Of a DNA stretch of 64,000 nt, positions 1 to 64,000 are shown one piece after another. Every line of letters begins with the position of its first letter. The first letter of the stretch is position 1. The notes below the pieces were generated by a model. The model did not search any database. It had not been told where the DNA came from and was given only the letters and a program-made list of their open reading frames with translations. Made by a program: the position numbers and the translations under genes. Source of the DNA: Acholeplasma sp. CAG:878 (lineage in GTDB: Bacteria; Bacillota_I; Bacilli_A; RF39; UBA660); contig HF989914.1 in the NCBI GenBank assembly GCA_000432255.1, positions 11,270 to 75,269 of the forward strand. Direction: 5' to 3'.

Positions 1-428
1 ATTCTATGAGTATCTTCACGTTTTTTAACAGCTGCACCTACTCCGTTAGCAGCATCCATAATTTCATTTGCTAGATTTTCAGCCATTGAATGACCTCCTC
101 TTAATCTAGCATATTGTACTAACCATCTTAAACCTAGAGCTTGACTTCTATCTGGTCTAACTTCAATAGGTACTTGGTAGTTAGCTCCACCAACACGACG
201 AGATTTAACTTCTAAAGCTGGTTTGATATTTTCTAAAGCTTTATTTAATACGTCCATTGGTTCAGAATTTGTTTTTTCTTTAATAATATCAAAAGCATCG
301 TAAAGGATTGTTTGTGCAACACCTTTTTTACCATCAATCATTAATCTATTGATTAGTTTTGTAACTAATTTAGAATTATATAGTGGATCTGGTAATACGT
401 CTCTTTTGACTGCACGTTTTTTACGCAT
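1..428 (-). CDS. rpsG: 30S ribosomal protein S7 (N-terminal part; gene runs off the window start)
   Basis: Minus-strand translation starting at ATG 428 reads [36 protein letters not shown]..., a classic S7 N-terminus. It lies directly downstream of rpsL with a GGAG SD (str operon order). Confidence 0.9.
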
Positions 429-444
429 CTAAATTTCTCCTTTC

Positions 445-864
445 TTACTTTTTGTCTTTTGGTCTTTTTGTACCATATTTACTACGTCCTTGACGACGTT
501 TTTCGATTCCATTAGTATCCATAGTACCACGAACAATGTGATATCTAACACCGATTAAGTCCTTAACACGACCACCTCTAATTAGTACAACACTGTGTTC
601 TTGAAGATTGTGTCCTTCTCCAGGTATATAAGCTGTAACTTCCATACCATTACTTAAACGAACACGAGCATACTTTCTTAAAGCTGAGTTTGGTTTCTTT
701 GGTGCCATCGTACCAACACGAGTACATACGCCACGTTTTTGTGGGGAATTTTGGTTAGTTCTTTTTTTATCTTTACTATTGTAACCGATTCCTAAAACTG
801 GTGATTTACTCTTTCTTGTTTTGTTTTGACGATTTTTTCTTACTAATTGATTAATAGTAGGCAT
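445..864 (-). CDS. rpsL: 30S ribosomal protein S12
   Basis: The ORF track protein contains [10 protein letters not shown]...; the true start is the internal ATG at 864, preceded by AGGAGGACG (SD). The S12 sequence is highly conserved. Confidence 0.95.
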
Positions 865-954
865 AACGTCCTCCTTTCTTACACACATCCAGGTGTTTCA
901 TTTTTTTGTTATTTTTTTGATTTACCCAAGTAAATCAAAATCAAACACGATATA

Positions 955-984
955 AATATACCACTTTTATTATATGATTGTCAA
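955..984 (-). promoter_or_regulatory. Candidate sigma-A promoter for rpsL-rpsG (TTGACA-18-TATATT)
   Basis: On the minus strand, TTGACA (plus 979-984) is followed by an 18-nt spacer and TATATT (plus 955-960), about 85 nt upstream of the rpsL ATG. Confidence 0.3.
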
Positions 985-1295
985 GCATTTTAATCCATAT
1001 TTTTTAAAAAAAATTCGAATGAAATTTTAAATACACCACTAAAAATACTAATGATTACTTTAGTCTTTCAATAATCATAACACATACATATAAAAAAGCA
1101 CTAAAAAATATAAAAATGGTATAAAAAGAGTTATGTCTTTATTTAAAACAGGTTTATTCTTATTAAATATAGCCTATAATTCTCGAATTAAAGTTCGGCT
1201 ACCTTTTTCTTTTATTCTATACGACATATAATCAAAATTAAAAATTTAACGTTTTATTATAAACCTTTAAAAAGGTCTTTTTGTGATTAATGAAA

Positions 1296-1340
1296 AAAAG
1301 ATAGAAATTATAAATTGTCAAAATCTTCTATCTTTTTCTA
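1296..1340 (-). terminator. Intrinsic terminator downstream of the prepilin-type gene
   Basis: Minus strand: AGATAGAA...TTCTATCT forms an 8-bp stem with a 19-nt loop, followed by TTTTTT(T). It also has an A-run on the other side, so it may act bidirectionally. Confidence 0.5.
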
Positions 1341-1416
1341 ATTTTTATACATTTAGGCGAAATTAGTCACTCATTTTGCCCTTATTTTATAAGGTAAAAT
1401 CAAAAACTGTCCTTAG

Positions 1417-2613
1417 TTAAGATTTTACAACATAAGGGTCTGAGCTTGTTCCACTTCCAGTAACTAATGTATCAGCACTTAGGTTAATAACAGGTCGAAC
1501 GCCATAATTACTGGCGACATGAAAGTCGCCAGTACGACCAGCGCTAACAACACCCCAAGCACGTGCATAATCATTATAAGTATAGAAGCCGGCGGGGCTC
1601 ATCATACAATATGCACTTCCATTTTTTAGATAAAAGTTTGAACTACTTCCTATTACTCCACCTGCAAATAGTACTTCATCTATTGTTATCAAACCTACTT
1701 TTCCACTTACGACACCTTTTCCGTTTCCATCTGTTGTACAATCAAATGATGGTGTGTAATTATCTTTTGTTGCTACTGTAGCACTTCCTGCAGTATAGTT
1801 TGTATTATATACTACTTTTGCTTGTTCACAAAAATAATTTCCATTTACCACTTTTTCATCAAAACCTTTGTCACTTATATTTGTTTTATACCAGTTTTCT
1901 ACTGCTGTTTTGATTTCTGAGTTTGTATAATACATTTTATCATATGTATTGTATGCACTATTAAATTTTTGACTTGAGATAACATTATCTTGTGTTATTA
2001 ATCTCATTGTTCCATCTTCATTGATTCTTACTATTCTCCATACTTTGTCAGCAAACTTTACATAATTATTTTCTACTGCTCCTTTAAAATAATATGTCGT
2101 TCCAGTGCTAGTGGTTTTTGAATATAATCCATCTCCACTTGTAACAACATTGGAATCATTAGTTCCTAACAACTTTTCTTTGAGTATTGGTTCTGATGAT
2201 ACATCATTTTCTTTAGTACAAGTAACATTACTATTAATAGTTCCATCACTATTTACATTCGTACATACATAATCTTTCATTGAAGCAAACTTTACTCCTT
2301 CAATCTTAATTCCTTTTTCAACGCTATCTTTTGAATTATAGATTGTCCATGTTCCTGCTATTGGTTTTTCTCCTGCTACTGTTAATTCATTTACATCTCC
2401 AGTAGTTATTTTATTTAAGTTTAGTAATCCTTCGGCATATTTTGTTCTTACCGCATCGATTACTCCATAGCAACTTTTTTCTATTGACTTAATTTTGGCA
2501 TTTTCGATGACATTAAATATTATTGGAGTTGTTATTAAGGCTATTATTGATAATACTACAATTACTGCCAATAATTCAATTAATGTAAATCCTTTTTTCT
2601 TTTTATTCTTCAT
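1417..2613 (-). CDS. Prepilin-type (class III signal peptide) protein with a large C-terminal domain; paralog of 49105..50902
   Basis: The N-terminus MKNKKKKG|FTLIELLAVIVVLSIIALI carries a prepilin cleavage/methylation motif with Glu at +5, followed by about 370 aa. The C-terminal roughly 200 aa (YYFKG...MSPAGF...GVRPVINLSADTLVTGSGTSSDPYVV) are closely similar to the C-terminus of ORF 49105..50532. Confidence 0.8.
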   Translation of the reverse strand: MKNKKKKGFTLIELLAVIVVLSIIALITTPIIFNVIENAKIKSIEKSCYGVIDAVRTKYAEGLLNLNKITTGDVNELTVAGEKPIAGTWTIYNSKDSVEKGIKIEGVKFASMKDYVCTNVNSDGTINSNVTCTKENDVSSEPILKEKLLGTNDSNVVTSGDGLYSKTTSTGTTYYFKGAVENNYVKFADKVWRIVRINEDGTMRLITQDNVISSQKFNSAYNTYDKMYYTNSEIKTAVENWYKTNISDKGFDEKVVNGNYFCEQAKVVYNTNYTAGSATVATKDNYTPSFDCTTDGNGKGVVSGKVGLITIDEVLFAGGVIGSSSNFYLKNGSAYCMMSPAGFYTYNDYARAWGVVSAGRTGDFHVASNYGVRPVINLSADTLVTGSGTSSDPYVVKS

Positions 2614-2744
2614 ATACTACTATTCCTTTCCTTATTTTTTAATATTATTTAATTTACTACTATTACTACTTTTTATGCACCGCCACCTTTTTTTATAAGT
2701 ATATTGTTAACTATAAAATACCATTTGATTATTTTCACAACACA

Positions 2745-2885
2745 TTCTTTGTTAAAAAACAAAAAAACACATCAAAAAACTAGTTTTCTCGTGTTTATTT
2801 ATATGGTTAGTTAAATACTTCTCTTTATTTGTTAACTTATTATATATATTATTTAACATAACCATATTGTTCACTCCTTGTTTTT
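2745..2885 (-). promoter_or_regulatory. Conserved upstream element, copy A (SD + short uORF + 17-bp inverted repeat + hairpin/T-run)
   Basis: Minus strand reads AAGGAGTGAacaatATGGTTATGTTAAATAAT...TATTTAACTAACCATATAAATAAACACGAG-AAAACTAGTTTT-TTGATGTGTTTTTTT. Arms atatggttatgttaaata and tatttaactaaccatat form a 17-bp inverted repeat separated by about 33 nt. The same block recurs at 50985..51125. Confidence 0.5.
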
Positions 2886-2968
2886 TTTAAATCTTTATTT
2901 AATTTGCAAATACAAATCAATAGTCATATCTTATGACAAGATAATCGTATCATATAAAATATAAAAAT

Positions 2969-3655
2969 TCAATATTTATTCAACATTTTTAATCTTCTAA
3001 TTACTTTCTTTTCGATTCTTGAAATATAAGATTGACTTATTCCCATAACCTCAGCAACATCTTTTTGAGTCAACTCAGCTTGACCATATAGTCCATACCT
3101 TAATGTCATTATTTTTTTATCACGAACTGGTAATTTATCAATCTCTTCATACAATATTTTTTTATCAATCTCATCTTCTAATGGTTTAGTTACTATATTA
3201 TTTTCTGTTCCTAAAATATCTTCTAAATGCAGTTCATTTCCTTCACTATCATAACTAAGACTATCTTCAAAACTAACTTCACTTCTTCTTTTTTTGTTTT
3301 TTCTTAAAAACATTAAAATTTCATTATCAATACACCTTGATGCATATGTAGCTAATTTAATATTTTTATCTAATTTATATGTATTAACACCTTTTATTAA
3401 TCCAATTGTTCCAATACTTACTAAATCTTCCAAATCCACACCTGTATTTTCATATTTTTTAGCTAAAAACACTACTAATCTTAAATTGTGTTCGATTAAT
3501 TTTTTTCTTGCTTCCTCTTCACCTTCTTGACTCCTAAGCACGTATGCTACTTCATCTTCTTTTGATAATGGTTCTGGTAGCTTATCCGCACTCCCTACAT
3601 AAAATATTTCACCTGTAAATATTTTTAATATTAATTCTTTAATTTTTTTTAACAT
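2969..3655 (-). CDS. sigE: Sporulation sigma factor sigma-E (pro-sigma-E)
   Basis: The protein aligns along its full length to B. subtilis SigE. The pro-sequence region ...EIFYVGSADKLPEPLSKEDE matches ...EVYYIGGSEALPPPLSKDEE, and LIEHNLRLVVFLAKKYENTGVDLEDLVSIGTIGLIKGV, KLATYASRCIDNEILMFLR and TQKDVAEVMGISQSYISRIEK are all shared. A GGAGGAATGAA SD lies in the 3' end of spoIIGA. Confidence 0.9.
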   Translation of the reverse strand: MLKKIKELILKIFTGEIFYVGSADKLPEPLSKEDEVAYVLRSQEGEEEARKKLIEHNLRLVVFLAKKYENTGVDLEDLVSIGTIGLIKGVNTYKLDKNIKLATYASRCIDNEILMFLRKNKKRRSEVSFEDSLSYDSEGNELHLEDILGTENNIVTKPLEDEIDKKILYEEIDKLPVRDKKIMTLRYGLYGQAELTQKDVAEVMGISQSYISRIEKKVIRRLKMLNKY

Positions 3656-3656
3656 T

Positions 3657-4421
3657 TCATTCCTCCAATAATTTTTTATTTAACAAACAATCTACTCCAT
3701 CAATTTTAATTTTATTCTCAAGAATTCCAATTATTACTTTTTCATATTCTTTTTCATTAATAATAACTTTATCTGCTTTAAAACATTTTATTAACCCTCT
3801 ACTAACACCAGTATAAGGTATAAAGTAATAATTAGCATCAATATTTATATCAATTAATAAAACTGCTTTTTTAGTAATTGGATCAACTAAATTATTGCCA
3901 GTATCTAAAAATCCTTTGCATTTTATTTCCTTTTTAGAAACATAAATAGTTACATCATAATAGTTATTATAATTGTGTTTTAACCAAATTCCTTGTTTTA
4001 TATACAAATATAATATTATCGGTGAGGATATAATTAAAAATACAAAATTAACCGATAACCCATTATTAATAAAAATCAATCCTTTTTGTTTATACGAAAA
4101 TGTTACATTTAAAAAGTACAAAAATCCTCCTAAAATCATACTTGTTGAATATAAATATAGTATATTTTTAAATGTATATTTCAAATCATAATATCCAAAA
4201 GTAATCAATACCATTAAAATACTTATAAATATTTTAAATATAAATAAAGTAAAAGTTGTAAATTCAAAAAACAAAAATAACATACTTAATCCACCTATAA
4301 AAGCTCCAAATATTATTCTTTTTATACTAGCATTTCTTTTTAAAACAATAGAAACAGTTAATAATAAAATAAAATCAAAGAAAAAATTCAAAAGCATAAT
4401 TATATCTATATATATTTTCAT
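3657..4421 (-). CDS. spoIIGA: Pro-sigma-E processing aspartic protease SpoIIGA
   Basis: MKIYIDIIMLLNFFFDFILLLTVSIVLKR aligns with the B. subtilis SpoIIGA N-terminus MKIYLDVIWLLNFCFDALLLLLTAFILKR. The protein is a multi-TM protein with the C-terminal FLDTGNNLVDP aspartyl-protease motif. The ORF-track start at 4478 is a TTG; the ATG at 4421 matches the homolog. Confidence 0.8.
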   Translation of the reverse strand: MKIYIDIIMLLNFFFDFILLLTVSIVLKRNASIKRIIFGAFIGGLSMLFLFFEFTTFTLFIFKIFISILMVLITFGYYDLKYTFKNILYLYSTSMILGGFLYFLNVTFSYKQKGLIFINNGLSVNFVFLIISSPIILYLYIKQGIWLKHNYNNYYDVTIYVSKKEIKCKGFLDTGNNLVDPITKKAVLLIDINIDANYYFIPYTGVSRGLIKCFKADKVIINEKEYEKVIIGILENKIKIDGVDCLLNKKLLEE

Positions 4422-4470
4422 AAACAAATTATACAAAAAATGATATAAATATTGTGTCGAAAGAAAGAAA
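4422..4470 (-). promoter_or_regulatory. Candidate spoIIG-type promoter: perfect TATAAT 6 nt before the spoIIGA ATG, with a Spo0A-box (TGTCGAA) over the -35 region
   Basis: Minus strand reads ...cTTTCGACAcaatatttatatcattttttgTATAATttgtttATG. The 0A-box consensus TGTCGAA is at plus 4455-4461 and the -10 hexamer at plus 4428-4433. No SD is present. Confidence 0.35.
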
Positions 4471-4491
4471 AAAAACAAGCTTTTTTAAGGC

Positions 4492-5748
4492 TTATTTTAT
4501 TATAAAACTAACACCAATTCTTTCATTTTGGATATTTATTTCATATCCTAACAAAGATAATGTTTTTTTAACAATTGATAGACCTAATCCAAATTGACCT
4601 TTCATACCCTTGGTATAAGGAGAAAATATACTATTAAGGACATCTTCATCAATTTTTGGTCCATCATTATAAAGAGTTATTTTATTGTTTTTTATGGTTA
4701 TTTTAATAACTTTATTTGCGTATCTAACAAAGTTATTTAATAGGTTATCAATTATTGCTTCCCATAGAGAAAATGTACCATTAAATTTTGTATTTCCACT
4801 GTAATTAATAGTAAATTTAACATCTTGTCTTTGAATTTTAAATTTAGTTATTGAACTTTCTATAACGTCTTTTAAATCTACTTTTTCTGTGTGATATTGC
4901 TCAAGGTCTTTAATATAATTTAATTTATTAAGATATAAAAGGGAGTGAACTTTATTCTCTAATTTTTCTACTTGTTCCTTGACTACTTTTCTTGCTTCTT
5001 TTGCATCTAACATATCATCATCTACAGCTTCCATATAAGATTTTATAACAGTTAGGGGTGTTTTAAAATCGTGTGATATATTTTGATACATTTGATTTTT
5101 ATATTCTTCTTGCTCTTTTAGGGAAATTTTAATATTATCAATAGCTTTAGACAAAACAGATAATTCATCATCAACATAATCAATATCTTCTGATTCGTAT
5201 TCAAAATTATCTAAGTTATCGATTTTTTTCTTGAGTATATTTATTTTTATAACAAGTCTTCTAGCCCATAAAACGACTATTGAAACTGCTATAAACAAAG
5301 TTATTATTAAAGTTGGGATTAGTGTATTAATAATATCTCTTCTAATATTTAAGACATATACATTATTTGTAAGAGTTACTCTCATTTGAGTATTTTTTAA
5401 TGAACTACAATAGTAATAGGTTTTACCTAAATTATTGAATTTACCACAGCCGTCATTTATATTCTCTAAAATCTGTTCAGGTTCTAAATCTATGATTTCA
5501 CTTAAGTTATTTGATACTAATAGTTGGGAGTTTTTGGTAACATATAAATAAGCGATATCATCTAATCCATTAGTCATAGTATCATCATCGATAAATTTTA
5601 ATGGTTGACTTAGGTATTGATAAATATTTCTCTCGTATATTGGAAGCATCAATCTTGGGAGGAGTAATCCAAGACCAATAAAGATTATTCCACATATTAT
5701 AATTGCAATAGCTACTAGTTGACGATATAAGGTTGTTTTTATTTTCAT
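4492..5748 (-). CDS. Sensor histidine kinase (two TM helices, extracytoplasmic loop, HisKA H-box HDFKTPLT, HATPase_c)
   Basis: H-box ISHDFKTPLTVIKSYMEA; C-terminal ATP-binding G-boxes (GLGLSIVKK); N-terminal TM helices flank a roughly 130-aa loop. Confidence 0.85.
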   Translation of the reverse strand: MKIKTTLYRQLVAIAIIICGIIFIGLGLLLPRLMLPIYERNIYQYLSQPLKFIDDDTMTNGLDDIAYLYVTKNSQLLVSNNLSEIIDLEPEQILENINDGCGKFNNLGKTYYYCSSLKNTQMRVTLTNNVYVLNIRRDIINTLIPTLIITLFIAVSIVVLWARRLVIKINILKKKIDNLDNFEYESEDIDYVDDELSVLSKAIDNIKISLKEQEEYKNQMYQNISHDFKTPLTVIKSYMEAVDDDMLDAKEARKVVKEQVEKLENKVHSLLYLNKLNYIKDLEQYHTEKVDLKDVIESSITKFKIQRQDVKFTINYSGNTKFNGTFSLWEAIIDNLLNNFVRYANKVIKITIKNNKITLYNDGPKIDEDVLNSIFSPYTKGMKGQFGLGLSIVKKTLSLLGYEINIQNERIGVSFIIK

Positions 5749-6401
5749 GTTAATCTATATCCATATCCATAGATTGTATTAACATTTAAGTTGGGCATTT
5801 TTTTTCTTAATCGTCTTACTAAATCATCTACTACTCTATCACTACCGAAATAATCACTTCCCCAAACTCGAGTTAATATTTCATCTCTACTGAATGATTT
5901 ACCTAAATTATTTACGAATAAAACTAATAAATCAAATTCTAAGGTTGTTAAGTTAATTTCCTTATTATTTTCTTTTACACTTCGCTTATCAAGATTAATT
6001 TCATATGATTCATAAACTGTACTATTGGAGTTATTATACACTCTTTTAAAAATATTATTTATTCTTAAAACGAGTTCTTTAGGTGAATATGGTTTAGTAA
6101 TATAATCATCACTTCCTAATTCTAAACCTATTATTTTATCTAAATCTTGATCACGAGCTGATGTAAAAATAACTGGAACATTTTGATTATATTCTCTTAT
6201 TTTTCTTATTAAATCGTAACCACTTATACTATCACCTAACATAATATCTAAAATCCATAAATCAACTTTTTCTTGACCTATAAAGTTATAAGCATCTATT
6301 CCGCTATAAAATGAAACTACTTCATAACCTGCTTTTTCAATATATGTTTTTAATAAATTATTTAAGTCTTTTTCATCCTCGACTAAACAAATCTTATACA
6401 T
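5745..6401 (-). CDS. OmpR/PhoB-family response regulator
   Basis: Receiver domain (ICLVEDEKDL...DLWILDIMLG...), C-terminal winged-helix (LTTLEFDLLVLFVNNLGKSFSRDEIL...GYGYRL). The likely start is ATG 6401 (MYKICLVEDE) with an AGGTGA SD; the ORF-track start at 6410 is a GTG inside that SD. Confidence 0.85.
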   Translation of the reverse strand: MYKICLVEDEKDLNNLLKTYIEKAGYEVVSFYSGIDAYNFIGQEKVDLWILDIMLGDSISGYDLIRKIREYNQNVPVIFTSARDQDLDKIIGLELGSDDYITKPYSPKELVLRINNIFKRVYNNSNSTVYESYEINLDKRSVKENNKEINLTTLEFDLLVLFVNNLGKSFSRDEILTRVWGSDYFGSDRVVDDLVRRLRKKMPNLNVNTIYGYGYRLT

Positions 6402-6406
6402 ATTTA

Positions 6407-6469
6407 TCACCTATCTAAAGTATAGCACTTTTTTATCTCATTTACCACCTCCATTTTAAATTTTATCAT
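6407..6469 (-). CDS. Short upstream ORF (20 aa, MIKFKMEVVNEIKKCYTLDR) with a perfect SD; its stop overlaps the response-regulator SD
   Basis: AAGGAGGTGatagaATG...; the TGA stop is part of the AGGTGA SD of the response-regulator gene. Confidence 0.25.
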   Translation of the reverse strand: MIKFKMEVVNEIKKCYTLDR

Positions 6470-6684
6470 TCTATCACCTCCTTGTAGTTTAAGTATACAA
6501 GATAAATGTGTAATTTTTTTGATAAAACAATGGGAAATTGTGGTAATGAATATAAAATAGTATTTTTTTAATATGATTTTTTATAGATTATCTAAGTAAT
6601 AATTGATTATTAACCCCACATTTTCTTTGGTAACTTTTAAATATAAAATGTGTATAATTGAATTAGAAAAAAATTTATAAAAAA

Positions 6685-6777
6685 ATGATGGGTACCCCAG
6701 GCGAGATGAATGCTCACATACAAAGTATGCTTACTGGCATTGCCAACACATCGTTATTCCTTCACAAGTATCCCATC
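6685..6777 (-). ncRNA. Candidate small structured RNA (about 95 nt), GC-rich, with its own extended -10 promoter and a closing stem plus U-run
   Basis: The minus strand carries tgcTATAATatatttgtaGATGGGATAC...(GC-rich about 75 nt)...GTACCCATCatttttttat. The closing helix is GATGGG(A)TAC/GTACCCATC. The region is GC-rich in an AT-rich genome. The promoter overlaps the stop codon of ORF 6804..7754. The family is unidentified. Confidence 0.3.
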
Positions 6778-6803
6778 TACAAATATATTATAGCATATAA
6801 TTG

Positions 6804-7754
6804 TTAATTATTCACAACTTTTTTATTTTTGAATTCTTCGATGTAAACTTGACTAATATATTCAATTGTTATATCACTATATTTATAAATTTTGGTTTTA
6901 GAATAAGGAAACTGATAACAATAATCTTGATTATTTTTTAATCCCTTTCTTTTACATATATCTTGAAATTTATTTGATGTAAATTTATGATTTGGACCTA
7001 GCGATAGCTCCAATGTTTCTTTTATCTTTTTAATTACTTCTGTAGCAGTATAAGGATGAGTTTTATCGATATCTTTTGGAACATTAATTATTGTAGCTTT
7101 TTCTCCACCATCTCTAACAACTGTGTATTTAATATCAGCTTCTTGCTCTTTTTTAGTAGATACTAATCTTAATGTTTGAGTTAAATTCTCATCTGAATCT
7201 AGTTCTTTTTTTATTTTTTTAAGCATTAACAAATTACTAGGATTTAATATTAAAGAAGAAACATCTTTATCATCTCCAGGATTAACTAACGCAATATATG
7301 GTGTTACCTTTTCATTTAAATTATATTCTGGAAATTGTTTTTTGAAAAACTTATTATAGTTTGTTAAACATCTTTGAAAAGCAGGGGATAATATAAAATC
7401 ATATTCTGGTAATATTAGATGTGTTGCTTTATTTCTAATATTTCTAACAAAAGAAATATTGTTCTTTGTTTTATCTGTTGTACTTGTAAAAACTTTCTCT
7501 ACACATTCATCTAGTCCAATTGTTCTATTAGTATCATCTTTATAATTTATTACATTGATATCTTTTGCTTTATTAATAAGATATGCTTTTAATAATAATT
7601 CCCAAGCATTACAGATAAAAAAACAAAATCCTTCAGTTCTATAATTAATAGTGGGTTTATTTATTATCTCAATTGACATTAAATATGCTTCTTCTGATTT
7701 ATTTAGTAGTGCATTAATATATTTATTTAATTCTTCTGTTTTGATAACTATCAT
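6804..7754 (-). CDS. Hypothetical protein, possibly DUF3644-like (N-terminal ...IINKPTINYRTEGFCFFICNAWELLLKAYLI... motif)
   Basis: 316-aa ORF with no housekeeping homolog recognised. The N-terminal motif resembles, as far as I can recall, the DUF3644 family often found in defence/RM neighbourhoods. It is a monocistronic gene next to tRNA-Leu. Confidence 0.6.
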   Translation of the reverse strand: MIVIKTEELNKYINALLNKSEEAYLMSIEIINKPTINYRTEGFCFFICNAWELLLKAYLINKAKDINVINYKDDTNRTIGLDECVEKVFTSTTDKTKNNISFVRNIRNKATHLILPEYDFILSPAFQRCLTNYNKFFKKQFPEYNLNEKVTPYIALVNPGDDKDVSSLILNPSNLLMLKKIKKELDSDENLTQTLRLVSTKKEQEADIKYTVVRDGGEKATIINVPKDIDKTHPYTATEVIKKIKETLELSLGPNHKFTSNKFQDICKRKGLKNNQDYCYQFPYSKTKIYKYSDITIEYISQVYIEEFKNKKVVNN

Positions 7755-7974
7755 CTCCTTTTAATTTACTATTATATCATAACTTATTTAAATTACTAAA
7801 TATAATTATACTACTCACTTTCAATATTCTTTTTATTTTTATTAGTTGGTTTAAAATTACCGAAAAAGTTTACTGTCATTTATCGAACGTTAAAAGAAAA
7901 AATATTGACGAAAATATTGGCAACATAGTTAAATTCGAAAACTTTTGGAAGTTTTTTAATATAATACATCAAAA

Positions 7975-8003
7975 AAGCCTTTATTTATAAGGCTCTTTAT
8001 TTT
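7975..8003 (-). terminator. Intrinsic terminator downstream of tRNA-Leu
   Basis: Minus strand: AGCCTT-ataaata-AAGGCT followed by TTTTTT. Confidence 0.5.
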
Positions 8004-8008
8004 ATATT

Positions 8009-8093
8009 TGGTGCGTGAAAAGAGACTTGAACTCTCACGATTATTAATCACAGACACCTCAAGCCTGCGTGTCTACCATTCCACCATTCACGC
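8009..8093 (-). tRNA. tRNA-Leu (anticodon GAG), class II with long variable arm, CCA encoded
   Basis: Minus strand: GCGTGAA-TG-GTGG-AATGGTAGA-CACG-C-AGGCT(T)TGAGG... The acceptor stem GCGTGAA/TTCACGC is perfect. The anticodon stem CAGGC/GTCTG encloses loop TTGAGGT (anticodon GAG). It has a long variable arm, T-arm GAGAG-TTCAAGT-CTCTT, discriminator A and CCA. Confidence 0.85.
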
Positions 8094-8103
8094 ATAAGAA
8101 GCT

Positions 8104-9408
8104 TTAATCTTTTGCTTTTAAAGCTTCATACATTTTTTTAAACATCCCACCACTTGAATAGTTTAATATACCTACTTTATATATTTTTAATCCGTATTTA
8201 ATCAACAAATATATTACAATAATCATTACAAATATAGCAATTACAAAATCAATAATAGTAAATTGTCCTAATACTAAAAGTGATGGCGCTAAAATAGCAG
8301 AAATAAATGGAAAGAAACCTAATATTTTTATAAATAATGCTCCTTTAAAAACTCCAGCCATCATAGCAAGATAATAACCTAATAATGAAATAATCATAAT
8401 TGGGCTTTGAATTTGTTGGAAATCTTCAGTATTTGTAGTCATACTCGATAAAATACCAGCAAGTAGTGAATATCCAACCATAGTTACCAACATAAGTATT
8501 AATATTAAAGGTATTAGATATGAAAGTGAATCCATAAATGATTGTGGTATCATAGATACAACATCACCTATAATATCAGTTGCTCCTGCTGTAATAGTAC
8601 TATTTCCTCTTAAAATAAAACCTATAATTCCATATCCTATTAATAACAAACCTTGAATAATTACAAATATATTACCAGCAATTACTTTAGAAAAGAAATG
8701 TACCTTTGGTGAAACATTAGATATTATAATTTCCATTCCTTTAGTAGTTTTCTCGTCATTAACTTCAGCGCCTATCATCTGGACTAAGAAAATCGACAAC
8801 ATAAAGAATGGTAATATAACAACTGGAAAAACCGATGTCATAATAATATTCATGTTTTCATCAACAGAAGAATCTTTATTCAAAACCTCCCTATCAATAT
8901 TAACTGAACTAGTTAAAGCATTCAACTCTTCCTCTGAAATATTATGTTTTTCAATTGCCATAACTAATTTAGTATTATTTATAGCTGTTGTTATAATTGG
9001 AATATCAACCAAATCTAAATAATCGTTTGTAATCATTTTAACGGATATAACATTTTCTTCATTATTGTCAAAAACAATTACTATACTATTTTTTTCTTCT
9101 TCGTTTTCTTTAAGCATAGTTACTGCTTCGTCATATGTTTTGTCATATAAAGATAAATTATAATTAGAATCATCTTTATTTATATAACCATCAAATAAAG
9201 AATATGCTTTATTAGTGTTATCAATTACATATATATTAGTTTTAGAGTCGAAATCTCCTCCGAAAAACTTAATAACACTATCTATATTAATTATACCAAT
9301 TATTAATACAGCTAAAGCAATGTTAGCTACTAAAAACCATTTTGTTTTAGTTTTTCTCTCTAAACTTTGTTTTATAAGAAATTTTAATTTATTTTTCATA
9401 GCTTTCAC
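8104..9408 (-). CDS. ABC-2 family transporter permease (multi-TM)
   Basis: 434 aa with an N-terminal TM helix, a large extracytoplasmic domain and six C-terminal TM helices. It is translationally coupled to the ATPase gene upstream. Confidence 0.8.
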   Translation of the reverse strand: MKAMKNKLKFLIKQSLERKTKTKWFLVANIALAVLIIGIINIDSVIKFFGGDFDSKTNIYVIDNTNKAYSLFDGYINKDDSNYNLSLYDKTYDEAVTMLKENEEEKNSIVIVFDNNEENVISVKMITNDYLDLVDIPIITTAINNTKLVMAIEKHNISEEELNALTSSVNIDREVLNKDSSVDENMNIIMTSVFPVVILPFFMLSIFLVQMIGAEVNDEKTTKGMEIIISNVSPKVHFFSKVIAGNIFVIIQGLLLIGYGIIGFILRGNSTITAGATDIIGDVVSMIPQSFMDSLSYLIPLILILMLVTMVGYSLLAGILSSMTTNTEDFQQIQSPIMIISLLGYYLAMMAGVFKGALFIKILGFFPFISAILAPSLLVLGQFTIIDFVIAIFVMIIVIYLLIKYGLKIYKVGILNYSSGGMFKKMYEALKAKD

Positions 9409-10297
9409 CTACTTTTTCAACAAATATTTCGTTTAGTGATGGTTCTTCAACAACAAATTTAGTTATGTTTGAACATCTACTAACATATTCAAACACTAAA
9501 GGAACAACATCTTCACTTTCAATTTTAATTTCATATTGAGAAGCTTCTTCTAAGACACTTACAACACCTTTTATTTTCTTAACTTCTAATACATCAATGT
9601 CGCCACATACTTTGATATTTTTCTTACGATATTGCTTTTTGATATCAACTAAATTTCCTTCTAAAACACTTTTTCCTTTTAATAAAACAACTAATTTCTT
9701 ACAAAATAATTCAACATGTTCCATTCTGTGAGATGAAAATATTATCATACTACCATTTTCAGCCATTCTAACAATTTCTGATTTAAACAATTCAACGTTA
9801 AATGGGTCTAATCCAGAAAATGGTTCATCTAAGATTAACAATTTTGGTTCATTAATAATAGCAGTAATGAATTGAATTTTTTGTTGATTACCTTTTGATA
9901 GTTCTTTAATTTTTTTATCTGCATATTCACTAATTCCAAATTTTTCAAGTAGTTCTTCCATTTTTTTATTAATTTTATCTATACTCATACCTTTTAGAGT
10001 GCCATAATAAATACATTGTTCTCTAACTGTCAATTTTAATAATAAACTTCTTTCTTCAGTTAGAAAACCTATTTCATCAGTAACACTATAATCTATTTTT
10101 TTACCATCTAGTGTTATTTTACCACTACTTAGTGGAAGTAAGCCCATAATCATTCTAAAAGTTGTTGTTTTTCCTGCCCCATTAACACCTAATAGTCCAA
10201 ATATTTCACCTGGTTTGACTTCAAAAGATAAATTATCTACTGCTAAGAAATCTCCATAATATTTTGTAACATTCTCTACTTTTAACACTATATCCAC
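9389..10297 (-). CDS. ABC transporter ATP-binding protein (ABC-2/NatA-like)
   Basis: Walker A GVNGAGKTT, ABC signature LSKGNQQKIQ, Walker B LLILDEPFSGLD, H-loop. Confidence 0.9.
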   Translation of the reverse strand: MDIVLKVENVTKYYGDFLAVDNLSFEVKPGEIFGLLGVNGAGKTTTFRMIMGLLPLSSGKITLDGKKIDYSVTDEIGFLTEERSLLLKLTVREQCIYYGTLKGMSIDKINKKMEELLEKFGISEYADKKIKELSKGNQQKIQFITAIINEPKLLILDEPFSGLDPFNVELFKSEIVRMAENGSMIIFSSHRMEHVELFCKKLVVLLKGKSVLEGNLVDIKKQYRKKNIKVCGDIDVLEVKKIKGVVSVLEEASQYEIKIESEDVVPLVFEYVSRCSNITKFVVEEPSLNEIFVEKVGESYEK

Positions 10298-10620
10298 CTT
10301 ACATTATCAATTTTTGATAACCTTTCTTCTTCAAACTTATCATATAGTCTACACATATTATTCATCAATTTTACACAAGGACTATATAAATCATCACTAA
10401 ATTCTTTAAAATAATTTTGTATATATCGATAAAATTCATCTTTATTTGTATATGCATCAAAAACTATATCTAATTTCTTTTTGTTTTTATTATTTCCAAA
10501 TAAATGTTCTTGAAAATTTTCAATTAAAACTTTCGATATTTCATCATTTTCTTGATACAAAAAATTAACGATTTTATCATAATTAGGACTATTATTGATA
10601 ATAGTATCTATACTTGCCAT
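10288..10620 (-). CDS. Hypothetical protein (first gene of the ABC operon)
   Basis: ORF only, 110 aa, overlaps the ABC ATPase start by 10 nt. Confidence 0.5.
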   Translation of the reverse strand: MASIDTIINNSPNYDKIVNFLYQENDEISKVLIENFQEHLFGNNKNKKKLDIVFDAYTNKDEFYRYIQNYFKEFSDDLYSPCVKLMNNMCRLYDKFEEERLSKIDNVRWI

Positions 10621-10627
10621 AAGTCAC

Positions 10628-11635
10628 CTACCTAAATCTTGTTATATCATTAAATGTAATAATTATCATTAATACCATAAGTAAAATAAAACCAATCGAA
10701 TGAATAGTGTTTTCAACTTTTGGATTTAAAGGTTTTTTTCTTACCTTTTCAATTAACATAAACAATATTCTTCCACCATCAAAAGCTGGAATTGGAAGTA
10801 AATTAATAAACCCAACATTTAAACTTAAATATCCCATTAAATATATTACATAAATTAAACCTATTTTAGCGCTTTCTCCTACTATATTATATATTCCAAC
10901 TGGACCAGATAAAGCGTTTAATTTCAAGTCTCCGGTAATCAAATAAAATATAATTAAAAACATTTGCTCTACTAAACTAATAAATTTTAAAAACGCATAT
11001 TTAATTGCTTCAAAGAAACCATATTTAACATTTTCTTTAAGCGTAAATCCATAATTATCTTCAAACGGAATATTAATAACTTCCTCTTTTCCATCAAGCA
11101 TTGTTGTAAGTTCTAATGTTTTTCCATAACTGATTTGATATTCTAATAAAAATCTATCTTGGTTATTAACTTTAACTCCATTTATTTTGGTTACTACCAT
11201 TCCACTTTTTAAATTCATTTTATAAGCGCTGCCATCTTCAGGTACTTGGTCTATTACAACACTTCCTATATTATTTCCTTTAACTAAACCAAAAATAAAG
11301 AAAATTATAAACGCAAATATAAAGTTAAACATAACTCCGGCAATGATAGTTAAAAATCTTTGTTTCCAAGTTTTTGACTGCATTCTCTTTTCTTCTGGTA
11401 TGTTTTCATCAACTTCAATTGATTCTCCTGATAACTGAACATAACCACCAATTGGAAGTAATCTTATACTATAATCAGTTTCATCATTTTTTCTGTTAAA
11501 TTTAAATAGTCTTGGTCCCATTCCAATACTAAATTCATATACATAGATTCCTGCTTTTTTAGCAAACAGAAAATGACCAAATTCATGGACACAAACTGTA
11601 ATACTTAAAACTAATATAAAATATATAATTGTCAT
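10628..11635 (-). CDS. rseP: RIP zinc metalloprotease RseP/RasP (site-2 protease, M50 with PDZ)
   Basis: HEFGHFLFAKKAG HExxH motif in TM1, central PDZ-like region, C-terminal LNLLPIPAFDGGR motif; conserved cdsA-rseP adjacency. Confidence 0.85.
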   Translation of the reverse strand: MTIIYFILVLSITVCVHEFGHFLFAKKAGIYVYEFSIGMGPRLFKFNRKNDETDYSIRLLPIGGYVQLSGESIEVDENIPEEKRMQSKTWKQRFLTIIAGVMFNFIFAFIIFFIFGLVKGNNIGSVVIDQVPEDGSAYKMNLKSGMVVTKINGVKVNNQDRFLLEYQISYGKTLELTTMLDGKEEVINIPFEDNYGFTLKENVKYGFFEAIKYAFLKFISLVEQMFLIIFYLITGDLKLNALSGPVGIYNIVGESAKIGLIYVIYLMGYLSLNVGFINLLPIPAFDGGRILFMLIEKVRKKPLNPKVENTIHSIGFILLMVLMIIITFNDITRFR

Positions 11636-11644
11636 AAATTCCCC

Positions 11645-12424
11645 CTATAATAATTTACTAAAATATACAAATGCTAACATAACTAAAATTATACTATCTA
11701 GCCTATCTAATATTCCTCCATGACCAGGCATAATATTTGAAAAATCTTTTATATTATGATTTCTTTTAATTTGCGAGAAAAACAAATCTCCTAGATGACC
11801 TACGATTGATAATACGAGTGTTATAAATGTTATTTTTAAAATAGAAGCATAAGGGTTAACTACAATTAAATACATCACTGTACTTAATATAACTCCTAAT
11901 ATAATTCCCCCTATATATCCTTCATAACTTTTATTAGGTGAAATTTCATTTACTTTATGTCGTCCAATAATAGTTCCGATTGCGTGAGCAAATGTATCAT
12001 TAAATATAGTTATTGAAAATAAATATACAAACAAAGGTAGACTCATGTTTCTAATAATCGGAAATAATGAAAAACCTAAACTTAAAAACAATGTGTATCC
12101 TAAAGTTTTAAATGTACCATCGACAGTATAAGTTTTATGATATAAAAGTGCAAGAAAACAAAAAATAAGAAATATAATAGAAACCATATTAATATCAAAT
12201 ATATTTGTAAATGATTTACTATCTAAATTAGAGTATACAATCATCATAGAACTTATAAAAGATACTAATTTAATTCCATTAGGACTATCATTAATTTTTA
12301 AAAATTCTCTTAATCCTAAAGCAGCTAGTATTATAACTAATAATTTAAAATAAATATCTCCTACATAAATAATTGGTACACATACAGAAAGTGCGATTAC
12401 TGCACTAATAACTCTTCGTTTCAT
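11645..12424 (-). CDS. cdsA: Phosphatidate cytidylyltransferase
   Basis: CdsA signature ...MPGHGGILDRLDS... in a multi-TM protein. The start is at ATG 12424 (MKRRVIS), preceded by a GGAGGT SD; the ORF-track ATG at 12436 is part of that SD. Confidence 0.85.
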   Translation of the reverse strand: MKRRVISAVIALSVCVPIIYVGDIYFKLLVIILAALGLREFLKINDSPNGIKLVSFISSMMIVYSNLDSKSFTNIFDINMVSIIFLIFCFLALLYHKTYTVDGTFKTLGYTLFLSLGFSLFPIIRNMSLPLFVYLFSITIFNDTFAHAIGTIIGRHKVNEISPNKSYEGYIGGIILGVILSTVMYLIVVNPYASILKITFITLVLSIVGHLGDLFFSQIKRNHNIKDFSNIMPGHGGILDRLDSIILVMLAFVYFSKLL

Positions 12425-12516
12425 ATTTACCTCCATAAATATCTCTATATAATATTATAATATATTTAACTTTTTAATACAAGAAAAAGAAGTAAAATGC
12501 TTCCTAAAATATAGTA

Positions 12517-12547
12517 TAATTTGATTAACAAAAAAAGAAGTAAAAAC
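12517..12547 (-). terminator. Intrinsic terminator after the rpsP-KH operon
   Basis: Minus strand: AAGAAGTTTTTACTTCTT followed by TTTTTTT. Confidence 0.4.
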
Positions 12548-12550
12548 TTC

Positions 12551-12796
12551 TTAAATAGAATCAATATGAATTCTAACTTTTTTATCGTTATGTGCGTAAG
12601 ATGATGCCTGAACAATCGTTCTTATCGCATTAGCAATAATGCCACCTTTTCCAATGACATAACCAATTTCATCATTACTTACTAATACTTCAATATGTAT
12701 TTCGTCTTCTAAAGGAGCAAATTGTTTGACAGAAACTGATGCTCCATCTTTAACTAAACTTTTAACTAAAAAACTTACTAAGTCGGCATAATTCAT
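12551..12796 (-). CDS. KH-domain RNA-binding protein (YlqC-like)
   Basis: 81 aa with GKGGIIANAIRTIV, a KH GXXG motif, immediately downstream of rpsP as in Firmicutes. Confidence 0.8.
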   Translation of the reverse strand: MNYADLVSFLVKSLVKDGASVSVKQFAPLEDEIHIEVLVSNDEIGYVIGKGGIIANAIRTIVQASSYAHNDKKVRIHIDSI

Positions 12797-12798
12797 AA

Positions 12799-13074
12799 TT
12801 ATTTACCTTCTTTTTTGTTTGCGTGATTTTTAGCTAAAATTCCTTGTTTTTTGAAAATATTTCTTACTGTATCAGTAGGTTCTGCTCCGTTTCCTAACCA
12901 TTTTAAAGCCAATTCTTCATCAATTTTGATTTCAGCTGGTTCTGTAATTGGATTATAAGTTCCAATAGTTTCAATAAATTTTCCATCTCTTGGACTACGA
13001 GAATCAGCGGCTACGATACGATAAAATGGTCTTTGTTTACTTCCCATTCTTTTTAATCTTAATTTAACTGCCAT
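12799..13074 (-). CDS. rpsP: 30S ribosomal protein S16
   Basis: [35 protein letters not shown]... from the internal ATG at 13074 with SD AGAAAGGAAG; the ORF-track N-extension is spurious. Confidence 0.9.
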
Positions 13075-13161
13075 AATTTCCTTCCTTTCTTTATTCATTT
13101 TAACACAAAAATATAATAGTGTCAACCTTTTTTGGTTAACACTATTATATGTTTTTATTTA

Positions 13162-14760
13162 TTAATCCATTCTAGTAAATAATAAATCTAAATTATTAAT
13201 TTTAAGATTGCCTTTTAAGTTATATTCTTCCCATTTATATTCATCTAAATTCAACATATCTTTAATTTTATTTGCACTTGATGGCATAAATGGATTTAAT
13301 AAATTTGATAAATTAGCCATTATATAAACACAAGTATATGTTATATCGTTAAATTCATCAATATTTTCTTTTACTTTAACCCAAGGTTCATTTTCATCAT
13401 AGTATTTATTACCTAATGTAGCATATTCAATAATACTTTCAATTGCTTGTCTTAATTCACCTTTTTCAATTAATAAACCAACTTCATTATATAAGTTAAT
13501 AGTTGTTTCTTTAATTTTAGAATCAATTACCCCTTCTTTTATAATTCCGTCAAATTTTTTATTGATAAATGATAAGTTACGATTGATGAAATTTCCAATT
13601 ACTCCAACTAAAAATTTGTTGTGGTAGTTAACTAAATCAGTGCTTGAAAAATTAACATCCTTTTTTTCAGGTCCATTATTAATCATATACATTCTAACTG
13701 TATCTTTATTATAGTTTTCAGCTAAATAATCAACTGTAATCAAATTACCTTTACTTTTACTCATTTTCTCATCATTCATATTAACATATTCACTTGAGAT
13801 AATATATTTTGGTAATTGCCATTTTGGATTAATTGCTTGTAATAGTGCTGGATAAATAATAGTATGGAAAGTAATATTATCCTTACCATGTACAAAATAA
13901 GTTCTTAAATTGTCATTATCAGTTACAAAAGAATTAAAGTCGATTCCTCTTTTCTTTAAAACTTGTTCACTTGCTGTTAGATAACCTAAAACAGCTTCAA
14001 TCCAAACATATATTTTTTTATCTTCGTATCCTGAAACTGGTACATCAACACCCCAATCAAGTTGTCTTGTAGCTGCTCTATCAATTAAACCTAAATTTAA
14101 ATATTTTTTTGATTCATTTAAAGCATTTTTACGCCAATCATTCTCATGACTATTTATAAATTCTTCTAAAACTTTTTGAAATGCTGATAATTTAAAATAT
14201 AAGTGTTTATTTTTTTTAATTATTGTTTCGCTATTACATGTTTTACAATGTTTTGAAAGAAGTTTAGAAGGGTCGATTGGACTTAAACACTCATCACACT
14301 GTTCTCCCATCGCTTTTCCCCCACAAATTGGACAAGTACCTAATATTTCTCTATCTGATAAAAATTCTTCGCAATTAGGACAATAATCTTGTTCTTCTTC
14401 CTTTTCATAAATGTAACCATTTTCTAATATTTTAGTAAAATATTCCATTACTTTTTGTTTATGTGTTAGAGTCATTGTAGCGGTATATAAATCATAAGAA
14501 AAATCTAATGAATTAAAACTATTTACAAATTCTTCGTGATATTTAGTTGCAATATCAACAGGTTTAACTCCTTCTTTTTTAGCTCTTACAGTAATTGGTG
14601 TTCCATGACAATCACTTCCTGATACATAAACAACCTCATCACCTAAACCTCTATAATATCTAGCAATAACATCAGCTGGAAGTAATGCGGCTAAGTGACC
14701 TATATGCAAAGAGTTATTTGCATAAGGCCACGCTCCTCCTATTAGTATATTTCTTTTCAT
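13162..14760 (-). CDS. metG: Methionine--tRNA ligase (short form)
   Basis: Class I aaRS with HIGH-type motif (SLHIGHLAAL), four-Cys zinc knuckle (CPNCEEF...CPICGG), KMSKS (KMSKSKGN). Confidence 0.9.
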   Translation of the reverse strand: MKRNILIGGAWPYANNSLHIGHLAALLPADVIARYYRGLGDEVVYVSGSDCHGTPITVRAKKEGVKPVDIATKYHEEFVNSFNSLDFSYDLYTATMTLTHKQKVMEYFTKILENGYIYEKEEEQDYCPNCEEFLSDREILGTCPICGGKAMGEQCDECLSPIDPSKLLSKHCKTCNSETIIKKNKHLYFKLSAFQKVLEEFINSHENDWRKNALNESKKYLNLGLIDRAATRQLDWGVDVPVSGYEDKKIYVWIEAVLGYLTASEQVLKKRGIDFNSFVTDNDNLRTYFVHGKDNITFHTIIYPALLQAINPKWQLPKYIISSEYVNMNDEKMSKSKGNLITVDYLAENYNKDTVRMYMINNGPEKKDVNFSSTDLVNYHNKFLVGVIGNFINRNLSFINKKFDGIIKEGVIDSKIKETTINLYNEVGLLIEKGELRQAIESIIEYATLGNKYYDENEPWVKVKENIDEFNDITYTCVYIMANLSNLLNPFMPSSANKIKDMLNLDEYKWEEYNLKGNLKINNLDLLFTRMD

Positions 14761-14772
14761 ATTTTATTCCTT

Positions 14773-17148
14773 TCATTTTACAACTATATTTACTATTTTA
14801 TTTGGTATAACTATTTCTTTTACAATTGTTTTTCCTTCTAAATATTTTAAAACATTACTTAATTCTTTAGCACATTTTAACATTTCTTCATTAGAACTAT
14901 TTAAAGCAATTGTAGTAGTTCCTCTTACTTTACCATTTACTTGAACAGCAAGTTCATACACTTCTTCTTTTGCTTTTTCTTGTTCAAATGTTGGCCATTT
15001 TTCATATGCTATAGTATTATTATGCCCTAGTTTTTCCCATAATTCCTCTGTTATGAAAGGTATTACTGGATTTAACAATTTTAAGAAACCTTCAGCGTAT
15101 TCTTTTGGAAATATATCTTCTTTGTATACTGCATTTACAAAAATCATCATTTGACTTATAGCAGTATTAAAATTAAGTGTCTCATAATCTTCAGTTACCT
15201 TTTTAACTGTTTGATGATATATTTTTTCTAAATTTTTATTTTCTAAATCTTTTATATTTCCTTCAGTATACAATCTGTATATTCTTTCAATAAATCTATG
15301 AGCTCCATTAACACCATCACTATTCCATGGTTTATCTGCTTCAAGAGGTCCCATAAACATTTCATATAATCTTAATGTATCTGCACCATATTCTTTTACA
15401 ACATCATTAGGATTAACAACATACTCTGGATATCTTTTTCCCATTTTAATTCCATTAGAGCCTAATATCATTCCTTGATGAACTAATTTTTTAAATGGCT
15501 CTTTAACTGGAGATACTCCTTTATCATATAAATAGTTATTCCACATTCGTGAATATAGTAAGTGTCCAACAGCGTGTTCAGGACCACCAACATATAAATC
15601 AACTGGCATCCAATGTTTTAATAAATCTTTATCAGCTATTTCTTTATCGTTATTAGGGTCGATATATCTTAAGAAATACCAACTTGAACCAGCACTACCA
15701 GGCATTGTAGAAGTTTCTCTTTTTCCAAGAGGTGTATTTACCCAAGAAGTTGCTCTTTCAAGTGGTGAGGCACCATCCTTAGAAGGACTATAATTATCTA
15801 ACACAGGTAATACTAAAGGTAAGTCTTTATCATCTAATGCAATGATATTATCATTATTATGAATTACAGGTATTGGTTCTCCCCAATATCTTTGTCTAGC
15901 AAATATCCATTCTCTCAAACGATAATTTACTTTTTTATTACCTTTTTTATTTTCTTCTAGCCATTCTAGCATTTTATTTATAGCATCTTCTTTGTTTAGA
16001 CCATTTAAGAAACCAGAATTAATATGAATACCATCACCTATATAAGCGGAATTAGCTACATCTCCACCTTCGATTACAGGTATAATTTTTATGTTGAATT
16101 TTCTAGCAAACTCATAATCACGTTCATCATGAGCAGGAACAGCCATAATCGCACCAGTACCATAACTTGCTAAAACGTAATCAGATATCCAAATAGGAAT
16201 TTGTTCATTGTTAACAGGATTTATTGCATATGCTCCTGTAAAAACACCAGTTTTTTCTTTATTTAATTCTGTTCTTTCCAAATCAGATTTTGATGCACAT
16301 AATTTTTGATAATTAATTACCTCTTCTTTTTTATCTTCAGTTGTTATTTTTGAAACATATTCATGTTCAGGGGACAAAACACAATATGTTGCTCCAAACA
16401 ATGTATCGCATCTTGTTGTAAATACTGTAAATTCTAAATCATGATTAGCAATTTTAAACACTACATTAGCGCCAATAGATTTTCCAATCCAATTTCTTTG
16501 CATTTCTTTAGTTGACTCTGGCCAATCTATTTCTTCTAAACCACTTAGTAATCTTTCGGCATATTTAGGAATGTCAATTACCCATTGTTTCATATTTTTT
16601 CTTATTACTGGATAACCCCCTCTTTCACTTTTACCATCGATTACTTCATCATTAGCTAGTACAGTTCCAAGTTCAGGACACCAATTAACAGGCATATCTA
16701 TTTGTTTAGCTAAGCCATCATTAAATAATTGTTTAAAAATCCATTGAGTCCATTTATAATATTTTGGGTCACTTGTAGATACTTCTTTAGACCAATCATA
16801 AGAAAAACCCAACATTTTTAATTGTTCTTTAAATATTTCAATATTTTTTTCTGTAAATCCATTAGGATTTTTTCCAGTTTTAATAGCAAATTGTTCAGCT
16901 GGTAAACCAAAAGAATCAAATCCCATTGGGTGTAATACATTAAAACCTTGCATTCTTTTCATTCTTGATACAATATCAGTTGCTGTATACCCTTCTGGGT
17001 GTCCTGCATGTAATCCTACTCCTGATGGATAAGGAAACATATCTAAACAATAAAATTTTGGTTTACTAAAATCTTTTATATCTGTTCTAAAAGTATCGTT
17101 ATCTTCCCAATACTTTCTCCATTTTTTTTCTATTTCACTTGTATTCAT
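14773..17148 (-). CDS. leuS: Leucine--tRNA ligase
   Basis: 791 aa, [20 protein letters not shown] (HIGH region) and the LeuS editing-domain signature; lies 12 nt upstream of metG. Confidence 0.9.
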
Positions 17149-17500
17149 TCATTACACATCCTTTTTTTATATAATATTTTCCAATTAAACTATAACATAT
17201 TACTAATAGTGGTATTAGAGTTAAGAAACCAACTAATAGTTGTAAAACAAAATTTTTGACTAAATAAGTTGTCATAAAAGCAGTAGAAATTATGAACGCG
17301 TTAGAGAGCGCGATTACATTCATAAATTTAGTTATATTTATTTTATTTAAATCTAAATTAAACCTTTTGACAAAAAACATAACTTGATTGCTTTTTTTAA
17401 ATTTTTCTATTTTTGATTTTTGCAGGATTACCGTCGCGAGGTAAAATAAGTATATGATTGCAAAAGATATTAAATATATTATAAAATACATATATATCAC
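17135..17500 (-). CDS. Hypothetical small membrane protein (doubtful)
   Basis: 121-aa hydrophobic ORF overlapping the leuS start. In AT-rich DNA such ORFs arise by chance, so it could instead be the leuS 5' leader. Confidence 0.35.
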
Positions 17501-17814
17501 CTTTATTAATTATATTATAAATTTCCTTTAATTACAAGAAAAATATGGCAATCACTAAAAAATTTAAAACATTATCTTTTCATTGAATTACTATGATAAA
17601 GAACTTCACACATGTGTATGTATTCCAAAAGATATACAAATTACTAGCAAATTTGAAGAATGTAAACCAGGATATTGATGGTTATACGCTTAAAGGTTAA
17701 AATGCTATAAAAATAATTAACTTTTAACAAGAAATAAATTTCTTAATTCATGTTTTATATACAACAATCACATTTTTTCTCACCTCCTAATTCTTGTCGT
17801 ATATTATTTAATTT

Positions 17815-17895
17815 CAACCAAAAAAAGATTGAAATATGTGATAAAAGTATCTATTTCAATCTTTTAAAAAAATGAATGTTTAAACATTCATTTTT
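17815..17895 (-). terminator. Two tandem intrinsic terminators downstream of ppdK
   Basis: Minus strand: ATGAATGTTTAAACATTCAT followed by TTTTTTT, then AAGATTGAAATA...TATTTCAATCTT (12-bp stem) followed by TTTTT. Confidence 0.5.
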
Positions 17896-17939
17896 TTAGT
17901 TTTTTATATAATCATAGGATTTACAGTATTTTAAGTAAA

Positions 17940-20576
17940 TTACTTTCTATCCCCAGATTTGATTGCGGCTTGTGCGGCTGCTAATCTTGCAATCGGAACT
18001 CTATATGGTGAGCAAGAAACATAATTTAGTCCGATATTATGACAGAACTCTATGCTTGATGGCTCTCCACCATGTTCACCACAAATACCAAGCTTAATAT
18101 CTGGTCTAGTTTTTTTACCTTTTTCTACAGCCATTTTAACTAATTGTCCAACACCTACCTGATCTAATTTAGCAAATGGGTCAATTTCATAAATTCTATT
18201 TTGATAATATGAATCCAAGAACTTACCAGCATCATCTCTTGAGAAACCGAAGGTCATTTGTGTTAAGTCATTAGTTCCAAATGAGAAGAATTCTGCTTCT
18301 TTAGCAATTAAATCTGCTGTTAGAGCTGCTCTTGGTATTTCAATCATAGTACCAATATGATATTTAATATCTGAATTTTTTTCCTTTTTAACTTCTTCTG
18401 CAACTTTAACCACAATATCTTTAACAAACTTAAGTTCTTTTTCTTCTCCAACTAATGGAATCATAATTTCAGGAACAATATCATAACCTTCTTCTTCCTT
18501 AACTTCAATGGCAGCTTCCATTAAAGCTCTAGTTTGCATACAAGCTATTTCAGGATAAGTAACTGCTAATCTACAACCTCTATGTCCCATCATTGGATTA
18601 AATTCATGAAGTTCAGAGATTTTATTTTTTAAATGTTCTACTGTAACATTCATATCTTTAGCTAAAGCAATAATATCCTCTTCTAAAGTTGGTAAAAATT
18701 CATGTAGTGGTGGGTCTAGGTATCTAACTGTCATAGGAAGCTCTTTTAATTCTTTATACATAGCTTTAAAATCACCTTTTTGGAATGGTATTAATTCATT
18801 TAAAGCTGCCACTCTATCTTCTACTGTTTCAGATAAAATCATTTTTCTGATTTTAGGAATTCTATTTTCTTCAAAGAACATGTGTTCTGTTCTACATAAT
18901 CCAATTCCTTCTGCTCCTAGTTCAACTGCTTTTTTAGTATCACGAGGATTATCAGCATTAGTTCTTACTTTAAGTGTTCTATATTCATCAGCCCATGACA
19001 TAATTCTTCCAAAATCACCACTAACAGTTGCTTCTTTTGTTTCAATATCACCAGCATAAATTTTACCAGTATTACCATCTAGAGAAATATAATCACCTTC
19101 ATGGAAAGTAATTCCTCCTAAAGTAAATTCTTTAGCTTCTTCATTAATGTTAATAGCTCCACATCCAGCTACACAGCAAGTTCCCATACCACGAGCAACA
19201 ACAGCAGCATGTGATGTTCTTCCACCTCTTACAGTTAGAATACCTTGAGCTGCTACCATACCTTCGATATCTTCTGGTGTAGTTTCTAATCTAACTAAAA
19301 CTACTCTTTCACCCTTACCACCTTTACCTAACATTTTAGCTTCTTCGGCAGTAAACACTACTTTACCAGCAGCAGCACCTGGGCTTGCAGGAAGTCCCTC
19401 ACCAATACTTTTTGCTTCTTTTAAAGATTTTACATCAAATGTTGGATGAAGTAATTGATCTAAACTTTTAGCATCAATTCTTAAAACTGCTTCCTCTTTT
19501 GTAATCATTCCTTCATCTACTAAGTCACATGCTATTTTAATAGCGGCATGAGCAGTTCTTTTACCATTTCTAGTTTGTAAGAAATATAGTTTACCTTCTT
19601 CGATAGTAAATTCCATATCTTGCATATCTTTATAATGGTTTTCTAACTTATTAGCTAAAGTTATAAATTCATCATAGCATTCTGGTAAATCTTCTTTTAG
19701 TTTAGTAATAGGTTCTGGAGTTCTAACACCAGCAACTACATCCTCTCCTTGAGCATTAATTAAATATTCACCATAAATACCTTTTTCTCCTGTTGCAGGG
19801 TCTCTTGTAAATGCAACACCTGTTCCACTAGTTTCGCCCATATTACCAAATACCATTGATTGAACATTAACAGCCGTTCCCCAATCTCCTGGAATATCAT
19901 TCATTCTTCTATAAACGATTGCTCTTTGGTTGTTCCATGAACGGAAAACTGCTTTAACAGCACCCATCAATTGTTCTTTTGGATTTTGTGGGAATTCTTC
20001 CCCGTTCATATGGTCACTATAAACTTTTTTAAATCTTTTTACTAACTCTTTTAAATCATCAACAGTAAGTTCTGTATCATAACATACACCTTTTTCATTT
20101 TTTAATTCATCAATGATTTTTTCAAAGAAAGATTTATTTACTTCCATTACTACATCAGAATACATTTGAATAAATCTTCTATAAGAATCATAGGCAAATC
20201 TAGGATTGTTAGTTTTTTTTGCAAAGCCTTCAACTGCTACATCATTTAATCCTAAATTAAGAATTGTATCCATCATACCAGGCATACTCGCTCTAGCACC
20301 ACTTCTTACTGATACTAACAATGGATTTTCAGTATCCCCAAATTTTTTTCCTTGTAATTTTTCTAATTCTTCTAAAGCATCAAAAATTTGTGTTTCAATT
20401 TCTTTAGAAATTTCGCATCCATTGTCATAGTAATTGGTACAAGCTTCTGTTGTAATTGTAAATCCTTGAGGTATAGGTAATCCTAAATTAGTCATTTCGG
20501 CTAAGTTTGCTCCTTTACCACCAAGTAAATTACGCATATCTTTGTTACCTTCACTAAAGGCATAAACATATTTCAT
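17940..20576 (-). CDS. ppdK: Pyruvate, phosphate dikinase
   Basis: 878 aa with PEP-utilising enzyme motifs: ATP-grasp N-terminus, central phospho-His region (GGRTSHAAVVARGMG), TIM-barrel C-terminus. Confidence 0.9.
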   Translation of the reverse strand: MKYVYAFSEGNKDMRNLLGGKGANLAEMTNLGLPIPQGFTITTEACTNYYDNGCEISKEIETQIFDALEELEKLQGKKFGDTENPLLVSVRSGARASMPGMMDTILNLGLNDVAVEGFAKKTNNPRFAYDSYRRFIQMYSDVVMEVNKSFFEKIIDELKNEKGVCYDTELTVDDLKELVKRFKKVYSDHMNGEEFPQNPKEQLMGAVKAVFRSWNNQRAIVYRRMNDIPGDWGTAVNVQSMVFGNMGETSGTGVAFTRDPATGEKGIYGEYLINAQGEDVVAGVRTPEPITKLKEDLPECYDEFITLANKLENHYKDMQDMEFTIEEGKLYFLQTRNGKRTAHAAIKIACDLVDEGMITKEEAVLRIDAKSLDQLLHPTFDVKSLKEAKSIGEGLPASPGAAAGKVVFTAEEAKMLGKGGKGERVVLVRLETTPEDIEGMVAAQGILTVRGGRTSHAAVVARGMGTCCVAGCGAININEEAKEFTLGGITFHEGDYISLDGNTGKIYAGDIETKEATVSGDFGRIMSWADEYRTLKVRTNADNPRDTKKAVELGAEGIGLCRTEHMFFEENRIPKIRKMILSETVEDRVAALNELIPFQKGDFKAMYKELKELPMTVRYLDPPLHEFLPTLEEDIIALAKDMNVTVEHLKNKISELHEFNPMMGHRGCRLAVTYPEIACMQTRALMEAAIEVKEEEGYDIVPEIMIPLVGEEKELKFVKDIVVKVAEEVKKEKNSDIKYHIGTMIEIPRAALTADLIAKEAEFFSFGTNDLTQMTFGFSRDDAGKFLDSYYQNRIYEIDPFAKLDQVGVGQLVKMAVEKGKKTRPDIKLGICGEHGGEPSSIEFCHNIGLNYVSCSPYRVPIARLAAAQAAIKSGDRK

Positions 20577-20690
20577 ATTATTTCCTCCTTCTATTTTACT
20601 AGTTAATTATAACAAAAAAAGTTAATATTTTCAATTAACTTTTTCCTATTTTATCTATTTTTTTTAATTATATTAATGTATAAGTTTATT

Positions 20691-22088
20691 TTAACAATCT
20701 TTCATTTTTACCAAAGATAGTTCCCAACTTTCCATCGCATCGTAAACATCTAGGTATAACTCAAATGTTTCATTTAAATTAAGAAAAACTTCATTAGAAA
20801 GTTTGTTTCTATATTTTTCATAATCTCCTATTATACCTTCTTGATGTGGAATTGTTAATTTAATTCCATCTTTTGTTACTTCATTAACAATTATAGTGAT
20901 TTTACCCATAATCATTGGTTCATTAGTTATTACTTTATAATAGGTAATAATTGGTTGAACTTTTTGTTTTTCCAATTCTTCTGCTGTTCCATAACAACCA
21001 TGAAATGGAATATGTGTAAGTTTTATGTAATAATCATTATCTACTATATAATTAACTACATCTTTATTTGGAAAACCTTTGCTTATTATATCTTTTGCTT
21101 CCTCTGGATTTTCTCGCAAATATTTTAAAAATGTATATACACCTGTTGCTTTAAAATGAGGATTTAATTCTGCTATTTGCTTCGCTGTATACCCTTCTAT
21201 ATTAATAGCATTAGGTAGGGCATAAGTCTTTTTCATTAAATATAAAATAAACTCATTAAATATATCATCATATTTAGATAAATCATTAAATAACACTTTA
21301 GAAACATTATCGCTTTTTCCTATTTCATTTTTAAAATAATTAATAAGCAATTTAGAAAAGAAAGAATCGTTCACTTTATTTTCTATTATTTTCTCTAGCG
21401 GTAATTCCATTTTTATTTTGTTTTCATAATTTGATACTTTTTTAAAAAGTATTTCGTATTCTGATAACAAATCAATAAAATCATTCCAATTCTCAGGCTC
21501 TGCACCATTGCCATTTATTTGTTTATTTAATCCATCTATGTTAATTTTTAGTTTCCACGCTATACTTTTATCTCCAGAATATTTTGTATTCCAATCAGCA
21601 ATAATTGTTTTTAATCTATTACAAAATTCATCAAACTTCGAAAGAGAAATCGAAACATTTAAATCATTAATATATGATGTTTTACTATTATCTAAATATA
21701 ATAAAACACATTTATTATTCGTTTTTGTTAAAGATAAGCAATAATTTTCGACAACTACATTAATACTTTCTTTTTTTACTTTATCTTGTGAAAAATCATA
21801 GTTAGGAACACCATAAACCTTTTGTGGTACATTATCCTCTGGTTCTATAACATACTTTTCCTTATTTTCATTTTTTCTTTTTTCTTGAAGCCAATTTGGT
21901 ACTCCGTATACTTCTCTTGGCAAATTATCTTCAGATTCTATAGTATATTTTTCTTTAATTTCATCTTGTTTTGCCCTTGCTTCTTCTTCCCATTGCTTTC
22001 TAATTACATCAGGAATACCATAAACTATTTGAGGCCTATTATCTTCTGCCTCAATATTATATTTATCTTTTTTATTAAATAATCCCAT
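20691..22088 (-). CDS. Hypothetical protein with three N-terminal tandem repeats (KYxIExEDNxPxxVYGVPN) and a C-terminal domain of about 360 aa with no recognised fold
   Basis: Repeats: KYNIEAEDNRPQIVYGIPDV / KYTIESEDNLPREVYGVPNW / KYVIEPEDNVPQKVYGVPNY. The likely start is ATG 22088 (MGLFNKK), preceded by a GGAGGAAAATAAA SD; the first ATG at 22103 is inside that SD. It is the last gene of the island operon. Confidence 0.6.
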   Translation of the reverse strand: MGLFNKKDKYNIEAEDNRPQIVYGIPDVIRKQWEEEARAKQDEIKEKYTIESEDNLPREVYGVPNWLQEKRKNENKEKYVIEPEDNVPQKVYGVPNYDFSQDKVKKESINVVVENYCLSLTKTNNKCVLLYLDNSKTSYINDLNVSISLSKFDEFCNRLKTIIADWNTKYSGDKSIAWKLKINIDGLNKQINGNGAEPENWNDFIDLLSEYEILFKKVSNYENKIKMELPLEKIIENKVNDSFFSKLLINYFKNEIGKSDNVSKVLFNDLSKYDDIFNEFILYLMKKTYALPNAINIEGYTAKQIAELNPHFKATGVYTFLKYLRENPEEAKDIISKGFPNKDVVNYIVDNDYYIKLTHIPFHGCYGTAEELEKQKVQPIITYYKVITNEPMIMGKITIIVNEVTKDGIKLTIPHQEGIIGDYEKYRNKLSNEVFLNLNETFELYLDVYDAMESWELSLVKMKDC

Positions 22089-22130
22089 TTTATTTTCCTC
22101 CATATTATCAATTATATATTTTTCAACATA

Positions 22131-23225
22131 TTAATCATCACCATATACATCTTTTATGCAAAAATTAGGTTTTCTCTCATCAAAATTAAATGTATGAAAT
22201 GAATCTCCTAAGCAATATTTCCAATTTGAACATTTTTCACATTTACTACACTTTGTTCTGTTTTCGGTTCTAAAAATTTTAAATCTATTTTCCCATACAT
22301 CAACAAAATTATCAGTTTTGATATTTCCTTGAATAAATTCTTTTCTTCTTTCTACATCTGGACATATAAATATATCACCGTTGCTTAAAATGCTTGCTAC
22401 ATATAACCCAGCAGTACATATAAAATAAGTATCTCGTATTTCTTTTTCTAAATTTATTCCTAAATAATGACTACAACCATATTCAACATTCATTAAATTT
22501 TCTTCTCTTTTTTCTTTTATAAAATTGAATAAATATTTATAATCTTCTTTATCTAATAAAATATCGTTGTTGTTTTTAGCTCTTCCTATTGGGTCTACAT
22601 TTATAACTCTCCATGAAATAACATTTAACTCTTTCATCAAATTATATACATCTTCTAATTCATGAATATTTTTTTTGTTAGCAACTGTTGTAACTTGAAC
22701 AATCTTAATACTTGGTACTTGTTGTAATTTTTTTATGTTATTAATAATTTTATCAAAACTATTCGGTACTTTTCTAAAACTTTCATGAGTTTCTTTTAAA
22801 CCATCTAAACTAATAGATATAGTTTCCATATTAGTATCAATCATCTTATTAATAATTTCATCATTTATTAACATTCCATTTGTTGTCATGCCCCATCTAA
22901 ATCCAAGTTCACAAGCATACTTCATAAGAGTAAATAAGTCTTTTCTAACTAATGGTTCTCCTCCAGTAACATTTAAAAGTATTTCATTAGCATTATATCT
23001 TTCAGAAATATCTCTTAATGTTCTTTTTAAATCTTCTATACTTATTTCATCTTTTAAAATTGTATCACCGCAACTACTACCACAGTGTTCGCATCTTGCA
23101 TTACATCTTAATGTCACTTCTAAAAATAAATCTTTTAAAATTGGTTTTTCATAGAGTTTTTTTCTGTAATCAGCTAATTTATCCATGTTATCAATTTTAA
23201 TTTTTTTTATATATTCTTCATTCAT
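22131..23225 (-). CDS. Radical SAM enzyme with C-terminal SPASM domain (peptide/protein-modifying maturase type)
   Basis: CNARCEHCG (CX3CX2C), GGEPL, and a C-terminal Cys cluster C...C...CSKCEKCSNWKYC (SPASM, 7 Cys). AGGTG SD. Confidence 0.85.
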   Translation of the reverse strand: MNEEYIKKIKIDNMDKLADYRKKLYEKPILKDLFLEVTLRCNARCEHCGSSCGDTILKDEISIEDLKRTLRDISERYNANEILLNVTGGEPLVRKDLFTLMKYACELGFRWGMTTNGMLINDEIINKMIDTNMETISISLDGLKETHESFRKVPNSFDKIINNIKKLQQVPSIKIVQVTTVANKKNIHELEDVYNLMKELNVISWRVINVDPIGRAKNNNDILLDKEDYKYLFNFIKEKREENLMNVEYGCSHYLGINLEKEIRDTYFICTAGLYVASILSNGDIFICPDVERRKEFIQGNIKTDNFVDVWENRFKIFRTENRTKCSKCEKCSNWKYCLGDSFHTFNFDERKPNFCIKDVYGDD

Positions 23226-23236
23226 ATTTACACCTA

Positions 23237-24685
23237 TTATTTTTCATTCAGTATTTGAATAGACTTTTTTCTTTCTCCAGCATACCAATAAATTAAATGC
23301 TTTATACTTTTTATATCATCTAAATCATTTGTATTATTATATTGTTCTATATTTCTATTCACTATAGCACTTAAAATAGTCCCATCTTCTTGTATATCAA
23401 CTATATATAAGCAAATTCCTGTCCAACTTCTATATATGTAAAACTTATTATTTTCATAAAATGCAAACCAATGGTCTTCCATTTCTTTTGGAATATGTCC
23501 TTTTTTTAATTTGGTTAAATTTTCTTTCGTAAGTTTTAAATCTAATTTAATTTTTTTTGTTTCATTTGGCATATCAAGAATTTTCCAACTTTTTCTAGTT
23601 GCTATTTCATCTTCTTCGTATAAATATTTATCATAATCGTTTAATTTGTTAATAAATTTATTTATTAATTCAGATACATAATCTTTTTTTTGAATTACTT
23701 TTAACCATTCTTGTGGTATTTCATCAAAACCATAGATTAAACCTGCTAAACCACCAGTTAAAGCTCCAATAGTATCTGTATCATCACCGAGATTAACTGC
23801 TTTTAGTAAAGCATCTTTATAATTGTTTGTCGTTAAAATGGTCCACATAACTGCTTCTAAGGTATCAACAATATAGCCACTTGACTTTATTTCTTTTTCA
23901 CCTAAATTACTAATGTCATCTACTAAAATCCTTTTATATATATTTAAAGTAATTTCTTTGTCTCCTTTTAAAACATCACAATTATTAAACCATTTTTTTA
24001 GTAAAATATAAGCATCTTTTGGATTTATACCGTCTAATAAGTATTCTATATATTTTGAATAAATAAAACATCCAATTTTACTATATATATGTGAATGAGT
24101 TAAAGAAGAACCAGTATAAATAAAATTTTTAAATAAATTATCGTCTAAAATTAACATATTACCATAAATTGCTAATGGTAAAATACGCATCAATGAACCA
24201 TTTCCATTTGAACTAATATCATCATATCCACAATTAATTAATTTTTCTAATTTTGAATCATTAATGATATTTTCATTGTATTTTTCTTTTTTGTTTTTGT
24301 AATTTGTTAAAGAATAATTAGTAGAATTTCCTATATCAAAAACATTATTAAATGGCGTGTATTTACTATTAATTTTCCAATTTAAAAATGCATCTAATAT
24401 ATTTTTAAACATTGTATAAGTATTCATATCATCAATCGGTGTATTTACAATTGCATCCATGGTTGCTAATACCATAGAAGTATCATCACTCCAAGTTCCT
24501 TTCGGTTGATTATGCGTTCCATATTCTTCCATATCTTTTACTTTTTTTCTTTTTAGTATATTTCTACTTTGAAACTCAATTGGAACACCTAGAGCATCGC
24601 CTACAACAAATCCCATAATACTTGCTTTTATTCGATTTGATTTATTTAAATTTTTAGTTAAATTAGATTTATTACTAAGTATCAT
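23237..24685 (-). CDS. ADP-ribosylglycohydrolase (ARH/DraG family) with an extra C-terminal domain of about 140 aa
   Basis: N-terminal IMGFVVGDALGVPIEF and C-terminal GDDTDTIGALTGGLAGLIYGFDEIPQEW ARH motifs. Residues from about 345 to the end form an additional domain with no recognised homology. Confidence 0.85.
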   Translation of the reverse strand: MILSNKSNLTKNLNKSNRIKASIMGFVVGDALGVPIEFQSRNILKRKKVKDMEEYGTHNQPKGTWSDDTSMVLATMDAIVNTPIDDMNTYTMFKNILDAFLNWKINSKYTPFNNVFDIGNSTNYSLTNYKNKKEKYNENIINDSKLEKLINCGYDDISSNGNGSLMRILPLAIYGNMLILDDNLFKNFIYTGSSLTHSHIYSKIGCFIYSKYIEYLLDGINPKDAYILLKKWFNNCDVLKGDKEITLNIYKRILVDDISNLGEKEIKSSGYIVDTLEAVMWTILTTNNYKDALLKAVNLGDDTDTIGALTGGLAGLIYGFDEIPQEWLKVIQKKDYVSELINKFINKLNDYDKYLYEEDEIATRKSWKILDMPNETKKIKLDLKLTKENLTKLKKGHIPKEMEDHWFAFYENNKFYIYRSWTGICLYIVDIQEDGTILSAIVNRNIEQYNNTNDLDDIKSIKHLIYWYAGERKKSIQILNEK

Positions 24686-24696
24686 TATAACACATC

Positions 24697-26013
24697 CTAT
24701 ATTCTAAATTGTTGAAAAGAAGATTTGCAAACATTTAATTTTTCTGCTTCATGTATTTTTTCTTCTATATCTAATTGTTCTAATTTCTTATCTATTTCTT
24801 TTATTAAATTATCAATTTTAGTTGGTTCATTTGATAATTCAGTTTCAAATTGATTTCCAAAGTTTTCTTTTTTTAAACGAACAAACTGTTCAAGATTAAA
24901 CATTTTAATTTGCTTTTTTTCTAATACTGGCTTATCTATGTTCAATTTTTCAACTGGTATATATAATGAATCTACTTTTTCTTCATATTCTTGATTATTA
25001 ATAAATAATTTTATTGTTTTAGAAATTATTACTAAGTCACTTAGTTTAGTTATATAGTTTCCATATTTTTCAATCAAATCTTCGTAAGAACGTGTACCTA
25101 TTTCAAATCTAATATTTCTTGAAATTCCAGAACTTAACATATCACTTAATTCATTAACCATTTCTAATACATCAATATTATCAAGTACAAAATTAAATTT
25201 ATTATATTTTTTTGAGTTTATTAATATTGTAAATAATTGTTCAATAAACATTGTTGCAACATTATTTATATATCTATTTTCATCTTTGGCAATTAAGAAA
25301 ATAGCAGTCGGTTTAGTCATAATATCATCATAACTAAATGTAGTTTTGTTAAGTAAAACACTTAACATTTCTCTACTTACGTAAGTTCTTAATTTTTCTC
25401 TTGCAACTGAAACTATACTTCCTTTTGTTTCTTTTGGAGCAAGAAAAGTAGACGCCGCAAAAATATAAGATTGTGAACATGGATTTTTCAATTTAAAATA
25501 TTGAGTTATATAATCGCTAGTAGCATAATTGTTATTTATTCCATTAAACATTAAATTAACACTGTTTAAATTAATTTCTTCTTCCTTGCCATCCTCAAAT
25601 AATCCAAGCACAATACCAGTATAAAAATCTGATGCCGTATTTGACCAAAATGGGTCTATTGTAGAATTTTCGTAAAACATTATTTTTGCTTGTTTTTCTA
25701 TATAATCTATAGCTTCATCAATCATACCTTTCTTATATAAATTATAAGGATATTCTAAAGGATTCCAACCATCACTTTTATTTAAATCTCTTAAATTTAA
25801 TATAATAATATTATAGTTTTTATTCTTTAAATCATTATAATATTTATTTATGTATTCCTCTTTTGAATCTAGTATTAATAAACTTTGTCCATCATTAATC
25901 GCTTCCCCAACTAATGGAAACAATACATTTGATGTTTTACCAGATGAAATATCACCTGATACAATTAAATTTTTTTTACTATTAAGCATTTCTTTTAATA
26001 TTTCTTTTTTCAT
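24697..26013 (-). CDS. VirD4/TraG/TrwB-family (type IV coupling protein-like) P-loop ATPase core, without the N-terminal transmembrane segment
   Basis: Walker A LIVSGDISSGKTSNVLFPLV, then LLILDSKEEY, GWNPL and DPFWSNTASDFYTGIVLGL, which match the T4SS-DNA_transf / TrwB hallmark series (GxGKT...DpKgE...NPL...dpfW.nsA). Only 438 aa and no predicted TM helices. Confidence 0.7.
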   Translation of the reverse strand: MKKEILKEMLNSKKNLIVSGDISSGKTSNVLFPLVGEAINDGQSLLILDSKEEYINKYYNDLKNKNYNIIILNLRDLNKSDGWNPLEYPYNLYKKGMIDEAIDYIEKQAKIMFYENSTIDPFWSNTASDFYTGIVLGLFEDGKEEEINLNSVNLMFNGINNNYATSDYITQYFKLKNPCSQSYIFAASTFLAPKETKGSIVSVAREKLRTYVSREMLSVLLNKTTFSYDDIMTKPTAIFLIAKDENRYINNVATMFIEQLFTILINSKKYNKFNFVLDNIDVLEMVNELSDMLSSGISRNIRFEIGTRSYEDLIEKYGNYITKLSDLVIISKTIKLFINNQEYEEKVDSLYIPVEKLNIDKPVLEKKQIKMFNLEQFVRLKKENFGNQFETELSNEPTKIDNLIKEIDKKLEQLDIEEKIHEAEKLNVCKSSFQQFRI

Positions 26014-26389
26014 ACTTCCTCCTCAACACCTTTTCTTCAGTTGTTTCTTGTAATTCATTTATTTTTTTAAGAGCGCTTTGTTGTTGTAATATTTCTAATC
26101 TTTTGTATTTTAAACTTAACAAATATATTCTTTCTTCAATTTCTTTTTTCTTTTTTTCTAATATCTCATTATTCAAATGATTTTTATAAGTAGCAATTTC
26201 TTCTAAAGTAAAATCTAGAGATTTAAGTAATTTAATTAATTCGCATTCAATAACATTTTCATCACTATAATACCTATAACCAGTAAAATTATCTATTTGA
26301 CTTGGTTCTAGAACTCCATATTGTGCATAAAACCTTAAGGTTCTAACAGGAATACCCACGATTTTTGAAAAATCGCCAATCTTATACAT
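25982..26389 (-). CDS. MerR-family transcriptional regulator
   Basis: MYKIGDFSKIVGIPVRTLRFYAQYGVLEPS (MerR HTH), followed by a coiled-coil. The start at ATG 26389 has an AAAGGAG SD. The 3' end overlaps the ATPase gene start by 32 nt. Confidence 0.8.
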   Translation of the reverse strand: MYKIGDFSKIVGIPVRTLRFYAQYGVLEPSQIDNFTGYRYYSDENVIECELIKLLKSLDFTLEEIATYKNHLNNEILEKKKKEIEERIYLLSLKYKRLEILQQQSALKKINELQETTEEKVLRRKYEKRNIKRNA

Positions 26390-26700
26390 ATTATCTACTC
26401 CTTTTAATACCAACTATTCCTCCTTTCAAATAAAGTTTAACATTTCAGTCATATGGAGAGTCAATACCTTTTTGCATTTCATAACAAAAGTTTGATTATT
26501 ATAGTTTTAACAAAGTATTTTATTTTTTATATTATATTTACTTATTAACATTATAACATGTTTTTTCATATTTTGTTTAAATATTAAAATAATCAATAAT
26601 TTATTTTAAATATATAACAAAAAAATTAACTCAATTATACTGAATTAATTTTTTATAAATTTTGTTTCACATCATTTACAAATATACACTTTTTACTATT

Positions 26701-27549
26701 TTATTTATTTTTCATAAAACATTCATAAACGTTATTTAATAACATTGCAACTGTCATAGGACCAACTCCTCCTGGAACTGGTGAATAATTTAAAATTCCA
26801 TCCTTTTTTACATCTCCATATAATTTTCCTTGAAATCTTGTTATTCCAACATCAACAATAATAGCATCTTCCTTAACCATATCTTTTGTAATTAAATCCT
26901 TAACACCAGTTGCTGATACTAATATATCAGCATCTTTAGTATATTCTCTTAAGTTTTTGGTATATGAATGACATATTGTAACTGTTGCATTTTCTTGTAA
27001 AAATAGTTGTCCTAATGGTTTACTGACTAAATTACTTCTTCCTATGATTACAACATTACAATCTAATTTAACATTATAATATTTCAATAATTTTATTACT
27101 CCTAGGGAAGTACATGGAACTAAATTATTATTACCCTTAAATAAATTACCCATATTAGTTGTAGTTAATCCATCAACGTCTTTATTAGGACTTATTAGAT
27201 CAAGTAGCCTATTTTCATTCAAATAACTTGGCAATGGGAGTTGAATTAGTATACCAGATACACTGTTATCATTATTTAATTCGATTATTTTGTTTGCTAA
27301 TTCTTCTTCTTTAACATTATCATACTTTAAATGTTTAAAAGATATTCCTACTTCTTCACAAGCCTTTCTTTTTGAGTTAACATAAACGTTACTTGCTTCA
27401 TCATTTCCAACTTGAATTACTACTAATTTGGGATTAATATTATTTTTGATAATATTATCTTTTATATTTTGCTTTATTTCAAGACTCACTTTTTTTCCAT
27501 CTAAAATCAAAATATCACTCCCCAAATTTATATTTTGAAGTAATTTCAT
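26701..27549 (-). CDS. folD: Bifunctional methylenetetrahydrofolate dehydrogenase/cyclohydrolase
   Basis: [12 protein letters not shown]..., [13 protein letters not shown]. The N-terminal start is uncertain (35-nt overlap with the glyA 3' end). Confidence 0.85.
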
Positions 27550-28726
27550 AAACTCGTTTAATTAAGTTTTCTCTACTATCACTCTTAGTTAAAGTATCAT
27601 AAATAATTAAACCTATATTTTTAAAATCATCTTCTTTCAATCCTCTTGTTGTCATAGCAGGACTACCTATTCTAATACCACTTGTAATAGTCGGTGAGGT
27701 CTTATCATAAGGGATAGAATTCTTATTTACTGTAATATTTACTTCATCTAATAATTCTTCAGCCTCTTTTCCTGTTAAATTTAATGACGTTACATCGACT
27801 AAAATTAAATGGTTATCAGTTCCATTAGATACTATTCTTAATCCCTTTTCTTGTAAGGTATCTGATAAAGCTTTAATATTCTTTAATACTTGTTTTTGGT
27901 ATAAAACAAATTCTGGTTTTAAAGCTTCGAAAAAACATTGGGCTTTAGCGGCTATAACATGCATTAAAGGTCCACCTTGAATACCTGGAAAAACAGTTTT
28001 ATTTATTTTTTTTATTATTTCTTCACTATTGGTTAGAATTAATCCTCCTCTTGGACCTCTTAGGGTTTTATGAGTAGTTGTTGTCACAACATCAGCATAA
28101 GGAATTGGCGATGGATGAAGTTCCGTAGCTACCAATCCTGCTATATGAGCCATATCAACCCAAAAATATGCATCAACTTTTTTAGCAATCTTGCTAATCC
28201 TTTCAAAGTCGATTATTCTTGAATAAGCACTTGCGCCTGCTATAATCATTTTAGGTCGTTCTAATAAAGCTAATCTTTCTAGTTCATCATAATCAATTAC
28301 TTCTGTTTCTTTGGAAACATCGTAACTTACAATATTATACTCTAAACCACTAAAGTTAATCCTATGTCCATGGGTCAAATGTCCACCATGACTTAAATTC
28401 ATTCCCATTACTTTATCATTTGGTTCGAGTAACGCTTTATATACTGCCATATTGGCATTACTTCCTGAATGTGGTTGGACATTTGCATAATTACATTTAA
28501 ACAACTTAGTTGCATAAGAAATCGCTAAATTTTCAATTGTATCAACATTAACACAACCACCATAATAACGCTTACTAGGGTAACCTTCAGCATATTTATT
28601 AGTAAAAATACTTCCTTGTAGTTCTAGAATTGCCTTACTTACATAGTTTTCTGATGCGATTAATTCAATATTATCTTGTTGCCTTTTTTTTTCTTTTTCT
28701 AATGCTTCTTTTATTTTTTCATCCAT
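27515..28726 (-). CDS. glyA: Serine hydroxymethyltransferase
   Basis: [28 protein letters not shown]-lysine motif. The start at ATG 28726 (MDEKIKE) has an AGGTGA SD; the ORF-track GTG at 28735 is within that SD. Confidence 0.9.
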
Positions 28727-28823
28727 TTTAATCACCTTTCTTGAATACTTATAATCAGAATTATACCACTAATTACCAAATTTTCAAATAAAATTGACTA
28801 CAAAAACATAACATAAACTCTTT

Positions 28824-30047
28824 TTATATTAAATCCTTTTTATTATTCAAATATTCTTCTTTTGTAAGACCATACATAACTAAATCTTCTACACCACCAT
28901 AGTAATAAAACATTGCCTGCTTTCTAGTTCCTTCATACTTTAATCCAATTTTTTCCATTATTCTTAATGTTCCTTTATTATCTTTCGCACCACATGATTC
29001 AATTCTATTTAAATCTAGTTCATCAAAAGCAAATTCTAAAATTTTTTTAGATGCCTCTGTAACATAACCTTTACCCCATTCATCTTCCCTTAACCAATAA
29101 TCAATTCCAGCAGTTTTGGCTTTTTCATCATGAATATTTAAATATATAGTTCCAAGTATTTTATTGTCTTCTTTTTTTACTATTGTCCATCTATAATAGT
29201 CTAAATTGTCGTAATTAGATTCACTAAAATATTTTCTGTTTTTTTCTAAATCATTACCTAATTTAGTAGTTCCTAAATACCTTCTTAAATTTGGATTTAG
29301 TTGAATATAGAAAAATTCATCTATATCATCTTTAGTAGTTCTTCTATAAATAAGCCTTTCGCTTTCTAAAAAAATGGTTCCTTTGTGTTTAATTGGAATG
29401 TAATCATGTCCATTTAAATCAATTTTATAGTTTTCAACTAAATTGTGTTCACCAACATATAAAATATCATTATTTTCAATCCTAACAAATGAATCATTAG
29501 GCAAAATAGTTATAGGTACATAATTACTTACCTCAAAAACTTCTTTTAAATAATCTACATTGCTCCAAACTAAATGAGGATATATGTTTATATCTACAAG
29601 TCCTAATCCATCGTATTTTAGCACTCTATCTTCGTAAGTTTCATCTATGTATACTACTTTATTTGATTGATTAATTGCCCCAGCACTAACACCTATTACT
29701 ATTTTTTTGTTTTTAATTTTATTTATTAAAGAATATTCTTTAATAAAATTCATTTGTAATATAGGACTACCACCCATTAAAAATACTATATCTGCTTCAT
29801 CAATTAAAGTTTTAGCTTCTAAATTCTTTTTCCTATTATCGATTAAATTTGAAGAATTAAAAGTAATTCCTATTTTTTTAAAATTTTCTATAAAATTGTT
29901 AAATTTTAAATCATTTTTTTCATAAGCATCTGCTACAGATGATATGAATACAATCTTTGAATTGTTTTTAATATCCTTCTTTAAATATTTTCCTTGATTT
30001 TCATTAAATCCATCATTAGATATTGCACTAAATAAATAATTAATCAT
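28824..30047 (-). CDS. Fusion protein: N-terminal S51 peptidase (PepE-like) domain + C-terminal GNAT N-acetyltransferase (RimJ/RimL-like) domain
   Basis: N-terminal half: GGSPILQMNF...IVIGVSAGAINQ (S51 Ser nucleophile context). C-terminal half: GNAT motifs (RIESCGAKDNKGTLRIMEKIGLKYEG). Confidence 0.7.
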   Translation of the reverse strand: MINYLFSAISNDGFNENQGKYLKKDIKNNSKIVFISSVADAYEKNDLKFNNFIENFKKIGITFNSSNLIDNRKKNLEAKTLIDEADIVFLMGGSPILQMNFIKEYSLINKIKNKKIVIGVSAGAINQSNKVVYIDETYEDRVLKYDGLGLVDINIYPHLVWSNVDYLKEVFEVSNYVPITILPNDSFVRIENNDILYVGEHNLVENYKIDLNGHDYIPIKHKGTIFLESERLIYRRTTKDDIDEFFYIQLNPNLRRYLGTTKLGNDLEKNRKYFSESNYDNLDYYRWTIVKKEDNKILGTIYLNIHDEKAKTAGIDYWLREDEWGKGYVTEASKKILEFAFDELDLNRIESCGAKDNKGTLRIMEKIGLKYEGTRKQAMFYYYGGVEDLVMYGLTKEEYLNNKKDLI

Positions 30048-30093
30048 AATAATACCTCCAGTTTAATTATATCAAAAATAAAGAAAAAAACAA

Positions 30094-30273
30094 CTATTCA
30101 GCTGTTTTAATTACTTCTTTATTCTTGTAAGTTCCACATTTTGGACATACTCTGTGTGGTTTTTTAACTTCTCCACATTTTGGACATGTAGTAGTTGTAT
30201 TTTCACTTATTTTGTAGTGAGTACGACGTTTACGTCCACGAGTCTTACTAACTTTTCTAAATGGTACTGCCAT
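30094..30273 (-). CDS. rpmF: 50S ribosomal protein L32
   Basis: Minus-strand translation [58 protein letters not shown]. It is not in the ORF track because it is short. yceD lies upstream, as is typical. Confidence 0.85.
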
Positions 30274-30288
30274 TTATAACACCTCTTT

Positions 30289-30753
30289 CTATAATAATTC
30301 TTTAAGTTTTTCTAATTCTGGATTAACTCTTTTTTCTTCTTCAGTAATAAGTTTCCATCCATCACCACTTGTTTTAGTAGCTTTCTTTCCACTTACAACC
30401 TTCAAAGGAACTTCCATTAATATATTTTCCCATATAATTGGAAAAATATCAAGTGTATTTGTTAAATTTTGACCAATTTCTTGTAAAATTTCCTCTAAAT
30501 CACCTTCAACATGAGTATTCAATGGAACACTTACTGGTTCTAGAGTTAAGGAACAAGGTAATATAAATTCTCCTTTAATATCTATAGATATGTAATATCT
30601 TCCATAATTATAACTAATATTTCCTTTAATATTAACGTCATCTAAACTAATGATATCTGTATTTTTAAGTTCATCAGTTTTAAATGAATAATTAAAATCA
30701 ATTGGAAGAGACTCTAAAACACCACTTCTAAGTTTTGTAATATCAATAATCAT
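30289..30753 (-). CDS. yceD: YceD/DUF177 family protein
   Basis: 154 aa, conserved yceD-rpmF pairing; acidic C-terminus with a Cys-containing motif. Confidence 0.8.
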   Translation of the reverse strand: MIIDITKLRSGVLESLPIDFNYSFKTDELKNTDIISLDDVNIKGNISYNYGRYYISIDIKGEFILPCSLTLEPVSVPLNTHVEGDLEEILQEIGQNLTNTLDIFPIIWENILMEVPLKVVSGKKATKTSGDGWKLITEEEKRVNPELEKLKELL

Positions 30754-30828
30754 CTAATCACCTAGAACATTATACATTAAAATCTTTGAAAAGTAAACAA
30801 TTAATGATATAATTAAGTTGGTGAGTTT

Positions 30829-31890
30829 ATGGTAGGAATTATAGCAGAATATAATCCATTTCACAATGGACATTTAAAACAAATAAATATGGTAAAAGAA
30901 ATGTTCCCAAATGATATTATTACTATAGTCTTAGCAGGTAATTTTTTAAATAGAGGCGATGTTAGTGTTATAGACAAATGGGATAAAACTAAACTAGCAC
31001 TAGAATACGGCGTTGATATAGTTGTAGAATTACCTTTTGTTTTTGCTACTCAAGCTTCAGATTATTATGCTTATGGGGGAGTCAAAACATTAAATTTATT
31101 AAAAGCTGATTATTTAGTTTTTGGAAGTGAATCAAATGATTTAAATAACCTAATTAAAATAGCAAATACTAATATAAATAATGAAGAATTAAAAAATAAT
31201 ATAAAAAAAGGATACAATTATCCTAAAAGTATTGCCTGTTCTATTAATTCTAATATTGATAGTCCAAATGATTTATTAGGAATAAGTTATATAAAAGCAA
31301 TTAATAAAATAAATAGCAATATAAAACCTATAACAATTAAAAGAACAAATAACTACCATAGTTTAGATATTAATAGTAATATAATTAGTGCATCAGCGAT
31401 TAGAAATTTAGTAAAAAATAACAAAAATATTGATAAATATGTTCCAAGTAAAACTTTAAAATATATTAAAAATAGAAGTTTAAATGATTATTTCTACATT
31501 TTAAAATATAAAATCATGAATGAAGATATATCTAAATATGTAGACATTAAAATAAATAATAAACTTAAAAAAGTAATAAATGATTGTAATAATATAGATG
31601 AATTGATTAGTAAAGTTAAAACTAAAAACTATAGTTATAATTATATAAAAAGAAGTTTGGTTCATATTTTATGTGAATTTGAAACTAAACATTATGATGT
31701 TTCTTATGTAAGGGTATTAGGATTTAATAATAAAGGTCAAGAATACTTAAAAAGTATTAAAAAAGATGTCAAATTAATTACAAATTATTGTAACATACTA
31801 GAATATGAATTGAAAGTTAGCAACATATATAATATGTTTGACAAAGAATACATCAATAAAGAGTTAAATAAACCAATAAAACTGGATTAA
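30829..31890 (+). CDS. tmcAL: tRNA(Met) cytidine acetate ligase (TmcAL/YlbM, nucleotidyltransferase fold)
   Basis: N-terminal MVGIIAEYNPFHNGHLKQI, the HIGH-like nucleotidyltransferase motif typical of YlbM/TmcAL. Confidence 0.75.
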   Translation: MVGIIAEYNPFHNGHLKQINMVKEMFPNDIITIVLAGNFLNRGDVSVIDKWDKTKLALEYGVDIVVELPFVFATQASDYYAYGGVKTLNLLKADYLVFGSESNDLNNLIKIANTNINNEELKNNIKKGYNYPKSIACSINSNIDSPNDLLGISYIKAINKINSNIKPITIKRTNNYHSLDINSNIISASAIRNLVKNNKNIDKYVPSKTLKYIKNRSLNDYFYILKYKIMNEDISKYVDIKINNKLKKVINDCNNIDELISKVKTKNYSYNYIKRSLVHILCEFETKHYDVSYVRVLGFNNKGQEYLKSIKKDVKLITNYCNILEYELKVSNIYNMFDKEYINKELNKPIKLD

Positions 31891-32768
31891 ACCAGTTTTT
31901 TTATGTATTCATATACTTCATCAATTGTTTTATTAAAGTCATTAAAATTAACATTAAACCATGTAACATTCATTTGATTATTAAACCAAGTGTATTGCCT
32001 TTTAGCATATTTTCTACTATTTTGTTTAATTTTTTCTAAACAAACATCTAGTGTTTCTTTATTTTCAAAATATGGGAATAATTCTTTATAAGCTATTGGT
32101 GTTGTGACGGCTTTTGTTCTAATATTGCTATCATATATTTGTTTTGCTTCTTCTAAAAGACCTTCAGTAACCATAACATCTACCCTTTTATTAATTCTAT
32201 CATATAAAATACTTCTATCTGTAGTTAAGCCAATAAAAATAGAATCATAAATCAATTTGTCTGTTTTTTCTTTTTGACTAAAAGGTAAATTAGTTGAAAC
32301 ACAATAATTTAATGCTCTAATCAATCTTTTTCGATTATTAATATGAATTTTATTATTTTTATCATATTTTAATAACTCATTATATATTTCCTCGTTAGTT
32401 AATGTCTCATAATTGTTGACTATTTTTTCATCACTAAATTTATAATCATATAAAGCCGCTTTAATATATAATCCTGTCCCACCTACTAAAATAGGTGTTT
32501 TATTTCTACTTAATATTTCATCAATTTTACATCTAGCATCTTTTTGATAATCATAAGCAGTATAGTTTTCAGTTAATTCTTTAATATCAAATAAATGATG
32601 AGCAATACCTTGCTTTTCTTCTTCTGTTACTTTAGCTGTTCCTATATTTAAATTTTTATAAACTTGAGTACTATCAGCATTTATAATCTCACCATTTAAT
32701 TTTTTAGCTAATTCTACACTTAGTTTTGTTTTACCTACTGCTGTTGGACCTAGTATTACTATAACCAT
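31887..32768 (-). CDS. miaA: tRNA dimethylallyltransferase
   Basis: P-loop ILGPTAVGKT, conserved MiaA core. Confidence 0.9.
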   Translation of the reverse strand: MVIVILGPTAVGKTKLSVELAKKLNGEIINADSTQVYKNLNIGTAKVTEEEKQGIAHHLFDIKELTENYTAYDYQKDARCKIDEILSRNKTPILVGGTGLYIKAALYDYKFSDEKIVNNYETLTNEEIYNELLKYDKNNKIHINNRKRLIRALNYCVSTNLPFSQKEKTDKLIYDSIFIGLTTDRSILYDRINKRVDVMVTEGLLEEAKQIYDSNIRTKAVTTPIAYKELFPYFENKETLDVCLEKIKQNSRKYAKRQYTWFNNQMNVTWFNVNFNDFNKTIDEVYEYIKKLV

Positions 32769-33358
32769 GATTTTACCTCGTTATAAATTGCTTCTTTAGC
32801 CAAATCAATGAAAACTTCAACTTCTTTTATACCAAACATATAAGTTTGACCTTTCTTTGAATCTTTAATAATTCTTTCCATTTCATCTACAACTATGTTT
32901 AATTTATCCATAGGTATTTCTTCTATAATGTTATTAATCTTAGGAATTTCGTTGGAAAAAATATCTAAACTCAAATTATAATCACGAATCAATTCGATAT
33001 TTAAGTTACTATAATCAGCATATAAATAATTTGTTAACTCTTCTTCTTGTAGCTTGTTTTTTAAAGGATTTTCAACATACCTTGGTAAAAAAAACTTGAA
33101 CCATAAATAATCAGTATATAAATGAATATAATAACCTAAAACAAAATCGTCGCTTAAATAATTAGAATACTTATTTAAAAACAATTTTAAATCTGGTATG
33201 TCATCATTTTTTTCTTGAAAATGAGTTTCCATTTTATGAACTCCAATATATTTTGCTATGTCAGGAGCGATACTTCCAATTAATAACTCTAAACTTTTTT
33301 TATTTGTTTTTTTTAAATATTCATTTGCTACACATAAATGTATTACTGCACTTGCCAC
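32759..33358 (-). CDS. Hypothetical protein (possible metal-dependent hydrolase), upstream of miaA
   Basis: ORF only, 199 aa; His-containing motifs (HLCVANE, HFQEKND, HLYTDY). The family call is low confidence. Confidence 0.5.
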   Translation of the reverse strand: MASAVIHLCVANEYLKKTNKKSLELLIGSIAPDIAKYIGVHKMETHFQEKNDDIPDLKLFLNKYSNYLSDDFVLGYYIHLYTDYLWFKFFLPRYVENPLKNKLQEEELTNYLYADYSNLNIELIRDYNLSLDIFSNEIPKINNIIEEIPMDKLNIVVDEMERIIKDSKKGQTYMFGIKEVEVFIDLAKEAIYNEVKSWL

Positions 33359-33377
33359 TTTATCACCTAAATATATT

Positions 33378-34448
33378 TTATAACAAATTTATTTTATCTT
33401 CAATTGTTTTTTTATTTTCTTTTAATCTTTCTATATTAGGACTTATTTCAATCGCTTTATTAACGCAATCTAGTGCTTTAGCATAATTACTTAAATTAAA
33501 ATAAGCTATACTTAATAAATCATAAATTGTATGGTCATAACAGAATGGTTCATTAATGTATGTTTTGTTGTGTTTTTTAATTTTTAAAGCATCATAACTA
33601 TATTTTATTAATAGTTCCCATTCTTCTAAATTGTAGTTTAAAAACATCATTTCTACATATGGTTCTCGTAAGTAAGGTGCTTCTTTTATAGCTTTTTCTA
33701 ACCACATTCTCGCCTCTTCAAATCTATTTAAGTTTTGATAACATCTTGCAATATATTGCATAGATGCACATCTCTCATCCTTCCAAGTAGATGTTTTTAA
33801 GTTTAAATGTTTAATTAATGTATCAATACTTTCATTGTATTTTTTATGATACATATACTCTCTACCTAAATAATGCATATTTCTATCATCTTCTGGTTCT
33901 TCCCTAATTGACAATTCTAACAATTCTAAATAATTACTTCTTGATTTAGTTTCATCCGGATAATGATTAATTATTATATTATCAGTTGTTTTTATAACCT
34001 CTTCTTCACCTACTAAAACTTCATGAACAGGATGTTTCCAAGTATATCCTTTTCTTTTATGTATTTTATCAGCGTAAAAACTAACAACTGGTTTATTATC
34101 TATTAATTTCCAATTATAGATGTACCTTATTCTTGTTGTTTTGTCACTAAATAATTTAATTAATTCATCTCTAAATCCAGGAGATATTACTTCATCTAAA
34201 TCTACACAAACACATATATCATAATAATCAGGTACCATTTCTAATGATTTATTTCTTGCTATATCAAATCTAAATGGTTCTATAATTTCTTGTTTTACAA
34301 AAGCGCCTCTCTTTTTTAATTTATCTATTGTATCATCAGTTGAACCAGTATCTAATATAAAAACATCATCAGCTTCACTAACACTATCCATAAATCTATC
34401 AACAAATTTACTTTCATTTTTACATATAGCATAAACTGCTACTTTCAT
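33378..34448 (-). CDS. Family-2 glycosyltransferase with C-terminal TPR repeats
   Basis: N-terminal KVAVYAICKNE...ILDTGSTDDT (GT2 DXD-type), C-terminal TPR-like helical repeats. The probable start is MKVAVYAI at 34448. Confidence 0.7.
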   Translation of the reverse strand: MKVAVYAICKNESKFVDRFMDSVSEADDVFILDTGSTDDTIDKLKKRGAFVKQEIIEPFRFDIARNKSLEMVPDYYDICVCVDLDEVISPGFRDELIKLFSDKTTRIRYIYNWKLIDNKPVVSFYADKIHKRKGYTWKHPVHEVLVGEEEVIKTTDNIIINHYPDETKSRSNYLELLELSIREEPEDDRNMHYLGREYMYHKKYNESIDTLIKHLNLKTSTWKDERCASMQYIARCYQNLNRFEEARMWLEKAIKEAPYLREPYVEMMFLNYNLEEWELLIKYSYDALKIKKHNKTYINEPFCYDHTIYDLLSIAYFNLSNYAKALDCVNKAIEISPNIERLKENKKTIEDKINLL

Positions 34449-34501
34449 AAAATCACCCAAAATATTATATGAAAAAAATAGATAGCGTTTACTATCTATT
34501 A

Positions 34502-35515
34502 TTATTTTATAAACATACTATCACCAAACGAAAAGAAACGATACTTTTCTTCTACTGCTATTTTGTAAGCATTCATAATATTTTCTTTTCCTGCTAGTGC
34601 ACTTACTAACATCATTAAAGTTGATTTAGGAAGATGAAAATTTGTTATTAAAGCATCAATTGCTTTAAATTCATACCCTGGATATATAAATATATCTGTC
34701 CAACCACTACATTCGATAAACTTTCCATATAAATTTTTAATCGTTTCTAATGTTCTTGTTGATGTTGTTCCAACACTTATAATTCTTCCTTTAGCATTAT
34801 TTAATATATCAGCAGTATCACTACTCATTTGATAAAATTCTTGATGCATATGATGAGATTTAACATCTTCTACATTAACTGGCCTAAATGTTCCAAGACC
34901 AACGTGTAAAGTAATAGGAACTATTTTAACGCCTTTTTCTTTTATTTTTTCTAATAATTCTTCTGTAAAATGTAATCCTGCTGTTGGAGCGGCCGCACTT
35001 CCACTGTTTTTAGCATAAACTGTTTGATATCGATTTTTAGATTCTAATTGTTCATGAATATATGGAGGTAGTGGCATAGTACCTAATTTATCTAAAATTT
35101 CATATAAAATACCTTCATTTTTTAATTCAAAAATTCTAATACCTTCCTCTTTAACTTCGACGCATTTCATTTTAAGTAAATCGCCAAAATTAACAACAGT
35201 TCCTACCTTAATTCTTTTAGCTGGTTTAGTTAAACATTCCCACTTATTATTAGATATTTCTTTTAGTAATAATACTTCTATTAAAGCTTTTGTTTCTTCT
35301 TTTTCACCATATAATCTTGCGGGAATTACTTTAGTATCATTTACTACTAAAATATCATCTTCATTTAAATAATTAATTATATTTTTAAATACCTCATGTT
35401 TAATGCTTCCAGTTTTTTTATCTAGTACCAAAAGTCTTGATTCATCCCTTTTTTCTAGTGGTGTTTGGGCAATTAACTCTAAAGGTAATTCATAATCAAA
35501 TTCACTTGTTTTCAT
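34502..35515 (-). CDS. queA: S-adenosylmethionine:tRNA ribosyltransferase-isomerase
   Basis: Full-length QueA homology; ruvA-ruvB-queA operon order as in Bacillus. Confidence 0.9.
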
Positions 35516-36525
35516 TATTCTATCTCCAATTTTTCTTGATGTTCTATTTTTAAGTGGTCATAGGCTTTTGGCGTTACTACTCTACCTCGCGCTGTTCGTT
35601 TTAAAAATCCGTGTTGTAATAGATAAGGTTCGTAAACATCTTCTATAGTAGATGCTTCTTCACCTATTGAAGATGCGATTGCATCGATTCCAACTGGACC
35701 ACCATTAAATTTTTCTATTATCGCTTTTAATAAATTGTAATCAGTTTCATCTAATCCACTACTATCTACTTTTAATTTATCTAAAGCTAGTCTTGTTATT
35801 TCACTATCAATTATTGGTTTATTCATAACCAATCCAAAATCTCTAACTCGTTTAAATAATCTGTTTGCTATTCTTGGTGTTCCTCTGCTTCTTCTTGCTA
35901 ATTCTAAAGCTGCATCTTCTTCGATTGGACTATTTAAAACTCTACTTGTTCTTTTAATTATCTCTTTTAGCTCATCCTCAGTATAATAATTTAATTTTGA
36001 GATAATTCCAAATCTATCTCTTAGTGGACTTGTTAAGTCACCAGTTCTTGTTGTTGCTCCAACTAAAGTAAATGGTGGGAGGTCTATTTTAATGCTTCTA
36101 CTACTTGCATCATTTCCTATAACGATATCTAAAGTAAAATCTTCCATAGCTGAATATAAAATTTCTTCAATATATCTTGGAATACGATGAATTTCATCTA
36201 TAAATAATACATCACCAGGTTCTAGTGTTGATAAAATAGCAGCCAAATCTCCTGTTTTTTCTATAGCTGGACCACTACTTGTTTTTATATTTCTTCCTAA
36301 TTCATTTGCTATAATATACGCTAGTGTTGTTTTACCTAATCCTGGTGGACCATAAAGTAATACATGATCTAATGGTTCTTCACGAATTTTTGCAGCTTTT
36401 ATAAAAACTTTTAAGTTTTCTTTGATTTCACTTTGACCAATGTATTCTTCAATACTATCAGGTCTAATCGTTTTTTCAAATGAATCTTCAAGAAGAGTGT
36501 TCTCAGTTACAACTCTATCATCCAT
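35515..36525 (-). CDS. ruvB: Holliday junction branch migration ATPase RuvB
   Basis: Walker [10 protein letters not shown], Walker [10 protein letters not shown], highly conserved RuvB. Confidence 0.95.
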
Positions 36526-36534
36526 AAAATCCTC

Positions 36535-37089
36535 CTAACTTTTAAGTAATAATTTCAATGCTTCTTTTATTTGTTGTTCTAATGTTTCATTACTATTTAC
36601 CTTTGGCAATACTTTTACAATATCAGCTTGTTTATAACCCAATCCTTTTAAGGCTTCAATTACTTCTTCATTACTATCTTTTGAAATAGTAATGTTGTTA
36701 TTTAATTTGCCTTTTAAATCTAAAATAATTTGTTTGGCAACTTTGTCGCCAATTTTTGGAAATTTCTTTAAATAAAGTATATTTTCTCTTTCAATAGCGT
36801 CAACTATTCCACTTATTGAACCAGTTGCTAGCATTGGAAGTGCCATTTTACAACCTAATCCTTTAACTTCTATTAGTTTTAAAAATAAGTCTTTTTCTTC
36901 TTTTGTTTTAAAACCATAAAGAGTCATTTCATCTTCACGAATGTTTTGATAAATCCATACTAAAGTTTCTTCATTTTCTTTAAAACTATATGGATTTGGT
37001 GTGTAAATCAAATAACCAATACCATTGTTATCTAGTACAATATAATTGCTTTCTATAAGAGTAACTATTCCTTTTATATATGAATACAT
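36535..37089 (-). CDS. ruvA: Holliday junction DNA helicase RuvA
   Basis: MYSYIKGIV..., HhH motifs (GIGYK), RuvA domain III. Confidence 0.9.
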   Translation of the reverse strand: MYSYIKGIVTLIESNYIVLDNNGIGYLIYTPNPYSFKENEETLVWIYQNIREDEMTLYGFKTKEEKDLFLKLIEVKGLGCKMALPMLATGSISGIVDAIERENILYLKKFPKIGDKVAKQIILDLKGKLNNNITISKDSNEEVIEALKGLGYKQADIVKVLPKVNSNETLEQQIKEALKLLLKS

Positions 37090-37097
37090 AAAATCAC

Positions 37098-37397
37098 CTA
37101 TTTTTTCTTAAAAAAAGTTTTTACAATATAACATTCAAATGCTACATAATTAGCAAATAATAACCATAATAATACAATTTCAAATATACCACTTGAATAC
37201 ATACTAATAATTCCTGAAACACTACTTGGAAAATATGTATTTATAAAACCATTAATTGGTGGAATATTGTTTCCTAAAAAATCAATTAATCTTAAAAATA
37301 TATCTACAAATGCTACATAATATACAAAACTTCCAAATCTTTTGAATATTAATACGGCTAATGCTCCTAAAACTAAAATTATAACTACTACATCCAT
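37098..37397 (-). CDS. Hypothetical small membrane protein
   Basis: ORF only, 99 aa, 3 predicted TM helices. Confidence 0.4.
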   Translation of the reverse strand: MDVVVIILVLGALAVLIFKRFGSFVYYVAFVDIFLRLIDFLGNNIPPINGFINTYFPSSVSGIISMYSSGIFEIVLLWLLFANYVAFECYIVKTFFKKK

Positions 37398-37413
37398 TTT
37401 ATTTCTTCCTTCC

Positions 37414-37917
37414 TTACTCCATAATGTAATCTACCGTATATGGATAACCATACACTAAACTAAAATCACAATTTATTTTTGTTGTTTTATCATCTTTTTT
37501 ATAAACAACTATTTTTATATTTTCATCTGTATTTAATTTGTTTTCCAATAGTTTATTATACTCTTCTACACTTACAATGTAAGTTAATGTATTTAAAATA
37601 TAATTTTGACTTTCTAAAGTACCATTTTTAATCAAGTTATTAATATCTTCTAATTTTAGAGCAAAATTATATTCTTTAAAATCATTTTTCGAATATGTTT
37701 TTCCATTATATGTTATTTTAAAATCTTTAACTGTTATTTCATTATTTATAACATAGTAATACTTTGTATAGTTATCACTAATTGGTTTTTCTTCTTTAAA
37801 AGAATTAATGTAAATAAAACAAAACACAAAAAATATAGCATATAAAGCTAAAATTATAATAGCTCTATATCTTTTATTCGCCCATATTTCTTTTAGTTTT
37901 TTGAATTTTTCTTTCAT
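37414..37917 (-). CDS. Hypothetical protein with N-terminal TM anchor
   Basis: ORF only, 167 aa. Confidence 0.5.
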   Translation of the reverse strand: MKEKFKKLKEIWANKRYRAIIILALYAIFFVFCFIYINSFKEEKPISDNYTKYYYVINNEITVKDFKITYNGKTYSKNDFKEYNFALKLEDINNLIKNGTLESQNYILNTLTYIVSVEEYNKLLENKLNTDENIKIVVYKKDDKTTKINCDFSLVYGYPYTVDYIME

Positions 37918-37918
37918 T

Positions 37919-38872
37919 TTACATTAGCATCCTTCCAAGAAGAGTTTGAAAACCATTCATAAAATCTTTGGCGTTCATTTTCTTTTTACCTTCTAATTGA
38001 ACGACTTTAAAGATAATTTCTCCGTTTCCCACTTTAACGCCAAAACCATCATCATAAACGCTTGTAATTTCTCCATTAAGTCCCATTGGATAGTTATTTG
38101 AAAGTGAACTTTCAAATACTTTTAATCTTTTGCCTTCAAAAAAGCAATAAGCACCTGGAAATGAATTTAATCCTCTTATTTGATTATAAATTTGTCTTGC
38201 ATTTTTATTGAAATCAATTCTTTCATCCTCTGGTTTAATATTGAAAGCATATGTTGCTTCACTTGCTTCTTGTCTTTCTCTACTATTAGTTCCATTAATT
38301 ATACTAGGTAAAGTTTCTAATAATAAATCTCTTCCTAAGAGCATTAATTTATCATGCAAAGATGAGGATGTATCAGTATCGAGTATTTCAATACTCTTTT
38401 TGCTAATTATATCTCCTTCATCCATTCTCTCATTCATGTACATAATTGTTATACCAGTTTCTTTATATCCATTCATAATTGCTCTTTGAATAGGAGCTCC
38501 ACCTCTTAATTTAGGAAGTAATGAAGCATGAACATTAATACATCCTAATCTAGGACAATCAAGTAACTCTTTAGGAATGATTTGCCCATATGCACAAGTT
38601 ATAATTAAATCAGGTTTTAAATCTATTATTTCTTGATATTCTTCTTTTATTTTATTAGGTTGTAAAACTAAAATTGTGTGTTCTTTTGCTACTTTTTTTA
38701 CTGGTGTTTCAATTAAATTACCATGTTTATCTTTTGCTCTATCAGGTTGTGTGACAACTGCTCTTACTTTATAATTTTCTATCAATCCTTCTAATACAGG
38801 AACAGCAAAATAAGGTGTTCCCATAAAAACAATTTGTAATTCTTTTTCAACTGTTATATTAGATAAATCCAT
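37919..38872 (-). CDS. fmt: Methionyl-tRNA formyltransferase
   Basis: IVFMGTPYFAVPVLEGL..., HASLLPKLRGGAPI formyltransferase motif. Confidence 0.9.
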   Translation of the reverse strand: MDLSNITVEKELQIVFMGTPYFAVPVLEGLIENYKVRAVVTQPDRAKDKHGNLIETPVKKVAKEHTILVLQPNKIKEEYQEIIDLKPDLIITCAYGQIIPKELLDCPRLGCINVHASLLPKLRGGAPIQRAIMNGYKETGITIMYMNERMDEGDIISKKSIEILDTDTSSSLHDKLMLLGRDLLLETLPSIINGTNSRERQEASEATYAFNIKPEDERIDFNKNARQIYNQIRGLNSFPGAYCFFEGKRLKVFESSLSNNYPMGLNGEITSVYDDGFGVKVGNGEIIFKVVQLEGKKKMNAKDFMNGFQTLLGRMLM

Positions 38873-38975
38873 TCTTAATCACCCATTAACATTATACCAT
38901 TTAGTTATGTTTTTTACAAACATTTATTTTATGGTAAAAGAAAATTCTAGATTTAAACTAGAATTAATCTAATGC

Positions 38976-39095
38976 TTTAATTATAATACGATAAGCAAAA
39001 CTATATATGTTTGTAGTATCACTATATTTTTGTAGTTTGAAAGAAAATGGTGTATCATTTCCATCACATACTACTGTATTACTTATATTTGCCAT
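38976..39095 (-). CDS. Small ORF (39 aa, MANISNTVVCDGNDTPFSFKLQKYSDTTNIYRFCLSYYN) with strong SD
   Basis: An AAAGGAAG SD lies 8 nt upstream of the ATG, in the 267-bp fmt/RNB-protein intergenic region. It is unsupported by homology. Confidence 0.2.
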
Positions 39096-39139
39096 ATTTA
39101 GTCTTCCTTTTGATACGTTCATTATTTTAACAAAAAATC

Positions 39140-41140
39140 CTAAATTAGGCTCTTTTGTTTTTCCTTAGTTCTATGTTCAACTCTTCGTTGATTTGCTAGA
39201 ACAATAATTTTTTTAATTTCTTGTTGCCATTCTTCACTTTTATATTTTCTTTCGTTGATATAAAAATCATCAATCAGTTTTTGTAAAGTTAATGTAATAT
39301 AACTGTCAATAGGACTAAACAAATCTAAAAAATATGCTTGCCCACAACCATCATGACCTATATTTTCACTAGCGTAATAAGCTTTATTAGTATCTTCACA
39401 TATAATCTGATAAATTACTTTAGCCGTATTTCTATCTAATTTTCCCATCAAACTGTTTAGAACATTCATATCTCTTACAAATGAATCTTCATCTTGATGA
39501 GCTTGAACACGATAAATGCATGGTAATCCTTTTTTAGTAAAATAAGTTCCAACTGCTCTTGATACTTTAGATAAATACATTTTTTCTAATGTTTTTCCAA
39601 AATCTTTATCATCTAAATCAAAATCATTTAACAATGTATAATAACTAAATGTTACTTCTTTATTTGGTAATATAAAGTTATCATATGAATATATTTTATC
39701 TAAACTAACAATACTTCTATATATATCAAAACTTGCTATTCTACCATTATTTGATAGTTCTATTTCATATGTTATAGCAGGTCTTTTAATCATTGGTTCA
39801 AATGATAAATAATTTGTTATAATATCCATTGGAAAAATCGGATTTTCGCCTGTAAACATCTTATTTCTAAAATAAGATTCTAATTCATCATATTTTACAT
39901 AAGCACTTATATCAATAGTATGAACTTTAATTACCACTCTTCCTTTTTCATTAATATTTGCTGAATAACATTTATTAATATAAGAATTATCTAGACTAGT
40001 TATAGCAAAAGTAGGAGAATCTTCAACTCTTTCATTTAAATCCATTTGCCTTCTATATAAATATCCAAATGAAGAATAATCAGGATTTATAAAGTCTTCA
40101 ATGTTGTTTTCTTCTTGTTTACCTAAATTATAAATACTTTTTAAAATTTCCGGATATTTTTTATAGTGCTTAATTGTTTCAACAAATTCTTCGATTTTAA
40201 TTTGAATTAAAGCTTCATATTCTTTATTAAAATAAGGATGATTGACAAATAAATTAAATATTTTTTCATAATATTCTTTAGGAATATATGTAGAAGTTTG
40301 ATTTTTAAGCTCAATTAAGCAACTTTCAAAATAATAATCTAATATTACAAAAATAATGTTTTGATTATTTATAGAGATATTTAAGATATCTGGCATTAAT
40401 TCGATTAATCTTTTGATTTTATCATAATTATTTAAAGTGTTTAAAAAGTATTTGATTATATCTATTCTATTATCGTAAAAAGTAATTTCTTCATATTTAA
40501 AATCTAATATAGAATAAATTTCTTTTAATTTATTAACTAAAGCTTTTTTGTTTTGTTTTTTTAATTCTCTTCTTTTAATGATTGTTTGGTGTTTTAAACT
40601 GTTCAACAACGGTTCGATTTCTTCTTTTAATTTACTATCAGAACTACTATAAATAACCATTAATCTAATAGCAACTTGCTTTAATAAATCTAGGTCAACT
40701 AAAGTATTTAATAAATATAAATATAGTGATGTTAATTCTGATATTTTAAATGTTTCAATTTCCGTAGTTTTAGCTTTTTCCAATAAATCAGAAGATAAAG
40801 TCACTTCTTTTTTTTCATCTTTATCTACTGCTTTTCTCTCATTAAAAGAATTTATCTTTTTAGCGTGGCTTAAATATTCTTGTAAAATTTGCTTTTGAAA
40901 ATTACAAAACAAAACTGCTTCTTTTACATCTGGTTTTAATCTCAACTTTTGTTCTTCTTTATAATAATTATTTTTATTCTTTTTATATTCATTTATTGCT
41001 TTATTTAATTTTTCAATTTCTCTTTCAATTTCTTCTAAAAGTTGCCTTGAAACTTCTTTATCAAATGGTTTTAGAAAAGGATATTTTAAAACCAATTCTC
41101 TCATTTTATTAATACTAAAATTAAACTTCATATAATTCAC
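39140..41140 (-). CDS. RNB-domain (RNase II/R-like) protein with long N-terminal coiled-coil; catalytic motifs degenerate
   Basis: C-terminal half matches RNB landmarks: ...KVHTIDISAYV..., IFPMDI, CIYRVQAH, ENIGHDGCGQAYFLDLFSPIDSYITL (cf. GHFGL...YTHFTSPIRRYxDL). The acidic DxxxxxDDA block is replaced by SLDNSYINKC and RR by DS. Confidence 0.6.
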   Translation of the reverse strand: MNYMKFNFSINKMRELVLKYPFLKPFDKEVSRQLLEEIEREIEKLNKAINEYKKNKNNYYKEEQKLRLKPDVKEAVLFCNFQKQILQEYLSHAKKINSFNERKAVDKDEKKEVTLSSDLLEKAKTTEIETFKISELTSLYLYLLNTLVDLDLLKQVAIRLMVIYSSSDSKLKEEIEPLLNSLKHQTIIKRRELKKQNKKALVNKLKEIYSILDFKYEEITFYDNRIDIIKYFLNTLNNYDKIKRLIELMPDILNISINNQNIIFVILDYYFESCLIELKNQTSTYIPKEYYEKIFNLFVNHPYFNKEYEALIQIKIEEFVETIKHYKKYPEILKSIYNLGKQEENNIEDFINPDYSSFGYLYRRQMDLNERVEDSPTFAITSLDNSYINKCYSANINEKGRVVIKVHTIDISAYVKYDELESYFRNKMFTGENPIFPMDIITNYLSFEPMIKRPAITYEIELSNNGRIASFDIYRSIVSLDKIYSYDNFILPNKEVTFSYYTLLNDFDLDDKDFGKTLEKMYLSKVSRAVGTYFTKKGLPCIYRVQAHQDEDSFVRDMNVLNSLMGKLDRNTAKVIYQIICEDTNKAYYASENIGHDGCGQAYFLDLFSPIDSYITLTLQKLIDDFYINERKYKSEEWQQEIKKIIVLANQRRVEHRTKEKQKSLI

Positions 41141-41160
41141 CTACTAACTTTAAGAACACA

Positions 41161-42057
41161 CTATTTACGCATGTTATCGCTATTCATTTCGATAACATCA
41201 CATAATTGTTTAACCCTCTCAATTATTCTTTTTGCTTTCACAACTTCTTTTCCATTAAAACTTAAGTGTTGTTCTAAATCATCAATACTTAAATTAGAAG
41301 TAAAAAATGTTGGTAGTTTTTCATCCATTCTATACTGTAAAATAGGACATAATATTTCATCTCTTGACCATGCACTGATTGCTTCAGCGCCAATATCATC
41401 GATTAATAAAATTGGTGTTTTTTTGACATTTAGTAATTTATCAGAAAAATCGCTATCAAATGAACTTTTTAATTCTTGTAAAAATTCAGAAAAGAAAACG
41501 ATTGTACTTCTTACTTGTTTTTTTGCTAACTCATTTAACATGGCAGTTATTAAATATGATTTACCACATCCAAAATTACCATATAAATATAATCCTTTTG
41601 AAACATTTGGATAGTTATTTTTAAAATCATTTAACCATCTAATTGTATCTTTTCTTTTAAGATATTTTCCATCTATATTACTCCAAGATGCATTACTAGC
41701 ACCTACTGGAGTGTTATAATATTTAACATATTTTAAATGATTATTTTCTTTATTTTTATTATTTGTATAATGACATGCCTTATATCTAAAGACTAATGTA
41801 TTATTAACAACTTTAGGTAAGTATGTATAACCTCTTATTTTATTCAAACATTCCATTAATCCGCTACAATTTAAACAATTATTATATTCTATAGTACTTT
41901 CTTCTAAATTAGATGTATGCTTCATCATTTCTTCTTTAGGTAGATTAAATTTATTAACGAAATTTTTAAATTGTTCATTTTCTAAACTTTTTTCATATTC
42001 GTAAGAAAGTTCCGTTTTTTTATTATATCCATTAGTAAGTTCGCTTGCTTTAATCAT
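41161..42057 (-). CDS. dnaI: Primosomal helicase loader DnaI
   Basis: N-terminal Zn-binding CLNCSGLMEC, AAA+ Walker A GNFGCGKSYL, Walker B LLIDDIG. Confidence 0.85.
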   Translation of the reverse strand: MIKASELTNGYNKKTELSYEYEKSLENEQFKNFVNKFNLPKEEMMKHTSNLEESTIEYNNCLNCSGLMECLNKIRGYTYLPKVVNNTLVFRYKACHYTNNKNKENNHLKYVKYYNTPVGASNASWSNIDGKYLKRKDTIRWLNDFKNNYPNVSKGLYLYGNFGCGKSYLITAMLNELAKKQVRSTIVFFSEFLQELKSSFDSDFSDKLLNVKKTPILLIDDIGAEAISAWSRDEILCPILQYRMDEKLPTFFTSNLSIDDLEQHLSFNGKEVVKAKRIIERVKQLCDVIEMNSDNMRK

Positions 42058-43294
42058 TAATACCTACTCCTAATTCTTTTTCAAAAGCTCTCAATTCTTC
42101 TTCACTCATCAAATCTGATTTTATTTCTTTATCTAACCAATCGGGTAATTTTTTAGATTGTTGTTTTATTTTTTTCTTATTTTCACCTTTGGCAATATTA
42201 ATAGCATCGGCTACCGTATTTATATTACATCTTATCCATTGTGAGGCTATTTTTTCAACATATGCTTTATTTAATTTATTATTATTTATTCTTAAAACAT
42301 AATCTATTAAAACATTTACAACTCCTGGTTTTAGATTTAAATCGATTAACAAATATTCGATTAATTTTAAATCAGCTCTAGTTGGTTCACAACCACCATT
42401 TTTGCTCGTTAAAAATTCTTTTGGACTTGCTTCTTCTAATTCTTTTATATATAAATCTAATTTACTTCCTCCATTAGTATTACTACGCCAAGCATAAGGT
42501 TGTTCTCTATCAACAATCGCTGGAACATGATTTTTATTTTCAAACTTATAGTAATTTCTACAATTTGTTTTTAATACATCAGTTTCAATTTTTTTATTAC
42601 AACCTAGGGAATCTTCAATAATCGTAGTCATCGTTTTGTTATCATAACCATAAACTAAAGCTAATTGATAAATTAACATTCTTGTGTTGCTATCAATGCT
42701 TTTATAATCAATCAACTCACTTGGAATATTTCCTAATACTTCTCTTAAGTCGATTGTTGGCTCAAAATCTAATCCTAAATGTTTTACTTTGACAATATTT
42801 TTATTATTAATTCTTTTAGTTTGTGTAAAACTAAATACATCTCTAAATGTTTTACTTATATCTTTATATTCACTTAAATTGATATTTGGAATACTAAATT
42901 TATTAACAATGTTTTCATATGCTTTTTTACCTACATTGTTAAATAAAGATGTATCTAAAATTGGATTATTTATAAACTCATAAGCAGTAAGTGGTGAGTA
43001 TAATTCATATATATATTCATTTAAATCACCTTTTTTTACATATGTTTTAAGTAAACCTAAGGCTTCTAATTTTTCTCTTGCTTTACATATATCTTCTAAT
43101 TTTAATTGCATAGTATTTACTATATCATAATGATTAATATTTTCATTACCAATAAATCCCCATAAAGTAACATATAAATTAAAAGCAATGCTTCCCATTA
43201 TTGGTTGATATAAAAGGGATAACACTTCTCTATTCTGATCATTTAAAAATGTATGATTGATTACTATAAAACTATCTAGTGGTAGTACATCCAT
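42050..43294 (-). CDS. dnaB: Replication initiation/membrane attachment protein DnaB (Firmicutes DnaB/DnaD family)
   Basis: Conserved dnaB-dnaI pairing with an 8-nt overlap; DnaB/DnaD-like C-terminal region. Confidence 0.7.
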   Translation of the reverse strand: MDVLPLDSFIVINHTFLNDQNREVLSLLYQPIMGSIAFNLYVTLWGFIGNENINHYDIVNTMQLKLEDICKAREKLEALGLLKTYVKKGDLNEYIYELYSPLTAYEFINNPILDTSLFNNVGKKAYENIVNKFSIPNINLSEYKDISKTFRDVFSFTQTKRINNKNIVKVKHLGLDFEPTIDLREVLGNIPSELIDYKSIDSNTRMLIYQLALVYGYDNKTMTTIIEDSLGCNKKIETDVLKTNCRNYYKFENKNHVPAIVDREQPYAWRSNTNGGSKLDLYIKELEEASPKEFLTSKNGGCEPTRADLKLIEYLLIDLNLKPGVVNVLIDYVLRINNNKLNKAYVEKIASQWIRCNINTVADAINIAKGENKKKIKQQSKKLPDWLDKEIKSDLMSEEELRAFEKELGVGIND

Positions 43295-43347
43295 GTTTTT
43301 CCCTCCCTTTCAATATAATAACATATTTTAGAAATAAAAAAAAGAAA

Positions 43348-43635
43348 TTAATCTAAAATATTTATAATTTCTTCTTTTAATTTTTCGTCTTTAACTAAAT
43401 TTAATATTAATTTTTTTTTATTGTAAATTTTTAACTTTTCTTCATACATTAATAGTTTGTCAATAGTATCTTTTAATGACTTAAAAACAGCATTTCTACT
43501 TACATTATCATTTAAAGCGATTTCTTGTAAGGTTAGATTGTCAAAATAATATGCTTTAAAATATTCTTGTTGTTTTAAAGTTAAAAGATTATAATAACAA
43601 TCAAAAAGATTTGTGTATAGTATTATATCTTCCAT
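43348..43635 (-). CDS. ylxM: UPF0122 protein YlxM (SRP-associated putative DNA-binding protein)
   Basis: ...LTLKQQEYFKAYYFDNLTLQEIALNDNVSRNAVFKSLKDT... is the YlxM helix-turn-helix signature. Confidence 0.75.
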   Translation of the reverse strand: MEDIILYTNLFDCYYNLLTLKQQEYFKAYYFDNLTLQEIALNDNVSRNAVFKSLKDTIDKLLMYEEKLKIYNKKKLILNLVKDEKLKEEIINILD

Positions 43636-43636
43636 A

Positions 43637-43936
43637 CTATATAAATAAGCTAACTAATAGTAGTATTCCAAACAACATATAAACATATGTCATATATTTT
43701 CTTTTATATACTTTTTGATTATTAAATGCTAGTACAAACATCATAACACTAATTAAAACTTCACATATTATAAATAAATCTTTATTAAAAATAGATAAAA
43801 TACCGAAACTAATTATAAAAATAATTAAAGCCATTTGAAATAATAGTGTTATTTGATAAAATTCTTTTAAATCGATTACTTTTCTAGTTTTCATCATTAC
43901 CTCCAAATAATCCATAGATATATTTTTCAATATCAA
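43637..43936 (-). CDS. Hypothetical small membrane protein
   Basis: ORF only; overlaps the ftsY 3' end by 53 nt, so the start is probably internal. Confidence 0.35.
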   Translation of the reverse strand: MILKNISMDYLEVMMKTRKVIDLKEFYQITLLFQMALIIFIISFGILSIFNKDLFIICEVLISVMMFVLAFNNQKVYKRKYMTYVYMLFGILLLVSLFI

Positions 43937-44855
43937 ATACTTTTAAATCTTCTTCTTTTTCTCCTAAACCGATAAACTTAACTGGAATGCCGACTTTTTC
44001 TTTAATTGCAAGTACAATACCACCTTTAGCAGTTCCATCTAGTTTTGTTAATACAATTCCTGTTATATTTGTGATTTCTTTAAAACTTTTGGCTTGACTT
44101 ATACCATTTTGACCACTAGTAGCGTCGATTACTAACAAAACTTCATGAGGGGCGTTTGGAATAATTTTTCCAATTACTTTATTAATCTTTTCTAATTCAT
44201 TCATTAAATTAACTTTATTTTGAAGTCTTCCAGCTGTATCGATTAAAACAACATCATAATTTTCATTTTTAGCTTTTTCTAATCCATCATATATAACACT
44301 AGCAGCATCTTTTGTATCTTTATAACAAACTTCACAATTCGTTTTAATACCCCATTCTTTTATTTGTTCTACTGCTCCTGCTCTAAATGTATCTCCAGCT
44401 ACTAATAATACTTTTTTTCCTTCTTTTTTTAATTTATAAGCAATTTTACCGATTGTAGTAGTTTTACCTACTCCATTAACACCAACAAATAGTATTACAG
44501 TTGGTCCTTCCTTACTATAATTTATCTTATTTACAATGATATCATTATTAACATAAATAACAAACATTTCATCAATTATAATATCCATTAAATCTTTGCT
44601 ATCAACTATATTTTCTTTTTTTACTCTTCTTTTTAATTTATCAATTAAATCCATAACTGTCTCAACACCGATATCGGCTGTTATGAAAATTTCTTCTAGT
44701 TCGTCAAAGTATTCATCACTTACTTTTTTATATTTACCATTTAAAATTGATAATTTTGATTTAAATTCTTTGCTTGTTTTTTCTAAACCTGTTTTATAAT
44801 CTTCTAACTCTTCTTTGTTGCTAAATAAATTTTTAAATTTTTTAAATATTTGCAT
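43884..44855 (-). CDS. ftsY: Signal recognition particle receptor FtsY (NG domain only)
   Basis: GVNGVGKTTTIGK (G1), DTAGR (G3), TKLDGTAKGG (G4). It lacks the N-terminal acidic A domain, as in many Firmicutes. Confidence 0.9.
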   Translation of the reverse strand: MQIFKKFKNLFSNKEELEDYKTGLEKTSKEFKSKLSILNGKYKKVSDEYFDELEEIFITADIGVETVMDLIDKLKRRVKKENIVDSKDLMDIIIDEMFVIYVNNDIIVNKINYSKEGPTVILFVGVNGVGKTTTIGKIAYKLKKEGKKVLLVAGDTFRAGAVEQIKEWGIKTNCEVCYKDTKDAASVIYDGLEKAKNENYDVVLIDTAGRLQNKVNLMNELEKINKVIGKIIPNAPHEVLLVIDATSGQNGISQAKSFKEITNITGIVLTKLDGTAKGGIVLAIKEKVGIPVKFIGLGEKEEDLKVFDIEKYIYGLFGGNDEN

Positions 44856-44943
44856 GCTTAATCACCTATATTTATTATACTATTTTTAATCTTACTTTAC
44901 AATTATTTTTTTTGTGTTATAATAAGAAACCGTGAGGTGACTT

Positions 44944-45765
44944 ATGTTTAAAAAATTATTAAAACTAACAAAAGATATTACTGAATTATATCAAAAATTA
45001 GGTTACTTAGAATGTCAAGGAAGAAAAAATAGTCAAGAATGGCATTTATCAAAAGCTGAACTTAAAGAAAAATTAGAAGAAGAAAAGAAATTTTACGAAA
45101 ATCTTGAAGCAATCAGTACCGAAGAATTAGATGAAATAAAATGTGATGATATTGTAATGGCAAGAATTAAAAGTAAACTTACAAAAGTTCAAATAAAGCA
45201 AATGGAAGATGAAATGTTAACAATTGCAGAAGAAAACGGCAATTTACCTTATATTAAATCAGTTCTTTTTAAAGTAGGTAAACTTAATAATTGCATTGAT
45301 AATGATATTACTATGAATGCTTTAGTTTATTTAAACGAATACTTACCTTATATAGGTTCAAAGGATTTAGCGATTAGTTTTATGTATGAAAAATTTAGAA
45401 TTGCTGCTGCTAGTATAGATGATTGTGAAAATTTATTGTTTGACGCAAATTTTGAACTACCAAATACTGCTTATACAACATGTCAAACATGTGGTAGATT
45501 ATTAGGTCTTGATGATAATACTATAAATGAAGCAATTGATTCTAATTGTTTAAACCTTTTAACTAGTTTACTTAATATAAATATAAAAGAAGATACATTT
45601 GAAGAAGTAAAACCATATTATATGTGTCAAATTAAAGCAAGAGTTACTTTACTTAGTGATGAAGGACTAAATCAACTTTCCAATTTATTAGAAGAAAGTA
45701 ATAATACTATAATAAGTTGTTTAATGGAAAAAACAATAAAAGAACTTAAAGGAAAAACTTACTAA
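44944..45765 (+). CDS. Hypothetical protein
   Basis: 273-aa ORF with a GGTG SD (gtgaggtgacttATG); no family recognised; followed by a hairpin terminator. Confidence 0.55.
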   Translation: MFKKLLKLTKDITELYQKLGYLECQGRKNSQEWHLSKAELKEKLEEEKKFYENLEAISTEELDEIKCDDIVMARIKSKLTKVQIKQMEDEMLTIAEENGNLPYIKSVLFKVGKLNNCIDNDITMNALVYLNEYLPYIGSKDLAISFMYEKFRIAAASIDDCENLLFDANFELPNTAYTTCQTCGRLLGLDDNTINEAIDSNCLNLLTSLLNINIKEDTFEEVKPYYMCQIKARVTLLSDEGLNQLSNLLEESNNTIISCLMEKTIKELKGKTY

Positions 45766-45770
45766 AACAC

Positions 45771-45793
45771 CTTAGTGGTGTTTTTACTTTACA
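45771..45793 (+). terminator. Intrinsic terminator
   Basis: AACACC-ttagt-GGTGTT followed by TTTT. Confidence 0.4.
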
Positions 45794-45851
45794 AATTTAC
45801 AAAAACAATGTATAATTAATTAGTCGCAAAACTTTTAAGAAAGGAGGATTC

Positions 45852-47495
45852 ATGGAAAATAAATTTACTAAAGTATTTGCTTTAGGTGGTTTGGGTGAAG
45901 TTGGAAAAAATATGTATTGCATTATGTATGACAAAGAAATCATTATTACTGATGCAGGTATTACTTTTCCACAAGAGATTAAGGGTGTTGATTATATAAT
46001 TCCAGATTTCACATTTTTAAAGAAAAATGAAAAATATATTAAAGCTCTATTTATAACCCATGGTCATGAGGATCATATAGGAGCGATACCTTTTCTTTTA
46101 AATATGGTAAACATTCCTCGTGTATATGCTCCAAACCAAGCAGTGGGTCTAATTAGAAAAAAATTAGAAGAAAGAAATATTCAATATAAAAATTTATTTG
46201 TTTATACTGAAAAAAATCATATTAAATTTAAAAATATTAGTGTTGAATTTTTTATGACAACTCACTCTATACCAGATTCACATGGTATTGTAGTTCATAC
46301 TCCAGATGGTACTATTGTAACAACGGGTGATTTTAAATTTGACTTAACACCAATTGGTCCAATGGCTAATTTACATAAAATGGCCGAAGTTGGAAAAAAA
46401 GGTGTTACTCTACTTTTAAGTGATAGTACTAATGCTTTAAATAGTGGTTTTTCAGCTAGTGAGTCAAAAGTTGATGAAGCGTTAGCTGGTATTTTTAGAA
46501 CTCATAGTGGACGTATTATAATTGCAACATTTGCTTCTAATATATACAGATTAAAACATATAGTTGATACTTGCCAAAGAAACGGTAGAAAAATCGCTGT
46601 ATTTGGACGTAGCATGGATACTAATATTGAAATATCTATTAAAGATGGTTATATTAAAAATAAAGGTATTTTTATAACACCTGAAGAAGCAAATCATTTA
46701 CCAAATAATAAAGTATGCTTGTTATGTACTGGCTCTCAAGGTGAACCACTTGCTGCTTTATCAAGAATTGCTAATGGTAGTCATAGACAAATAAAATTAC
46801 AAGCAGATGATGTAGTTGTATTTTCATCATCAGCTATTCCTGGTAATGCTATTAGTATATCAAGAACAATCAACAAATTATATTTAAAAGGTGTTAAAGT
46901 ATATACCAATACACTATTAAGTGATATTCATACATCTGGTCATGGAAGTCAAGAAGAATTAAAGTTAATGTTGCGACTAATTAAACCAAAATATTTCATG
47001 CCATTTCACGGTGAATATCGTATGCTTAAAAAACATGCTGACCTTGCTACTTTATGTGGCGTACCTAAGGAAAACACATTTGTTTTAGGTAATGGCGAAG
47101 TTTTAACTATTAAAAAAGGTATTGTTAAAAAACAAGGTACTGTTCCTGCTGGTGATATATATGTCGATGGTAATAAAATTGGTGATGTTGATAATCTAAT
47201 TATGAAAGAAAGAAAAATAATGTCTAATGATGGTATTGTTATTGTAATTATTAATACTAAAAATAATAAATTAATAACAAAACCAAGCATTGCTACTCGT
47301 GGTTTTGTAGTTGTCAATGATAATCAAGAATTACTACATGAACTTGAAAATTATGTTGAAAAAGTTATAATAAATAGTAAAAACAATGATATCAAACCAT
47401 TAGTTATTAATGAACTATCAGATTATATATTTACTAAAACTGGAAGAAAACCAATTATTATGCCTGTAATAATGGAAATTAAAAAAACACATTAA
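45852..47495 (+). CDS. rnj: Ribonuclease J
   Basis: Metallo-beta-lactamase HGHEDHIGA motif, beta-CASP and C-terminal domains; AAGGAGG SD. Confidence 0.9.
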   Translation: MENKFTKVFALGGLGEVGKNMYCIMYDKEIIITDAGITFPQEIKGVDYIIPDFTFLKKNEKYIKALFITHGHEDHIGAIPFLLNMVNIPRVYAPNQAVGLIRKKLEERNIQYKNLFVYTEKNHIKFKNISVEFFMTTHSIPDSHGIVVHTPDGTIVTTGDFKFDLTPIGPMANLHKMAEVGKKGVTLLLSDSTNALNSGFSASESKVDEALAGIFRTHSGRIIIATFASNIYRLKHIVDTCQRNGRKIAVFGRSMDTNIEISIKDGYIKNKGIFITPEEANHLPNNKVCLLCTGSQGEPLAALSRIANGSHRQIKLQADDVVVFSSSAIPGNAISISRTINKLYLKGVKVYTNTLLSDIHTSGHGSQEELKLMLRLIKPKYFMPFHGEYRMLKKHADLATLCGVPKENTFVLGNGEVLTIKKGIVKKQGTVPAGDIYVDGNKIGDVDNLIMKERKIMSNDGIVIVIINTKNNKLITKPSIATRGFVVVNDNQELLHELENYVEKVIINSKNNDIKPLVINELSDYIFTKTGRKPIIMPVIMEIKKTH

Positions 47496-48310
47496 TTGTG
47501 TTTTTTTTGACAACAAGGACAATAATAAGTTCCTCTTCCACCTACTCTTATTTTTAAAATATCAGAATTACAATTTGGACAATTCTTTTTTGTATGCACT
47601 AGTAATTCATTTTGAAATCTTCCATGAACTCCTTCACTTGATTCATAACTTTTTATAGTAGTACCACCTAATTCAATAGCTTTTTCTAATACAATTTTTG
47701 AATTATCTATAATTGCTTGTAATTCTTTTTCATTTAATTCACATGCTTTAGTTAAAGGATTAATTTTACTTAAAAAAAGTACCTCATCAGCATATATATT
47801 ACCTAATCCTGTAATTATTTGTTGATCTAAAATAACTGTTTTAATTGGTGTTTTCTTATTTTTGTATTTTTCTTTTAAATATTTAACATTTAAATTATCA
47901 TCAAATGGTTCATATCCCAATTCATTTAATGGTTTATTATTATAAACTTCATCTTTTTTATATAGATACATTTTTCCAAATTTTCTTGTATCTTGATATC
48001 TTAATTCTTCATCTTCAAATTTAAATACAACATGTTGGTGTTTAGATAAAGGTTCATTTGTTTTTATATAAAACTTTCCTTCCATTCTAAGATGACTTAA
48101 TAAATAATAATCATTTAATTCAAACATTAACCATTTTCCTCTTCTTTTAATATCGATTATTGTTTGTTCCTTTAAATTATTAATAAATTCTTCTACTTTG
48201 GGGTAAGCAATTATATTGTTATAATACACTTGTACATCAATTATCTTTTTATTTAAAATTTGTTTTTTTAGTGTTTCTTTTACTGTTTCTACTTCTGGTA
48301 ATTCTGGCAT
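47492..48310 (-). CDS. mutM: Formamidopyrimidine-DNA glycosylase
   Basis: MPELPEVETV N-terminus (catalytic Pro2), C-terminal zinc finger CPNC...CPCC. Confidence 0.9.
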   Translation of the reverse strand: MPELPEVETVKETLKKQILNKKIIDVQVYYNNIIAYPKVEEFINNLKEQTIIDIKRRGKWLMFELNDYYLLSHLRMEGKFYIKTNEPLSKHQHVVFKFEDEELRYQDTRKFGKMYLYKKDEVYNNKPLNELGYEPFDDNLNVKYLKEKYKNKKTPIKTVILDQQIITGLGNIYADEVLFLSKINPLTKACELNEKELQAIIDNSKIVLEKAIELGGTTIKSYESSEGVHGRFQNELLVHTKKNCPNCNSDILKIRVGGRGTYYCPCCQKKHN

Positions 48311-48311
48311 A

Positions 48312-49034
48312 CTAATCCTCCAATACTACTTCTTCTAAATAATACTTTTCTTTAATTATTTTATCTATATTTGAAATTAATGTGTGATTTACTTTACTAA
48401 AATATAATCTTATTTGTTTTTCTTTGTTACCTAATTTTAATGTGTCAGCTAAAATTGTACCCATATTTATTAATGGTATTTTACTATCTAAATAATCATT
48501 CAATTCTTTTTCAATAATTGGATAATGTGTACATCCTAGTATTAACACATCGACTTTATCTTTAAAAATATTCATATATTTTGGTATTATATCTGTTAGA
48601 GATTGTTCATTTTCAATATATGGTACAAAATCATTACATGACCTAGCTATTATTTTTTTATTTATTCTTTTTTCAAATGTTTTACTCTTAATCGTCATAT
48701 TTGTTCCTATTAGTCCTATAGTTTCATAATTAGAATTGTTTATATAATCAATAGTAGGACTTATAACATCATATATTTTAGTGTCTTTGGGTAATTTATC
48801 AAATACATTAGAACTTATAGTTCCACACGCAACTATAATTAAATCAACATCTTTTTTGTTTAAAAAGTTAATTATTTTATTTGATAGTTTTAATAATTCT
48901 TCTTTTGATTTTGTTCCATAAGGTGCGTTTATATTATCTCCAAAATAATAATATTTATTATTTGGGTATTTTTTTATTAATTCTGCTAAAACTGTTAATC
49001 CACCTATTCCTGAGTCAAAAATACCTATTTTCAT
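48312..49034 (-). CDS. murI: Glutamate racemase
   Basis: IGIFDSGIGGLTV, VACGTIS, GCTHYP racemase motifs. Confidence 0.9.
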   Translation of the reverse strand: MKIGIFDSGIGGLTVLAELIKKYPNNKYYYFGDNINAPYGTKSKEELLKLSNKIINFLNKKDVDLIIVACGTISSNVFDKLPKDTKIYDVISPTIDYINNSNYETIGLIGTNMTIKSKTFEKRINKKIIARSCNDFVPYIENEQSLTDIIPKYMNIFKDKVDVLILGCTHYPIIEKELNDYLDSKIPLINMGTILADTLKLGNKEKQIRLYFSKVNHTLISNIDKIIKEKYYLEEVVLED

Positions 49035-49059
49035 AAAAACCTCCTAATTAATTATATCA

Positions 49060-49090
49060 CATTAAAGAAAAAAACTGATTATTTTCAGTT
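49060..49090 (-). terminator. Intrinsic terminator downstream of the prepilin-type gene fragment
   Basis: Minus strand: AACTGA-aaataa-TCAGTT followed by TTTTTT. Confidence 0.4.
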
Positions 49091-49104
49091 TTTTATTTTG
49101 ATTT

Positions 49105-50532
49105 TTATTTTACAACATAAGGATTAGCACTTGTTCCACTTCCAGACACAAGCGTATCAGCACTTAGGTTCAAAACTGGGCGGACGCCACGAGTAGCGCT
49201 GACATAATCGTAGTTAGTAGTACCATCACTATTAGCATACCAAGCATTAGCATTAGCACTATTATACATATTACTGAAGCCGGCGGGGCTCATAGTCCAA
49301 TAACTACTTCCACTATTCAAGTAATATGGATAACTACGCCCTCTTACATAATACCATCCTCCAGCATAGATTGTCTCATCATATGTTACTAATCCTACTT
49401 TTGATGTTACTACTCCTTTTCCATTTCCATCTGTTGTACATTCAAATGTTGGTGTATATGATTCTTTTGCTGTCAATTTTGTAGAACCTGTTTTTAATTT
49501 AAAATTAGTTCCATCATATGCAACTCTTGCAGCCTCACAGAAATAGTTTCCACTTACTACTTTACTTGCATTATCTCCTGTTATATTGGTAGTAAACCAA
49601 TTATCAACTACCGTTTTAAGTTCTGAATTTGTATAATACATTTTATCATATGTTTTGTATGTACTATTAAATTTATTGTATCCAATACTTGATGTTAACA
49701 TTATTCTAATTGTTCCATCTTCATTAACTCTTAATATTCTATAGTCTTTTCCTGCAAATTTTATGTAGTTATTTGTTGGATTTCCTCTGAAATAATATGT
49801 TTTATTACCCCCCAATGTTTGGGCATATAATCCGCTTTGGTCACTTGTTTGCCATGAAGTTGTCCAAGTTTGGTCAGTTGCTATTACATTAGAGTTATTT
49901 GTTCCTAATATTGCACTTTTTAAGCCAACTGTATTACTAACTGTTATTTTTACAGTTGCTTCTGCAGTTTTTCCATTTGTTCCTGTTGCTGTACATTTTA
50001 CTGTATGGTCTCCTGCATCTAATGAACTTACATTTTCTACTTCACATGTAACTTGTCCGCCAGTTTTTCCAAATTTTACATTGAAGCAATTTTTGATTTT
50101 TACATCTGTTCCTTTATTTACTGTTACTGCTGCTTCTTTCGCGCTAATAGTAGGTTGAAATTCATCAACTCCATCTTTTTCGCATGTTACTTTACTTGTT
50201 ATTTTGTCATTTTCATCAACATTTGAACAAGTATAGTTTTTCATTGATGCGAATTTTACTCCGACAATTTTGATTCCTCTTTCATCACTATTTTTTGAAT
50301 TATCTATTGTCCATGTCCCCATGTATGGATGTTCTCCTGCTATTGTTAAATCTGCTACTTCTCCTGATAGATTAACTGTTCCATCAGTTGAATTTAATAA
50401 TCCTTCTGCATATTTTGTTCTTACTGTATCGATTACTCCATAGCAACTATTTTCTAATGACTTAATTTTTGCATGGTTCCTCGTTCTTTCCATCTTTAGC
50501 GCAAGTAACTTTACTATTAATGGTTCCATCAC
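49105..50532 (-). pseudogene. 3' portion of a prepilin-type paralog: second copy of the head module + Ig-like segment + shared C-terminal domain. It has no signal peptide and is frame-disrupted relative to 50462..50902.
   Basis: Homology to 1417..2613 begins at ...AKIKSLENSCYGVIDTVRTKYAEGLLN, exactly at the stop of the upstream ORF but in another frame. There is no class III signal peptide of its own. The C-terminal 200 aa are paralogous to gene 1417..2613 (MSPAGF...GVRPVLNLSADTLVSGSGTSANPYVV). Confidence 0.5.
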
Positions 50533-50902
50533 TATTTACATTTGTACATGTATAATCTTTCATTGATGCAAATTTTACATCTTTTATTTTTATTCCTCGA
50601 TTATCTGGATTACTTGAATTATCAATCTCCCATATTCCAGCGATTGGTTGTTCTCCCGATACTGTTATTTCTGTTACATTTCCTTTTGATTTTACTGTTC
50701 CATCTTCTGAATTTAATAATCCTTCGGCATACTTTGTTCTTACCCCATCAATTACTTCATAACAACTATTTTCTATTGACTTAATTTTTTCATTTTCGAT
50801 TACATTAAATATTATTGGAGTAGCTATTAAGGCTATTATTGCTAGTACTATAATGACTGCTAATAATTCTATTAATGTAAATCCATTCTTTTTATTTTTC
50901 AT
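50462..50902 (-). CDS. Prepilin-type protein, N-terminal module only (146 aa); forms a frame-shifted tandem arrangement with 49105..50532
   Basis: MKNKKNG|FTLIELLAVIIVLAIIALI has a prepilin motif, then one head module (IENEKIKSIENSCYEVID...KVTC). It ends AKDGKNEEPCKN* where homology continues in the +1 frame. Confidence 0.6.
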   Translation of the reverse strand: MKNKKNGFTLIELLAVIIVLAIIALIATPIIFNVIENEKIKSIENSCYEVIDGVRTKYAEGLLNSEDGTVKSKGNVTEITVSGEQPIAGIWEIDNSSNPDNRGIKIKDVKFASMKDYTCTNVNSDGTINSKVTCAKDGKNEEPCKN

Positions 50903-50984
50903 TTTTACTTTCCTCTCTACTAATTATTTTTATACTTTAATCTCATCTTATTATATTTTTTATACCACTTCCTTTTATTAAGCA

Positions 50985-51125
50985 ACAAAAAAACACGAAA
51001 GAAACCTAGGCAATAAACCTAGTTTCTCCGTGTTTATTTATATGGTTAGTTAAATAACCCCCCATGTGTTAACTCATTGTATACATTATTTAACATAACC
51101 ATATCAATCACTCCTACTATTTAAA
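50985..51125 (-). promoter_or_regulatory. Conserved upstream element, copy B: promoter (TTGAAA-17-TATTAT), strong SD, 18-codon uORF, 17-bp inverted repeat, 15-bp-stem terminator
   Basis: Minus strand: TTGAAAaatgatttattatgtgtTATTATttaaatagtAGGAGTGattgatATGGTTATGTTAAATAATGTA...TTATTTAACTAACCATATAAATAAACACGGAGAAACTAGGtttattgCCTAGGTTTCTTTCGTGTTTTTTT. It shares the ATGGTTATGTTAAATA / TATTTAACTAACCATAT inverted repeat with copy A. Confidence 0.5.
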
Positions 51126-51156
51126 TAATAACACATAATAAATCATTTTTCAAGTA

Positions 51157-53655
51157 TTATTCTATGTCAATATTATCAATAATACCTTCAATTTGAAGCA
51201 TTCTATTATCAATATCATCTAACGATATATCTAATATTTCTTCTTCTATTTCTTTATTTTCTTTTGTTTTTTTAGTCAATTCTACTAATTCAAAACAATC
51301 TTTAATTCCTTTTTTATTAATAACTGTACCGGTTGAATATCTATCTACAATTGGCAATTCTGTTACTTTTAAATGTTTAATTTCATCAGTTAATATTAAA
51401 ATATTTTTAGTATTTACAAACGTTTTTAATATTTTGTATGGATTAGTTTTAACATCCCTAACTAATAAAATACCTTTTCTTGCTCTTGTGGATAATTCAA
51501 ATTCATTTAATTTAATTCTTTTTCCTGTACCATTTTCAGTAATTACAGTTATATAATCAGCACTATTAAATACTAAACCACTTCTAACTTCATCATTTTT
51601 CAAATTAATCGACTTAACGCCACTTGCTTTAATTCCAACAGTTGATACTTCCGATGTATTGTATCTTAAGGCATAACCATTTTTAGTTGTTACAAATATG
51701 TTATTGCCATCTACATTAGATACGCTTACCAATTTGTCATGATTTTTCAAATTCATACAACACATTGGTTTAGAATATCTATTAACTTTAAATTCATTTA
51801 AACTTGTTCTTTTTACAAAACCATCTTTGCTAAATAAAGTTATTAAAGTGTTGTTAAACTCATATACCGGCATACTTGCTATAATGTTTTCATCACTATT
51901 AAGTTTTACAATATTAGATATATGTTTACCTAATTCTTTCCACTTTAATTCTGGTATTTCATATACTGGTAAATATATATAATTACCTAAATCAGTAAAT
52001 AATAAAATTGTATTTAATGTATTAATTTCATATAATCCAATTAAATAATCTCCATCTTTTACTAGTGTGTCTTCATCTTTATTATAACTTCTAAGTGATA
52101 CTCTTTTAACATAACCTTCCTTAGTTATTGCTACTACGACGTCATCTTTTGGTAACATTTTAGTCGCATCTATTTTTATATCTTCGATTTCATCTAACAC
52201 TTCTGTTTTTCTATCTACGGCATAAAGTTTTTTAATTTCTCTTAATTCTTCTTTCATAACACTTTTCAAAACATCTACATTAGATAAAATAGAATTTAAT
52301 TTATCAACAATTATTTTTAAATTGTTAGCTTCTTCAATTAATTCAGAAACATCTGTATTAGTTAATTTATAAAGTTGTAATTCGACAATTGCTTTAGCTT
52401 GCTTTTCACTAAAATCATAGTTATTAACTAAATTAACTTCAGCATCACTTTTATTTTTACTACTTCTAATCGTTTTAATAACTTCATCTAAAATACTTAA
52501 AGCCTTAATTAATCCTTCAACAATATGTATTCTTGCTTTTGCGTGTTCTAAATCAAATTGTGTTCGTTTTAATATAACTTCCTTTTGATGAGCTATATAA
52601 GCGTCTAATATTGATAATATTCCTAAAACTACTGGTCTATGATTTACTATAGCAACCATATTATAGTTATAAGATATTTGCATATCAGTATTTTTCAATA
52701 AATAATTTACTATTAAATTTGTATCAGCATCTTTTTTTAAGTCGATTACTATTGTTTCTGGATTTTCTAAATCTGATTCATCTCTTACTTCTAAAATTCC
52801 TTCTATTTTTTTATCAATTCTAATTTCATCTATTTTTTTAACTAATAAACTTTTATTAACATCAAATGGAATTTCAGTTATTATTATTTGGTCTTTTCCT
52901 TTGTTTTTAACTATTTCATACTTTGATTTAACTATTACTTTTCCTTTTCCTGTTTTGAAAGCATCGATTATTCCTTGTTTTCCACAAACAATTCCTCCGG
53001 TTGGAAAATCTGGTCCTTTAATAATGTCTAAAATAGTATCTAAATAGCAATTAGGACTATCTATTCTTTTTATTGTAGCATCTATTACTTCACCTAAATT
53101 GTGAGGAGGAATGTTAGTTGCATATCCAGCACTTATTCCATTTGCTCCATTTACTAATAAATTGGGAAATCTTGCTGGTAAGACAGTTGGTTCGAATAAT
53201 GTGTCATCATAGTTATATGTCATTACAACTGTATCTTTATTTATGTCTTTTAATAATTCATTGCTTATTCTACCTAATCTTGCTTCGGTATAACGATAAG
53301 CGGCTGGACTATCCCCATCCATTGAACCATTATTACCATGCATATCGATATATAAAGTGTTTTGTTTCCACCATTGACTCATTCTTACCATTGCATCATA
53401 TATTGAAGCATCTCCATGTGGGTGGTAGTGTCCCATAACATCTCCAACGGTTTTTGCACATTTACGATATGGTTTATCATATGTGTTTTTACCTTGATAC
53501 ATTGTATATAAGATTCTTCTTTGAACAGGTTTTAAGCCATCCCTTACATCTGGTAAGGCTCTATCTTGAATAATTTCTTTAGCATATCTTGAAAACCTAT
53601 CCCCCATTATATCTTCTAGTGAATAATCATAAATTCTTTTGATTATATCTTGCAT
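51157..53655 (-). CDS. parC: DNA topoisomerase IV subunit A (type IIA topoisomerase A subunit; ParC rather than GyrA because there is no GyrA-box)
   Basis: LPDVRDGLKPVQRRILY, active-site Tyr region AAYRYTEARL; the C-terminal beta-pinwheel lacks a QRRGGKG GyrA box. It lies downstream of parE in the same operon and not in the dnaA context. Confidence 0.8.
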   Translation of the reverse strand: MQDIIKRIYDYSLEDIMGDRFSRYAKEIIQDRALPDVRDGLKPVQRRILYTMYQGKNTYDKPYRKCAKTVGDVMGHYHPHGDASIYDAMVRMSQWWKQNTLYIDMHGNNGSMDGDSPAAYRYTEARLGRISNELLKDINKDTVVMTYNYDDTLFEPTVLPARFPNLLVNGANGISAGYATNIPPHNLGEVIDATIKRIDSPNCYLDTILDIIKGPDFPTGGIVCGKQGIIDAFKTGKGKVIVKSKYEIVKNKGKDQIIITEIPFDVNKSLLVKKIDEIRIDKKIEGILEVRDESDLENPETIVIDLKKDADTNLIVNYLLKNTDMQISYNYNMVAIVNHRPVVLGILSILDAYIAHQKEVILKRTQFDLEHAKARIHIVEGLIKALSILDEVIKTIRSSKNKSDAEVNLVNNYDFSEKQAKAIVELQLYKLTNTDVSELIEEANNLKIIVDKLNSILSNVDVLKSVMKEELREIKKLYAVDRKTEVLDEIEDIKIDATKMLPKDDVVVAITKEGYVKRVSLRSYNKDEDTLVKDGDYLIGLYEINTLNTILLFTDLGNYIYLPVYEIPELKWKELGKHISNIVKLNSDENIIASMPVYEFNNTLITLFSKDGFVKRTSLNEFKVNRYSKPMCCMNLKNHDKLVSVSNVDGNNIFVTTKNGYALRYNTSEVSTVGIKASGVKSINLKNDEVRSGLVFNSADYITVITENGTGKRIKLNEFELSTRARKGILLVRDVKTNPYKILKTFVNTKNILILTDEIKHLKVTELPIVDRYSTGTVINKKGIKDCFELVELTKKTKENKEIEEEILDISLDDIDNRMLQIEGIIDNIDIE

Positions 53656-53665
53656 AATTCACCTC

Positions 53666-54235
53666 TTATTTAAATAATTGTTTAAATATAACAATTATAT
53701 TATTAATTAATATTTTAAAGTCGAACATAAAACTTAAATTATCATAATATTCAATATCACATTTTAATGTTTCACTATAACTAAGGTATCTTCCACCTCT
53801 TGATTGAGCTAAGCCAAAAATTCCTGGTTTTACTAGATATCTTTTTTCACTAATAGTGCCTTCTGGTAATTTTTCATTACATATGAATGCTCTAGGTCCT
53901 ATTAAAGACATATCACCCATTAAAACATTATAAAACTGTGGTAATTCATTTAGTGATAATTTATCTATTATTTTACTTGTCTTAGTATATGTACTATTTC
54001 CTTGCTTATCATAAACTCTAGTTCTTATTTTGTACATATAAAATGGTTTTTTATTTTTACCCTCTCTTGGTATTCTAATGTCGATAATCGGTTTTCCTAA
54101 ATTAATTAGAGTTATTAACATAACTATTAACATCGGAATAAAAGTTAAAATTATTAAAATCAACGATATAATTATATCTAATAATCTTTTAATATATTTT
54201 CTATACATAATCATCCTGTAAGGTAAAATCGACAT
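53666..54235 (-). CDS. Small monotopic phosphoglycosyl (sugar) transferase (Bac_transf family, PglC/EpsL-like)
   Basis: RLLDIIISLILIIL membrane helix, KPFYMYKIRT, LNELPQFYNVLMGDMSLIGPRAF, KPGIFGLAQS motifs. It is inserted between parE and parC and overlaps the parE 3' end by 35 nt. Confidence 0.75.
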   Translation of the reverse strand: MSILPYRMIMYRKYIKRLLDIIISLILIILTFIPMLIVMLITLINLGKPIIDIRIPREGKNKKPFYMYKIRTRVYDKQGNSTYTKTSKIIDKLSLNELPQFYNVLMGDMSLIGPRAFICNEKLPEGTISEKRYLVKPGIFGLAQSRGGRYLSYSETLKCDIEYYDNLSFMFDFKILINNIIVIFKQLFK

Positions 54236-56102
54236 TCTCTTCTATCCATTCTTTACGAGGTTCTACTTTATCCCCCATTAAAATGCTTACTCTTTTTTCT
54301 GCTAATAAGACATCGTTTATATTAACTTTAACTAAACTTCTAGTATCAGGATTCATTGTAGTTTCCCATAATTGATCAGCATTCATTTCTCCTAAACCTT
54401 TATATCTTTGTGTTTCTAACTTTAATTTAGATTTAGAAAGTATTTCTTTTCTCTCTTCATCAGTCCAAGCATAATATACTACTTTACCGCTAAATAGTTT
54501 ATATAAAGGTGGCATTGCAATATATAATTTTCCTTTTTCAATTAAAGGTTTCATATATCGATAAAAGAAAGTTAATAATAATATTTGAATGTGAGCCCCA
54601 TCAACATCAGCGTCAGTCATTATTATTATTTTATCGTAATTAGCATCATTAATATCAAAATCACTTCCAACACCAGCTCCAACTGTATGAATAATAGTGT
54701 TTATTTCCTCGTTTTTTAAAATCTCTTCTAATTTTGTTTTTTCACAGTTAAGTACCTTACCCCTAAGTGGTAAAATAGCTTGAAATTTACGGTCTCTTCC
54801 TTGTTTAGCAGAACCACCAGCTGAATCTCCTTCGACTAAAAATAATTCATTTTTGTTTGGATTTTTAGTTTGAGCTGGAGTTAATTTGCCACTCAATGCA
54901 TGTTCTTTTTTATTTTTACTTTTTCCGTTTCTTGCTTCATCGCGAGCACGTCTTGCTGCTTCTCTTACCATCTTACTTTTAACCATTTTGTCTAGTATAG
55001 AAGTTGCGACTGATTTATTTTCCTCTAAGAAAAATTGTAATTTTTCTGTAACGATACTTTCTGTGATTGTTCTTGCTTGAGGAGTACCTAATTTTGATTT
55101 TGTTTGTCCTTCAAATTGTAGTAAATTTTCTGGAATTTGCAAACTTATAATAGCTGTCAATCCTTCTCTAGTGTCGCTACCTTCTAAATTTTTATCTTTA
55201 TTTTTTAAGTATCCATTATTTTTAGCATAATCATTAAACACTTTAGTTAAAGCTGTTTTAAAGCCAACTTCATGAGTTCCACCATCAATTGTTTTAACAT
55301 TGTTAGCAAAACTAATTAAATTATCTTGGTATGTATCAGTATATTGAAAAGCCACTTCAACATTTATTCCATCTTTAACACTTTCAAAATGAACAACTTT
55401 GTGTAATTCTGGTTTACCATCATTTAAATATTCAACAAATGATTTTAATCCATTTTCATAGCAGAAAGTTTCATGTTTATCATCTTCTTCATCGATTACC
55501 TCAACAGTTAATCCCTTCAATAAAAAAGCTGATTCTTGCATTCTTTCACACACTGTCGTAAATGAAAATTGAATAGTTGAAAATATTTGAGTATCTGGTA
55601 GGAATCTAACAGTTGTTCCTGTTTTACTTGTTTTTTCTAATTTTTTTAGAGGTATTTTTACTTTACCACCGTTTTCAAATCTAATATAGTATGTATAACC
55701 ATCACGATTTATAGTGACTTCCATCCATTTTGATAAAGCATTAACAACACTTGCCCCAACTCCATGTAGACCACCTGATACTTTATATCCAGAATTTTCA
55801 AATTTACCTCCAGCGTGTAATACTGTATATATTACTTCAGGGGTAGACATTCCACTTGCATGCATCCCAACTGGAACACCTCTACCTTCATCAGATACAC
55901 TAACGCTTTTATCTTTATGTAATATTATTTTTATTTTTTTACCATAACCATTTAAAACCTCATCAATACTATTATCAACAATTTCCCAAATTAAATGGTG
56001 TAGGCCTCTTTTATCAGTTGAACCAATATACATACCTGGTCTTTTTCTAACTGCTTCTAATCCTTCTAATATTTTAATAGAACTTTCATCATAATTTGCC
56101 AT
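54201..56102 (-). CDS. parE: DNA topoisomerase IV subunit B (type IIA topoisomerase B subunit)
   Basis: GHKL ATPase (EIVDNSIDE, GLHGVGASVVNALS), TOPRIM (EGDSAGGSAKQGRDRKFQAILPLRGK), PLYKL. Confidence 0.85.
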   Translation of the reverse strand: MANYDESSIKILEGLEAVRKRPGMYIGSTDKRGLHHLIWEIVDNSIDEVLNGYGKKIKIILHKDKSVSVSDEGRGVPVGMHASGMSTPEVIYTVLHAGGKFENSGYKVSGGLHGVGASVVNALSKWMEVTINRDGYTYYIRFENGGKVKIPLKKLEKTSKTGTTVRFLPDTQIFSTIQFSFTTVCERMQESAFLLKGLTVEVIDEEDDKHETFCYENGLKSFVEYLNDGKPELHKVVHFESVKDGINVEVAFQYTDTYQDNLISFANNVKTIDGGTHEVGFKTALTKVFNDYAKNNGYLKNKDKNLEGSDTREGLTAIISLQIPENLLQFEGQTKSKLGTPQARTITESIVTEKLQFFLEENKSVATSILDKMVKSKMVREAARRARDEARNGKSKNKKEHALSGKLTPAQTKNPNKNELFLVEGDSAGGSAKQGRDRKFQAILPLRGKVLNCEKTKLEEILKNEEINTIIHTVGAGVGSDFDINDANYDKIIIMTDADVDGAHIQILLLTFFYRYMKPLIEKGKLYIAMPPLYKLFSGKVVYYAWTDEERKEILSKSKLKLETQRYKGLGEMNADQLWETTMNPDTRSLVKVNINDVLLAEKRVSILMGDKVEPRKEWIEENVDFTLQDDYV

Positions 56103-56161
56103 GTTCTCACCTAAACTTGATTATACATTATTTTGACTTAAAAAACAAGCAAAAAGAGGTA

Positions 56162-56524
56162 TTATTCTACCTCTTTAACATCAACTTCGTACCTAAGCCC
56201 ATCATTAGTATTTGTAACAGTAATTATAGTATCGTCACTAAATTTTTTACTACTTATTGGACTAATAACATCTTTTGTTATATATCCTTTTTCTTTTAAA
56301 TCACCTAGCGTTATTGTATAGCTTTGACTTAAATCCGGCAAAAGTTCTGGATTATCAGCAAAATAATTTTTTGTATTCTCAACAATACTATTAATTTGAA
56401 TATTATATGCGTTTTTTCTATTTTCTTTTAAACTTCTATCAACTATCGTAACAACAATCGTTGCAATAATACCAAGTAGTACAACCACTCCTAATAGTTC
56501 AACTAAAGTAAATCCTTTTTTCAT
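56162..56524 (-). CDS. ComGC/PulG-like major pseudopilin (prepilin-type N-terminus), orphan
   Basis: MKKG|FTLVELLGVVVLLGIIATIVV has a class III signal with Glu+5; 120 aa. It overlaps the murC stop by 4 nt. No comGA/GB or prepilin peptidase is present in the window. Confidence 0.7.
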   Translation of the reverse strand: MKKGFTLVELLGVVVLLGIIATIVVTIVDRSLKENRKNAYNIQINSIVENTKNYFADNPELLPDLSQSYTITLGDLKEKGYITKDVISPISSKKFSDDTIITVTNTNDGLRYEVDVKEVE

Positions 56525-57825
56525 TGCTCACCTTCTAACAATTTTTCATATTTTTCTTGTAATACATATATATCTTTACTACTCATAAAGATCATTACAG
56601 CATTTTTATGTTTCAATAATTTATCAACTAGAGCAAGTGACATATATTCACAACCAGGAACTTTTTCTTGAATTATTTTGTATGTGACATCATCATATCC
56701 CACTTCTTCTCTATCAACTCCAACATCCATAATATAAGCTTTATCTGCTAGTTTTAAGGCTTCAGCAAATTCGTTTGCCATTTCTTTAGTTCTTGATAGA
56801 GTATGTGTTTTTAAGATGGCTACGATTTCTTTATCTGGGTATTTTTGTCTTGCCCCTTTAATCGTTACCTTTACTTCTGTTGGATGGTGGGCGTAATCAT
56901 CAATTGTTACAATATCACCAATTACTTTTTCTTTGAACCTTCTTTTTGCTCCTTTAAATGTTTTCAAGTTTTTAGATACTTCTTTAGCATCTAATCTTTC
57001 ATAATAACAAACACCAATTACTGCTAAAGAATTTAAAAGCATATGTTTACCAAATAATGGTAAGTCAAAATGACCATAGTAATTATCTTCAACATAAACA
57101 TCAAAACTAGTACCTTCATTAGTATAATTAACATCACGGGCAACTATATCATTATCTTCATTTAAGCCATAAAAGAATATTGGTTTTTTTGGTTCAAGCA
57201 TATGTGTATATTGGTCATCACCACACGCTATAACCATCTTCTCAGCATTATTGGCATATTCTCTAAAAGCATCAATATAATCATCAATATCTTTGTAATA
57301 ATCTATATGATCTAATTCTATATTAGTTATTATAGCATATTGTGGGGTATAACTTAAAAAATGTCTTTTGTATTCACATGCTTCTAAAACAAAATAATTA
57401 TTTTCTTTTATAGCATAACCACTTCCATCACCAATTAAATAATTAGCACCTACTATATTATTTAACACATGACTTAACATAGCGCTTGTTGTTGTTTTAC
57501 CGTGGCAACCTGCAACTGTTATAGTATTAAACATTTTAGTTAATTTTCCAACCATCTCTTGATATGTATAAATTTTTAAATTTAATTCTTTTGCCCTTAC
57601 TACTTCTTCATTTGTATCTGAAAAAGCGTTTCCTTGAACTATAAGCATATCTTCTTTGATATTATCTTTATTAAATGGCAAAATTTTAATACCTCTTTCA
57701 ATTAAAGGTTTTTCTGTAAAGAAATGGTCAGGTTTATCACTTCCCATTACCTCATAACCCAAATCGAATAGAATTTGAGCTAAAGCACTCATACCTGTTC
57801 CTTTTATTCCAATTAAATAATACAT
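56521..57825 (-). CDS. murC: UDP-N-acetylmuramate--L-alanine ligase
   Basis: GIKGTGMSALAQIL N-terminus, Mur ligase central/C-terminal domains (TVAGCHGKTTTS). Confidence 0.9.
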   Translation of the reverse strand: MYYLIGIKGTGMSALAQILFDLGYEVMGSDKPDHFFTEKPLIERGIKILPFNKDNIKEDMLIVQGNAFSDTNEEVVRAKELNLKIYTYQEMVGKLTKMFNTITVAGCHGKTTTSAMLSHVLNNIVGANYLIGDGSGYAIKENNYFVLEACEYKRHFLSYTPQYAIITNIELDHIDYYKDIDDYIDAFREYANNAEKMVIACGDDQYTHMLEPKKPIFFYGLNEDNDIVARDVNYTNEGTSFDVYVEDNYYGHFDLPLFGKHMLLNSLAVIGVCYYERLDAKEVSKNLKTFKGAKRRFKEKVIGDIVTIDDYAHHPTEVKVTIKGARQKYPDKEIVAILKTHTLSRTKEMANEFAEALKLADKAYIMDVGVDREEVGYDDVTYKIIQEKVPGCEYMSLALVDKLLKHKNAVMIFMSSKDIYVLQEKYEKLLEGEQ

Positions 57826-57963
57826 AATACTCCTCCTTAGGAATTCATTATAATTATATTCATTAATAATATTTTAACGCAAATAATTATTATAGTCAAC
57901 TAAAACAAATTTTATATTACTATAAATAGTTGTATTAAAATTACAAAAATAAGAGTAAAACTC

Positions 57964-59229
57964 TTATTCTGTATATTCAAATTCATAATCTAAAATGCGA
58001 ATTGTATCTCCTTCTTCCGCTCCTAGTTCTTTTAATTTATCATCAACGCCTAAATGTCTTAATTTGCTAGCAAAACGAGCAGCTGCTTCATCTGTATTAA
58101 ATTTAGTCATACGGAGTAATTTTTCAACTACTTCTCCTTTTATTACATAGGCATCTTCTTCTTTAGTAATTGTAAAAGGTTCTTTTAAAGAAAATTTATA
58201 TAATACATGACTTTCAAATTTCTCTTCTTCATAAAGTGGTTGTTTTGCTATTTTATCTAACATTTCTGATAGTTTTTCTATAACTTCTTTTAATCCTTCA
58301 CCTGTAATAGCTTTAACTGGATATACATTATCTACTTTTTTCTTGAACTCTTCTAAGTTCTTTTCGGCATCTGGCATATCCATTTTATTAGCAATCACGA
58401 TTTGTGGTTTTTCTAATATTTTAGGATTAAATTCTTTTAATTCTTTATTAATTTTAATATAATCTTCATATGGACACCTTCCTTCAGTTCCTCCCATATC
58501 GATAACATGAGCAATAACCCTAGTTCTTTCAATATGTTTTAAAAATTGGTCTCCTAATCCTTCGCCTAGGCTAGCGCCTTCAATCAACCCTGGTAAGTCG
58601 GCAACTACAAAAGAACTATTGTTAGATTTTACTACTCCTAAATTGGGTTTTAAAGTTGTAAAATGATAAGCAGCTATTTTAGGTTTAGCGGCTGATATTT
58701 TAGAAATAATTGTTGATTTTCCAACGCTTGGCATTCCAACTAAACCGACATCAGCAAGTAATTTTAATTCTACTTTTACATTCTTTATTTCTCCTGGTTC
58801 GCCACCTTCGGCGTATCTTGGTGCGGGGTTCGCTTGCGTAGCAAACGCCATATTTCCTCTTCCACCTCTACCTCCATGAGCAACGATAACTTCATCATCT
58901 TTTTTAGTTAAATCAGCTATTATTAAATTTGTATCTAAATCTGTTATTATAGTCCCAAGAGGAACATTAATAATCACATCTTCGGCTTTAGCACCATGCA
59001 TGCCCTTACCTAGACCATTGTTTCCTTTTTTTCCTTTGATTTGTTTTTGATACCTTAAATCAACTAATGTATTTAATCCTTCATCTACTTTAAATATAAT
59101 GTCAGAACCCTTACCACCATTTCCGCCATAAGGTCCTCCCATTTCAATATATTTTTCTCTTCTAAATGCCATACAACCATCTCCACCAGTTCCGGCAATT
59201 AGTATGAGTTTAACTTCATCTATAAACAT
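57964..59229 (-). CDS. obg: GTPase Obg/CgtA
   Basis: MFIDEVKLILIAGTGGDGCMAFRREKY (Obg fold), G domain GMPSVGKST/DLPGLIEGAS/NKMD, C-terminal OCT domain. Confidence 0.95.
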   Translation of the reverse strand: MFIDEVKLILIAGTGGDGCMAFRREKYIEMGGPYGGNGGKGSDIIFKVDEGLNTLVDLRYQKQIKGKKGNNGLGKGMHGAKAEDVIINVPLGTIITDLDTNLIIADLTKKDDEVIVAHGGRGGRGNMAFATQANPAPRYAEGGEPGEIKNVKVELKLLADVGLVGMPSVGKSTIISKISAAKPKIAAYHFTTLKPNLGVVKSNNSSFVVADLPGLIEGASLGEGLGDQFLKHIERTRVIAHVIDMGGTEGRCPYEDYIKINKELKEFNPKILEKPQIVIANKMDMPDAEKNLEEFKKKVDNVYPVKAITGEGLKEVIEKLSEMLDKIAKQPLYEEEKFESHVLYKFSLKEPFTITKEEDAYVIKGEVVEKLLRMTKFNTDEAAARFASKLRHLGVDDKLKELGAEEGDTIRILDYEFEYTE

Positions 59230-59312
59230 AATATCACCTATCTAAAATTTATTATGAACACATTATAATTTTTTTTGTCTAAAAAGTCAAGTTTTCACTT
59301 AAAAAGTCTTGA

Positions 59313-59669
59313 TTATTCAAGGCTTTCAGTTTTTTTATATATAACTAATGATAATATTCCTATTAATATATATATAATACCTATTGTAGTAATAGTTCTA
59401 AGTATTCTTGGCATCAAGGTTTTAATCATATTAGCATATTCTTCAAAGATAAAGTCTACTAAAGTTGGTGTGAGAAATCTTAAAACTATAAACAATATAC
59501 CACTTATAATAACAGCAATTCCTAATGATTTTAGTGGCTTTTTAAAACTTTTATTTATTAGTGACAATAACAAATATATAATCACTACAAATCCCAATAA
59601 TATTAACCATAAATATGGACTTTTTATTATATTAAGTATAATTACTACTGAATCATTCATTAACATCAC
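59313..59669 (-). CDS. Hypothetical small membrane protein
   Basis: 118-aa ORF with 3 TM helices; chosen over the overlapping plus-strand ORF 59275..59673 because it is co-directional and 17-nt-overlap-coupled with the upstream gene. Confidence 0.4.
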   Translation of the reverse strand: MMLMNDSVVIILNIIKSPYLWLILLGFVVIIYLLLSLINKSFKKPLKSLGIAVIISGILFIVLRFLTPTLVDFIFEEYANMIKTLMPRILRTITTIGIIYILIGILSLVIYKKTESLE

Positions 59670-60156
59670 CTAATTCTTCTCTTAAGGTTTTATTGATTTC
59701 GTTCAATAATTCTTCTTTATCAATTTCAATTTGCTCTTCCTTAAGTATTTTACTTACTTGTTCGTTATTTAATAATTTGTCTAGAGAATCATAATCTAAT
59801 TGTGGTATAGGAGCATCTGTAAGTTCATAATCAACCACTTCACTTATTATTTTTCCTAATACCTCTTTTACCTCTCTACTTTCAATTACCTCAATTGCTA
59901 TTTTACTATCTATAGAAGCACTTTCAAGTTCAGTTATGATTGCTTCTTCTATTGTCATATCCTTGTATTTTTCATCTAGTTCTTTAATTCCTAACTCACT
60001 TATTTTCATTTCTTTAATGTCAATATCATCTAGAATTTGTGTATAATAATTTTGATTAAAGAATCTACTTACTAGAAATGAAATACCAAATATTGTTATA
60101 CCTATAAAAAATATTAATTCAAATACAAAAGAAAATATTTTTGTTAAAATTTTCAT
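59653..60156 (-). CDS. Hypothetical protein, N-terminal TM helix + acidic coiled-coil domain (occupies the spo0B position)
   Basis: ORF only, 167 aa; lies between rpmA and obg, where Bacillus has spo0B, but shows no Spo0B similarity. Confidence 0.5.
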   Translation of the reverse strand: MKILTKIFSFVFELIFFIGITIFGISFLVSRFFNQNYYTQILDDIDIKEMKISELGIKELDEKYKDMTIEEAIITELESASIDSKIAIEVIESREVKEVLGKIISEVVDYELTDAPIPQLDYDSLDKLLNNEQVSKILKEEQIEIDKEELLNEINKTLREELGDVNE

Positions 60157-60215
60157 ATATGCCTCCTTAATTGTATAACTTATTTACAAATCAAATTTTT
60201 TAAAAGAAAAAGTGC

Positions 60216-60506
60216 TTACAAAGTTGGGTAAACACTTACTTGTTTTTTGTCTTTTCCTTTTCGTTCAAATTTTACATAACCATCAATTTTAGCATATACA
60301 GTATCATCTGAACCAATTCCTACATTAGTTCCTGGATAAATTTTTGTACCTCTTTGACGATAGATAATTGAACCACCTGTTACATATTCGCCATCACTAG
60401 CTTTAGCACCTAGTCTTTTTGAAATAGAGTCACGACCATTTTTAGTAGAACCTTGACCTTTTTTATGAGCGAATAATTGTATATTTAATTGCATCAATTC
60501 AAACAC
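60216..60506 (-). CDS. rpmA: 50S ribosomal protein L27 with N-terminal propeptide (Prp-cleaved)
   Basis: ...QLNIQLFA|[14 protein letters not shown]... parallels B. subtilis MLRLDLQFFA|SKKG. The AAGGAGGTG SD is 8 nt before GTG 60506; the ATG at 60494 is an alternative start. The ORF-track start at 60515 is the GTG within the SD. Confidence 0.9.
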
Positions 60507-60508
60507 AA

Positions 60509-60793
60509 TCAACACCTCCTTATATTTTCTGGATATTGTTTTTCTAATTCTTCTAATAATTCTAACATATTAGTTATTAAAAGATTAACTATTTCATCTT
60601 TTTTTAATATTTCGATAACAAGTTCATCACCATTAGTATACTTAATAGCTTTATTATTATATCTTAATATAGCATTAACAGAAGTTATTACTATACTCGA
60701 TACACTAGCGCATACTATGTCTTTTCCATATTCATCAAAACCAGCATGACCACTTATAATTATTTTGTTATCATTTTCTTTGAATTTTATCAT
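60509..60793 (-). CDS. prp: Ribosomal-processing cysteine protease Prp (YsxB)
   Basis: ISGHAGF...DIVCASVS His/Cys dyad context; conserved rplU-prp-rpmA arrangement. Confidence 0.85.
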
Positions 60794-60794
60794 A

Positions 60795-61097
60795 TTAATT
60801 CTCTTTTATACTTTTAATTTCAACTTTAGTATAAGGTTGACGATGACCTTGAGTTTTACGGAATTTTTTCTTAGCATTGTATTTAAATACTTTAATTTTT
60901 TTGTTTTTTCCGTGTTTTAAAACTTCACCTGTTACAACAACATTATTTAAAAATGGTCTCCCAGATACTCCATTAGCCATTAAAACTTTGTCAAATTTTA
61001 CTTCTTTTCCAGTTTCAGCGTCTAATTTTTCAACATAGATAATTGAACCTTCTTCAACATAATATTGTTTTCCTCCAGTTTCGATTACAGCTTTCAT
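60795..61097 (-). CDS. rplU: 50S ribosomal protein L21
   Basis: [25 protein letters not shown]... is the canonical L21. Confidence 0.95.
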
Positions 61098-61104
61098 ATA
61101 ATAC

Positions 61105-61200
61105 CTCCTTTAATCTCAGACTCGCCATTAAGGTACATTAAATGTTTATAACCTTTTTTGTGCGGTTGTAGAGAGGTCTCTACACAGTAATTAATTTTAA
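61105..61200 (-). promoter_or_regulatory. Candidate L21-operon leader RNA structure (ribosomal-protein leader)
   Basis: A GC-rich structured segment upstream of rplU on the minus strand: TGTGTAGAGACCTCTCTACAACCGCACA (nested stems), then GGCGAGTCTGAGATTAAAGGAGG leading to the ATG. This is the position where Firmicutes carry the L21 leader. Confidence 0.3.
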
Positions 61201-61211
61201 CACATTTTCCT

Positions 61212-61925
61212 TTATTTGTCAAATATTTTCTTAAGTATTTCTTTTTCTGTTAGCCATGTATTTTTAATTCTAAATAAATGTTTTTTATTCAAACTCATTT
61301 GTTTTAATTTTGTTATTTTTTTTGTTTTTTTATAATTAAAATTTGAAAGATATCGTTCTAGTAAAAATTTATTAAAAATTTCTTTTACCTTTTTATGTTC
61401 TAATACTACTCTATATAATATTAATAACATTATTAGATATAATAATATATTGTTATACTTTAATATAACTAGTAAAATCATTATATAAGATAAATATATT
61501 ATTAGTTTTAAACTAGAATAAAAAGATAAGAAATTATTAAATATTACATTTACTATTTTCGAACCATCCAATGGATAAATCGGTATTAAATTAAACAATA
61601 ATAGTGAATAATGAATATTCAATAAGGTATTATCTTTTATAAATAAACCTATTATTAATTGAAAAATTGGCCCTAATAGACTGACAAATAATTCTTCCTT
61701 TAATGGATGATTTATTTTGTTGTTAAATATAGTTAGCCCTCCAAATGGCATTATAATTACTTCTTCTATTTTCCATTTGCAAATTATTCCTGCAAATATA
61801 TGACCAATTTCATGAAATAAAATTAAAAAAGTGAAAAATAAGAAAAACTTTATATATCCAGTTATTAAACATATAATTGCAACAACATAAAAAAATGGAT
61901 GAATTTTAAATATATGGTTTATAAT
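61212..61925 (-). CDS. spoIVFB: Pro-sigma-K processing metalloprotease SpoIVFB (M50B), probably initiating at a non-AUG (AUU/AUA) codon
   Basis: The frame reads ...IINHIFKIHPFFYVVAIICLITGYIKFF...FHEIGHIFAG...IMPFGGL...NLIPIYPLDGSK...KFLLERYL. This aligns with B. subtilis SpoIVFB (KIHVHPFLWIIAALGLLTGHMK, HELGH, LLPFGGT, NLLPIWPLDGGK, RFLLERYY). Upstream in frame there is ATG GAG AGG TAG TAG ATT ATA AAC..., with GGAGAGG acting as the SD. The first in-frame ATG is at 61751, which is after the HExxH motif. Confidence 0.75.
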   Translation of the reverse strand: MINHIFKIHPFFYVVAIICLITGYIKFFLFFTFLILFHEIGHIFAGIICKWKIEEVIIMPFGGLTIFNNKINHPLKEELFVSLLGPIFQLIIGLFIKDNTLLNIHYSLLLFNLIPIYPLDGSKIVNVIFNNFLSFYSSLKLIIYLSYIMILLVILKYNNILLYLIMLLILYRVVLEHKKVKEIFNKFLLERYLSNFNYKKTKKITKLKQMSLNKKHLFRIKNTWLTEKEILKKIFDK

Positions 61926-62430
61926 CTACTACCTCTCCATTTGAAATGAATTTTAAATATAGGTTATTGTTTACTTCTCCTATTAAAACGCCACTATCAA
62001 TATAGTCATATAACTTAACATTTATATTATCTAAATTTGAATACCATACATCAATACCATTTTGTTGTTGTACTATTACAGTATTTCCATAATCTTCCTT
62101 CTCACCTATAAAAATAACTATTCCTTTTTCTAAACTAGGTACTAAATAGTTACTTCCAACTTCTAATTTAACTCCATCCATATATTTAGAAGCATCAGAA
62201 TATTTTAACTTTTCTTTAAAAACGGCTTGGTTTTCTTTTATAAGGTCTTTAAATGGCAAGGGACTTCCAAATTTACTTTCATACCAATTATTAATTGTCG
62301 CAAATGAAAAATTAGTATCATATACATATTGGTAAAATTTTGTTTTAAATCCAACATTTTGTTTTATTAGTATTAAAACCACTAGCATAATAATTATGGA
62401 TAATAAAAATTTTATAACTACTTTTTTCAT
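61906..62430 (-). CDS. spoIVFA: SpoIVFA-like membrane protein (degenerate LytM/M23 domain)
   Basis: NNWYESKFGSPLPF aligns with B. subtilis SHWFETKFGNPLAF. The C-terminal ...TVIVQQQNGIDVWYSNLDNINVKLYDYIDSGVLIGEV aligns with ...LTVKVQHADNTYSIYGELKDVDVALYDFVDKGKKLGSI. N-terminal TM anchor; overlaps spoIVFB. Confidence 0.7.
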   Translation of the reverse strand: MKKVVIKFLLSIIIMLVVLILIKQNVGFKTKFYQYVYDTNFSFATINNWYESKFGSPLPFKDLIKENQAVFKEKLKYSDASKYMDGVKLEVGSNYLVPSLEKGIVIFIGEKEDYGNTVIVQQQNGIDVWYSNLDNINVKLYDYIDSGVLIGEVNNNLYLKFISNGEVVDYKPYI

Positions 62431-62617
62431 TTAATCACCATTAAATTATATTATCATTTTATATTAAAAATTACTATTAACATTTCTTCATTGTAAGAAA
62501 TCGTATTTTTGATTTATAGTATATTTCAACTAAAAACTTCATTTAATAATGAAGCTTAGAGTATTTTTATTTAAAAATTTTATAAGTATTTAAAAATAAA
62601 ATATATATAAATCAATT

Positions 62618-62650
62618 AATAAAAGAGCCTACATTTTCATGTAAGCATAT
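62618..62650 (-). terminator. Intrinsic terminator downstream of tig
   Basis: Minus strand: GCUUACAU-gaaa-AUGUAGGC (8-bp stem with one G.U) followed by a U-rich tract. Confidence 0.4.
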
Positions 62651-62657
62651 ACTAGTT

Positions 62658-63896
62658 TTATTTTTTCAATATTTCAATAGCTCTTTTCATGCTTAAATCA
62701 TATTTAACCATCTCTAAGCCACCAAATAATTTTAAGAATTCATCTTTGTTCATATCATATTTAATAGCTAAATCTTCAGCTTCTTTTGAAGCTTCTTCAT
62801 CACTAATTTGAATGTTTTCTTTTTCAGCTATTGCTTCTAACATTAAACGATATTTAACATTCTTTTCTGCTTCGCCGTGTAATTGGTCTTTTAACGCTTT
62901 CTCATCTGAATTAGTAAATTGATAAAACATTTCTAAAGTTATTCCTTGCATTTTTAATCTTTCTTCATATTGTTTTAACATACGGTCTAACTCATCATGA
63001 ATCATAATATGTGGTATTGAAACTTTAGTTTCACCTGCAGCAGCTTCTAATAATTCATCGATATATTTATTTTCAACTTCTTGAGTTTTGCGAGCTTCAA
63101 TGTTCTCTTTAAGTTGTTTTTTTAATGATTCAGCATCTTCTATTCCTTCCATACCTAAATCTTCAAAAAAATCTTTATCTAATTCTGGTAATTTTACTTC
63201 TTGAACTTCTTTTACTTTTACTTTAAAAACAACTGGTTTCCCTTTTAAATTTTCAGAATGATAATCTTCTGGGAAAGTTACATTAATGTCTTTTTCTTCA
63301 CCTTTAGACATTCCAATTATTTGTTCTTCAAAACCTGGAATAAATGTATTACTTCCAATTTTTAATGAATAATCCTCACCTTTTCCACCTTCAAAAGGAA
63401 CTCCATTATCAAATCCTTCAAAGTCGATTACAGCAATATCTCCATCTTCAACTTTACCATCTTTGTTAACATTTTCAGTATATCTTTTACGCATATTTAT
63501 AAGAGCTTCATCAACTTCTTCGTCAGTTACTGTAACTTCTTCTTTTTTAATATTAAAACCATTGTATTTACCTAATTCAACTTCTGGTTTTGTTACTAAA
63601 ACAAATTTATATTCTATTGCATCTTCTGTTACACTATTGATTTCTACTCTTGGTTGAGCAACAATTTGTAAATCTTTATTATCTTCCATTACTTTTTTAT
63701 AAGCATCTTCTAATAAAATCTCTGCTGCTTCTTCAAATAATACACCAATTCCATATTTTTTTAAAAACACATCTTTAGGTGCTTTTCCTGGTCTAAATCC
63801 ATCTATTTTAGCAGTTTTATTTGCTTTTTTAAATGCTTGATTTAAAGCATCTTGCCATTCTTCTCCTTCAAACTTAACTAATATTTCTTTTTCCAT
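62658..63896 (-). CDS. tig: Trigger factor
   Basis: MEKEILVKFEGEEWQDALNQAFKK...GFRPGKAPK (ribosome-binding signature), FKBP-type PPIase middle domain, C-terminal arm. Confidence 0.95.
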   Translation of the reverse strand: MEKEILVKFEGEEWQDALNQAFKKANKTAKIDGFRPGKAPKDVFLKKYGIGVLFEEAAEILLEDAYKKVMEDNKDLQIVAQPRVEINSVTEDAIEYKFVLVTKPEVELGKYNGFNIKKEEVTVTDEEVDEALINMRKRYTENVNKDGKVEDGDIAVIDFEGFDNGVPFEGGKGEDYSLKIGSNTFIPGFEEQIIGMSKGEEKDINVTFPEDYHSENLKGKPVVFKVKVKEVQEVKLPELDKDFFEDLGMEGIEDAESLKKQLKENIEARKTQEVENKYIDELLEAAAGETKVSIPHIMIHDELDRMLKQYEERLKMQGITLEMFYQFTNSDEKALKDQLHGEAEKNVKYRLMLEAIAEKENIQISDEEASKEAEDLAIKYDMNKDEFLKLFGGLEMVKYDLSMKRAIEILKK

Positions 63897-64000
63897 AAAA
63901 TCCTTCCTTCCACTTTTAATAGTATATAATATAATTCAAAATAAATCAAGTAAATCCAAAAAATTAAAGATTTCTCTTTAATTTATTTCAATAATTTTAA

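Follow-up and report, generated by a model that had tools for sequence, protein, structure and literature searches.

A split modular type IV pilin gene in an uncultured human-gut bacterium, probably decapitated by recombination with a paralog

Main finding

The window analysed here, a 64,000-nucleotide stretch of DNA from an uncultured human-gut bacterium (listed in the source records as Acholeplasma sp. or Candidatus Faecisoma), contains a pilin locus in which two homologous head modules follow one another in different reading frames. We posit, with somewhat more confidence than doubt, that a recent one-ended recombination between paralogs decapitated a modular type IV pilin at this site, leaving a 146-aa gene for the pilin module only and a dead 3' remnant. 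The locus most likely reflects a single, ordinary disruption of a gene, or possibly a mistake in assembly, and not a programmed switching system.

Layout of the locus

The locus comprises a complete short prepilin gene (ORF1) and a long open frame behind it (ORF2), with the following parts:

50462..50902, minus strand: ORF1, prepilin of 146 aa with one head module, C-terminal end ...KVTCAKDGKNEEPCKN and stop
50902..50882, minus strand: leader peptide of ORF1, MKNKKNG
50881..50792, minus strand: alpha-1 helix of ORF1
50791..50474, minus strand: head A and linker KDGKNEEP of ORF1
3' of the joint, minus strand: out-of-frame tail of ORF1, CKN and stop
50173..50472, minus strand: head module B, in the +1 frame; its own start codon, signal peptide and alpha-1 helix are lacking
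49933..50172, minus strand: linker and Ig-like segment
49105..49932, minus strand: C-terminal domain of about 270 aa and stop codon

ORF1 has a class III signal peptide (MKNKKNG followed by FTLIELLAVIIVLAIIALIATPIIF): the leader is short, basic and Gly-terminated, positions +1 and +5 are Phe and Glu, and the alpha-1 helix is hydrophobic over about 20 residues. It matches the prepilin N-terminus profiles PF07963 (E=2.4e-8) and TIGR02532 (E=6.7e-8). The description of ORF1 in the earlier note, made from the sequence alone, as a signal peptide and TM helix with one head is confirmed. Natural stand-alone pilins are 132-151 aa long and end 2 residues past the last Cys, and ORF1 covers the whole module. 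The window locus does not encode a modular type IV pilin in the sense of PMC8179133, since ORF1 ends 12 residues past the pilin module and the extra domains lie in another frame. An exact look-up of the ORF1 product returned no record, and the ten ORFs scanned at 53666-63896 included no prepilin peptidase, assembly ATPase or platform protein.

Head B starts at 50472 and runs AKIKSLENSCYGVIDTVRTKYAEGLLN...KVTCEKD, at a frame offset of 370 nt (370 mod 3 = 1). From there the frame continues for 455 codons to the stop at 49105, and ORF2 is open over 475 codons in all, in a genome of 26% GC. Self-BLASTN of the locus aligned nt 110-365 with nt 429-684 (77.5% identity, E=3.8e-40), a similarity between heads A and B far beyond chance. 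The earlier claim of a second head in the +1 frame, followed by an Ig-like segment and a C-terminal domain as far as 49105, holds. The offset between the copies, 319 nt, is no multiple of 3, hence the shifted frame. The C-terminal domain resembles a C-type-lectin-like module of enlarged size and probably forms the ligand-binding part.

Origin of the two heads

Each head has its own counterpart among intact genes. Head A is the standard head of a 576-586-aa protein, with 100% identity at the protein level in no fewer than 14 clusters; in relatives the gene for this 576-aa pilin occupies a locus of its own (uvrC-rnf, pilin, 414aa-patatin), and L013 is an intact example. Head B is 100% identical to the heads of intact 487-491-aa orthologs (P0005, P0006, P0010, P0012, P0013). 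From head B on, the first 600 nt, covering head B and the Ig segment, show 0 nucleotide differences to L001 and L016, against 98.6% identity for the flanking murI-fpg genes in the same comparison. With dS of 0.60 and dN/dS of 0.42 between them, heads A and B are, by this measure of divergence, old functional paralogs and no fresh duplicate.

This bears directly on the internal tandem duplication that the earlier note had read from the locus, in which the head would have been copied in situ and the copies would then have diverged. The heads are indeed adjacent, in the same orientation and homologous, but the divergence between them coexists with perfect matches of B to the orthologous heads and of A to the head of another paralog, whose linker codons also stand at the joint. 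Duplication in situ is effectively refuted as the mechanism. Loss of the DNA between tandem genes, with the 576-aa gene directly upstream of the 491-aa gene, was also considered and discarded, given the separate rnf...patatin position of the 576-aa gene.

In relatives the ortholog is unbroken, with one head in an ORF of 484-507 aa, and in 12 full-length related loci the counterparts of ORF2 are complete genes with leader, start codon and signal peptide. Two heads occur in the window alone, at one of 23 loci with the head motif; the 22 related pilin loci lack the joint, and the two-ORF arrangement, which the earlier note had allowed might be shared by relatives, was not found among them. One split gene (L024) was left out of account, as it comes from a hybrid assembly with several other split genes, and a search of genome contigs based on P0005 yielded, for the most part, loci that were remote or of no relevance. 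The intact orthologs P0005, L013 and L034 have the plan of a modular type IV pilin. Recent pseudogenisation is consequently the best fit among the three options offered in the earlier note, as intact relatives have a single head, the two heads are unique to the window and both sides are identical to intact genes.

The joint and the proposed mechanism

Two features mark the boundary between the parental sequences:

50475..50822, minus strand: patch of 576-aa-paralog sequence, consisting of the alpha-1 helix end, head A and five linker codons
50474..50475, minus strand: non-homologous joint between donor and recipient, with 1 nt microhomology, a net insertion of 319 nt and a +1 frame shift

Head A and the five linker codons (KNEEP) match L013 with 100% nucleotide identity right up to the joint, where donor ...GAGGAACC(A)/GATGAA meets recipient ...CGAAA(A)/TGCAAAAATT (slash, joint). 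At the other end, diagnostic sites are of the 491/parC type at 50837 and 50831 and of the 576 type at 50822, 50819, 50790 and 50776, placing the switch from anchor to patch between 50831 and 50822; this chimerism of ORF1 is based on just two plus four sites, with 7-8 sequences per group. The overlap sequence consists of the two parental sequences abutted, and neither side of the joint has an indel relative to the intact references, so that a single-base sequencing error is ruled out as the cause of the frame break. The GC-rich linker GGAAAGAACGAGGAACC, to which the earlier note had drawn attention, is present but is no special joint sequence, being the native head-to-Ig linker KDGKNEEP of the 576-aa paralog. 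The joint pattern did not occur in GTDB representative genomes or JGI metagenome contigs. One homologous anchor and one illegitimate joint thus flank heterologous donor DNA, the arrangement by which one-ended illegitimate recombination is recognised.

We propose that the ancestral gene was a single ORF of about 490 aa encoding a pilin module, an Ig-like stalk and a C-type-lectin-like module, into which some 350 nt were copied from the 576-aa paralog, carried by relatives at the rnf...patatin locus. A 3' end in the conserved N-terminal region would have invaded this paralog, or incoming DNA from it, copied head A and 15 nt of linker, failed to re-anneal and been sealed by end-joining, the whole amounting to an aborted head-swap. 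The left end of the patch lies within alpha-1 helix coding sequence common to all paralogs. Its right end abuts, over 1 nt and without homology, the base at which the resident head module becomes paralog-specific; head B is retained, and the 319 nt gained push it into the +1 frame. The native leader and promoter would now drive the 146-aa pilin alone, a full pilin module with no adhesin. The 455-codon remainder, with neither start codon nor signal peptide nor alpha-1 helix, could presumably not become a pilin; it shows no decay so far.

Assembly as an alternative

Several observations weigh against the recombination reading. The joint is read from assembled sequence; the 100% identity of both flanks to intact genes is equally expected from an artefact; contigs in other assemblies break within these genes; and the window mixes three contexts (parC 5' flank, rnf-type head A, murI-linked head B and tail), a combination that would take more than a single event to arise in a real genome. 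The main competitor, albeit one we think unlikely, is an error of assembly, scaffolding or gap closing that fused two contigs, each of which ended within a paralogous pilin gene. The contigs would be parC...head A...linker and head B...murI, and the genome would hold two or three intact pilins and no chimera.

The 5' region of these genes, comprising about 300 nt of leader and about 110 nt of coding sequence, is repeated in many copies. Many public contigs terminate in the genes: the first bases of L002, L003 and L026 fall some 200-290 nt before the pilin start codon, in the shared leader or immediately 5' of it, L027-L031 start in the murI-linked pilin, and L037-L040 end in the parC-linked one. 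L028 and L029 start 9 nt upstream of the position of the window's joint and L030 starts 10 nt downstream of it. Five long contigs, long-read ones among them as judged by contig names, show parC, then an intact 488-506-aa pilin, then 165aa-391aa-HD and not murI. A joint seen nowhere else, with perfect matches to intact genes on both sides, is likewise what an artefact would give. Against this, assemblers of the de Bruijn or overlap type depend on k-mers or overlaps in common, and the sides share 1 nt, which means that joint-spanning reads must have existed or that an unusual N-free join was made. The joint contains no Ns, the two parts lie on the same strand and in gene order, and the left boundary of the patch falls in homologous sequence, as a biological one-ended event predicts.

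Frameshifting and phase variation

If the joint were crossed by a programmed +1 ribosomal frameshift, or bridged by phase variation, the product would be a two-headed pilin of about 597 aa. The overlap reads TGC AAA AAT TAA, and tRNA-Lys on AAA could re-pair one base downstream; G-tracts elsewhere in the gene also vary in length (see below). Nevertheless, 50462..50540 contains no repeat tract, the A5 run and the linker match those of intact genes, no rare or stop codon directly follows the slippery codon, no Shine-Dalgarno-like stimulator was seen by eye just upstream, and no relative conserves the arrangement. The matches of three protein searches included no two-headed pilin, and those of 599-705 aa that were inspected (P0075, P0078) have tandem C-domains and are not pilins. 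This option, the second raised by the earlier note, is to be regarded as highly improbable.

Paralogs, shared motifs and the silent-cassette reading

A second family member lies near the start of the window, and a GC-rich motif is common to both loci:

1417..2613, minus strand: intact 398-aa paralog, a prepilin with one head and the same C-terminal domain but no Ig segment
2614..2968: diverged leader cassette copy belonging to the 398-aa paralog
49276..49293, minus strand: conserved GC-rich 18-mer ATGAGCCCCGCCGGCTTC (MSPAGF), containing GCCGGC

The 18-mer occurs exactly twice in the window (1585-1602 and 49276-49293; chance expectation, none), and the joint probability of the MSPAGF codons given the amino acids is about 8e-7 under window codon usage. 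GCCGGC has two occurrences in the 64 kb, each inside this motif; enrichment of CCGG itself was rejected, with 11 sites observed against about 17 expected in the window. The near-identical stretches from which ongoing gene conversion had been suggested are short, the longest exact match between the two loci being 28 nt and the overall identity 72-81%. No recent conversion between the two window loci is indicated, and the 18-mer is kept in orthologs too; the head of the 398-aa paralog is 100% identical to the heads of many 398-aa orthologs.

Exchange among paralogs of the family more widely is nevertheless real, and to this extent the general idea of the earlier note is borne out. Each genome has at least 4-5 paralogs, all preceded by the same leader cassette and dispersed between housekeeping genes, and heads and flanks reassort between loci across the population. 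Mosaic heads were seen in P0003 and P0122, although some short-read contigs may be chimeric and the direction and frequency of exchange cannot be read from assemblies. Hypervariable head shuffling as a general rule was dismissed, heads being mostly faithful to their own paralog or upstream flank. The paralogs sit at synteny breakpoints. Elsewhere in the window, a 189-aa sugar-transferase ORF gave no exact match on look-up; it is called at 180 aa in relatives, and its true start is probably downstream.

A two-part system resembling pilE/pilS, with ORF1 as the expressed short pilin and promoterless ORF2 as a donor cassette kept for conversion, would draw on this reassortment, on ORF1 being a complete pilin module, on the length of ORF2 despite the low GC content and on G-rich and CCGG-containing motifs near these genes that loosely recall the Neisseria system. 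We nonetheless consider it quite improbable. ORF2 is orthologous to complete genes, with promoter and signal peptide, at the same murI-linked position; the decapitated form is limited to the window locus; paralogs elsewhere all have their own leader and N-terminus; and the window holds none of the further promoterless head copies that the earlier note had proposed to look for. The recency of the event (0/600 nt differ) accounts for ORF2 still being open.

Leader cassette and poly-G tracts

Upstream of ORF1 lies the shared 5' leader cassette, and a second G-tract lies in the coding sequence:

51125..51153, minus strand: promoter-like site TTGAAA-17-TATTAT with TG, at the start of the cassette (consensus scan)
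51046..51102, minus strand: tiny leader ORF MVMLNNVYNELTHGGLFN and stop, with a poly-G tract, in a region that folds as a hairpin
50995..51034, minus strand: intrinsic-terminator-like hairpin and U-run, between leader ORF and pilin start (terminator scan)
49808..49813, minus strand: poly-G tract in coding sequence, ACATTGGGGGGTAAT, G6, in frame with ORF2

An equivalent TTGAAA(A) element is kept upstream of paralogs in L001 and L014-L021, consistent with a putative promoter function. The terminator-like core (51022..51006; RNA fold z=-3.3) is kept in all paralog leaders, and hairpins are conserved in the consensus fold of the leader, with covariation in 1 of 39 pairs, i.e. almost none. Rfam assigned no family to either leader region, the single match being a chance miRNA hit (E=0.11). 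The leader tract is G6 in the window (51058..63), G7 in L015, G9 in 11 loci and G10 in L017.

The coding-sequence tract also varies between assemblies (G6/G7/G8), a feature of contingency loci, although it lies away from the joint. In L025, L028 and L030, from three samples, it is G7 and the gene is split in two. The 3' ORF has 240 aa; the 5' ORF has 259 aa in L025 and is truncated where the contig stops in L028 and L030. These assemblies could represent one clonal lineage. P0076 implies G8, and other alleles have an interrupted GGGAGG.

In a broader interpretation, the locus would be a failed intermediate of active diversification that swaps heads and flanks among the fully expressed paralogs, exchange proceeding via the shared 5' leader and N-terminal cassette and expression being toggled by the poly-G tracts of the leader ORF and the coding sequence. 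We regard this as rather doubtful. If true, it would represent pilus-adhesin variation without silent cassettes in small-genome gut Bacilli, one that also drives chromosomal rearrangements.

Significance

The finding itself is minor, being a broken adhesin-pilin gene in a single strain, or else a joint made in assembly, and should be flagged as such in annotation. Its context is of more use: an abundant uncultured human-gut lineage has a whole family of modular type IV pilins whose tips are lectin-like. The conserved leader cassette shared by this family, its positions at synteny breakpoints and its repeated inactivation in metagenomes make it a candidate model for variation of commensal surface adhesins. 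These pilin loci are also hotspots for contig breaks and chimeric assemblies, which is a warning for work on such genomes.

Comparison with known systems

PilB, with a vWA module, and PilC, with a lectin module, are modular type IV pilins of Streptococcus sanguinis (Raynaud et al. 2021, PMC8179133), and more than 1,200 such pilins in 264 architectures have been reported (PMC8179133). Like PilB and PilC, the intact orthologs combine a class III signal peptide, a small pilin module, a short linker and extra non-pilin modules, which probably bind ligands. Their modules differ, comprising an Ig-like stalk and an enlarged C-type-lectin-like domain rather than vWA or ConA-like ones, with an FGE-sulfatase-like module in place of the C-type-lectin-like one in the 576-aa paralog; the window copy differs further in being broken, with a non-modular ORF1. 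[quoted passage not shown]

In the pilE/pilS system of Neisseria, promoterless, N-terminally truncated silent copies are stable one-way donors (PMC13321361; PMC3899283), and pilin variation requires CCGG cleavage and a G4 element (PMC13321361). Common to both systems are several related pilins per genome and patchwork exchange bounded by conserved parts, non-functional outcomes included. Here, in contrast, the paralogs seen in relatives are all complete with their own leader, the single decapitated copy is strain-specific, and the junction is non-homologous and out of frame, with no clean conversion tract.

The poly-G tract of Neisseria pilC is a homopolymeric-tract contingency locus. The present gene resembles it in having a G-tract inside coding sequence whose length, in frame at G6, depends on the assembly, and departs from contingency loci in that this tract is not at the joint.

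Homology-facilitated illegitimate recombination, reportedly described by de Vries and Wackernagel in 2002 (reference 50 of PMC8116780), is one-ended recombination resolved by end-joining. It typically uses microhomology of a few bases, more than the 1 nt found here, and the donor in the present case may be an endogenous paralog instead of foreign DNA. The likeness lies in the structure of the tract, of which one side is homologous and the other almost devoid of homology, with a heterologous tail beside the anchor.

Structure of the frame-broken pilin locus

The pilin gene upstream of murI in the window is broken into two open reading frames, ORF1 and ORF2, which carry head modules of different types (A and B).

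Prepilin-type features in the window
50902..50462, minus strand: ORF1, a 146-aa protein with a prepilin N-terminus, one head module (A) and the ending ...KVTCAKDGKNEEPCKN*
from 50472, minus strand, +1 frame: second head module (B), AKIKSLENSCYG...KVTCEKD
2613..1417, minus strand: intact third paralog, 398 aa
56524..56162, minus strand: small unrelated prepilin, 120 aa, overlapping the murC end and preceding parE

ORF1 opens with a textbook prepilin N-terminus (MKNKKNG/FTLIELL...; PF07963, E=2.4e-8; TIGR02532, E=6.7e-8). The earlier note had described a signal peptide and one head followed by a second head in the +1 frame, which is correct as judged by the sequence and by alignment of both copies within the locus (77.5% identity, E=3.8e-40). 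The two heads are offset by 319 nt, a length not divisible by three. Head B leads into an Ig-like stretch and then a ~270-aa C-terminal domain that ends with the stop at 49105, and ORF2 as a whole lacks a start codon, signal peptide and alpha-1 helix.

Searched against proteins, ORF2 matched dozens of clusters at 81–91% identity, all 484–498 aa long and each combining a prepilin N-terminus with a single head. Their source records, from human-gut metagenomes, are named 'Acholeplasma sp.' or 'Candidatus Faecisoma', and their genomic contexts place a single-ORF pilin gene immediately upstream of murI-fpg-rnj, the same position as in the window. Tandem heads occurred in only one of the 23 loci with the head-start motif, namely the window itself, and there was no two-headed pilin among the inspected protein matches, those of 599–705 aa being proteins other than pilins in which the C-terminal domain occurs twice. 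Two such surface proteins (P0075 and P0078; 600–705 aa) carry the domain as a tandem pair behind ordinary N-terminal anchors, which makes it a portable module in this lineage. Another broken pilin paralog, of the 576-aa type, was seen in locus L004, where an in-frame TGA (640..643) replaces the GGA (Gly) of ...KFGKTGG... and splits the gene into 175 and 391 aa; the stop is either a true nonsense mutation or an error in sequencing.

Origin of the first head module and of the frame break

Head A belongs to a 576-aa paralog as its usual head, matched at 100% protein identity by at least 14 clusters. On long contigs this paralog occupies a separate locus, with uvrC-rnf... upstream and 414aa-patatin downstream, and it ends in a different tail domain with a weak FGE-sulfatase-like match. 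The best match of ORF1 (P0121, 97% identical) runs on through ...KDGKNEEPDEVQPTITAK... into an Ig-like segment, and on metagenome contig L013 an intact 576-aa prepilin has ORF1 as its first 143 residues, its DNA being that of the window, with no difference, from ~50830 to the last base before the joint (between 50475 and 50474). The GC-rich linker previously noted at the junction is present but is no special joint sequence; head A and linker are continuous in the intact 576-aa paralog, making it the donor's native linker. Divergence between heads A and B (dS 0.60, dN/dS 0.42) rules out a recent local duplication of the head module and marks the two as long-separated functional paralogs.

The donor sequence around the joint is ...GAGGAACCA/GATGAA and that of the resident gene ...ATCGAAAA/TGCAAAAATT, with one base only in common, while the window reads GAGGAACCATGCAAAAATT. 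Upstream it follows the 576-aa gene base for base, and downstream it shows 0 differences over 600 nt to the intact 491-aa genes L001 and L016, as against 1.4% in the adjoining murI-fpg genes. Comparison with the intact reference genes revealed no indel on either side, which excludes a single-base sequencing error as the cause of the frame break; the frame is lost because of the position at which the two pieces were joined. Paralog-diagnostic nucleotides are of the 491/parC type at 50837 and 50831 and of the 576 type from 50822 onward, placing the left end of the patch within the shared alpha-1 coding sequence.

To judge from these sequences, the chimera most likely originated in a one-ended recombination event. 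Within the conserved N-terminal region, a 3' end would have paired either with the 576-aa paralog itself or with imported DNA of a relative, and copied head A plus 15 nt of the linker; finding no homology for its return, the copied end would then have been sealed onto the first paralog-specific base of the resident gene, giving a 319-nt insertion with head B retained but out of frame. The suggestion of a recent pseudogenisation fits best, through inter-paralog patching instead of the tandem duplication originally envisaged, and the intactness of ORF2 would reflect the recency of the event rather than selection. Stand-alone pilins of relatives (132–151 aa) stop two residues past the last Cys, and since ORF1 amounts to such a natural short pilin with a 10-residue tail, its product could still be processed and assembled.

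That the joint was made by assembly, and is not a genuine chimera, we consider unlikely, if a real chance. The 5' part of the pilin genes is a multi-copy repeat at which public assemblies often break: L002 and L003 start 200–275 nt upstream of the start codon, L027–L031 start within the murI-linked pilin (L028 and L029 at a point 9 nt upstream of where the window has its joint), and L037–L040 end within the parC-linked pilin. The window also mixes three contexts: its 5' flank is that of parC and matches L032 at 99% identity over 12 kb, its first head is of the rnf type, and its body is the murI-linked one, because on five long contigs parC leads through an intact 488–506-aa pilin to 165aa-391aa-HD, not to murI. 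Assemblers, however, require shared k-mers, whereas the two sides of the joint have a single base in common, and the joint is free of Ns and coherent in strand and gene order.

Silent cassettes, frameshifting and gene conversion

A silent cassette of the pilE/pilS kind is not supported, the 'silent' part being orthologous to complete genes and every paralog having a leader of its own; no further promoterless head copies were found in the 64-kb window. Programmed frameshifting or phase variation at the joint is likewise not supported, there being no repeat at that point and no conservation of the arrangement in relatives. The AAA-AAT context at the joint has no pause codon, and inspection of the sequence just upstream of the overlap revealed no Shine-Dalgarno-like stimulator.

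Recent gene conversion between this locus and 1417..2613, proposed from near-identical stretches, is not evident: exact matches reach 28 nt at most, and the 18-mer ATGAGCCCCGCCGGCTTC (MSPAGF; 1585..1602 and 49276..49293) that the two window paralogs share without a difference also occurs unchanged in orthologs (L001–L003, L014, L016). Its codons are each rare here (joint probability ~8e-7), and the two GCCGGC sites of the window both fall within its copies; CCGG sites overall are not enriched there. GC codons tend to be more frequent over the last ~150 nt of these pilin genes.

Leader cassette and poly-G tracts

Leader and poly-G features
51153..50903 and 2968..2614, minus strand: leader cassette, ~300 nt (also L001 3700–4000; L014–L021 5700–6000)
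49808..49813: poly-G in the coding sequence of the 491-type pilin, in frame as G6 (also L025 ~3729, L028 ~671, L030 ~650)

The same leader cassette precedes every long pilin paralog, whatever gene stands upstream, and runs from a promoter-like site through a tiny ORF (MVMLNNVYNELTHGG(G)LF[NR]), which also folds as a hairpin, and a strong terminator to the pilin ribosome-binding site and start. It matched no Rfam family, and may be an attenuator-type leader. Its poly-G (51058..51063), absent from the leader of the 398-aa paralog, differs in length between assemblies: the window has G6, L015 G7, 11 loci G9 and L017 G10. G7 or G10 alters the ending of the tiny ORF, and G8 or G11, read by hand, would carry translation into the terminator stem.

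Three assemblies from different samples (L025, L028, L030) have G7 in the coding sequence, and there the pilin gene falls into two ORFs. The 3' one has 240 aa; the 5' one has 259 aa in L025 and is truncated by the end of the contig in L028 and L030. P0076 implies G8, and other alleles read GGGAGG or TGGAAG. This tract may act as an on/off switch, or it may mark a clonal lineage of pseudogenes. Across the whole 64 kb (26.2% GC), the leader and coding-sequence tracts of this pilin locus are the only G-runs of at least six on the gene strand.

Genomic context and the organism

Heads go with the upstream flank (rnf-A, dut-B, rpoC-D, parC-C or parC-B) and tails with the downstream flank, murI being found with heads B, C and D, which suggests recombination within genes or chimeric contigs. 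The paralogs are located at synteny breakpoints (window 50903..51157 versus L001, L014, L015, L025 and L032–L036), with parC, dut, rpoC, HisKA-RR, rnf or, judged by eye, a sigma-factor-like ORF upstream and murI, cotE, 165aa-391aa-HD, patatin or rpsL downstream. Either the paralogs themselves bring about chromosomal rearrangements, or the short-read contigs are chimeras at these points. A separate presence/absence polymorphism concerns a 223-aa methyltransferase gene between the trigger-factor and M23-peptidase genes in L032–L036 (L032 3177–3919), absent from the window (~62604..62606) and L037.

The lineage is common in gut metagenomes, as evidenced by the exact 120-aa prepilin (56162..56524) in 1089 blocks of the public index. 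ORFs resembling, by eye only, a sporulation sigma factor and SpoIIGA (2969..4478, minus strand), a Pfam CotE match in L015 (7619–8152), and murC and murI conflict with the 'Acholeplasma' and Mycoplasmatota labels of the source records; the organism has the appearance of a walled member of the Bacilli with a small genome and, possibly, the capacity to form spores.

Comparison with known pilins

In our view a gene of a known kind has undergone an ordinary disruption peculiar to this strain, with some chance left to an assembly joint. The AlphaFold model of the intact ortholog P0005 (pLDDT 74.9) comprises an alpha-1 helix, a beta-sheet head, an Ig-like domain and a larger alpha/beta domain, with Foldseek matches to Ig-like adhesin stalk domains only. 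As modelled, the intact protein fits the concept of a 'modular pilin', whose pilin module displays a binding module grafted onto it (PMC8179133).

Follow-up and report, generated by a model that had tools for sequence, protein, structure and literature searches.

A candidate phase-variable leader-peptide attenuator ahead of large prepilin-type genes in an uncultured lineage of gut Bacilli

Why should two large prepilin-type genes, set in different gene neighbourhoods of one chromosome, be preceded by the same nucleotide block, and what might that block do for them? The question arises from a stretch of 64,000 nt (hereafter, the window) from the genome of "Acholeplasma sp. CAG:878", a sporulating gut bacterium with a small genome of 26% GC. 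The sources also use the name "Candidatus Faecisoma" for this host, whose lineage belongs to the abundant, uncultured Bacilli of the human gut. We propose that the block serves large prepilin-type surface genes as a phase-variable leader-peptide attenuator of transcription, working through the frame of a short upstream open reading frame (uORF) and a terminator, and we put the probability of this reading at about 0.6.

The element and its two copies in the window

A preliminary description of this DNA reported, upstream of both large prepilin-type genes, a shared block made up of a promoter, a Shine-Dalgarno (SD) sequence, a uORF embedded in an inverted repeat, and a hairpin with a T-run. Its coordinates, its orientation on the minus strand and the order of its parts are as reported there. 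A 31-nt pattern running from the SD to the 5′ arm of the inverted repeat matches the window at 2 places, where 0 would be expected, the 17-nt 3′ arm has two exact occurrences there, and folding of the whole block compared with shuffles gives z = -5.2 for copy B and -3.6 for copy A. The pattern is thus far beyond chance, in confirmation of the earlier description. Furthermore, conservation of the block exceeds that of the flanking sequence on both sides. The features of copy B and the genes after it are as follows.

51153..51125, minus strand: promoter-like site TTGAAA-17-TATTAT with an extended -10 TG (consensus match)
51115..51108, minus strand: Shine-Dalgarno sequence AGGAGTGA, 5 nt (TTGAT) 5′ of the uORF ATG
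51102 (ATG) to 51048..51046 (TAA), minus strand: uORF MVMLNNVYNELTHGGLFN, 18 codons
51104..51087, minus strand: 5′ arm of hairpin 1, ATATGGTTATGTTAAATA, holding the uORF start codon
51063..51058, minus strand: poly-G tract (G6), part of the uORF and of the hairpin 1 loop
51056..51040, minus strand: 3′ arm of hairpin 1, TATTTAACTAACCATAT, carrying the stops for two of the three frames
51032..50994 (stem) and 50993..50987 (T7), minus strand: intrinsic terminator, -17.5 kcal/mol
50462..50902, minus strand: prepilin-type gene B, ATG at 50902, 146 aa in the window genome
49105..50532, minus strand: second pilin copy, 5′-truncated, after pilin B

The promoter-like site of copy B starts 4 nt past the stop codon of the parC/gyrA-like gene, and the same site is present in strain L052 (relatives are given by their L numbers). 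The AGGAG core of the SD is spaced 8 nt from the uORF ATG, and an AGGAG-type SD at similar spacing is found, as a consensus match, in nearly all of 24 distinct copies, the exceptions being L034 (GGGAG) and L015 (ATGAG). Hairpin 1 (-18.4 kcal/mol) consists of 17 bp and a single bulged U; the tract in its loop reads CAT-GGGGGG-TT, and relatives have G9 or G10 at this place. The terminator structure is retained, despite a different sequence, in the L012 type, L020 and L038. Between the copy B terminator and pilin B there is a -10-like TGgTATAAA/TATAAT, with no -35 and not called by the promoter scan. No separate terminator between parC and the copy B element was found in the window.

The corresponding features of copy A are these.

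2878..2871, minus strand: Shine-Dalgarno sequence AGGAGTGA
2865..2752, minus strand: uORF, 37 codons
2867..2850 and 2817..2801, minus strand: arms of hairpin 1, -12.2 kcal/mol
2830..2818, minus strand: AAATAAAGAGAAG, at the position of the poly-G tract of other copies
2793..2768 (hairpin) and 2767..2761 (T7), minus strand: degenerate terminator, -6 to -10 kcal/mol
2738..2710, minus strand: second promoter-like site, GTGAAA-17-TATAGT, between the element and pilin A
1417..2613, minus strand: prepilin-type gene A, 398 aa

Copies A and B are identical in the SD, in the first 12 uORF codons and in both arms. As had been described, the uORF peptides resemble each other over these 12 codons and then diverge, and the point of divergence in copy B is the poly-G tract. 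The lengths first given for the two uORFs were 18 and 36 codons; the former (copy B) is right, and the latter (copy A) is actually 37. Across 14 strains, the AAATAAAGAGAAG site of copy A does not vary in length. The copy A terminator, which was missed by the terminator scan, is spanned in its entirety by the uORF, which is fixed in the frame that we call read-through below. In L019 and L026, a homologous and better promoter is present 3′ of the element. With its tract lost, its uORF in the read-through frame, its terminator decayed and a second promoter in place, copy A looks like a locked-on version of the element.

Copy A lies between spoIIGA-sigE on one side and pilin A on the other, with rpsL after pilin A. 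Copy B follows a parE/parC-like pair, and pilin B is in turn followed by a racemase gene and fpg. It had been suggested that every prepilin-like gene might carry the element. This is not the case: a third, small prepilin gene (120 aa, 56162..56524) lacks it, and the block therefore appears restricted to the large pilin family. A scan of 29 ORFs in the window found no type IV pilus machinery, the pilin body has zero family matches in NCBIfam and a weak, sub-threshold match to DUF6273 in Pfam, and its match to solved structures is limited to the N-terminal helix. An exact-protein look-up of the 146-aa window pilin B returned no record. In every complete locus, the gene directly 3′ of the element, which has the same orientation, belongs to one surface-protein family. 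At L020, this gene encodes a lipoprotein whose C-terminal domain is the same as that of the pilins, which ties the cassette to a surface module that varies, and not to pilus assembly per se.

Could the block be a known RNA element? In clostridia, pilin genes are under the control of riboswitches such as c-di-GMP-II. When the window was searched in full with Rfam 15 at gathering thresholds, no match was found at the element, and the best hits of a permissive local search were chance-level miRNA and PrrF models (E ≥ 0.14). In a genome-contig collection, a degenerate 37-nt pattern had 0 matches; the lineage seems to be absent or masked there.

Tract length and the frame of the uORF

Relatives were sampled through pilin homologues from other metagenomes, whose upstream block was inspected; a degenerate DNA pattern recovered 20 further copies, a peptide profile search recovered 48 called ORFs, and the orthologous locus was taken from ten strains with an identical ParC protein. 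Among these relatives the tract takes all lengths from G5 to G11, each length being that of an assembled consensus sequence from assemblies that are not independent. The ten strains with identical ParC have G6 (three), G9 (six) and G10 (one). More tellingly, there are loci with identical flanks in which the tract alone differs: L051 and L058 have G6 and L052 has G9, while L053 has G9 and L054 has G10. Long homopolymers of this kind are confined to the element in this lineage, since 421 kb of lineage DNA contains 28 runs of seven or more Gs or Cs, all of which fall within it. We regard it as very probable that this hypervariable tract is a contingency locus, changing by slipped-strand mispairing.

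Each tract length modulo 3 has its own stop. When the length is 0 mod 3, as with the G6 of copy B, the TAA at 51048..51046 ends the uORF at a distance of 13 nt from the terminator stem. With a length of 1 mod 3, the stop is a TAA (51052..51050) or TAG located 17 nt upstream of the stem. In the remaining frame, 2 mod 3, the copy B reading frame would continue to a TAG at 51008..51006, the first codon of the terminator 3′ arm; the peptide of this read-through frame ends in ...YL[T/D]NHINKH[E/D]ETRF[I/K]A.

The three frames are far from equally represented. In a frame-blind sample of 28 main-type copies, there are five G6, one G7, fifteen G9 and seven G10 tracts, so that frame 0 accounts for 20/28, frame 1 for 8/28 and the read-through frame for 0/28. 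Were all frames equally likely, zero read-through frames in 28 copies would have a probability of about 1e-5, a value to be read with the caution that the samples are not independent and that a narrow mutational optimum of length could partly account for the missing G8 and G11. G6 and G9, which share one frame, are common and are found side by side on identical flanks, and G7 and G8 are rare. Unless the region is translated, a periodicity of three bases is difficult to account for. Tracts of read-through length do occur, in the form of more than 25 distinct peptides of 31 to 33 aa and at the loci L035 (G8), L036 (G8) and L037 (G11). That a read-through length is seldom the consensus fits an "on" state that is costly or exposed to immunity.

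Wherever the tract has been lost or interrupted, the lineage is fixed in a frame that runs into the terminator. Besides copy A, such lineages are L033, with the interrupted tract GGGGAGGGG, and L038, a more distant species that has no poly-G, keeps both the hairpin and the terminator, and whose uORF ends in the terminator 5′ arm.

The peptide itself appears to matter little. A by-eye count of uORF codon changes among variants gives about 9 nonsynonymous and 2 synonymous, in agreement with the earlier view that it is the nucleotide sequence, and not the peptide, that is conserved. A conserved small protein was considered and rejected because substitutions are mostly nonsynonymous and the C-termini depend on frame. 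Free drift of the peptide is what one would expect if the act of translation matters and not its product. On the other hand, the difference in uORF length between the two copies, previously taken as drift, is not so simple: a hypervariable poly-G tract, overlooked at the time, sets the frame of the uORF. Of the two labels proposed earlier, attenuator and riboregulator, the anatomy suits the first; given the tract, a physiological riboregulator is a poorer description than a phase-variation (contingency) switch.

Does tract length act through RNA structure instead? From G5 to G12, the predicted fold consists of the same two independent hairpins, in the full as well as in the nascent RNA, and no antiterminator pairing of the poly-G with the U/C-rich terminator arm is predicted at any of these lengths. 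A structure dependent on tract length was accordingly rejected, and the tract probably acts via frame. Also rejected, for the window lineage, was the tract as a promoter spacer: no promoter spans it in the window (G6) or in L052 (G9), and a site read by eye, TTAACA-17-TAACTA/TAGATA, has a poor -10.

Nearly all copies have kept hairpin 1, with energies between -14 and -19.5 kcal/mol; the L012 type has a weaker one. In 22 close variants, 92% of the cells of the helices are paired, compared with about 40% when the helices are slid. The arm variants assort independently, and 10 of the 22 sequences leave one particular pair open. Most substitutions in paired columns are one-sided transitions that preserve pairing through G-U on the element's strand, which argues for constraint on that RNA strand. 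Covariation of the inverted repeat, named in the preliminary description as a check, yielded few compensatory changes: the score in the close set is not above shuffles, with one pair changed on both sides, and the only clean compensations come from the single distant L038, where A-U becomes G-C at the base of hairpin 1 and G-C becomes A-U in the terminator. Because covariation is not significant in the close set, the case for the hairpin as a structure is no more than suggestive.

A proposed attenuator and competing explanations

How could the frame of so short a peptide govern a pilin gene? We propose that transcription from the sigma-A-type promoter would yield a short leader, on which the strong SD would recruit a ribosome to translate the uORF with its poly-G tract. 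Slipped-strand mispairing during replication would alter the length of the tract and shift the frame of the uORF. In two of the frames the ribosome would stop in the 3′ arm of hairpin 1, the terminator would form, and pilin expression would be off or low. In the third (2 mod 3), the ribosome would pass into the terminator 5′ arm and loop, no hairpin would form, and the pilin would be on. We infer this translation, and the disruption of the terminator by the ribosome, from the layout of the frames: a ribosome in the third frame would cover the loop and 5′ arm during synthesis of the 3′ arm, so that termination would be blocked, as in ribosome-mediated attenuators. Copy B, with its G6, would be in an off frame, and so short a tract should switch slowly. 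Since it has G6 only and its pilin is split, the window locus B may be decaying.

The contribution of hairpin 1 is the step of which we are least sure. It may gate or synchronise ribosome loading, either as a pause hairpin that keeps ribosome and polymerase in step or as a gate or standby site at initiation. As it buries the start codon, it may restrict initiation at the uORF to ribosomes that load co-transcriptionally; by the same burial, it could block translation of the uORF altogether. Transcription–translation coupling is poor in many Firmicutes, which also counts against the proposal. Hairpin 1 may also be an RNase III site, or a DNA-level aid to slippage (cf. PMC12721329). As for the pilin itself, promoter-like sites after the element (the -10-like site of copy B, and clear sites in copy A, L019 and L026) suggest that its expression may be partly or wholly independent of read-through. 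Thus, terminator read-through may only add to a basal pilin level.

Other functions for the block have to be considered. It might be an autonomous small unit, encoding an sRNA of about 125 nt with a G-rich loop or a peptide of 18 to 19 aa, perhaps phase-variable in its own right, while the pilin has its own promoter. The strong terminator right after the uORF, the second promoters before the pilin in copy A, L019 and L026, and the fact that the consensus is nearly always a short frame would all suit such a unit; moreover, with frame 0 predominant, a ...GG(G)LFN peptide could be selected. Yet in complete loci the element is always directly upstream of, and co-oriented with, one surface-protein family, the peptide is poorly conserved, an Rfam match is absent, the promoter scan detects nothing between terminator and pilin in most copies, and lineages without a tract have retained the long frame and not the short peptide. 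The small RNA gene offered as an option in the preliminary description is less likely, and we consider the autonomous unit as a whole improbable. A little more improbable still, in our judgement, is that the poly-G acts as RNA without translation, as a length-dependent target of a C/U-rich sRNA or as part of a long 5′-UTR hairpin processed by RNase III. The tract does lie in a transcribed leader, exposed in a hairpin loop, hairpin 1 is a duplex of 17 to 19 bp and hence a plausible RNase III substrate, and both mechanisms are documented elsewhere (PMC12721329). Such action predicts no 3-nt periodicity, yet a modulo-3 pattern is seen and the third frame is absent from the consensus in the unbiased sample; it also leaves the conserved SD and ATG and the stops in two frames unexplained, and no partner sRNA is known in the lineage.

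Two further explanations give the RNA features little or no role. The block may be mainly a substrate for recombination or gene conversion, serving antigenic variation of the pilins through shuffling. In favour of this, element copies are mosaics, in which a few variants of arm, loop and SD occur in many combinations; the upstream neighbours of orthologous pilin loci vary among relatives (sigE, parC, rpoC, dut, an AAA ATPase); metagenome contigs often end at the element; and the length of pilin B differs between strains with identical ParC. But homology alone would suffice for recombination, which leaves unexplained the promoter, SD, ATG, stops, terminator with T-run and maintained G tract, and changes in the stems mostly preserve pairing by way of G-U. 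Gene conversion, as suggested in the preliminary description, thus seems a real side effect, evident in the mosaic copies and differing neighbours, but not the best account of the anatomy; that it is the main function we think very unlikely. Finally, there may be nothing special about the block, which would be a duplicated leader that includes the terminator of the upstream gene, with G-run differences that are neutral or assembly noise. The lack of a separate terminator between parC and the element in the window, the G6 of copy B, not very unusual on its own, and the non-significant covariation are in line with this. Against it, in L011 and L012 a terminator-like hairpin with a T-run (by eye) follows rpoC before the cassette promoter; the block is better conserved than its flanks; G9 to G10 tracts persist at 26% GC, confined to the element; and neither the frame bias nor the occurrence of G6 and G9 on identical flanks resembles sequencing noise. 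This we hold to be the least probable of the explanations considered.

Comparison with known systems

The closest parallel to the proposed attenuator is the control of pil1 and pil3 in Streptococcus gallolyticus, where GCAGA repeats within a leader peptide shift its frame (Danne et al. 2014; PMC3894217). There, expression is low with short peptides, which end 39 to 49 nt ahead of a terminator of -18.7 kcal/mol, while longer peptides, which end 4 nt before the terminator or within it, give high expression; mutants of the start codon (ATG*), a 3-STOP mutant, a delta-terminator mutant and chloramphenicol have proven translation-mediated antitermination (PMC3894217). The parts correspond closely: promoter, RBS and ATG, leader ORF with a repeat, terminator with T-run, and pilus genes. 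The terminators are of similar predicted stability (-17.5 kcal/mol in window copy B against -18.7). In both, repeat length sets the frame and hence the stop position of the leader peptide, and the logic that we propose for the element, termination after a short peptide and read-through with a peptide that ends in the hairpin, is that of S. gallolyticus. The two also agree in that the majority of cells or strains are in the low state and that the device occurs at several loci per genome. Judged by sequence, the element appears to have everything in the S. gallolyticus design except the type of repeat.

The differences are nevertheless considerable. The repeat is a G homopolymer (G5 to G11) instead of 13 to 22 GCAGA units, and the leader is about 130 nt long instead of about 390. 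One frame in three would be "on", as opposed to two in three. Unlike S. gallolyticus, the element has an extra 17-bp hairpin around the uORF start and stops, and its cassettes are multi-copy mosaics. The downstream genes are prepilin-type (GFTLIE) or encode a lipoprotein, not sortase pili, and the host belongs to small-genome, uncultured gut Bacilli. Given that neither a GCAGA array nor homology to the streptococcal leader was found in the element, we view it as an analogue and not a homologue.

Of particular concern is the distance from the "off" stop to the terminator, 13 to 17 nt in the element compared with 39 to 49 nt for the short peptides above. In S. gallolyticus, off-state stops are at least 28 nt from the terminator, and a stop 4 nt away is on (PMC3894217). 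Against that minimum, the stops of copy B are close enough that frame 0 might be leaky or intermediate. It is tempting to extend this to a two-input, multi-level switch, beyond simple on/off, although we consider such a cassette unlikely. In it, a stop at 17 nt may be tight off, one at 13 nt leaky and favoured in nature, and one inside the terminator on; hairpin 1 may control the loading of ribosomes in response to physiology, for example by way of a pause, temperature or RNase III; and slippage of RNA polymerase on G9 to G10 may add a non-heritable heterogeneity from cell to cell. The cassette may have spread by gene conversion to some four or five loci in a 1.3-Mb genome, where the cassettes may be breakpoints for chromosomal rearrangement and for shuffling of pilin domains, and it may have evolved from, or alongside, the promoter-spacer poly-G switches of sister lineages described below.

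Returning to the simpler frame-controlled attenuator, its relation to classical ribosome-mediated attenuators should be made clear. These include the trp and his leaders of E. coli and bmrB-bmrCD of B. subtilis. As in them, a leader peptide precedes an intrinsic terminator, and there the position of the ribosome decides termination; hairpin 1 is reminiscent of the 1:2 pause hairpin of the trp leader. Unlike the trp and his leaders, the element has no run of regulatory codons, the only repeated codons being the GGG of the tract, and no predicted antiterminator pairing. The input would be a heritable change of frame in place of tRNA charging or a drug.

Simple repeats in transcribed 5′ leaders are also known to modulate expression after initiation according to their length, a property that the element may share. 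The G-repeat of H. pylori tlpB acts with the sRNA RepG, and the 5′-UTR repeat of H. influenzae hmw1A forms a long hairpin cleaved by RNase III, both with effects graded by length (PMC12721329). The hmw repeat is associated with a long hairpin, and the tract of the element is likewise in a hairpin. In contrast to tlpB and hmw1A, the pattern in the element follows modulo 3, and an SD, an ATG, frame-specific stops and a terminator are present. In the literature searched, control of a terminator by a repeat within a leader peptide has been demonstrated in S. gallolyticus only, and a December 2025 paper on RNA-level repeat-mediated regulation does not mention this mode. If our proposal is true, the element would be a second, independently evolved example, with a homopolymer and ahead of type IV-pilin-like surface proteins. 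The device would then be a general solution recognisable from sequence (SD and ATG, repeat, frame-specific stops, terminator), and scans for contingency loci should cover uORFs in addition to promoters and coding regions. It would also mean that these gut bacteria vary their surface stochastically, with consequences for evasion of immunity and phages and for the reading of strain-level metagenomic variation.

Phase variation by a homopolymer in a promoter spacer is a classical mechanism, known from porA and opc of Neisseria, fim of Bordetella and vlp of Mycoplasma hyorhinis. The element resembles these switches in having a hypervariable homopolymer 5′ of surface-protein genes that occur in several copies and have conserved 5′ cassettes in common. 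It differs in that the tract, in the window lineage, is 3′ of the promoter and in a uORF that looks translated, and not between -35 and -10. In more distant relatives, with pilins 40 to 59% identical, homologous pilin genes do have a poly-G in their promoter spacer: the promoter of L039 reads TTGACA-AAAGACC-G8-TATGAT, and L045 has an interrupted tract in TTGACA-17-TAAGAT, which the scan called as a promoter. In these sister lineages, then, the pilin family would be phase-variable by the classical route, and, should the attenuator be real, they would offer a natural comparison between two switch designs for one gene family. In L044, a G10 tract lies 5′ of a gene for a predicted membrane-anchored protein, itself just 3′ of a pilin-like gene.

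Structure and variability of the pilin B gene

The cassettes considered here (promoter, SD, uORF, hairpin 1 and terminator) lie 5′ of large prepilin-type genes, and pilin B, which follows copy B of the cassette, is not a single gene in this genome. The interval of the window that it occupies, 49105-50902 on the minus strand, holds two partial genes:

Within 49105-50902, minus strand: prepilin of 146 aa, the first part of pilin B, comprising the N-helix and first domain and ending in a stop
Within 49105-50902, minus strand: second pilin copy of about 470 aa, 5′-truncated, 3′ of the 146-aa prepilin and in another frame

The second copy begins directly behind the N-terminal helix (...AKIKSLENSCYGVID). 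Among strains sharing an identical ParC, gene calls for the locus differ: 504, 490, 344 or 590 aa, or a split into 89 + 428 aa. The split gene, together with these strain-to-strain differences in length, suggests that a hypervariable surface gene has undergone partial duplication in tandem, shuffling of domains or frameshifts. The body of pilin B also contains a G6 run (coding strand, 49808-49813); apart from it and the G6 tract of copy B, the 64-kb window has no G or C run of six.

In one metagenome contig (L020), the gene directly after a G9 cassette encodes a lipoprotein with the lipobox ITGC (1792-2811) that shares homology with the pilins' C-terminal body over its own C-terminal ~250 aa. 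A single surface module is thus joined to either a prepilin helix or a lipid anchor.

The window has a third, small prepilin-type gene, upstream of which cassette, poly-G and terminator are all absent, and a scan of 29 ORFs in the window turned up no genes for pilus assembly:

56162-56524, minus strand: prepilin-type gene of 120 aa, overlapping the end of a Mur-ligase gene

Variation in the leader

Many cassettes carry a longer leader with an extra 9-bp hairpin (GTTGATTTG...CAAATCAAC) immediately 5′ of the SD, as in loci L011 (~2735-2790) and L020 (~1535-1575). An in-frame upstream ATG in the region of this hairpin leads gene callers to predict ORFs of 45 to 63 aa. In copy A, the palindrome ATTTGCAAAT (window 2902-2911) is a remnant of the extra hairpin. 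Copy A also varies between strains. With L004 and L005 on one side and L001 to L003 on the other, the T-run of the weak terminator (window 2761-2767; locus position ~6890) is T7 or T8, which alters how the read-through uORF ends (37 versus 43 aa). The SD varies too, reading AGGAGTGA or AGGAGTAA.

Poly-G and the proposed attenuator architecture in more distant relatives

Three loci of relatives at a greater distance, in MAGs from the genome_contigs set (‘Bacillota bacterium SIG201’ and ‘uncultured Bacilli’), have poly-G within a promoter spacer:

L039, 6850-6857: TTGACA-N7-G8-TATGAT, 5′ of a homologous pilin gene
L045, 2954-2960: interrupted tract giving a 17-nt spacer, 5′ of a homologous pilin gene
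L044, 1151-1160: G10, 5′ of a gene whose product is predicted to be membrane-anchored and which lies just downstream of a pilin-like gene

These tracts represent phase variation of the classical kind, serving the pilin family itself in L039 and L045.

In a still different arrangement, L038 118-250, from a more distant species, has the promoter-SD-uORF-hairpin-terminator order of the cassette with a T7 run in place of poly-G and a uORF fixed in the frame entering the terminator. The contig, of 26% GC, is labelled Muribaculaceae and is probably mis-binned. Given the T7 run in the tract's place, the predicted attenuator architecture is found also without poly-G, and it may be older than the tract.

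Chromosomal surroundings of the cassettes

Among close relatives, the genes 3′ of the cassette loci are retained (racemase-fpg, or rpsL) and the gene 5′ of the cassette varies, being sigE, parC-like, rpoC, dut or an AAA ATPase (window 2969-3655 and 51157-53655; L011, L012, L013 and L035). The window has the order sigE-pilin A-rpsL in place of the usual rpoC-rpsL junction, which is found beside the cassette in L011 and L012. Metagenome contigs frequently break off at cassettes (L018, L028, L031 and L032), and sample ERZ824480 contains four cassette copies of equal coverage. From this gene order, the cassettes resemble breakpoints at which the chromosome has been rearranged.

Two further RNA features of the window, both Rfam matches, are ordinary:

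61108-61177, minus strand: ribosomal protein L21 leader (54.8 bits)
8012-8093, minus strand: long-arm tRNA

Follow-up and report, generated by a model that had tools for sequence, protein, structure and literature searches.

Probable AUU or AUA initiation of a spoIVFB-like protease gene within the 3′ end of its spoIVFA-like partner

The spoIVFA-spoIVFB-like gene pair and its overlapping junction

In the window, by which we mean the whole 64,000-nt stretch of DNA analysed here, two genes on the minus strand encode a SpoIVFA-like protein of 174 aa (61906-62430, with its TAA at 61908-61906) and, downstream of it, a SpoIVFB-like M50 site-2 protease (S2P), whose open reading frame comprises 237 codons plus a TAA when taken from the first codon past a double stop (61212-61925). 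The SpoIVFA-like protein combines an N-terminal hydrophobic/transmembrane (TM) segment with a Peptidase_M23 (LytM) domain (PF01551, E 1e-12) that is devoid of histidine and can thus be regarded as a degenerate, non-catalytic LytM domain; the LytM domain of SpoIVFA is likewise degenerate and non-catalytic. The M50 protein matched PF02163 in Pfam (E 2e-12, from residue 27), and a PDB search with the family profile retrieved Bacillus subtilis SpoIVFB (8VJL/8VJM, E 7e-44, SpoIVFB residues 10-218) through an alignment spanning KIHVHPF, HELGH, NxxPxxxxDG and FLLERY, the next-best structure being the archaeal MjS2P (3B4R, E 8e-15). In an alignment of 20 sequences, residues H38, E39, H42, N112, P115, D120 and G121 were invariant, as were both the catalytic zinc-binding motif HEIGH (61800-61814, minus strand) and the second S2P active-site motif NLIPIYPLDG (NxxPxxxxDG; 61563-61592, minus strand). 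Judged by its sequence, the protease is a true SpoIVFB-subfamily S2P, nearer to SpoIVFB than to other S2Ps. No SpoIVFB-specific NCBIfam model matched the protease, and its M23 partner gave only sub-threshold matches.

With 237 aa against the 314 residues of the 8VJL chain, the window protease is the shorter of the two. Pfam returned no match to a CBS domain in it; about 45 residues follow FLLERY, and the PDB alignment ends at SpoIVFB residue 218. Native SpoIVFB has 288 aa. Activation of sigma-K is retained by the SpoIVFB truncations BΔ66 and BΔ10 (PMC6242693), which we take here to be C-terminal.

Downstream of the protease gene lie, in this order, an L21 leader (RF00559, 54.8 bits; 61108-61177, minus strand), rplU, a Prp protease gene (prp, ysxB), rpmA and obg, the rplU, prp and rpmA genes being assigned by Pfam. 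The spoIVFA-spoIVFB pair of B. subtilis has the same layout, with the M50 gene placed behind that of a degenerate-LytM membrane protein and ahead of rplU-ysxB-rpmA, which we take to be the B. subtilis gene order downstream of spoIVFB. The window differs from B. subtilis in its shorter SpoIVFA-like protein, in the apparently non-canonical start of its protease gene and in its host, which belongs to an uncultured lineage of gut 'Bacilli' MAGs with 26% GC. Elsewhere in the 64 kb lie spoIIGA (PF03419, E 2e-47) and, next to it, a sigma-70-family gene, the two together spanning 2972-4478, as well as a separate RseP/RasP-type M50 gene (10631-11635); no sigK gene was found in the window. This gene content indicates that the host is a walled Firmicute of 26% GC that has sporulation genes. 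A single tRNA is present in the window, at 8012-8093.

Across the junction, the M50 frame reads ATG GAG AGG TAG TAG ATT ATA AAC CAT ATA TTT AAA ATT CAT CCA on the minus strand. The two in-frame stops, TAG TAG (61926-61931), close the M50 frame and fall within GTA GTA GAT (Val-Val-Asp) of the M23 frame, relative to which the M50 frame is +1. They are followed by ATT (61923-61925; position p0) and ATA (61920-61922; position p1), both of which are candidate near-cognate start codons. The M23 and M50 frames share 20 nt, so that ATT and ATA lie 20 and 17 nt inside the M23 3′ end, and the TAA of the SpoIVFA-like gene starts 17 nt past p0. Upstream of the stops are found a Shine-Dalgarno (SD)-like GGAGAGG (61932-61938, minus strand), made of the M23 codons (N)G-E-V (Gly-Glu-Val), and an apparently vestigial ATG (61938-61940, minus strand), which is severed from the protease by the stops. 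The closure of the M50 frame had already been noticed in a sequence-only reading of this DNA, whose coordinates, read on the minus strand, were right throughout, including the GGAGAGG placed 6 nt ahead of ATT and the SpoIVFA stop at 61906-61908. Its count of eight codons between the double stop and the KIHPF motif needs correction, since six sense codons separate the double stop from the lysine and eight is obtained only by including both stops.

As that reading had also stated, no ATG, GTG or TTG is present in the M50 frame of the minus strand between the double stop and HEIGH, which lies 5′ of the first canonical start. This first start, ATG 61751 (61749-61751, minus strand; codon 59), is the one chosen by gene callers and gives a 179-aa product that lacks HExxH. 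Among the plausible genes within the window's open stretches of at least 80 codons, such a long delay (58 codons) before the first start is unique to the M50 ORF. A run of 58 codons with no ATG, GTG or TTG is nevertheless expected by chance about 8% of the time, according to a hand estimate from base composition, and the weight of the observation therefore rests on homology.

Conservation of the junction among assemblies and species

The exact sequence ATG GAG AGG TAG TAG ATT ATA was recovered in the assemblies of nine other samples (L001-4, L008-10, L013-14), whose proteins are 94-99% identical to that of the window. An identical junction in nine independent metagenome assemblies rules out a read or assembly error, which the sequence-only reading had named as a possible refutation. 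Its other proposed refutation, a single indel separating this genome from orthologs with a canonical start at the equivalent position, does not describe the family either: the canonical starts of relatives sit at neighbouring codons, and the window differs by substitutions in many assemblies. The genome-contig scan returned no close species representative, its best match being 51% identical, and the metagenome-contig scan added only OGNF01000057.1, which is 100% identical and probably the contig of origin, and distant relatives, with no close relative carrying a mutated ATT or ATA. A further protein, P0084, is 89% identical along half of its length; it looks chimeric or partial and was excluded.

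Selection was examined by comparing the window with L008 over codons 7-58, a segment that does not overlap the M23 gene and lies 5′ of the first ATG. Here, six synonymous and two nonsynonymous changes gave a dN/dS of about 0.07 (from eight substitutions only), as compared with 0.06 for the remainder of the gene. A GTG has arisen in the L008 lineage at codon 15 (index 14, with ATT as 0) and could serve as a start there; two of the six synonymous changes sit 5′ of this GTG. The N-terminal segment of the M50 protein is thus under purifying selection.

A contig scan of species-representative genomes yielded 80 loci, in 78 of which the active-site motifs were located. Each locus was followed from HExxH upstream to the first in-frame stop, and homologous codons were set by alignment of the SpoIVFA tails. 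The relatives all come from gut MAGs of uncultured organisms, which carry the labels Bacilli, Tenericutes or Firmicutes, some labels being evidently wrong (e.g. Muribaculaceae). A canonical start (ATG, GTG or TTG) at or ahead of the conserved N-terminus was found in 46 of the 78 species, and the other 32 (41%) have no usable canonical start at the conserved N-terminus. Thirteen of these 32 have no canonical start ahead of HExxH, and the remaining 19 have one only 12-27 codons before the catalytic His, which places it within the first TM segment. The ORF opens straight after a TAG, TAA or TGA with I-I-K-N-like residues in 31 of these species, the exception being L031, which has no stop there.

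At position p1, every one of the 32 species without a canonical start has ATA or ATC, and 17 of the species that do have one carry ATG. Only seven species have a codon other than AUN at p1, and each of them offers a TTG or ATG at one or two codons before it (hypergeometric p ~0.02 for the association, calculated by hand and ignoring phylogeny). The ATT at p0, whose conservation among relatives had been proposed as a check, was identical in the nine assemblies and recurs in 26 of the 32 species. In the others p0 is ACT, AGT, AAT, GTT or CTT, none of which is near-cognate to AUG, and p1 is therefore the only near-cognate codon available to these species. In the window, then, no canonical start lies between the in-frame stop and the essential conserved residues, and in the 32 species an AUN codon at a workable distance from the SD-like element is conserved, as expected of a near-cognate start. 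Conservation of these letters cannot be put down to the M50 start alone, since the SpoIVFA C-terminus Leu-Asp-Tyr-Lys (TTA GAT TAT AAA) by itself fixes TAG ATT ATA, and dual coding with this C-terminus also dictates GGAG. As read from the surveyed loci, the lack of a usable canonical spoIVFB start is a family-wide feature.

The strength of the SD-like element was assessed by predicting its duplex with the anti-SD at the 16S 3′ end over the 20 nt upstream of p1. The predicted energy was -8.1 kcal/mol in the window and averaged -7.3 kcal/mol over the 32 species without a canonical start, in comparison with -5.5 kcal/mol for species with ATG at p1 or at the codon after it (Mann-Whitney p = 0.004 between these two groups) and a background of -2.5 kcal/mol for positions drawn at random from the same loci. 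Stronger pairing where the start is non-canonical points to SD-directed selection of the start. The GGAG register that is shared by the family lies 8 nt from p0 and 11 nt from p1, and the GAGG register of the window lies 6 and 9 nt from them, respectively. The 8-nt spacing of GGAG to p0 slightly favours AUU and the universality of AUN at p1 favours AUA; both codons may be used as starts.

The relatives further suggest how the double stop could have arisen. Homologs begin with MERRWIIKNIFKIHP, MERFWIIKN, MVRLLTTNHIFKIHP or MITNHTFKIHP, and also with MERRWIIKN or MVRLLTTNH, and the window sequence (MER, the two stops and IINHIFKIHP) aligns with these N-termini without gaps. It follows from the gapless alignment that the ATG upstream of the stops corresponds to the start codon of other family members, and that the TAGs occupy positions that are sense codons in them. 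Intermediate states are represented as well: the M50 frame is open in L011 (ATG GTG AGG TTA TTG ACT), is stopped and followed by a TTG start in L005 and L012 (ATG GTG AGG TAA TTG), and reads AAG TAG TTG in L020, where the window has AGG TAG TAG. Ancestral starts would accordingly have been canonical, either an ATG five codons upstream or a TTG one codon upstream. The TAG TAG could have been made by two sets of changes in the SpoIVFA frame, namely a synonymous one in a Val codon (GTT to GTA) and a replacement of Ile by Val (ATT to GTT) with a synonymous change (GTT to GTA) after it, the last step removing the TTG while the M50 gene stayed under selection.

Proposed initiation of the protease and its alternatives

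These observations make it probable that the SpoIVFB-like protease is initiated at AUU (61925-61923) or AUA (61922-61920), directed by the SD-like element and probably translationally coupled to the gene upstream. Initiation at AUU or AUA behind GGAGAGG, possibly coupled, was also the central proposal of the sequence-only reading, and it has gained the backing of purifying selection, of the recurrence in 32 of 78 species and of the enriched SD-like pairing. In the mechanism that we propose, GGAGAGG inside the SpoIVFA codons would position the ribosome at AUU or AUA, ribosomes that are translating or terminating on the SpoIVFA-like gene would probably assist by translational coupling, and the weak start codon would hold the protease well under the level of its partner and inhibitor SpoIVFA. 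Near-cognate starts are weak, those in S. aureus reporters giving about 10-30% of the output of AUG, so that very little of the protease may be made. In B. subtilis, SpoIVFA and BofA keep SpoIVFB inactive (PMC6242693), and a protease kept below its inhibitor would thus be a sensible consequence, as we infer.

Several other accounts of the junction were weighed against initiation at AUU or AUA. Were the gene in decay, its start would be lost, and either the HExxH region would go untranslated or only the 179-aa fragment from ATG 61751 would be made. The lack of a canonical start and the 179-aa gene-caller products are what such decay would leave behind, but dN/dS ahead of ATG 61751 is the same as in the downstream part, the frame is unbroken in all assemblies, and the 32 species with the same arrangement keep KIHP, TM1 and HExxH; moreover, by a hand estimate for AT-rich composition, the chance of finding a random 37-codon frame open is only about 3% at each locus. 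Decay is therefore very improbable. Alternatively, translation could begin at ATG 61940 and read the TAG TAG by means of a suppressor tRNA or a reassignment of TAG. This would fit the alignment of ATG 61940 with the Met at which homologs start, as well as the position of both TAGs at sense codons, yet about 16 ORFs of the window terminate in TAG, among them well-supported, Pfam-matched genes (the RseP-like M50, cdsA, ruvA, ftsY and gyrB/parE), TAA, TAG and TGA all occur at the homologous site in relatives, many of which lack the upstream ATG, and ATG 61940 is not preceded by an SD. The stop usage of the window and the TAA and TGA at this site rule out TAG recoding and leave readthrough hardly credible. 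The three-codon ATG GAG AGG TAG had been suggested as an aid to reinitiation, and it is indeed present in the window, ending just ahead of ATT (3 nt before it). Its ATG, however, has no SD upstream, and no upstream ATG exists in many of the species without a canonical start (L040, L041, L045, L047, L051, L055, L063, L066, L069, L078, L079, L085, L088), so that the suggestion is not supported and such reinitiation seems about as remote as decay, if not slightly more so.

A programmed +1 frameshift out of the SpoIVFA-like frame would yield a SpoIVFA-SpoIVFB fusion, and the +1 relation of the overlapping frames would permit this. Against it, no slippery or hungry-codon site is conserved and the M23 tail past the Tyr varies in length and sequence, an ATG or TTG of the M50 gene's own is present at p-1, p1 or p-5 in over half of the family, in the same architecture, and some 24 nt separate the SD-like element from the M23 stop; in the prfB programmed frameshift the SD is only 3 nt from the stop. 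In B. subtilis, the LytM domain is extracytoplasmic and the SpoIVFB N-terminus is cytoplasmic, a topology in which the fusion would be mis-oriented in the membrane. We consider such a frameshift as implausible as readthrough. A further account, obligatory coupling, dispenses with de novo initiation and has ribosomes that end at TAA 61908-61906 scan back 15-20 nt to reinitiate at AUA or AUU. In its favour, post-termination ribosomes are documented to scan in both directions and can reinitiate near the stop codon (PMC2268962), the overlap is conserved, with the SpoIVFA stop about 17-26 nt past p0 in the examined loci (our own count from the M23 tails), and the junction was predicted to form no significant RNA structure for a ribosome to melt (MFE -11.1 kcal/mol, z = 0.09). 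On the other hand, the SD-like element is strong, and more so where the start is non-canonical, and IF3 disfavours reinitiation at non-canonical codons (PMC2268962). This account is possible, although we think it unlikely. It amounts to a mechanistic variant of SD-directed initiation at AUU or AUA, in which the protease would be a fixed small fraction of SpoIVFA.

Relation to known systems and consequences for annotation

AUU or AUA initiation behind a strong SD has precedents, as does the coupling of overlapping genes, and the mechanism is thus not new. AUU and AUA starts have been mapped in S. aureus (infC, ccpN, cvfC1 and citZ), all with a strong or extended SD and with about 10-30% of AUG output (PMC13009471). 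The spoIVFB start proposed here resembles infC (AUU in E. coli, AUA in S. aureus), pcnB (AUU), ccpN (AUA) and cvfC1 (AUU; S. aureus/B. subtilis) in combining a conserved AUN with a good or extended SD, a start of this kind reducing translation to about one tenth of that from AUG (PMC13009471). None of those genes starts within the 3′ end of its upstream neighbour, whereas the spoIVFB start falls in a 20-nt dual-coding overlap, and its codon drifts between species (TTG, ATT, ATA, ATC or ATG at three adjacent codons). Unlike for infC, nothing at the spoIVFB junction suggests autoregulation of the IF3 type. Overlapping genes that are expressed by termination-reinitiation are exemplified by MS2 coat/lysis, according to the account of Adhin and van Duin (1990) given in PMC2268962; there, as here, the downstream start lies a few codons 5′ of the upstream stop, whereas the window start has an SD and its coupling is proposed from sequence.

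The novelty lies in the gene family and in how widespread the phenomenon is, as it extends to about 40% of the sampled species in a large uncultured clade and involves three adjacent alternative start positions, namely TTG at p-1, AUU at p0 and AUA, AUC or AUG at p1. Our literature search for a non-canonical spoIVFB start or a spoIVFA/B overlap returned nothing specific. The junction would represent a natural, multi-species case of AUN initiation in Firmicutes within a dual-coding overlap. It could serve as a testbed for how SD strength, spacing and coupling offset a weak start codon, and could also probe whether keeping SpoIVFB scarce relative to SpoIVFA bears on the fidelity of the checkpoint. 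More speculatively still than obligatory coupling, AT pressure on spoIVFA codons (Leu TTA, Val GTA) might have repeatedly broken the spoIVFB start until the clade, a large group of spore-forming, AT-rich gut Bacilli that are uncultured, settled on AUA, AUC or AUU driven by spoIVFA termination. Such a settlement would hard-wire a sub-stoichiometric ratio of protease to inhibitor as a guard against premature processing of pro-sigma-K, and the arrangement would then have been selected throughout the family rather than being a tolerated accident.

Gene callers of the Prodigal type accept only ATG, GTG and TTG as starts. With callers restricted in this way, public protein sets hold an N-truncated protease that lacks HExxH or the first TM helix. 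By extension, about 40% of the species of the clade would be affected, and surveys of sporulation genes would undercount functional spoIVFB. Truncated calls were verified against the DNA for P0006-8 (179 aa), P0001-3 (223 aa) and P0009, and P0098, P0111 and P0115 appear, from their protein sequences alone, to be truncated in the same manner.

Database calls of the protease and the methyltransferase segment

Checked against their own DNA, the database gene calls of the SpoIVFB-like protease in relatives (P0006-P0009 and P0001-3) were found to be truncated at the N-terminus. The called starts are internal ATG or GTG codons, with the loss of either HExxH or TM1, and the truncation arises because gene callers permit no ATT, ATA or ATC starts. 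Three further calls (P0098, P0111 and P0115) look the same, as judged from the protein sequence alone.

Comparison with relatives further revealed a difference in gene content upstream of the SpoIVFA-like gene (window 62431-62657 versus 1402-2145 in the homologous locus L001). In the 99%-identical relatives L001-4, and also in L008-10 and L013, a 744-bp segment that contains a 223-aa SAM-methyltransferase gene lies between tig and the SpoIVFA-like gene, whereas the window cleanly lacks this segment and its flanks are 99.7-100% identical to those of the relatives. Among the relatives' records, several genome contigs that carry the Bacilli-type operon (L025, L026, L028, L030 and others) are titled 'uncultured Muribaculaceae', 'Ignavibacteriales', 'Roseburia' or 'Oscillospiraceae', and are probably mislabelled or contaminated bins.

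Sporulation-related genes and a second M50 protease

At window 2972-4478 (minus strand), a sigma-70-family gene comes immediately after a SpoIIGA gene (Peptidase_U4 match, E 2e-47). This arrangement is the classic spoIIGA-sigE pair, and the uncultured 26% GC lineage therefore carries mother-cell sporulation machinery. The window also encodes an RseP/RasP-type M50 protease of 335 aa (10631-11635, minus strand), which is matched by PF02163 over its full length; its gene adjoins cdsA, starts at a normal ATG and stops at TAG.

Between rpmA and obg, two overlapping genes (59313-60156, minus strand) encode hydrophobic proteins of 118 and 167 aa, for which no Pfam match is on record in relatives. The position of the pair is kept in all close relatives, and the corresponding interval in B. 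subtilis is occupied by spo0B.

Possible islands and defence elements

Amid a housekeeping region, a minus-strand cluster at window 20694-26013 encodes a 470-aa protein with no Pfam match, a radical SAM/SPASM enzyme, an ADP-ribosylglycohydrolase and a T4SS coupling-protein-like ATPase. This cluster is possibly an island of the RiPP-maturation, mobile-element or defence-like kind. The sole tRNA gene of the window (8012-8093, minus strand) is adjoined by a gene for a DUF3644 and EC042_2821-like restriction-endonuclease-fold protein (6807-7754, minus strand), which may represent an integrated or defence element.
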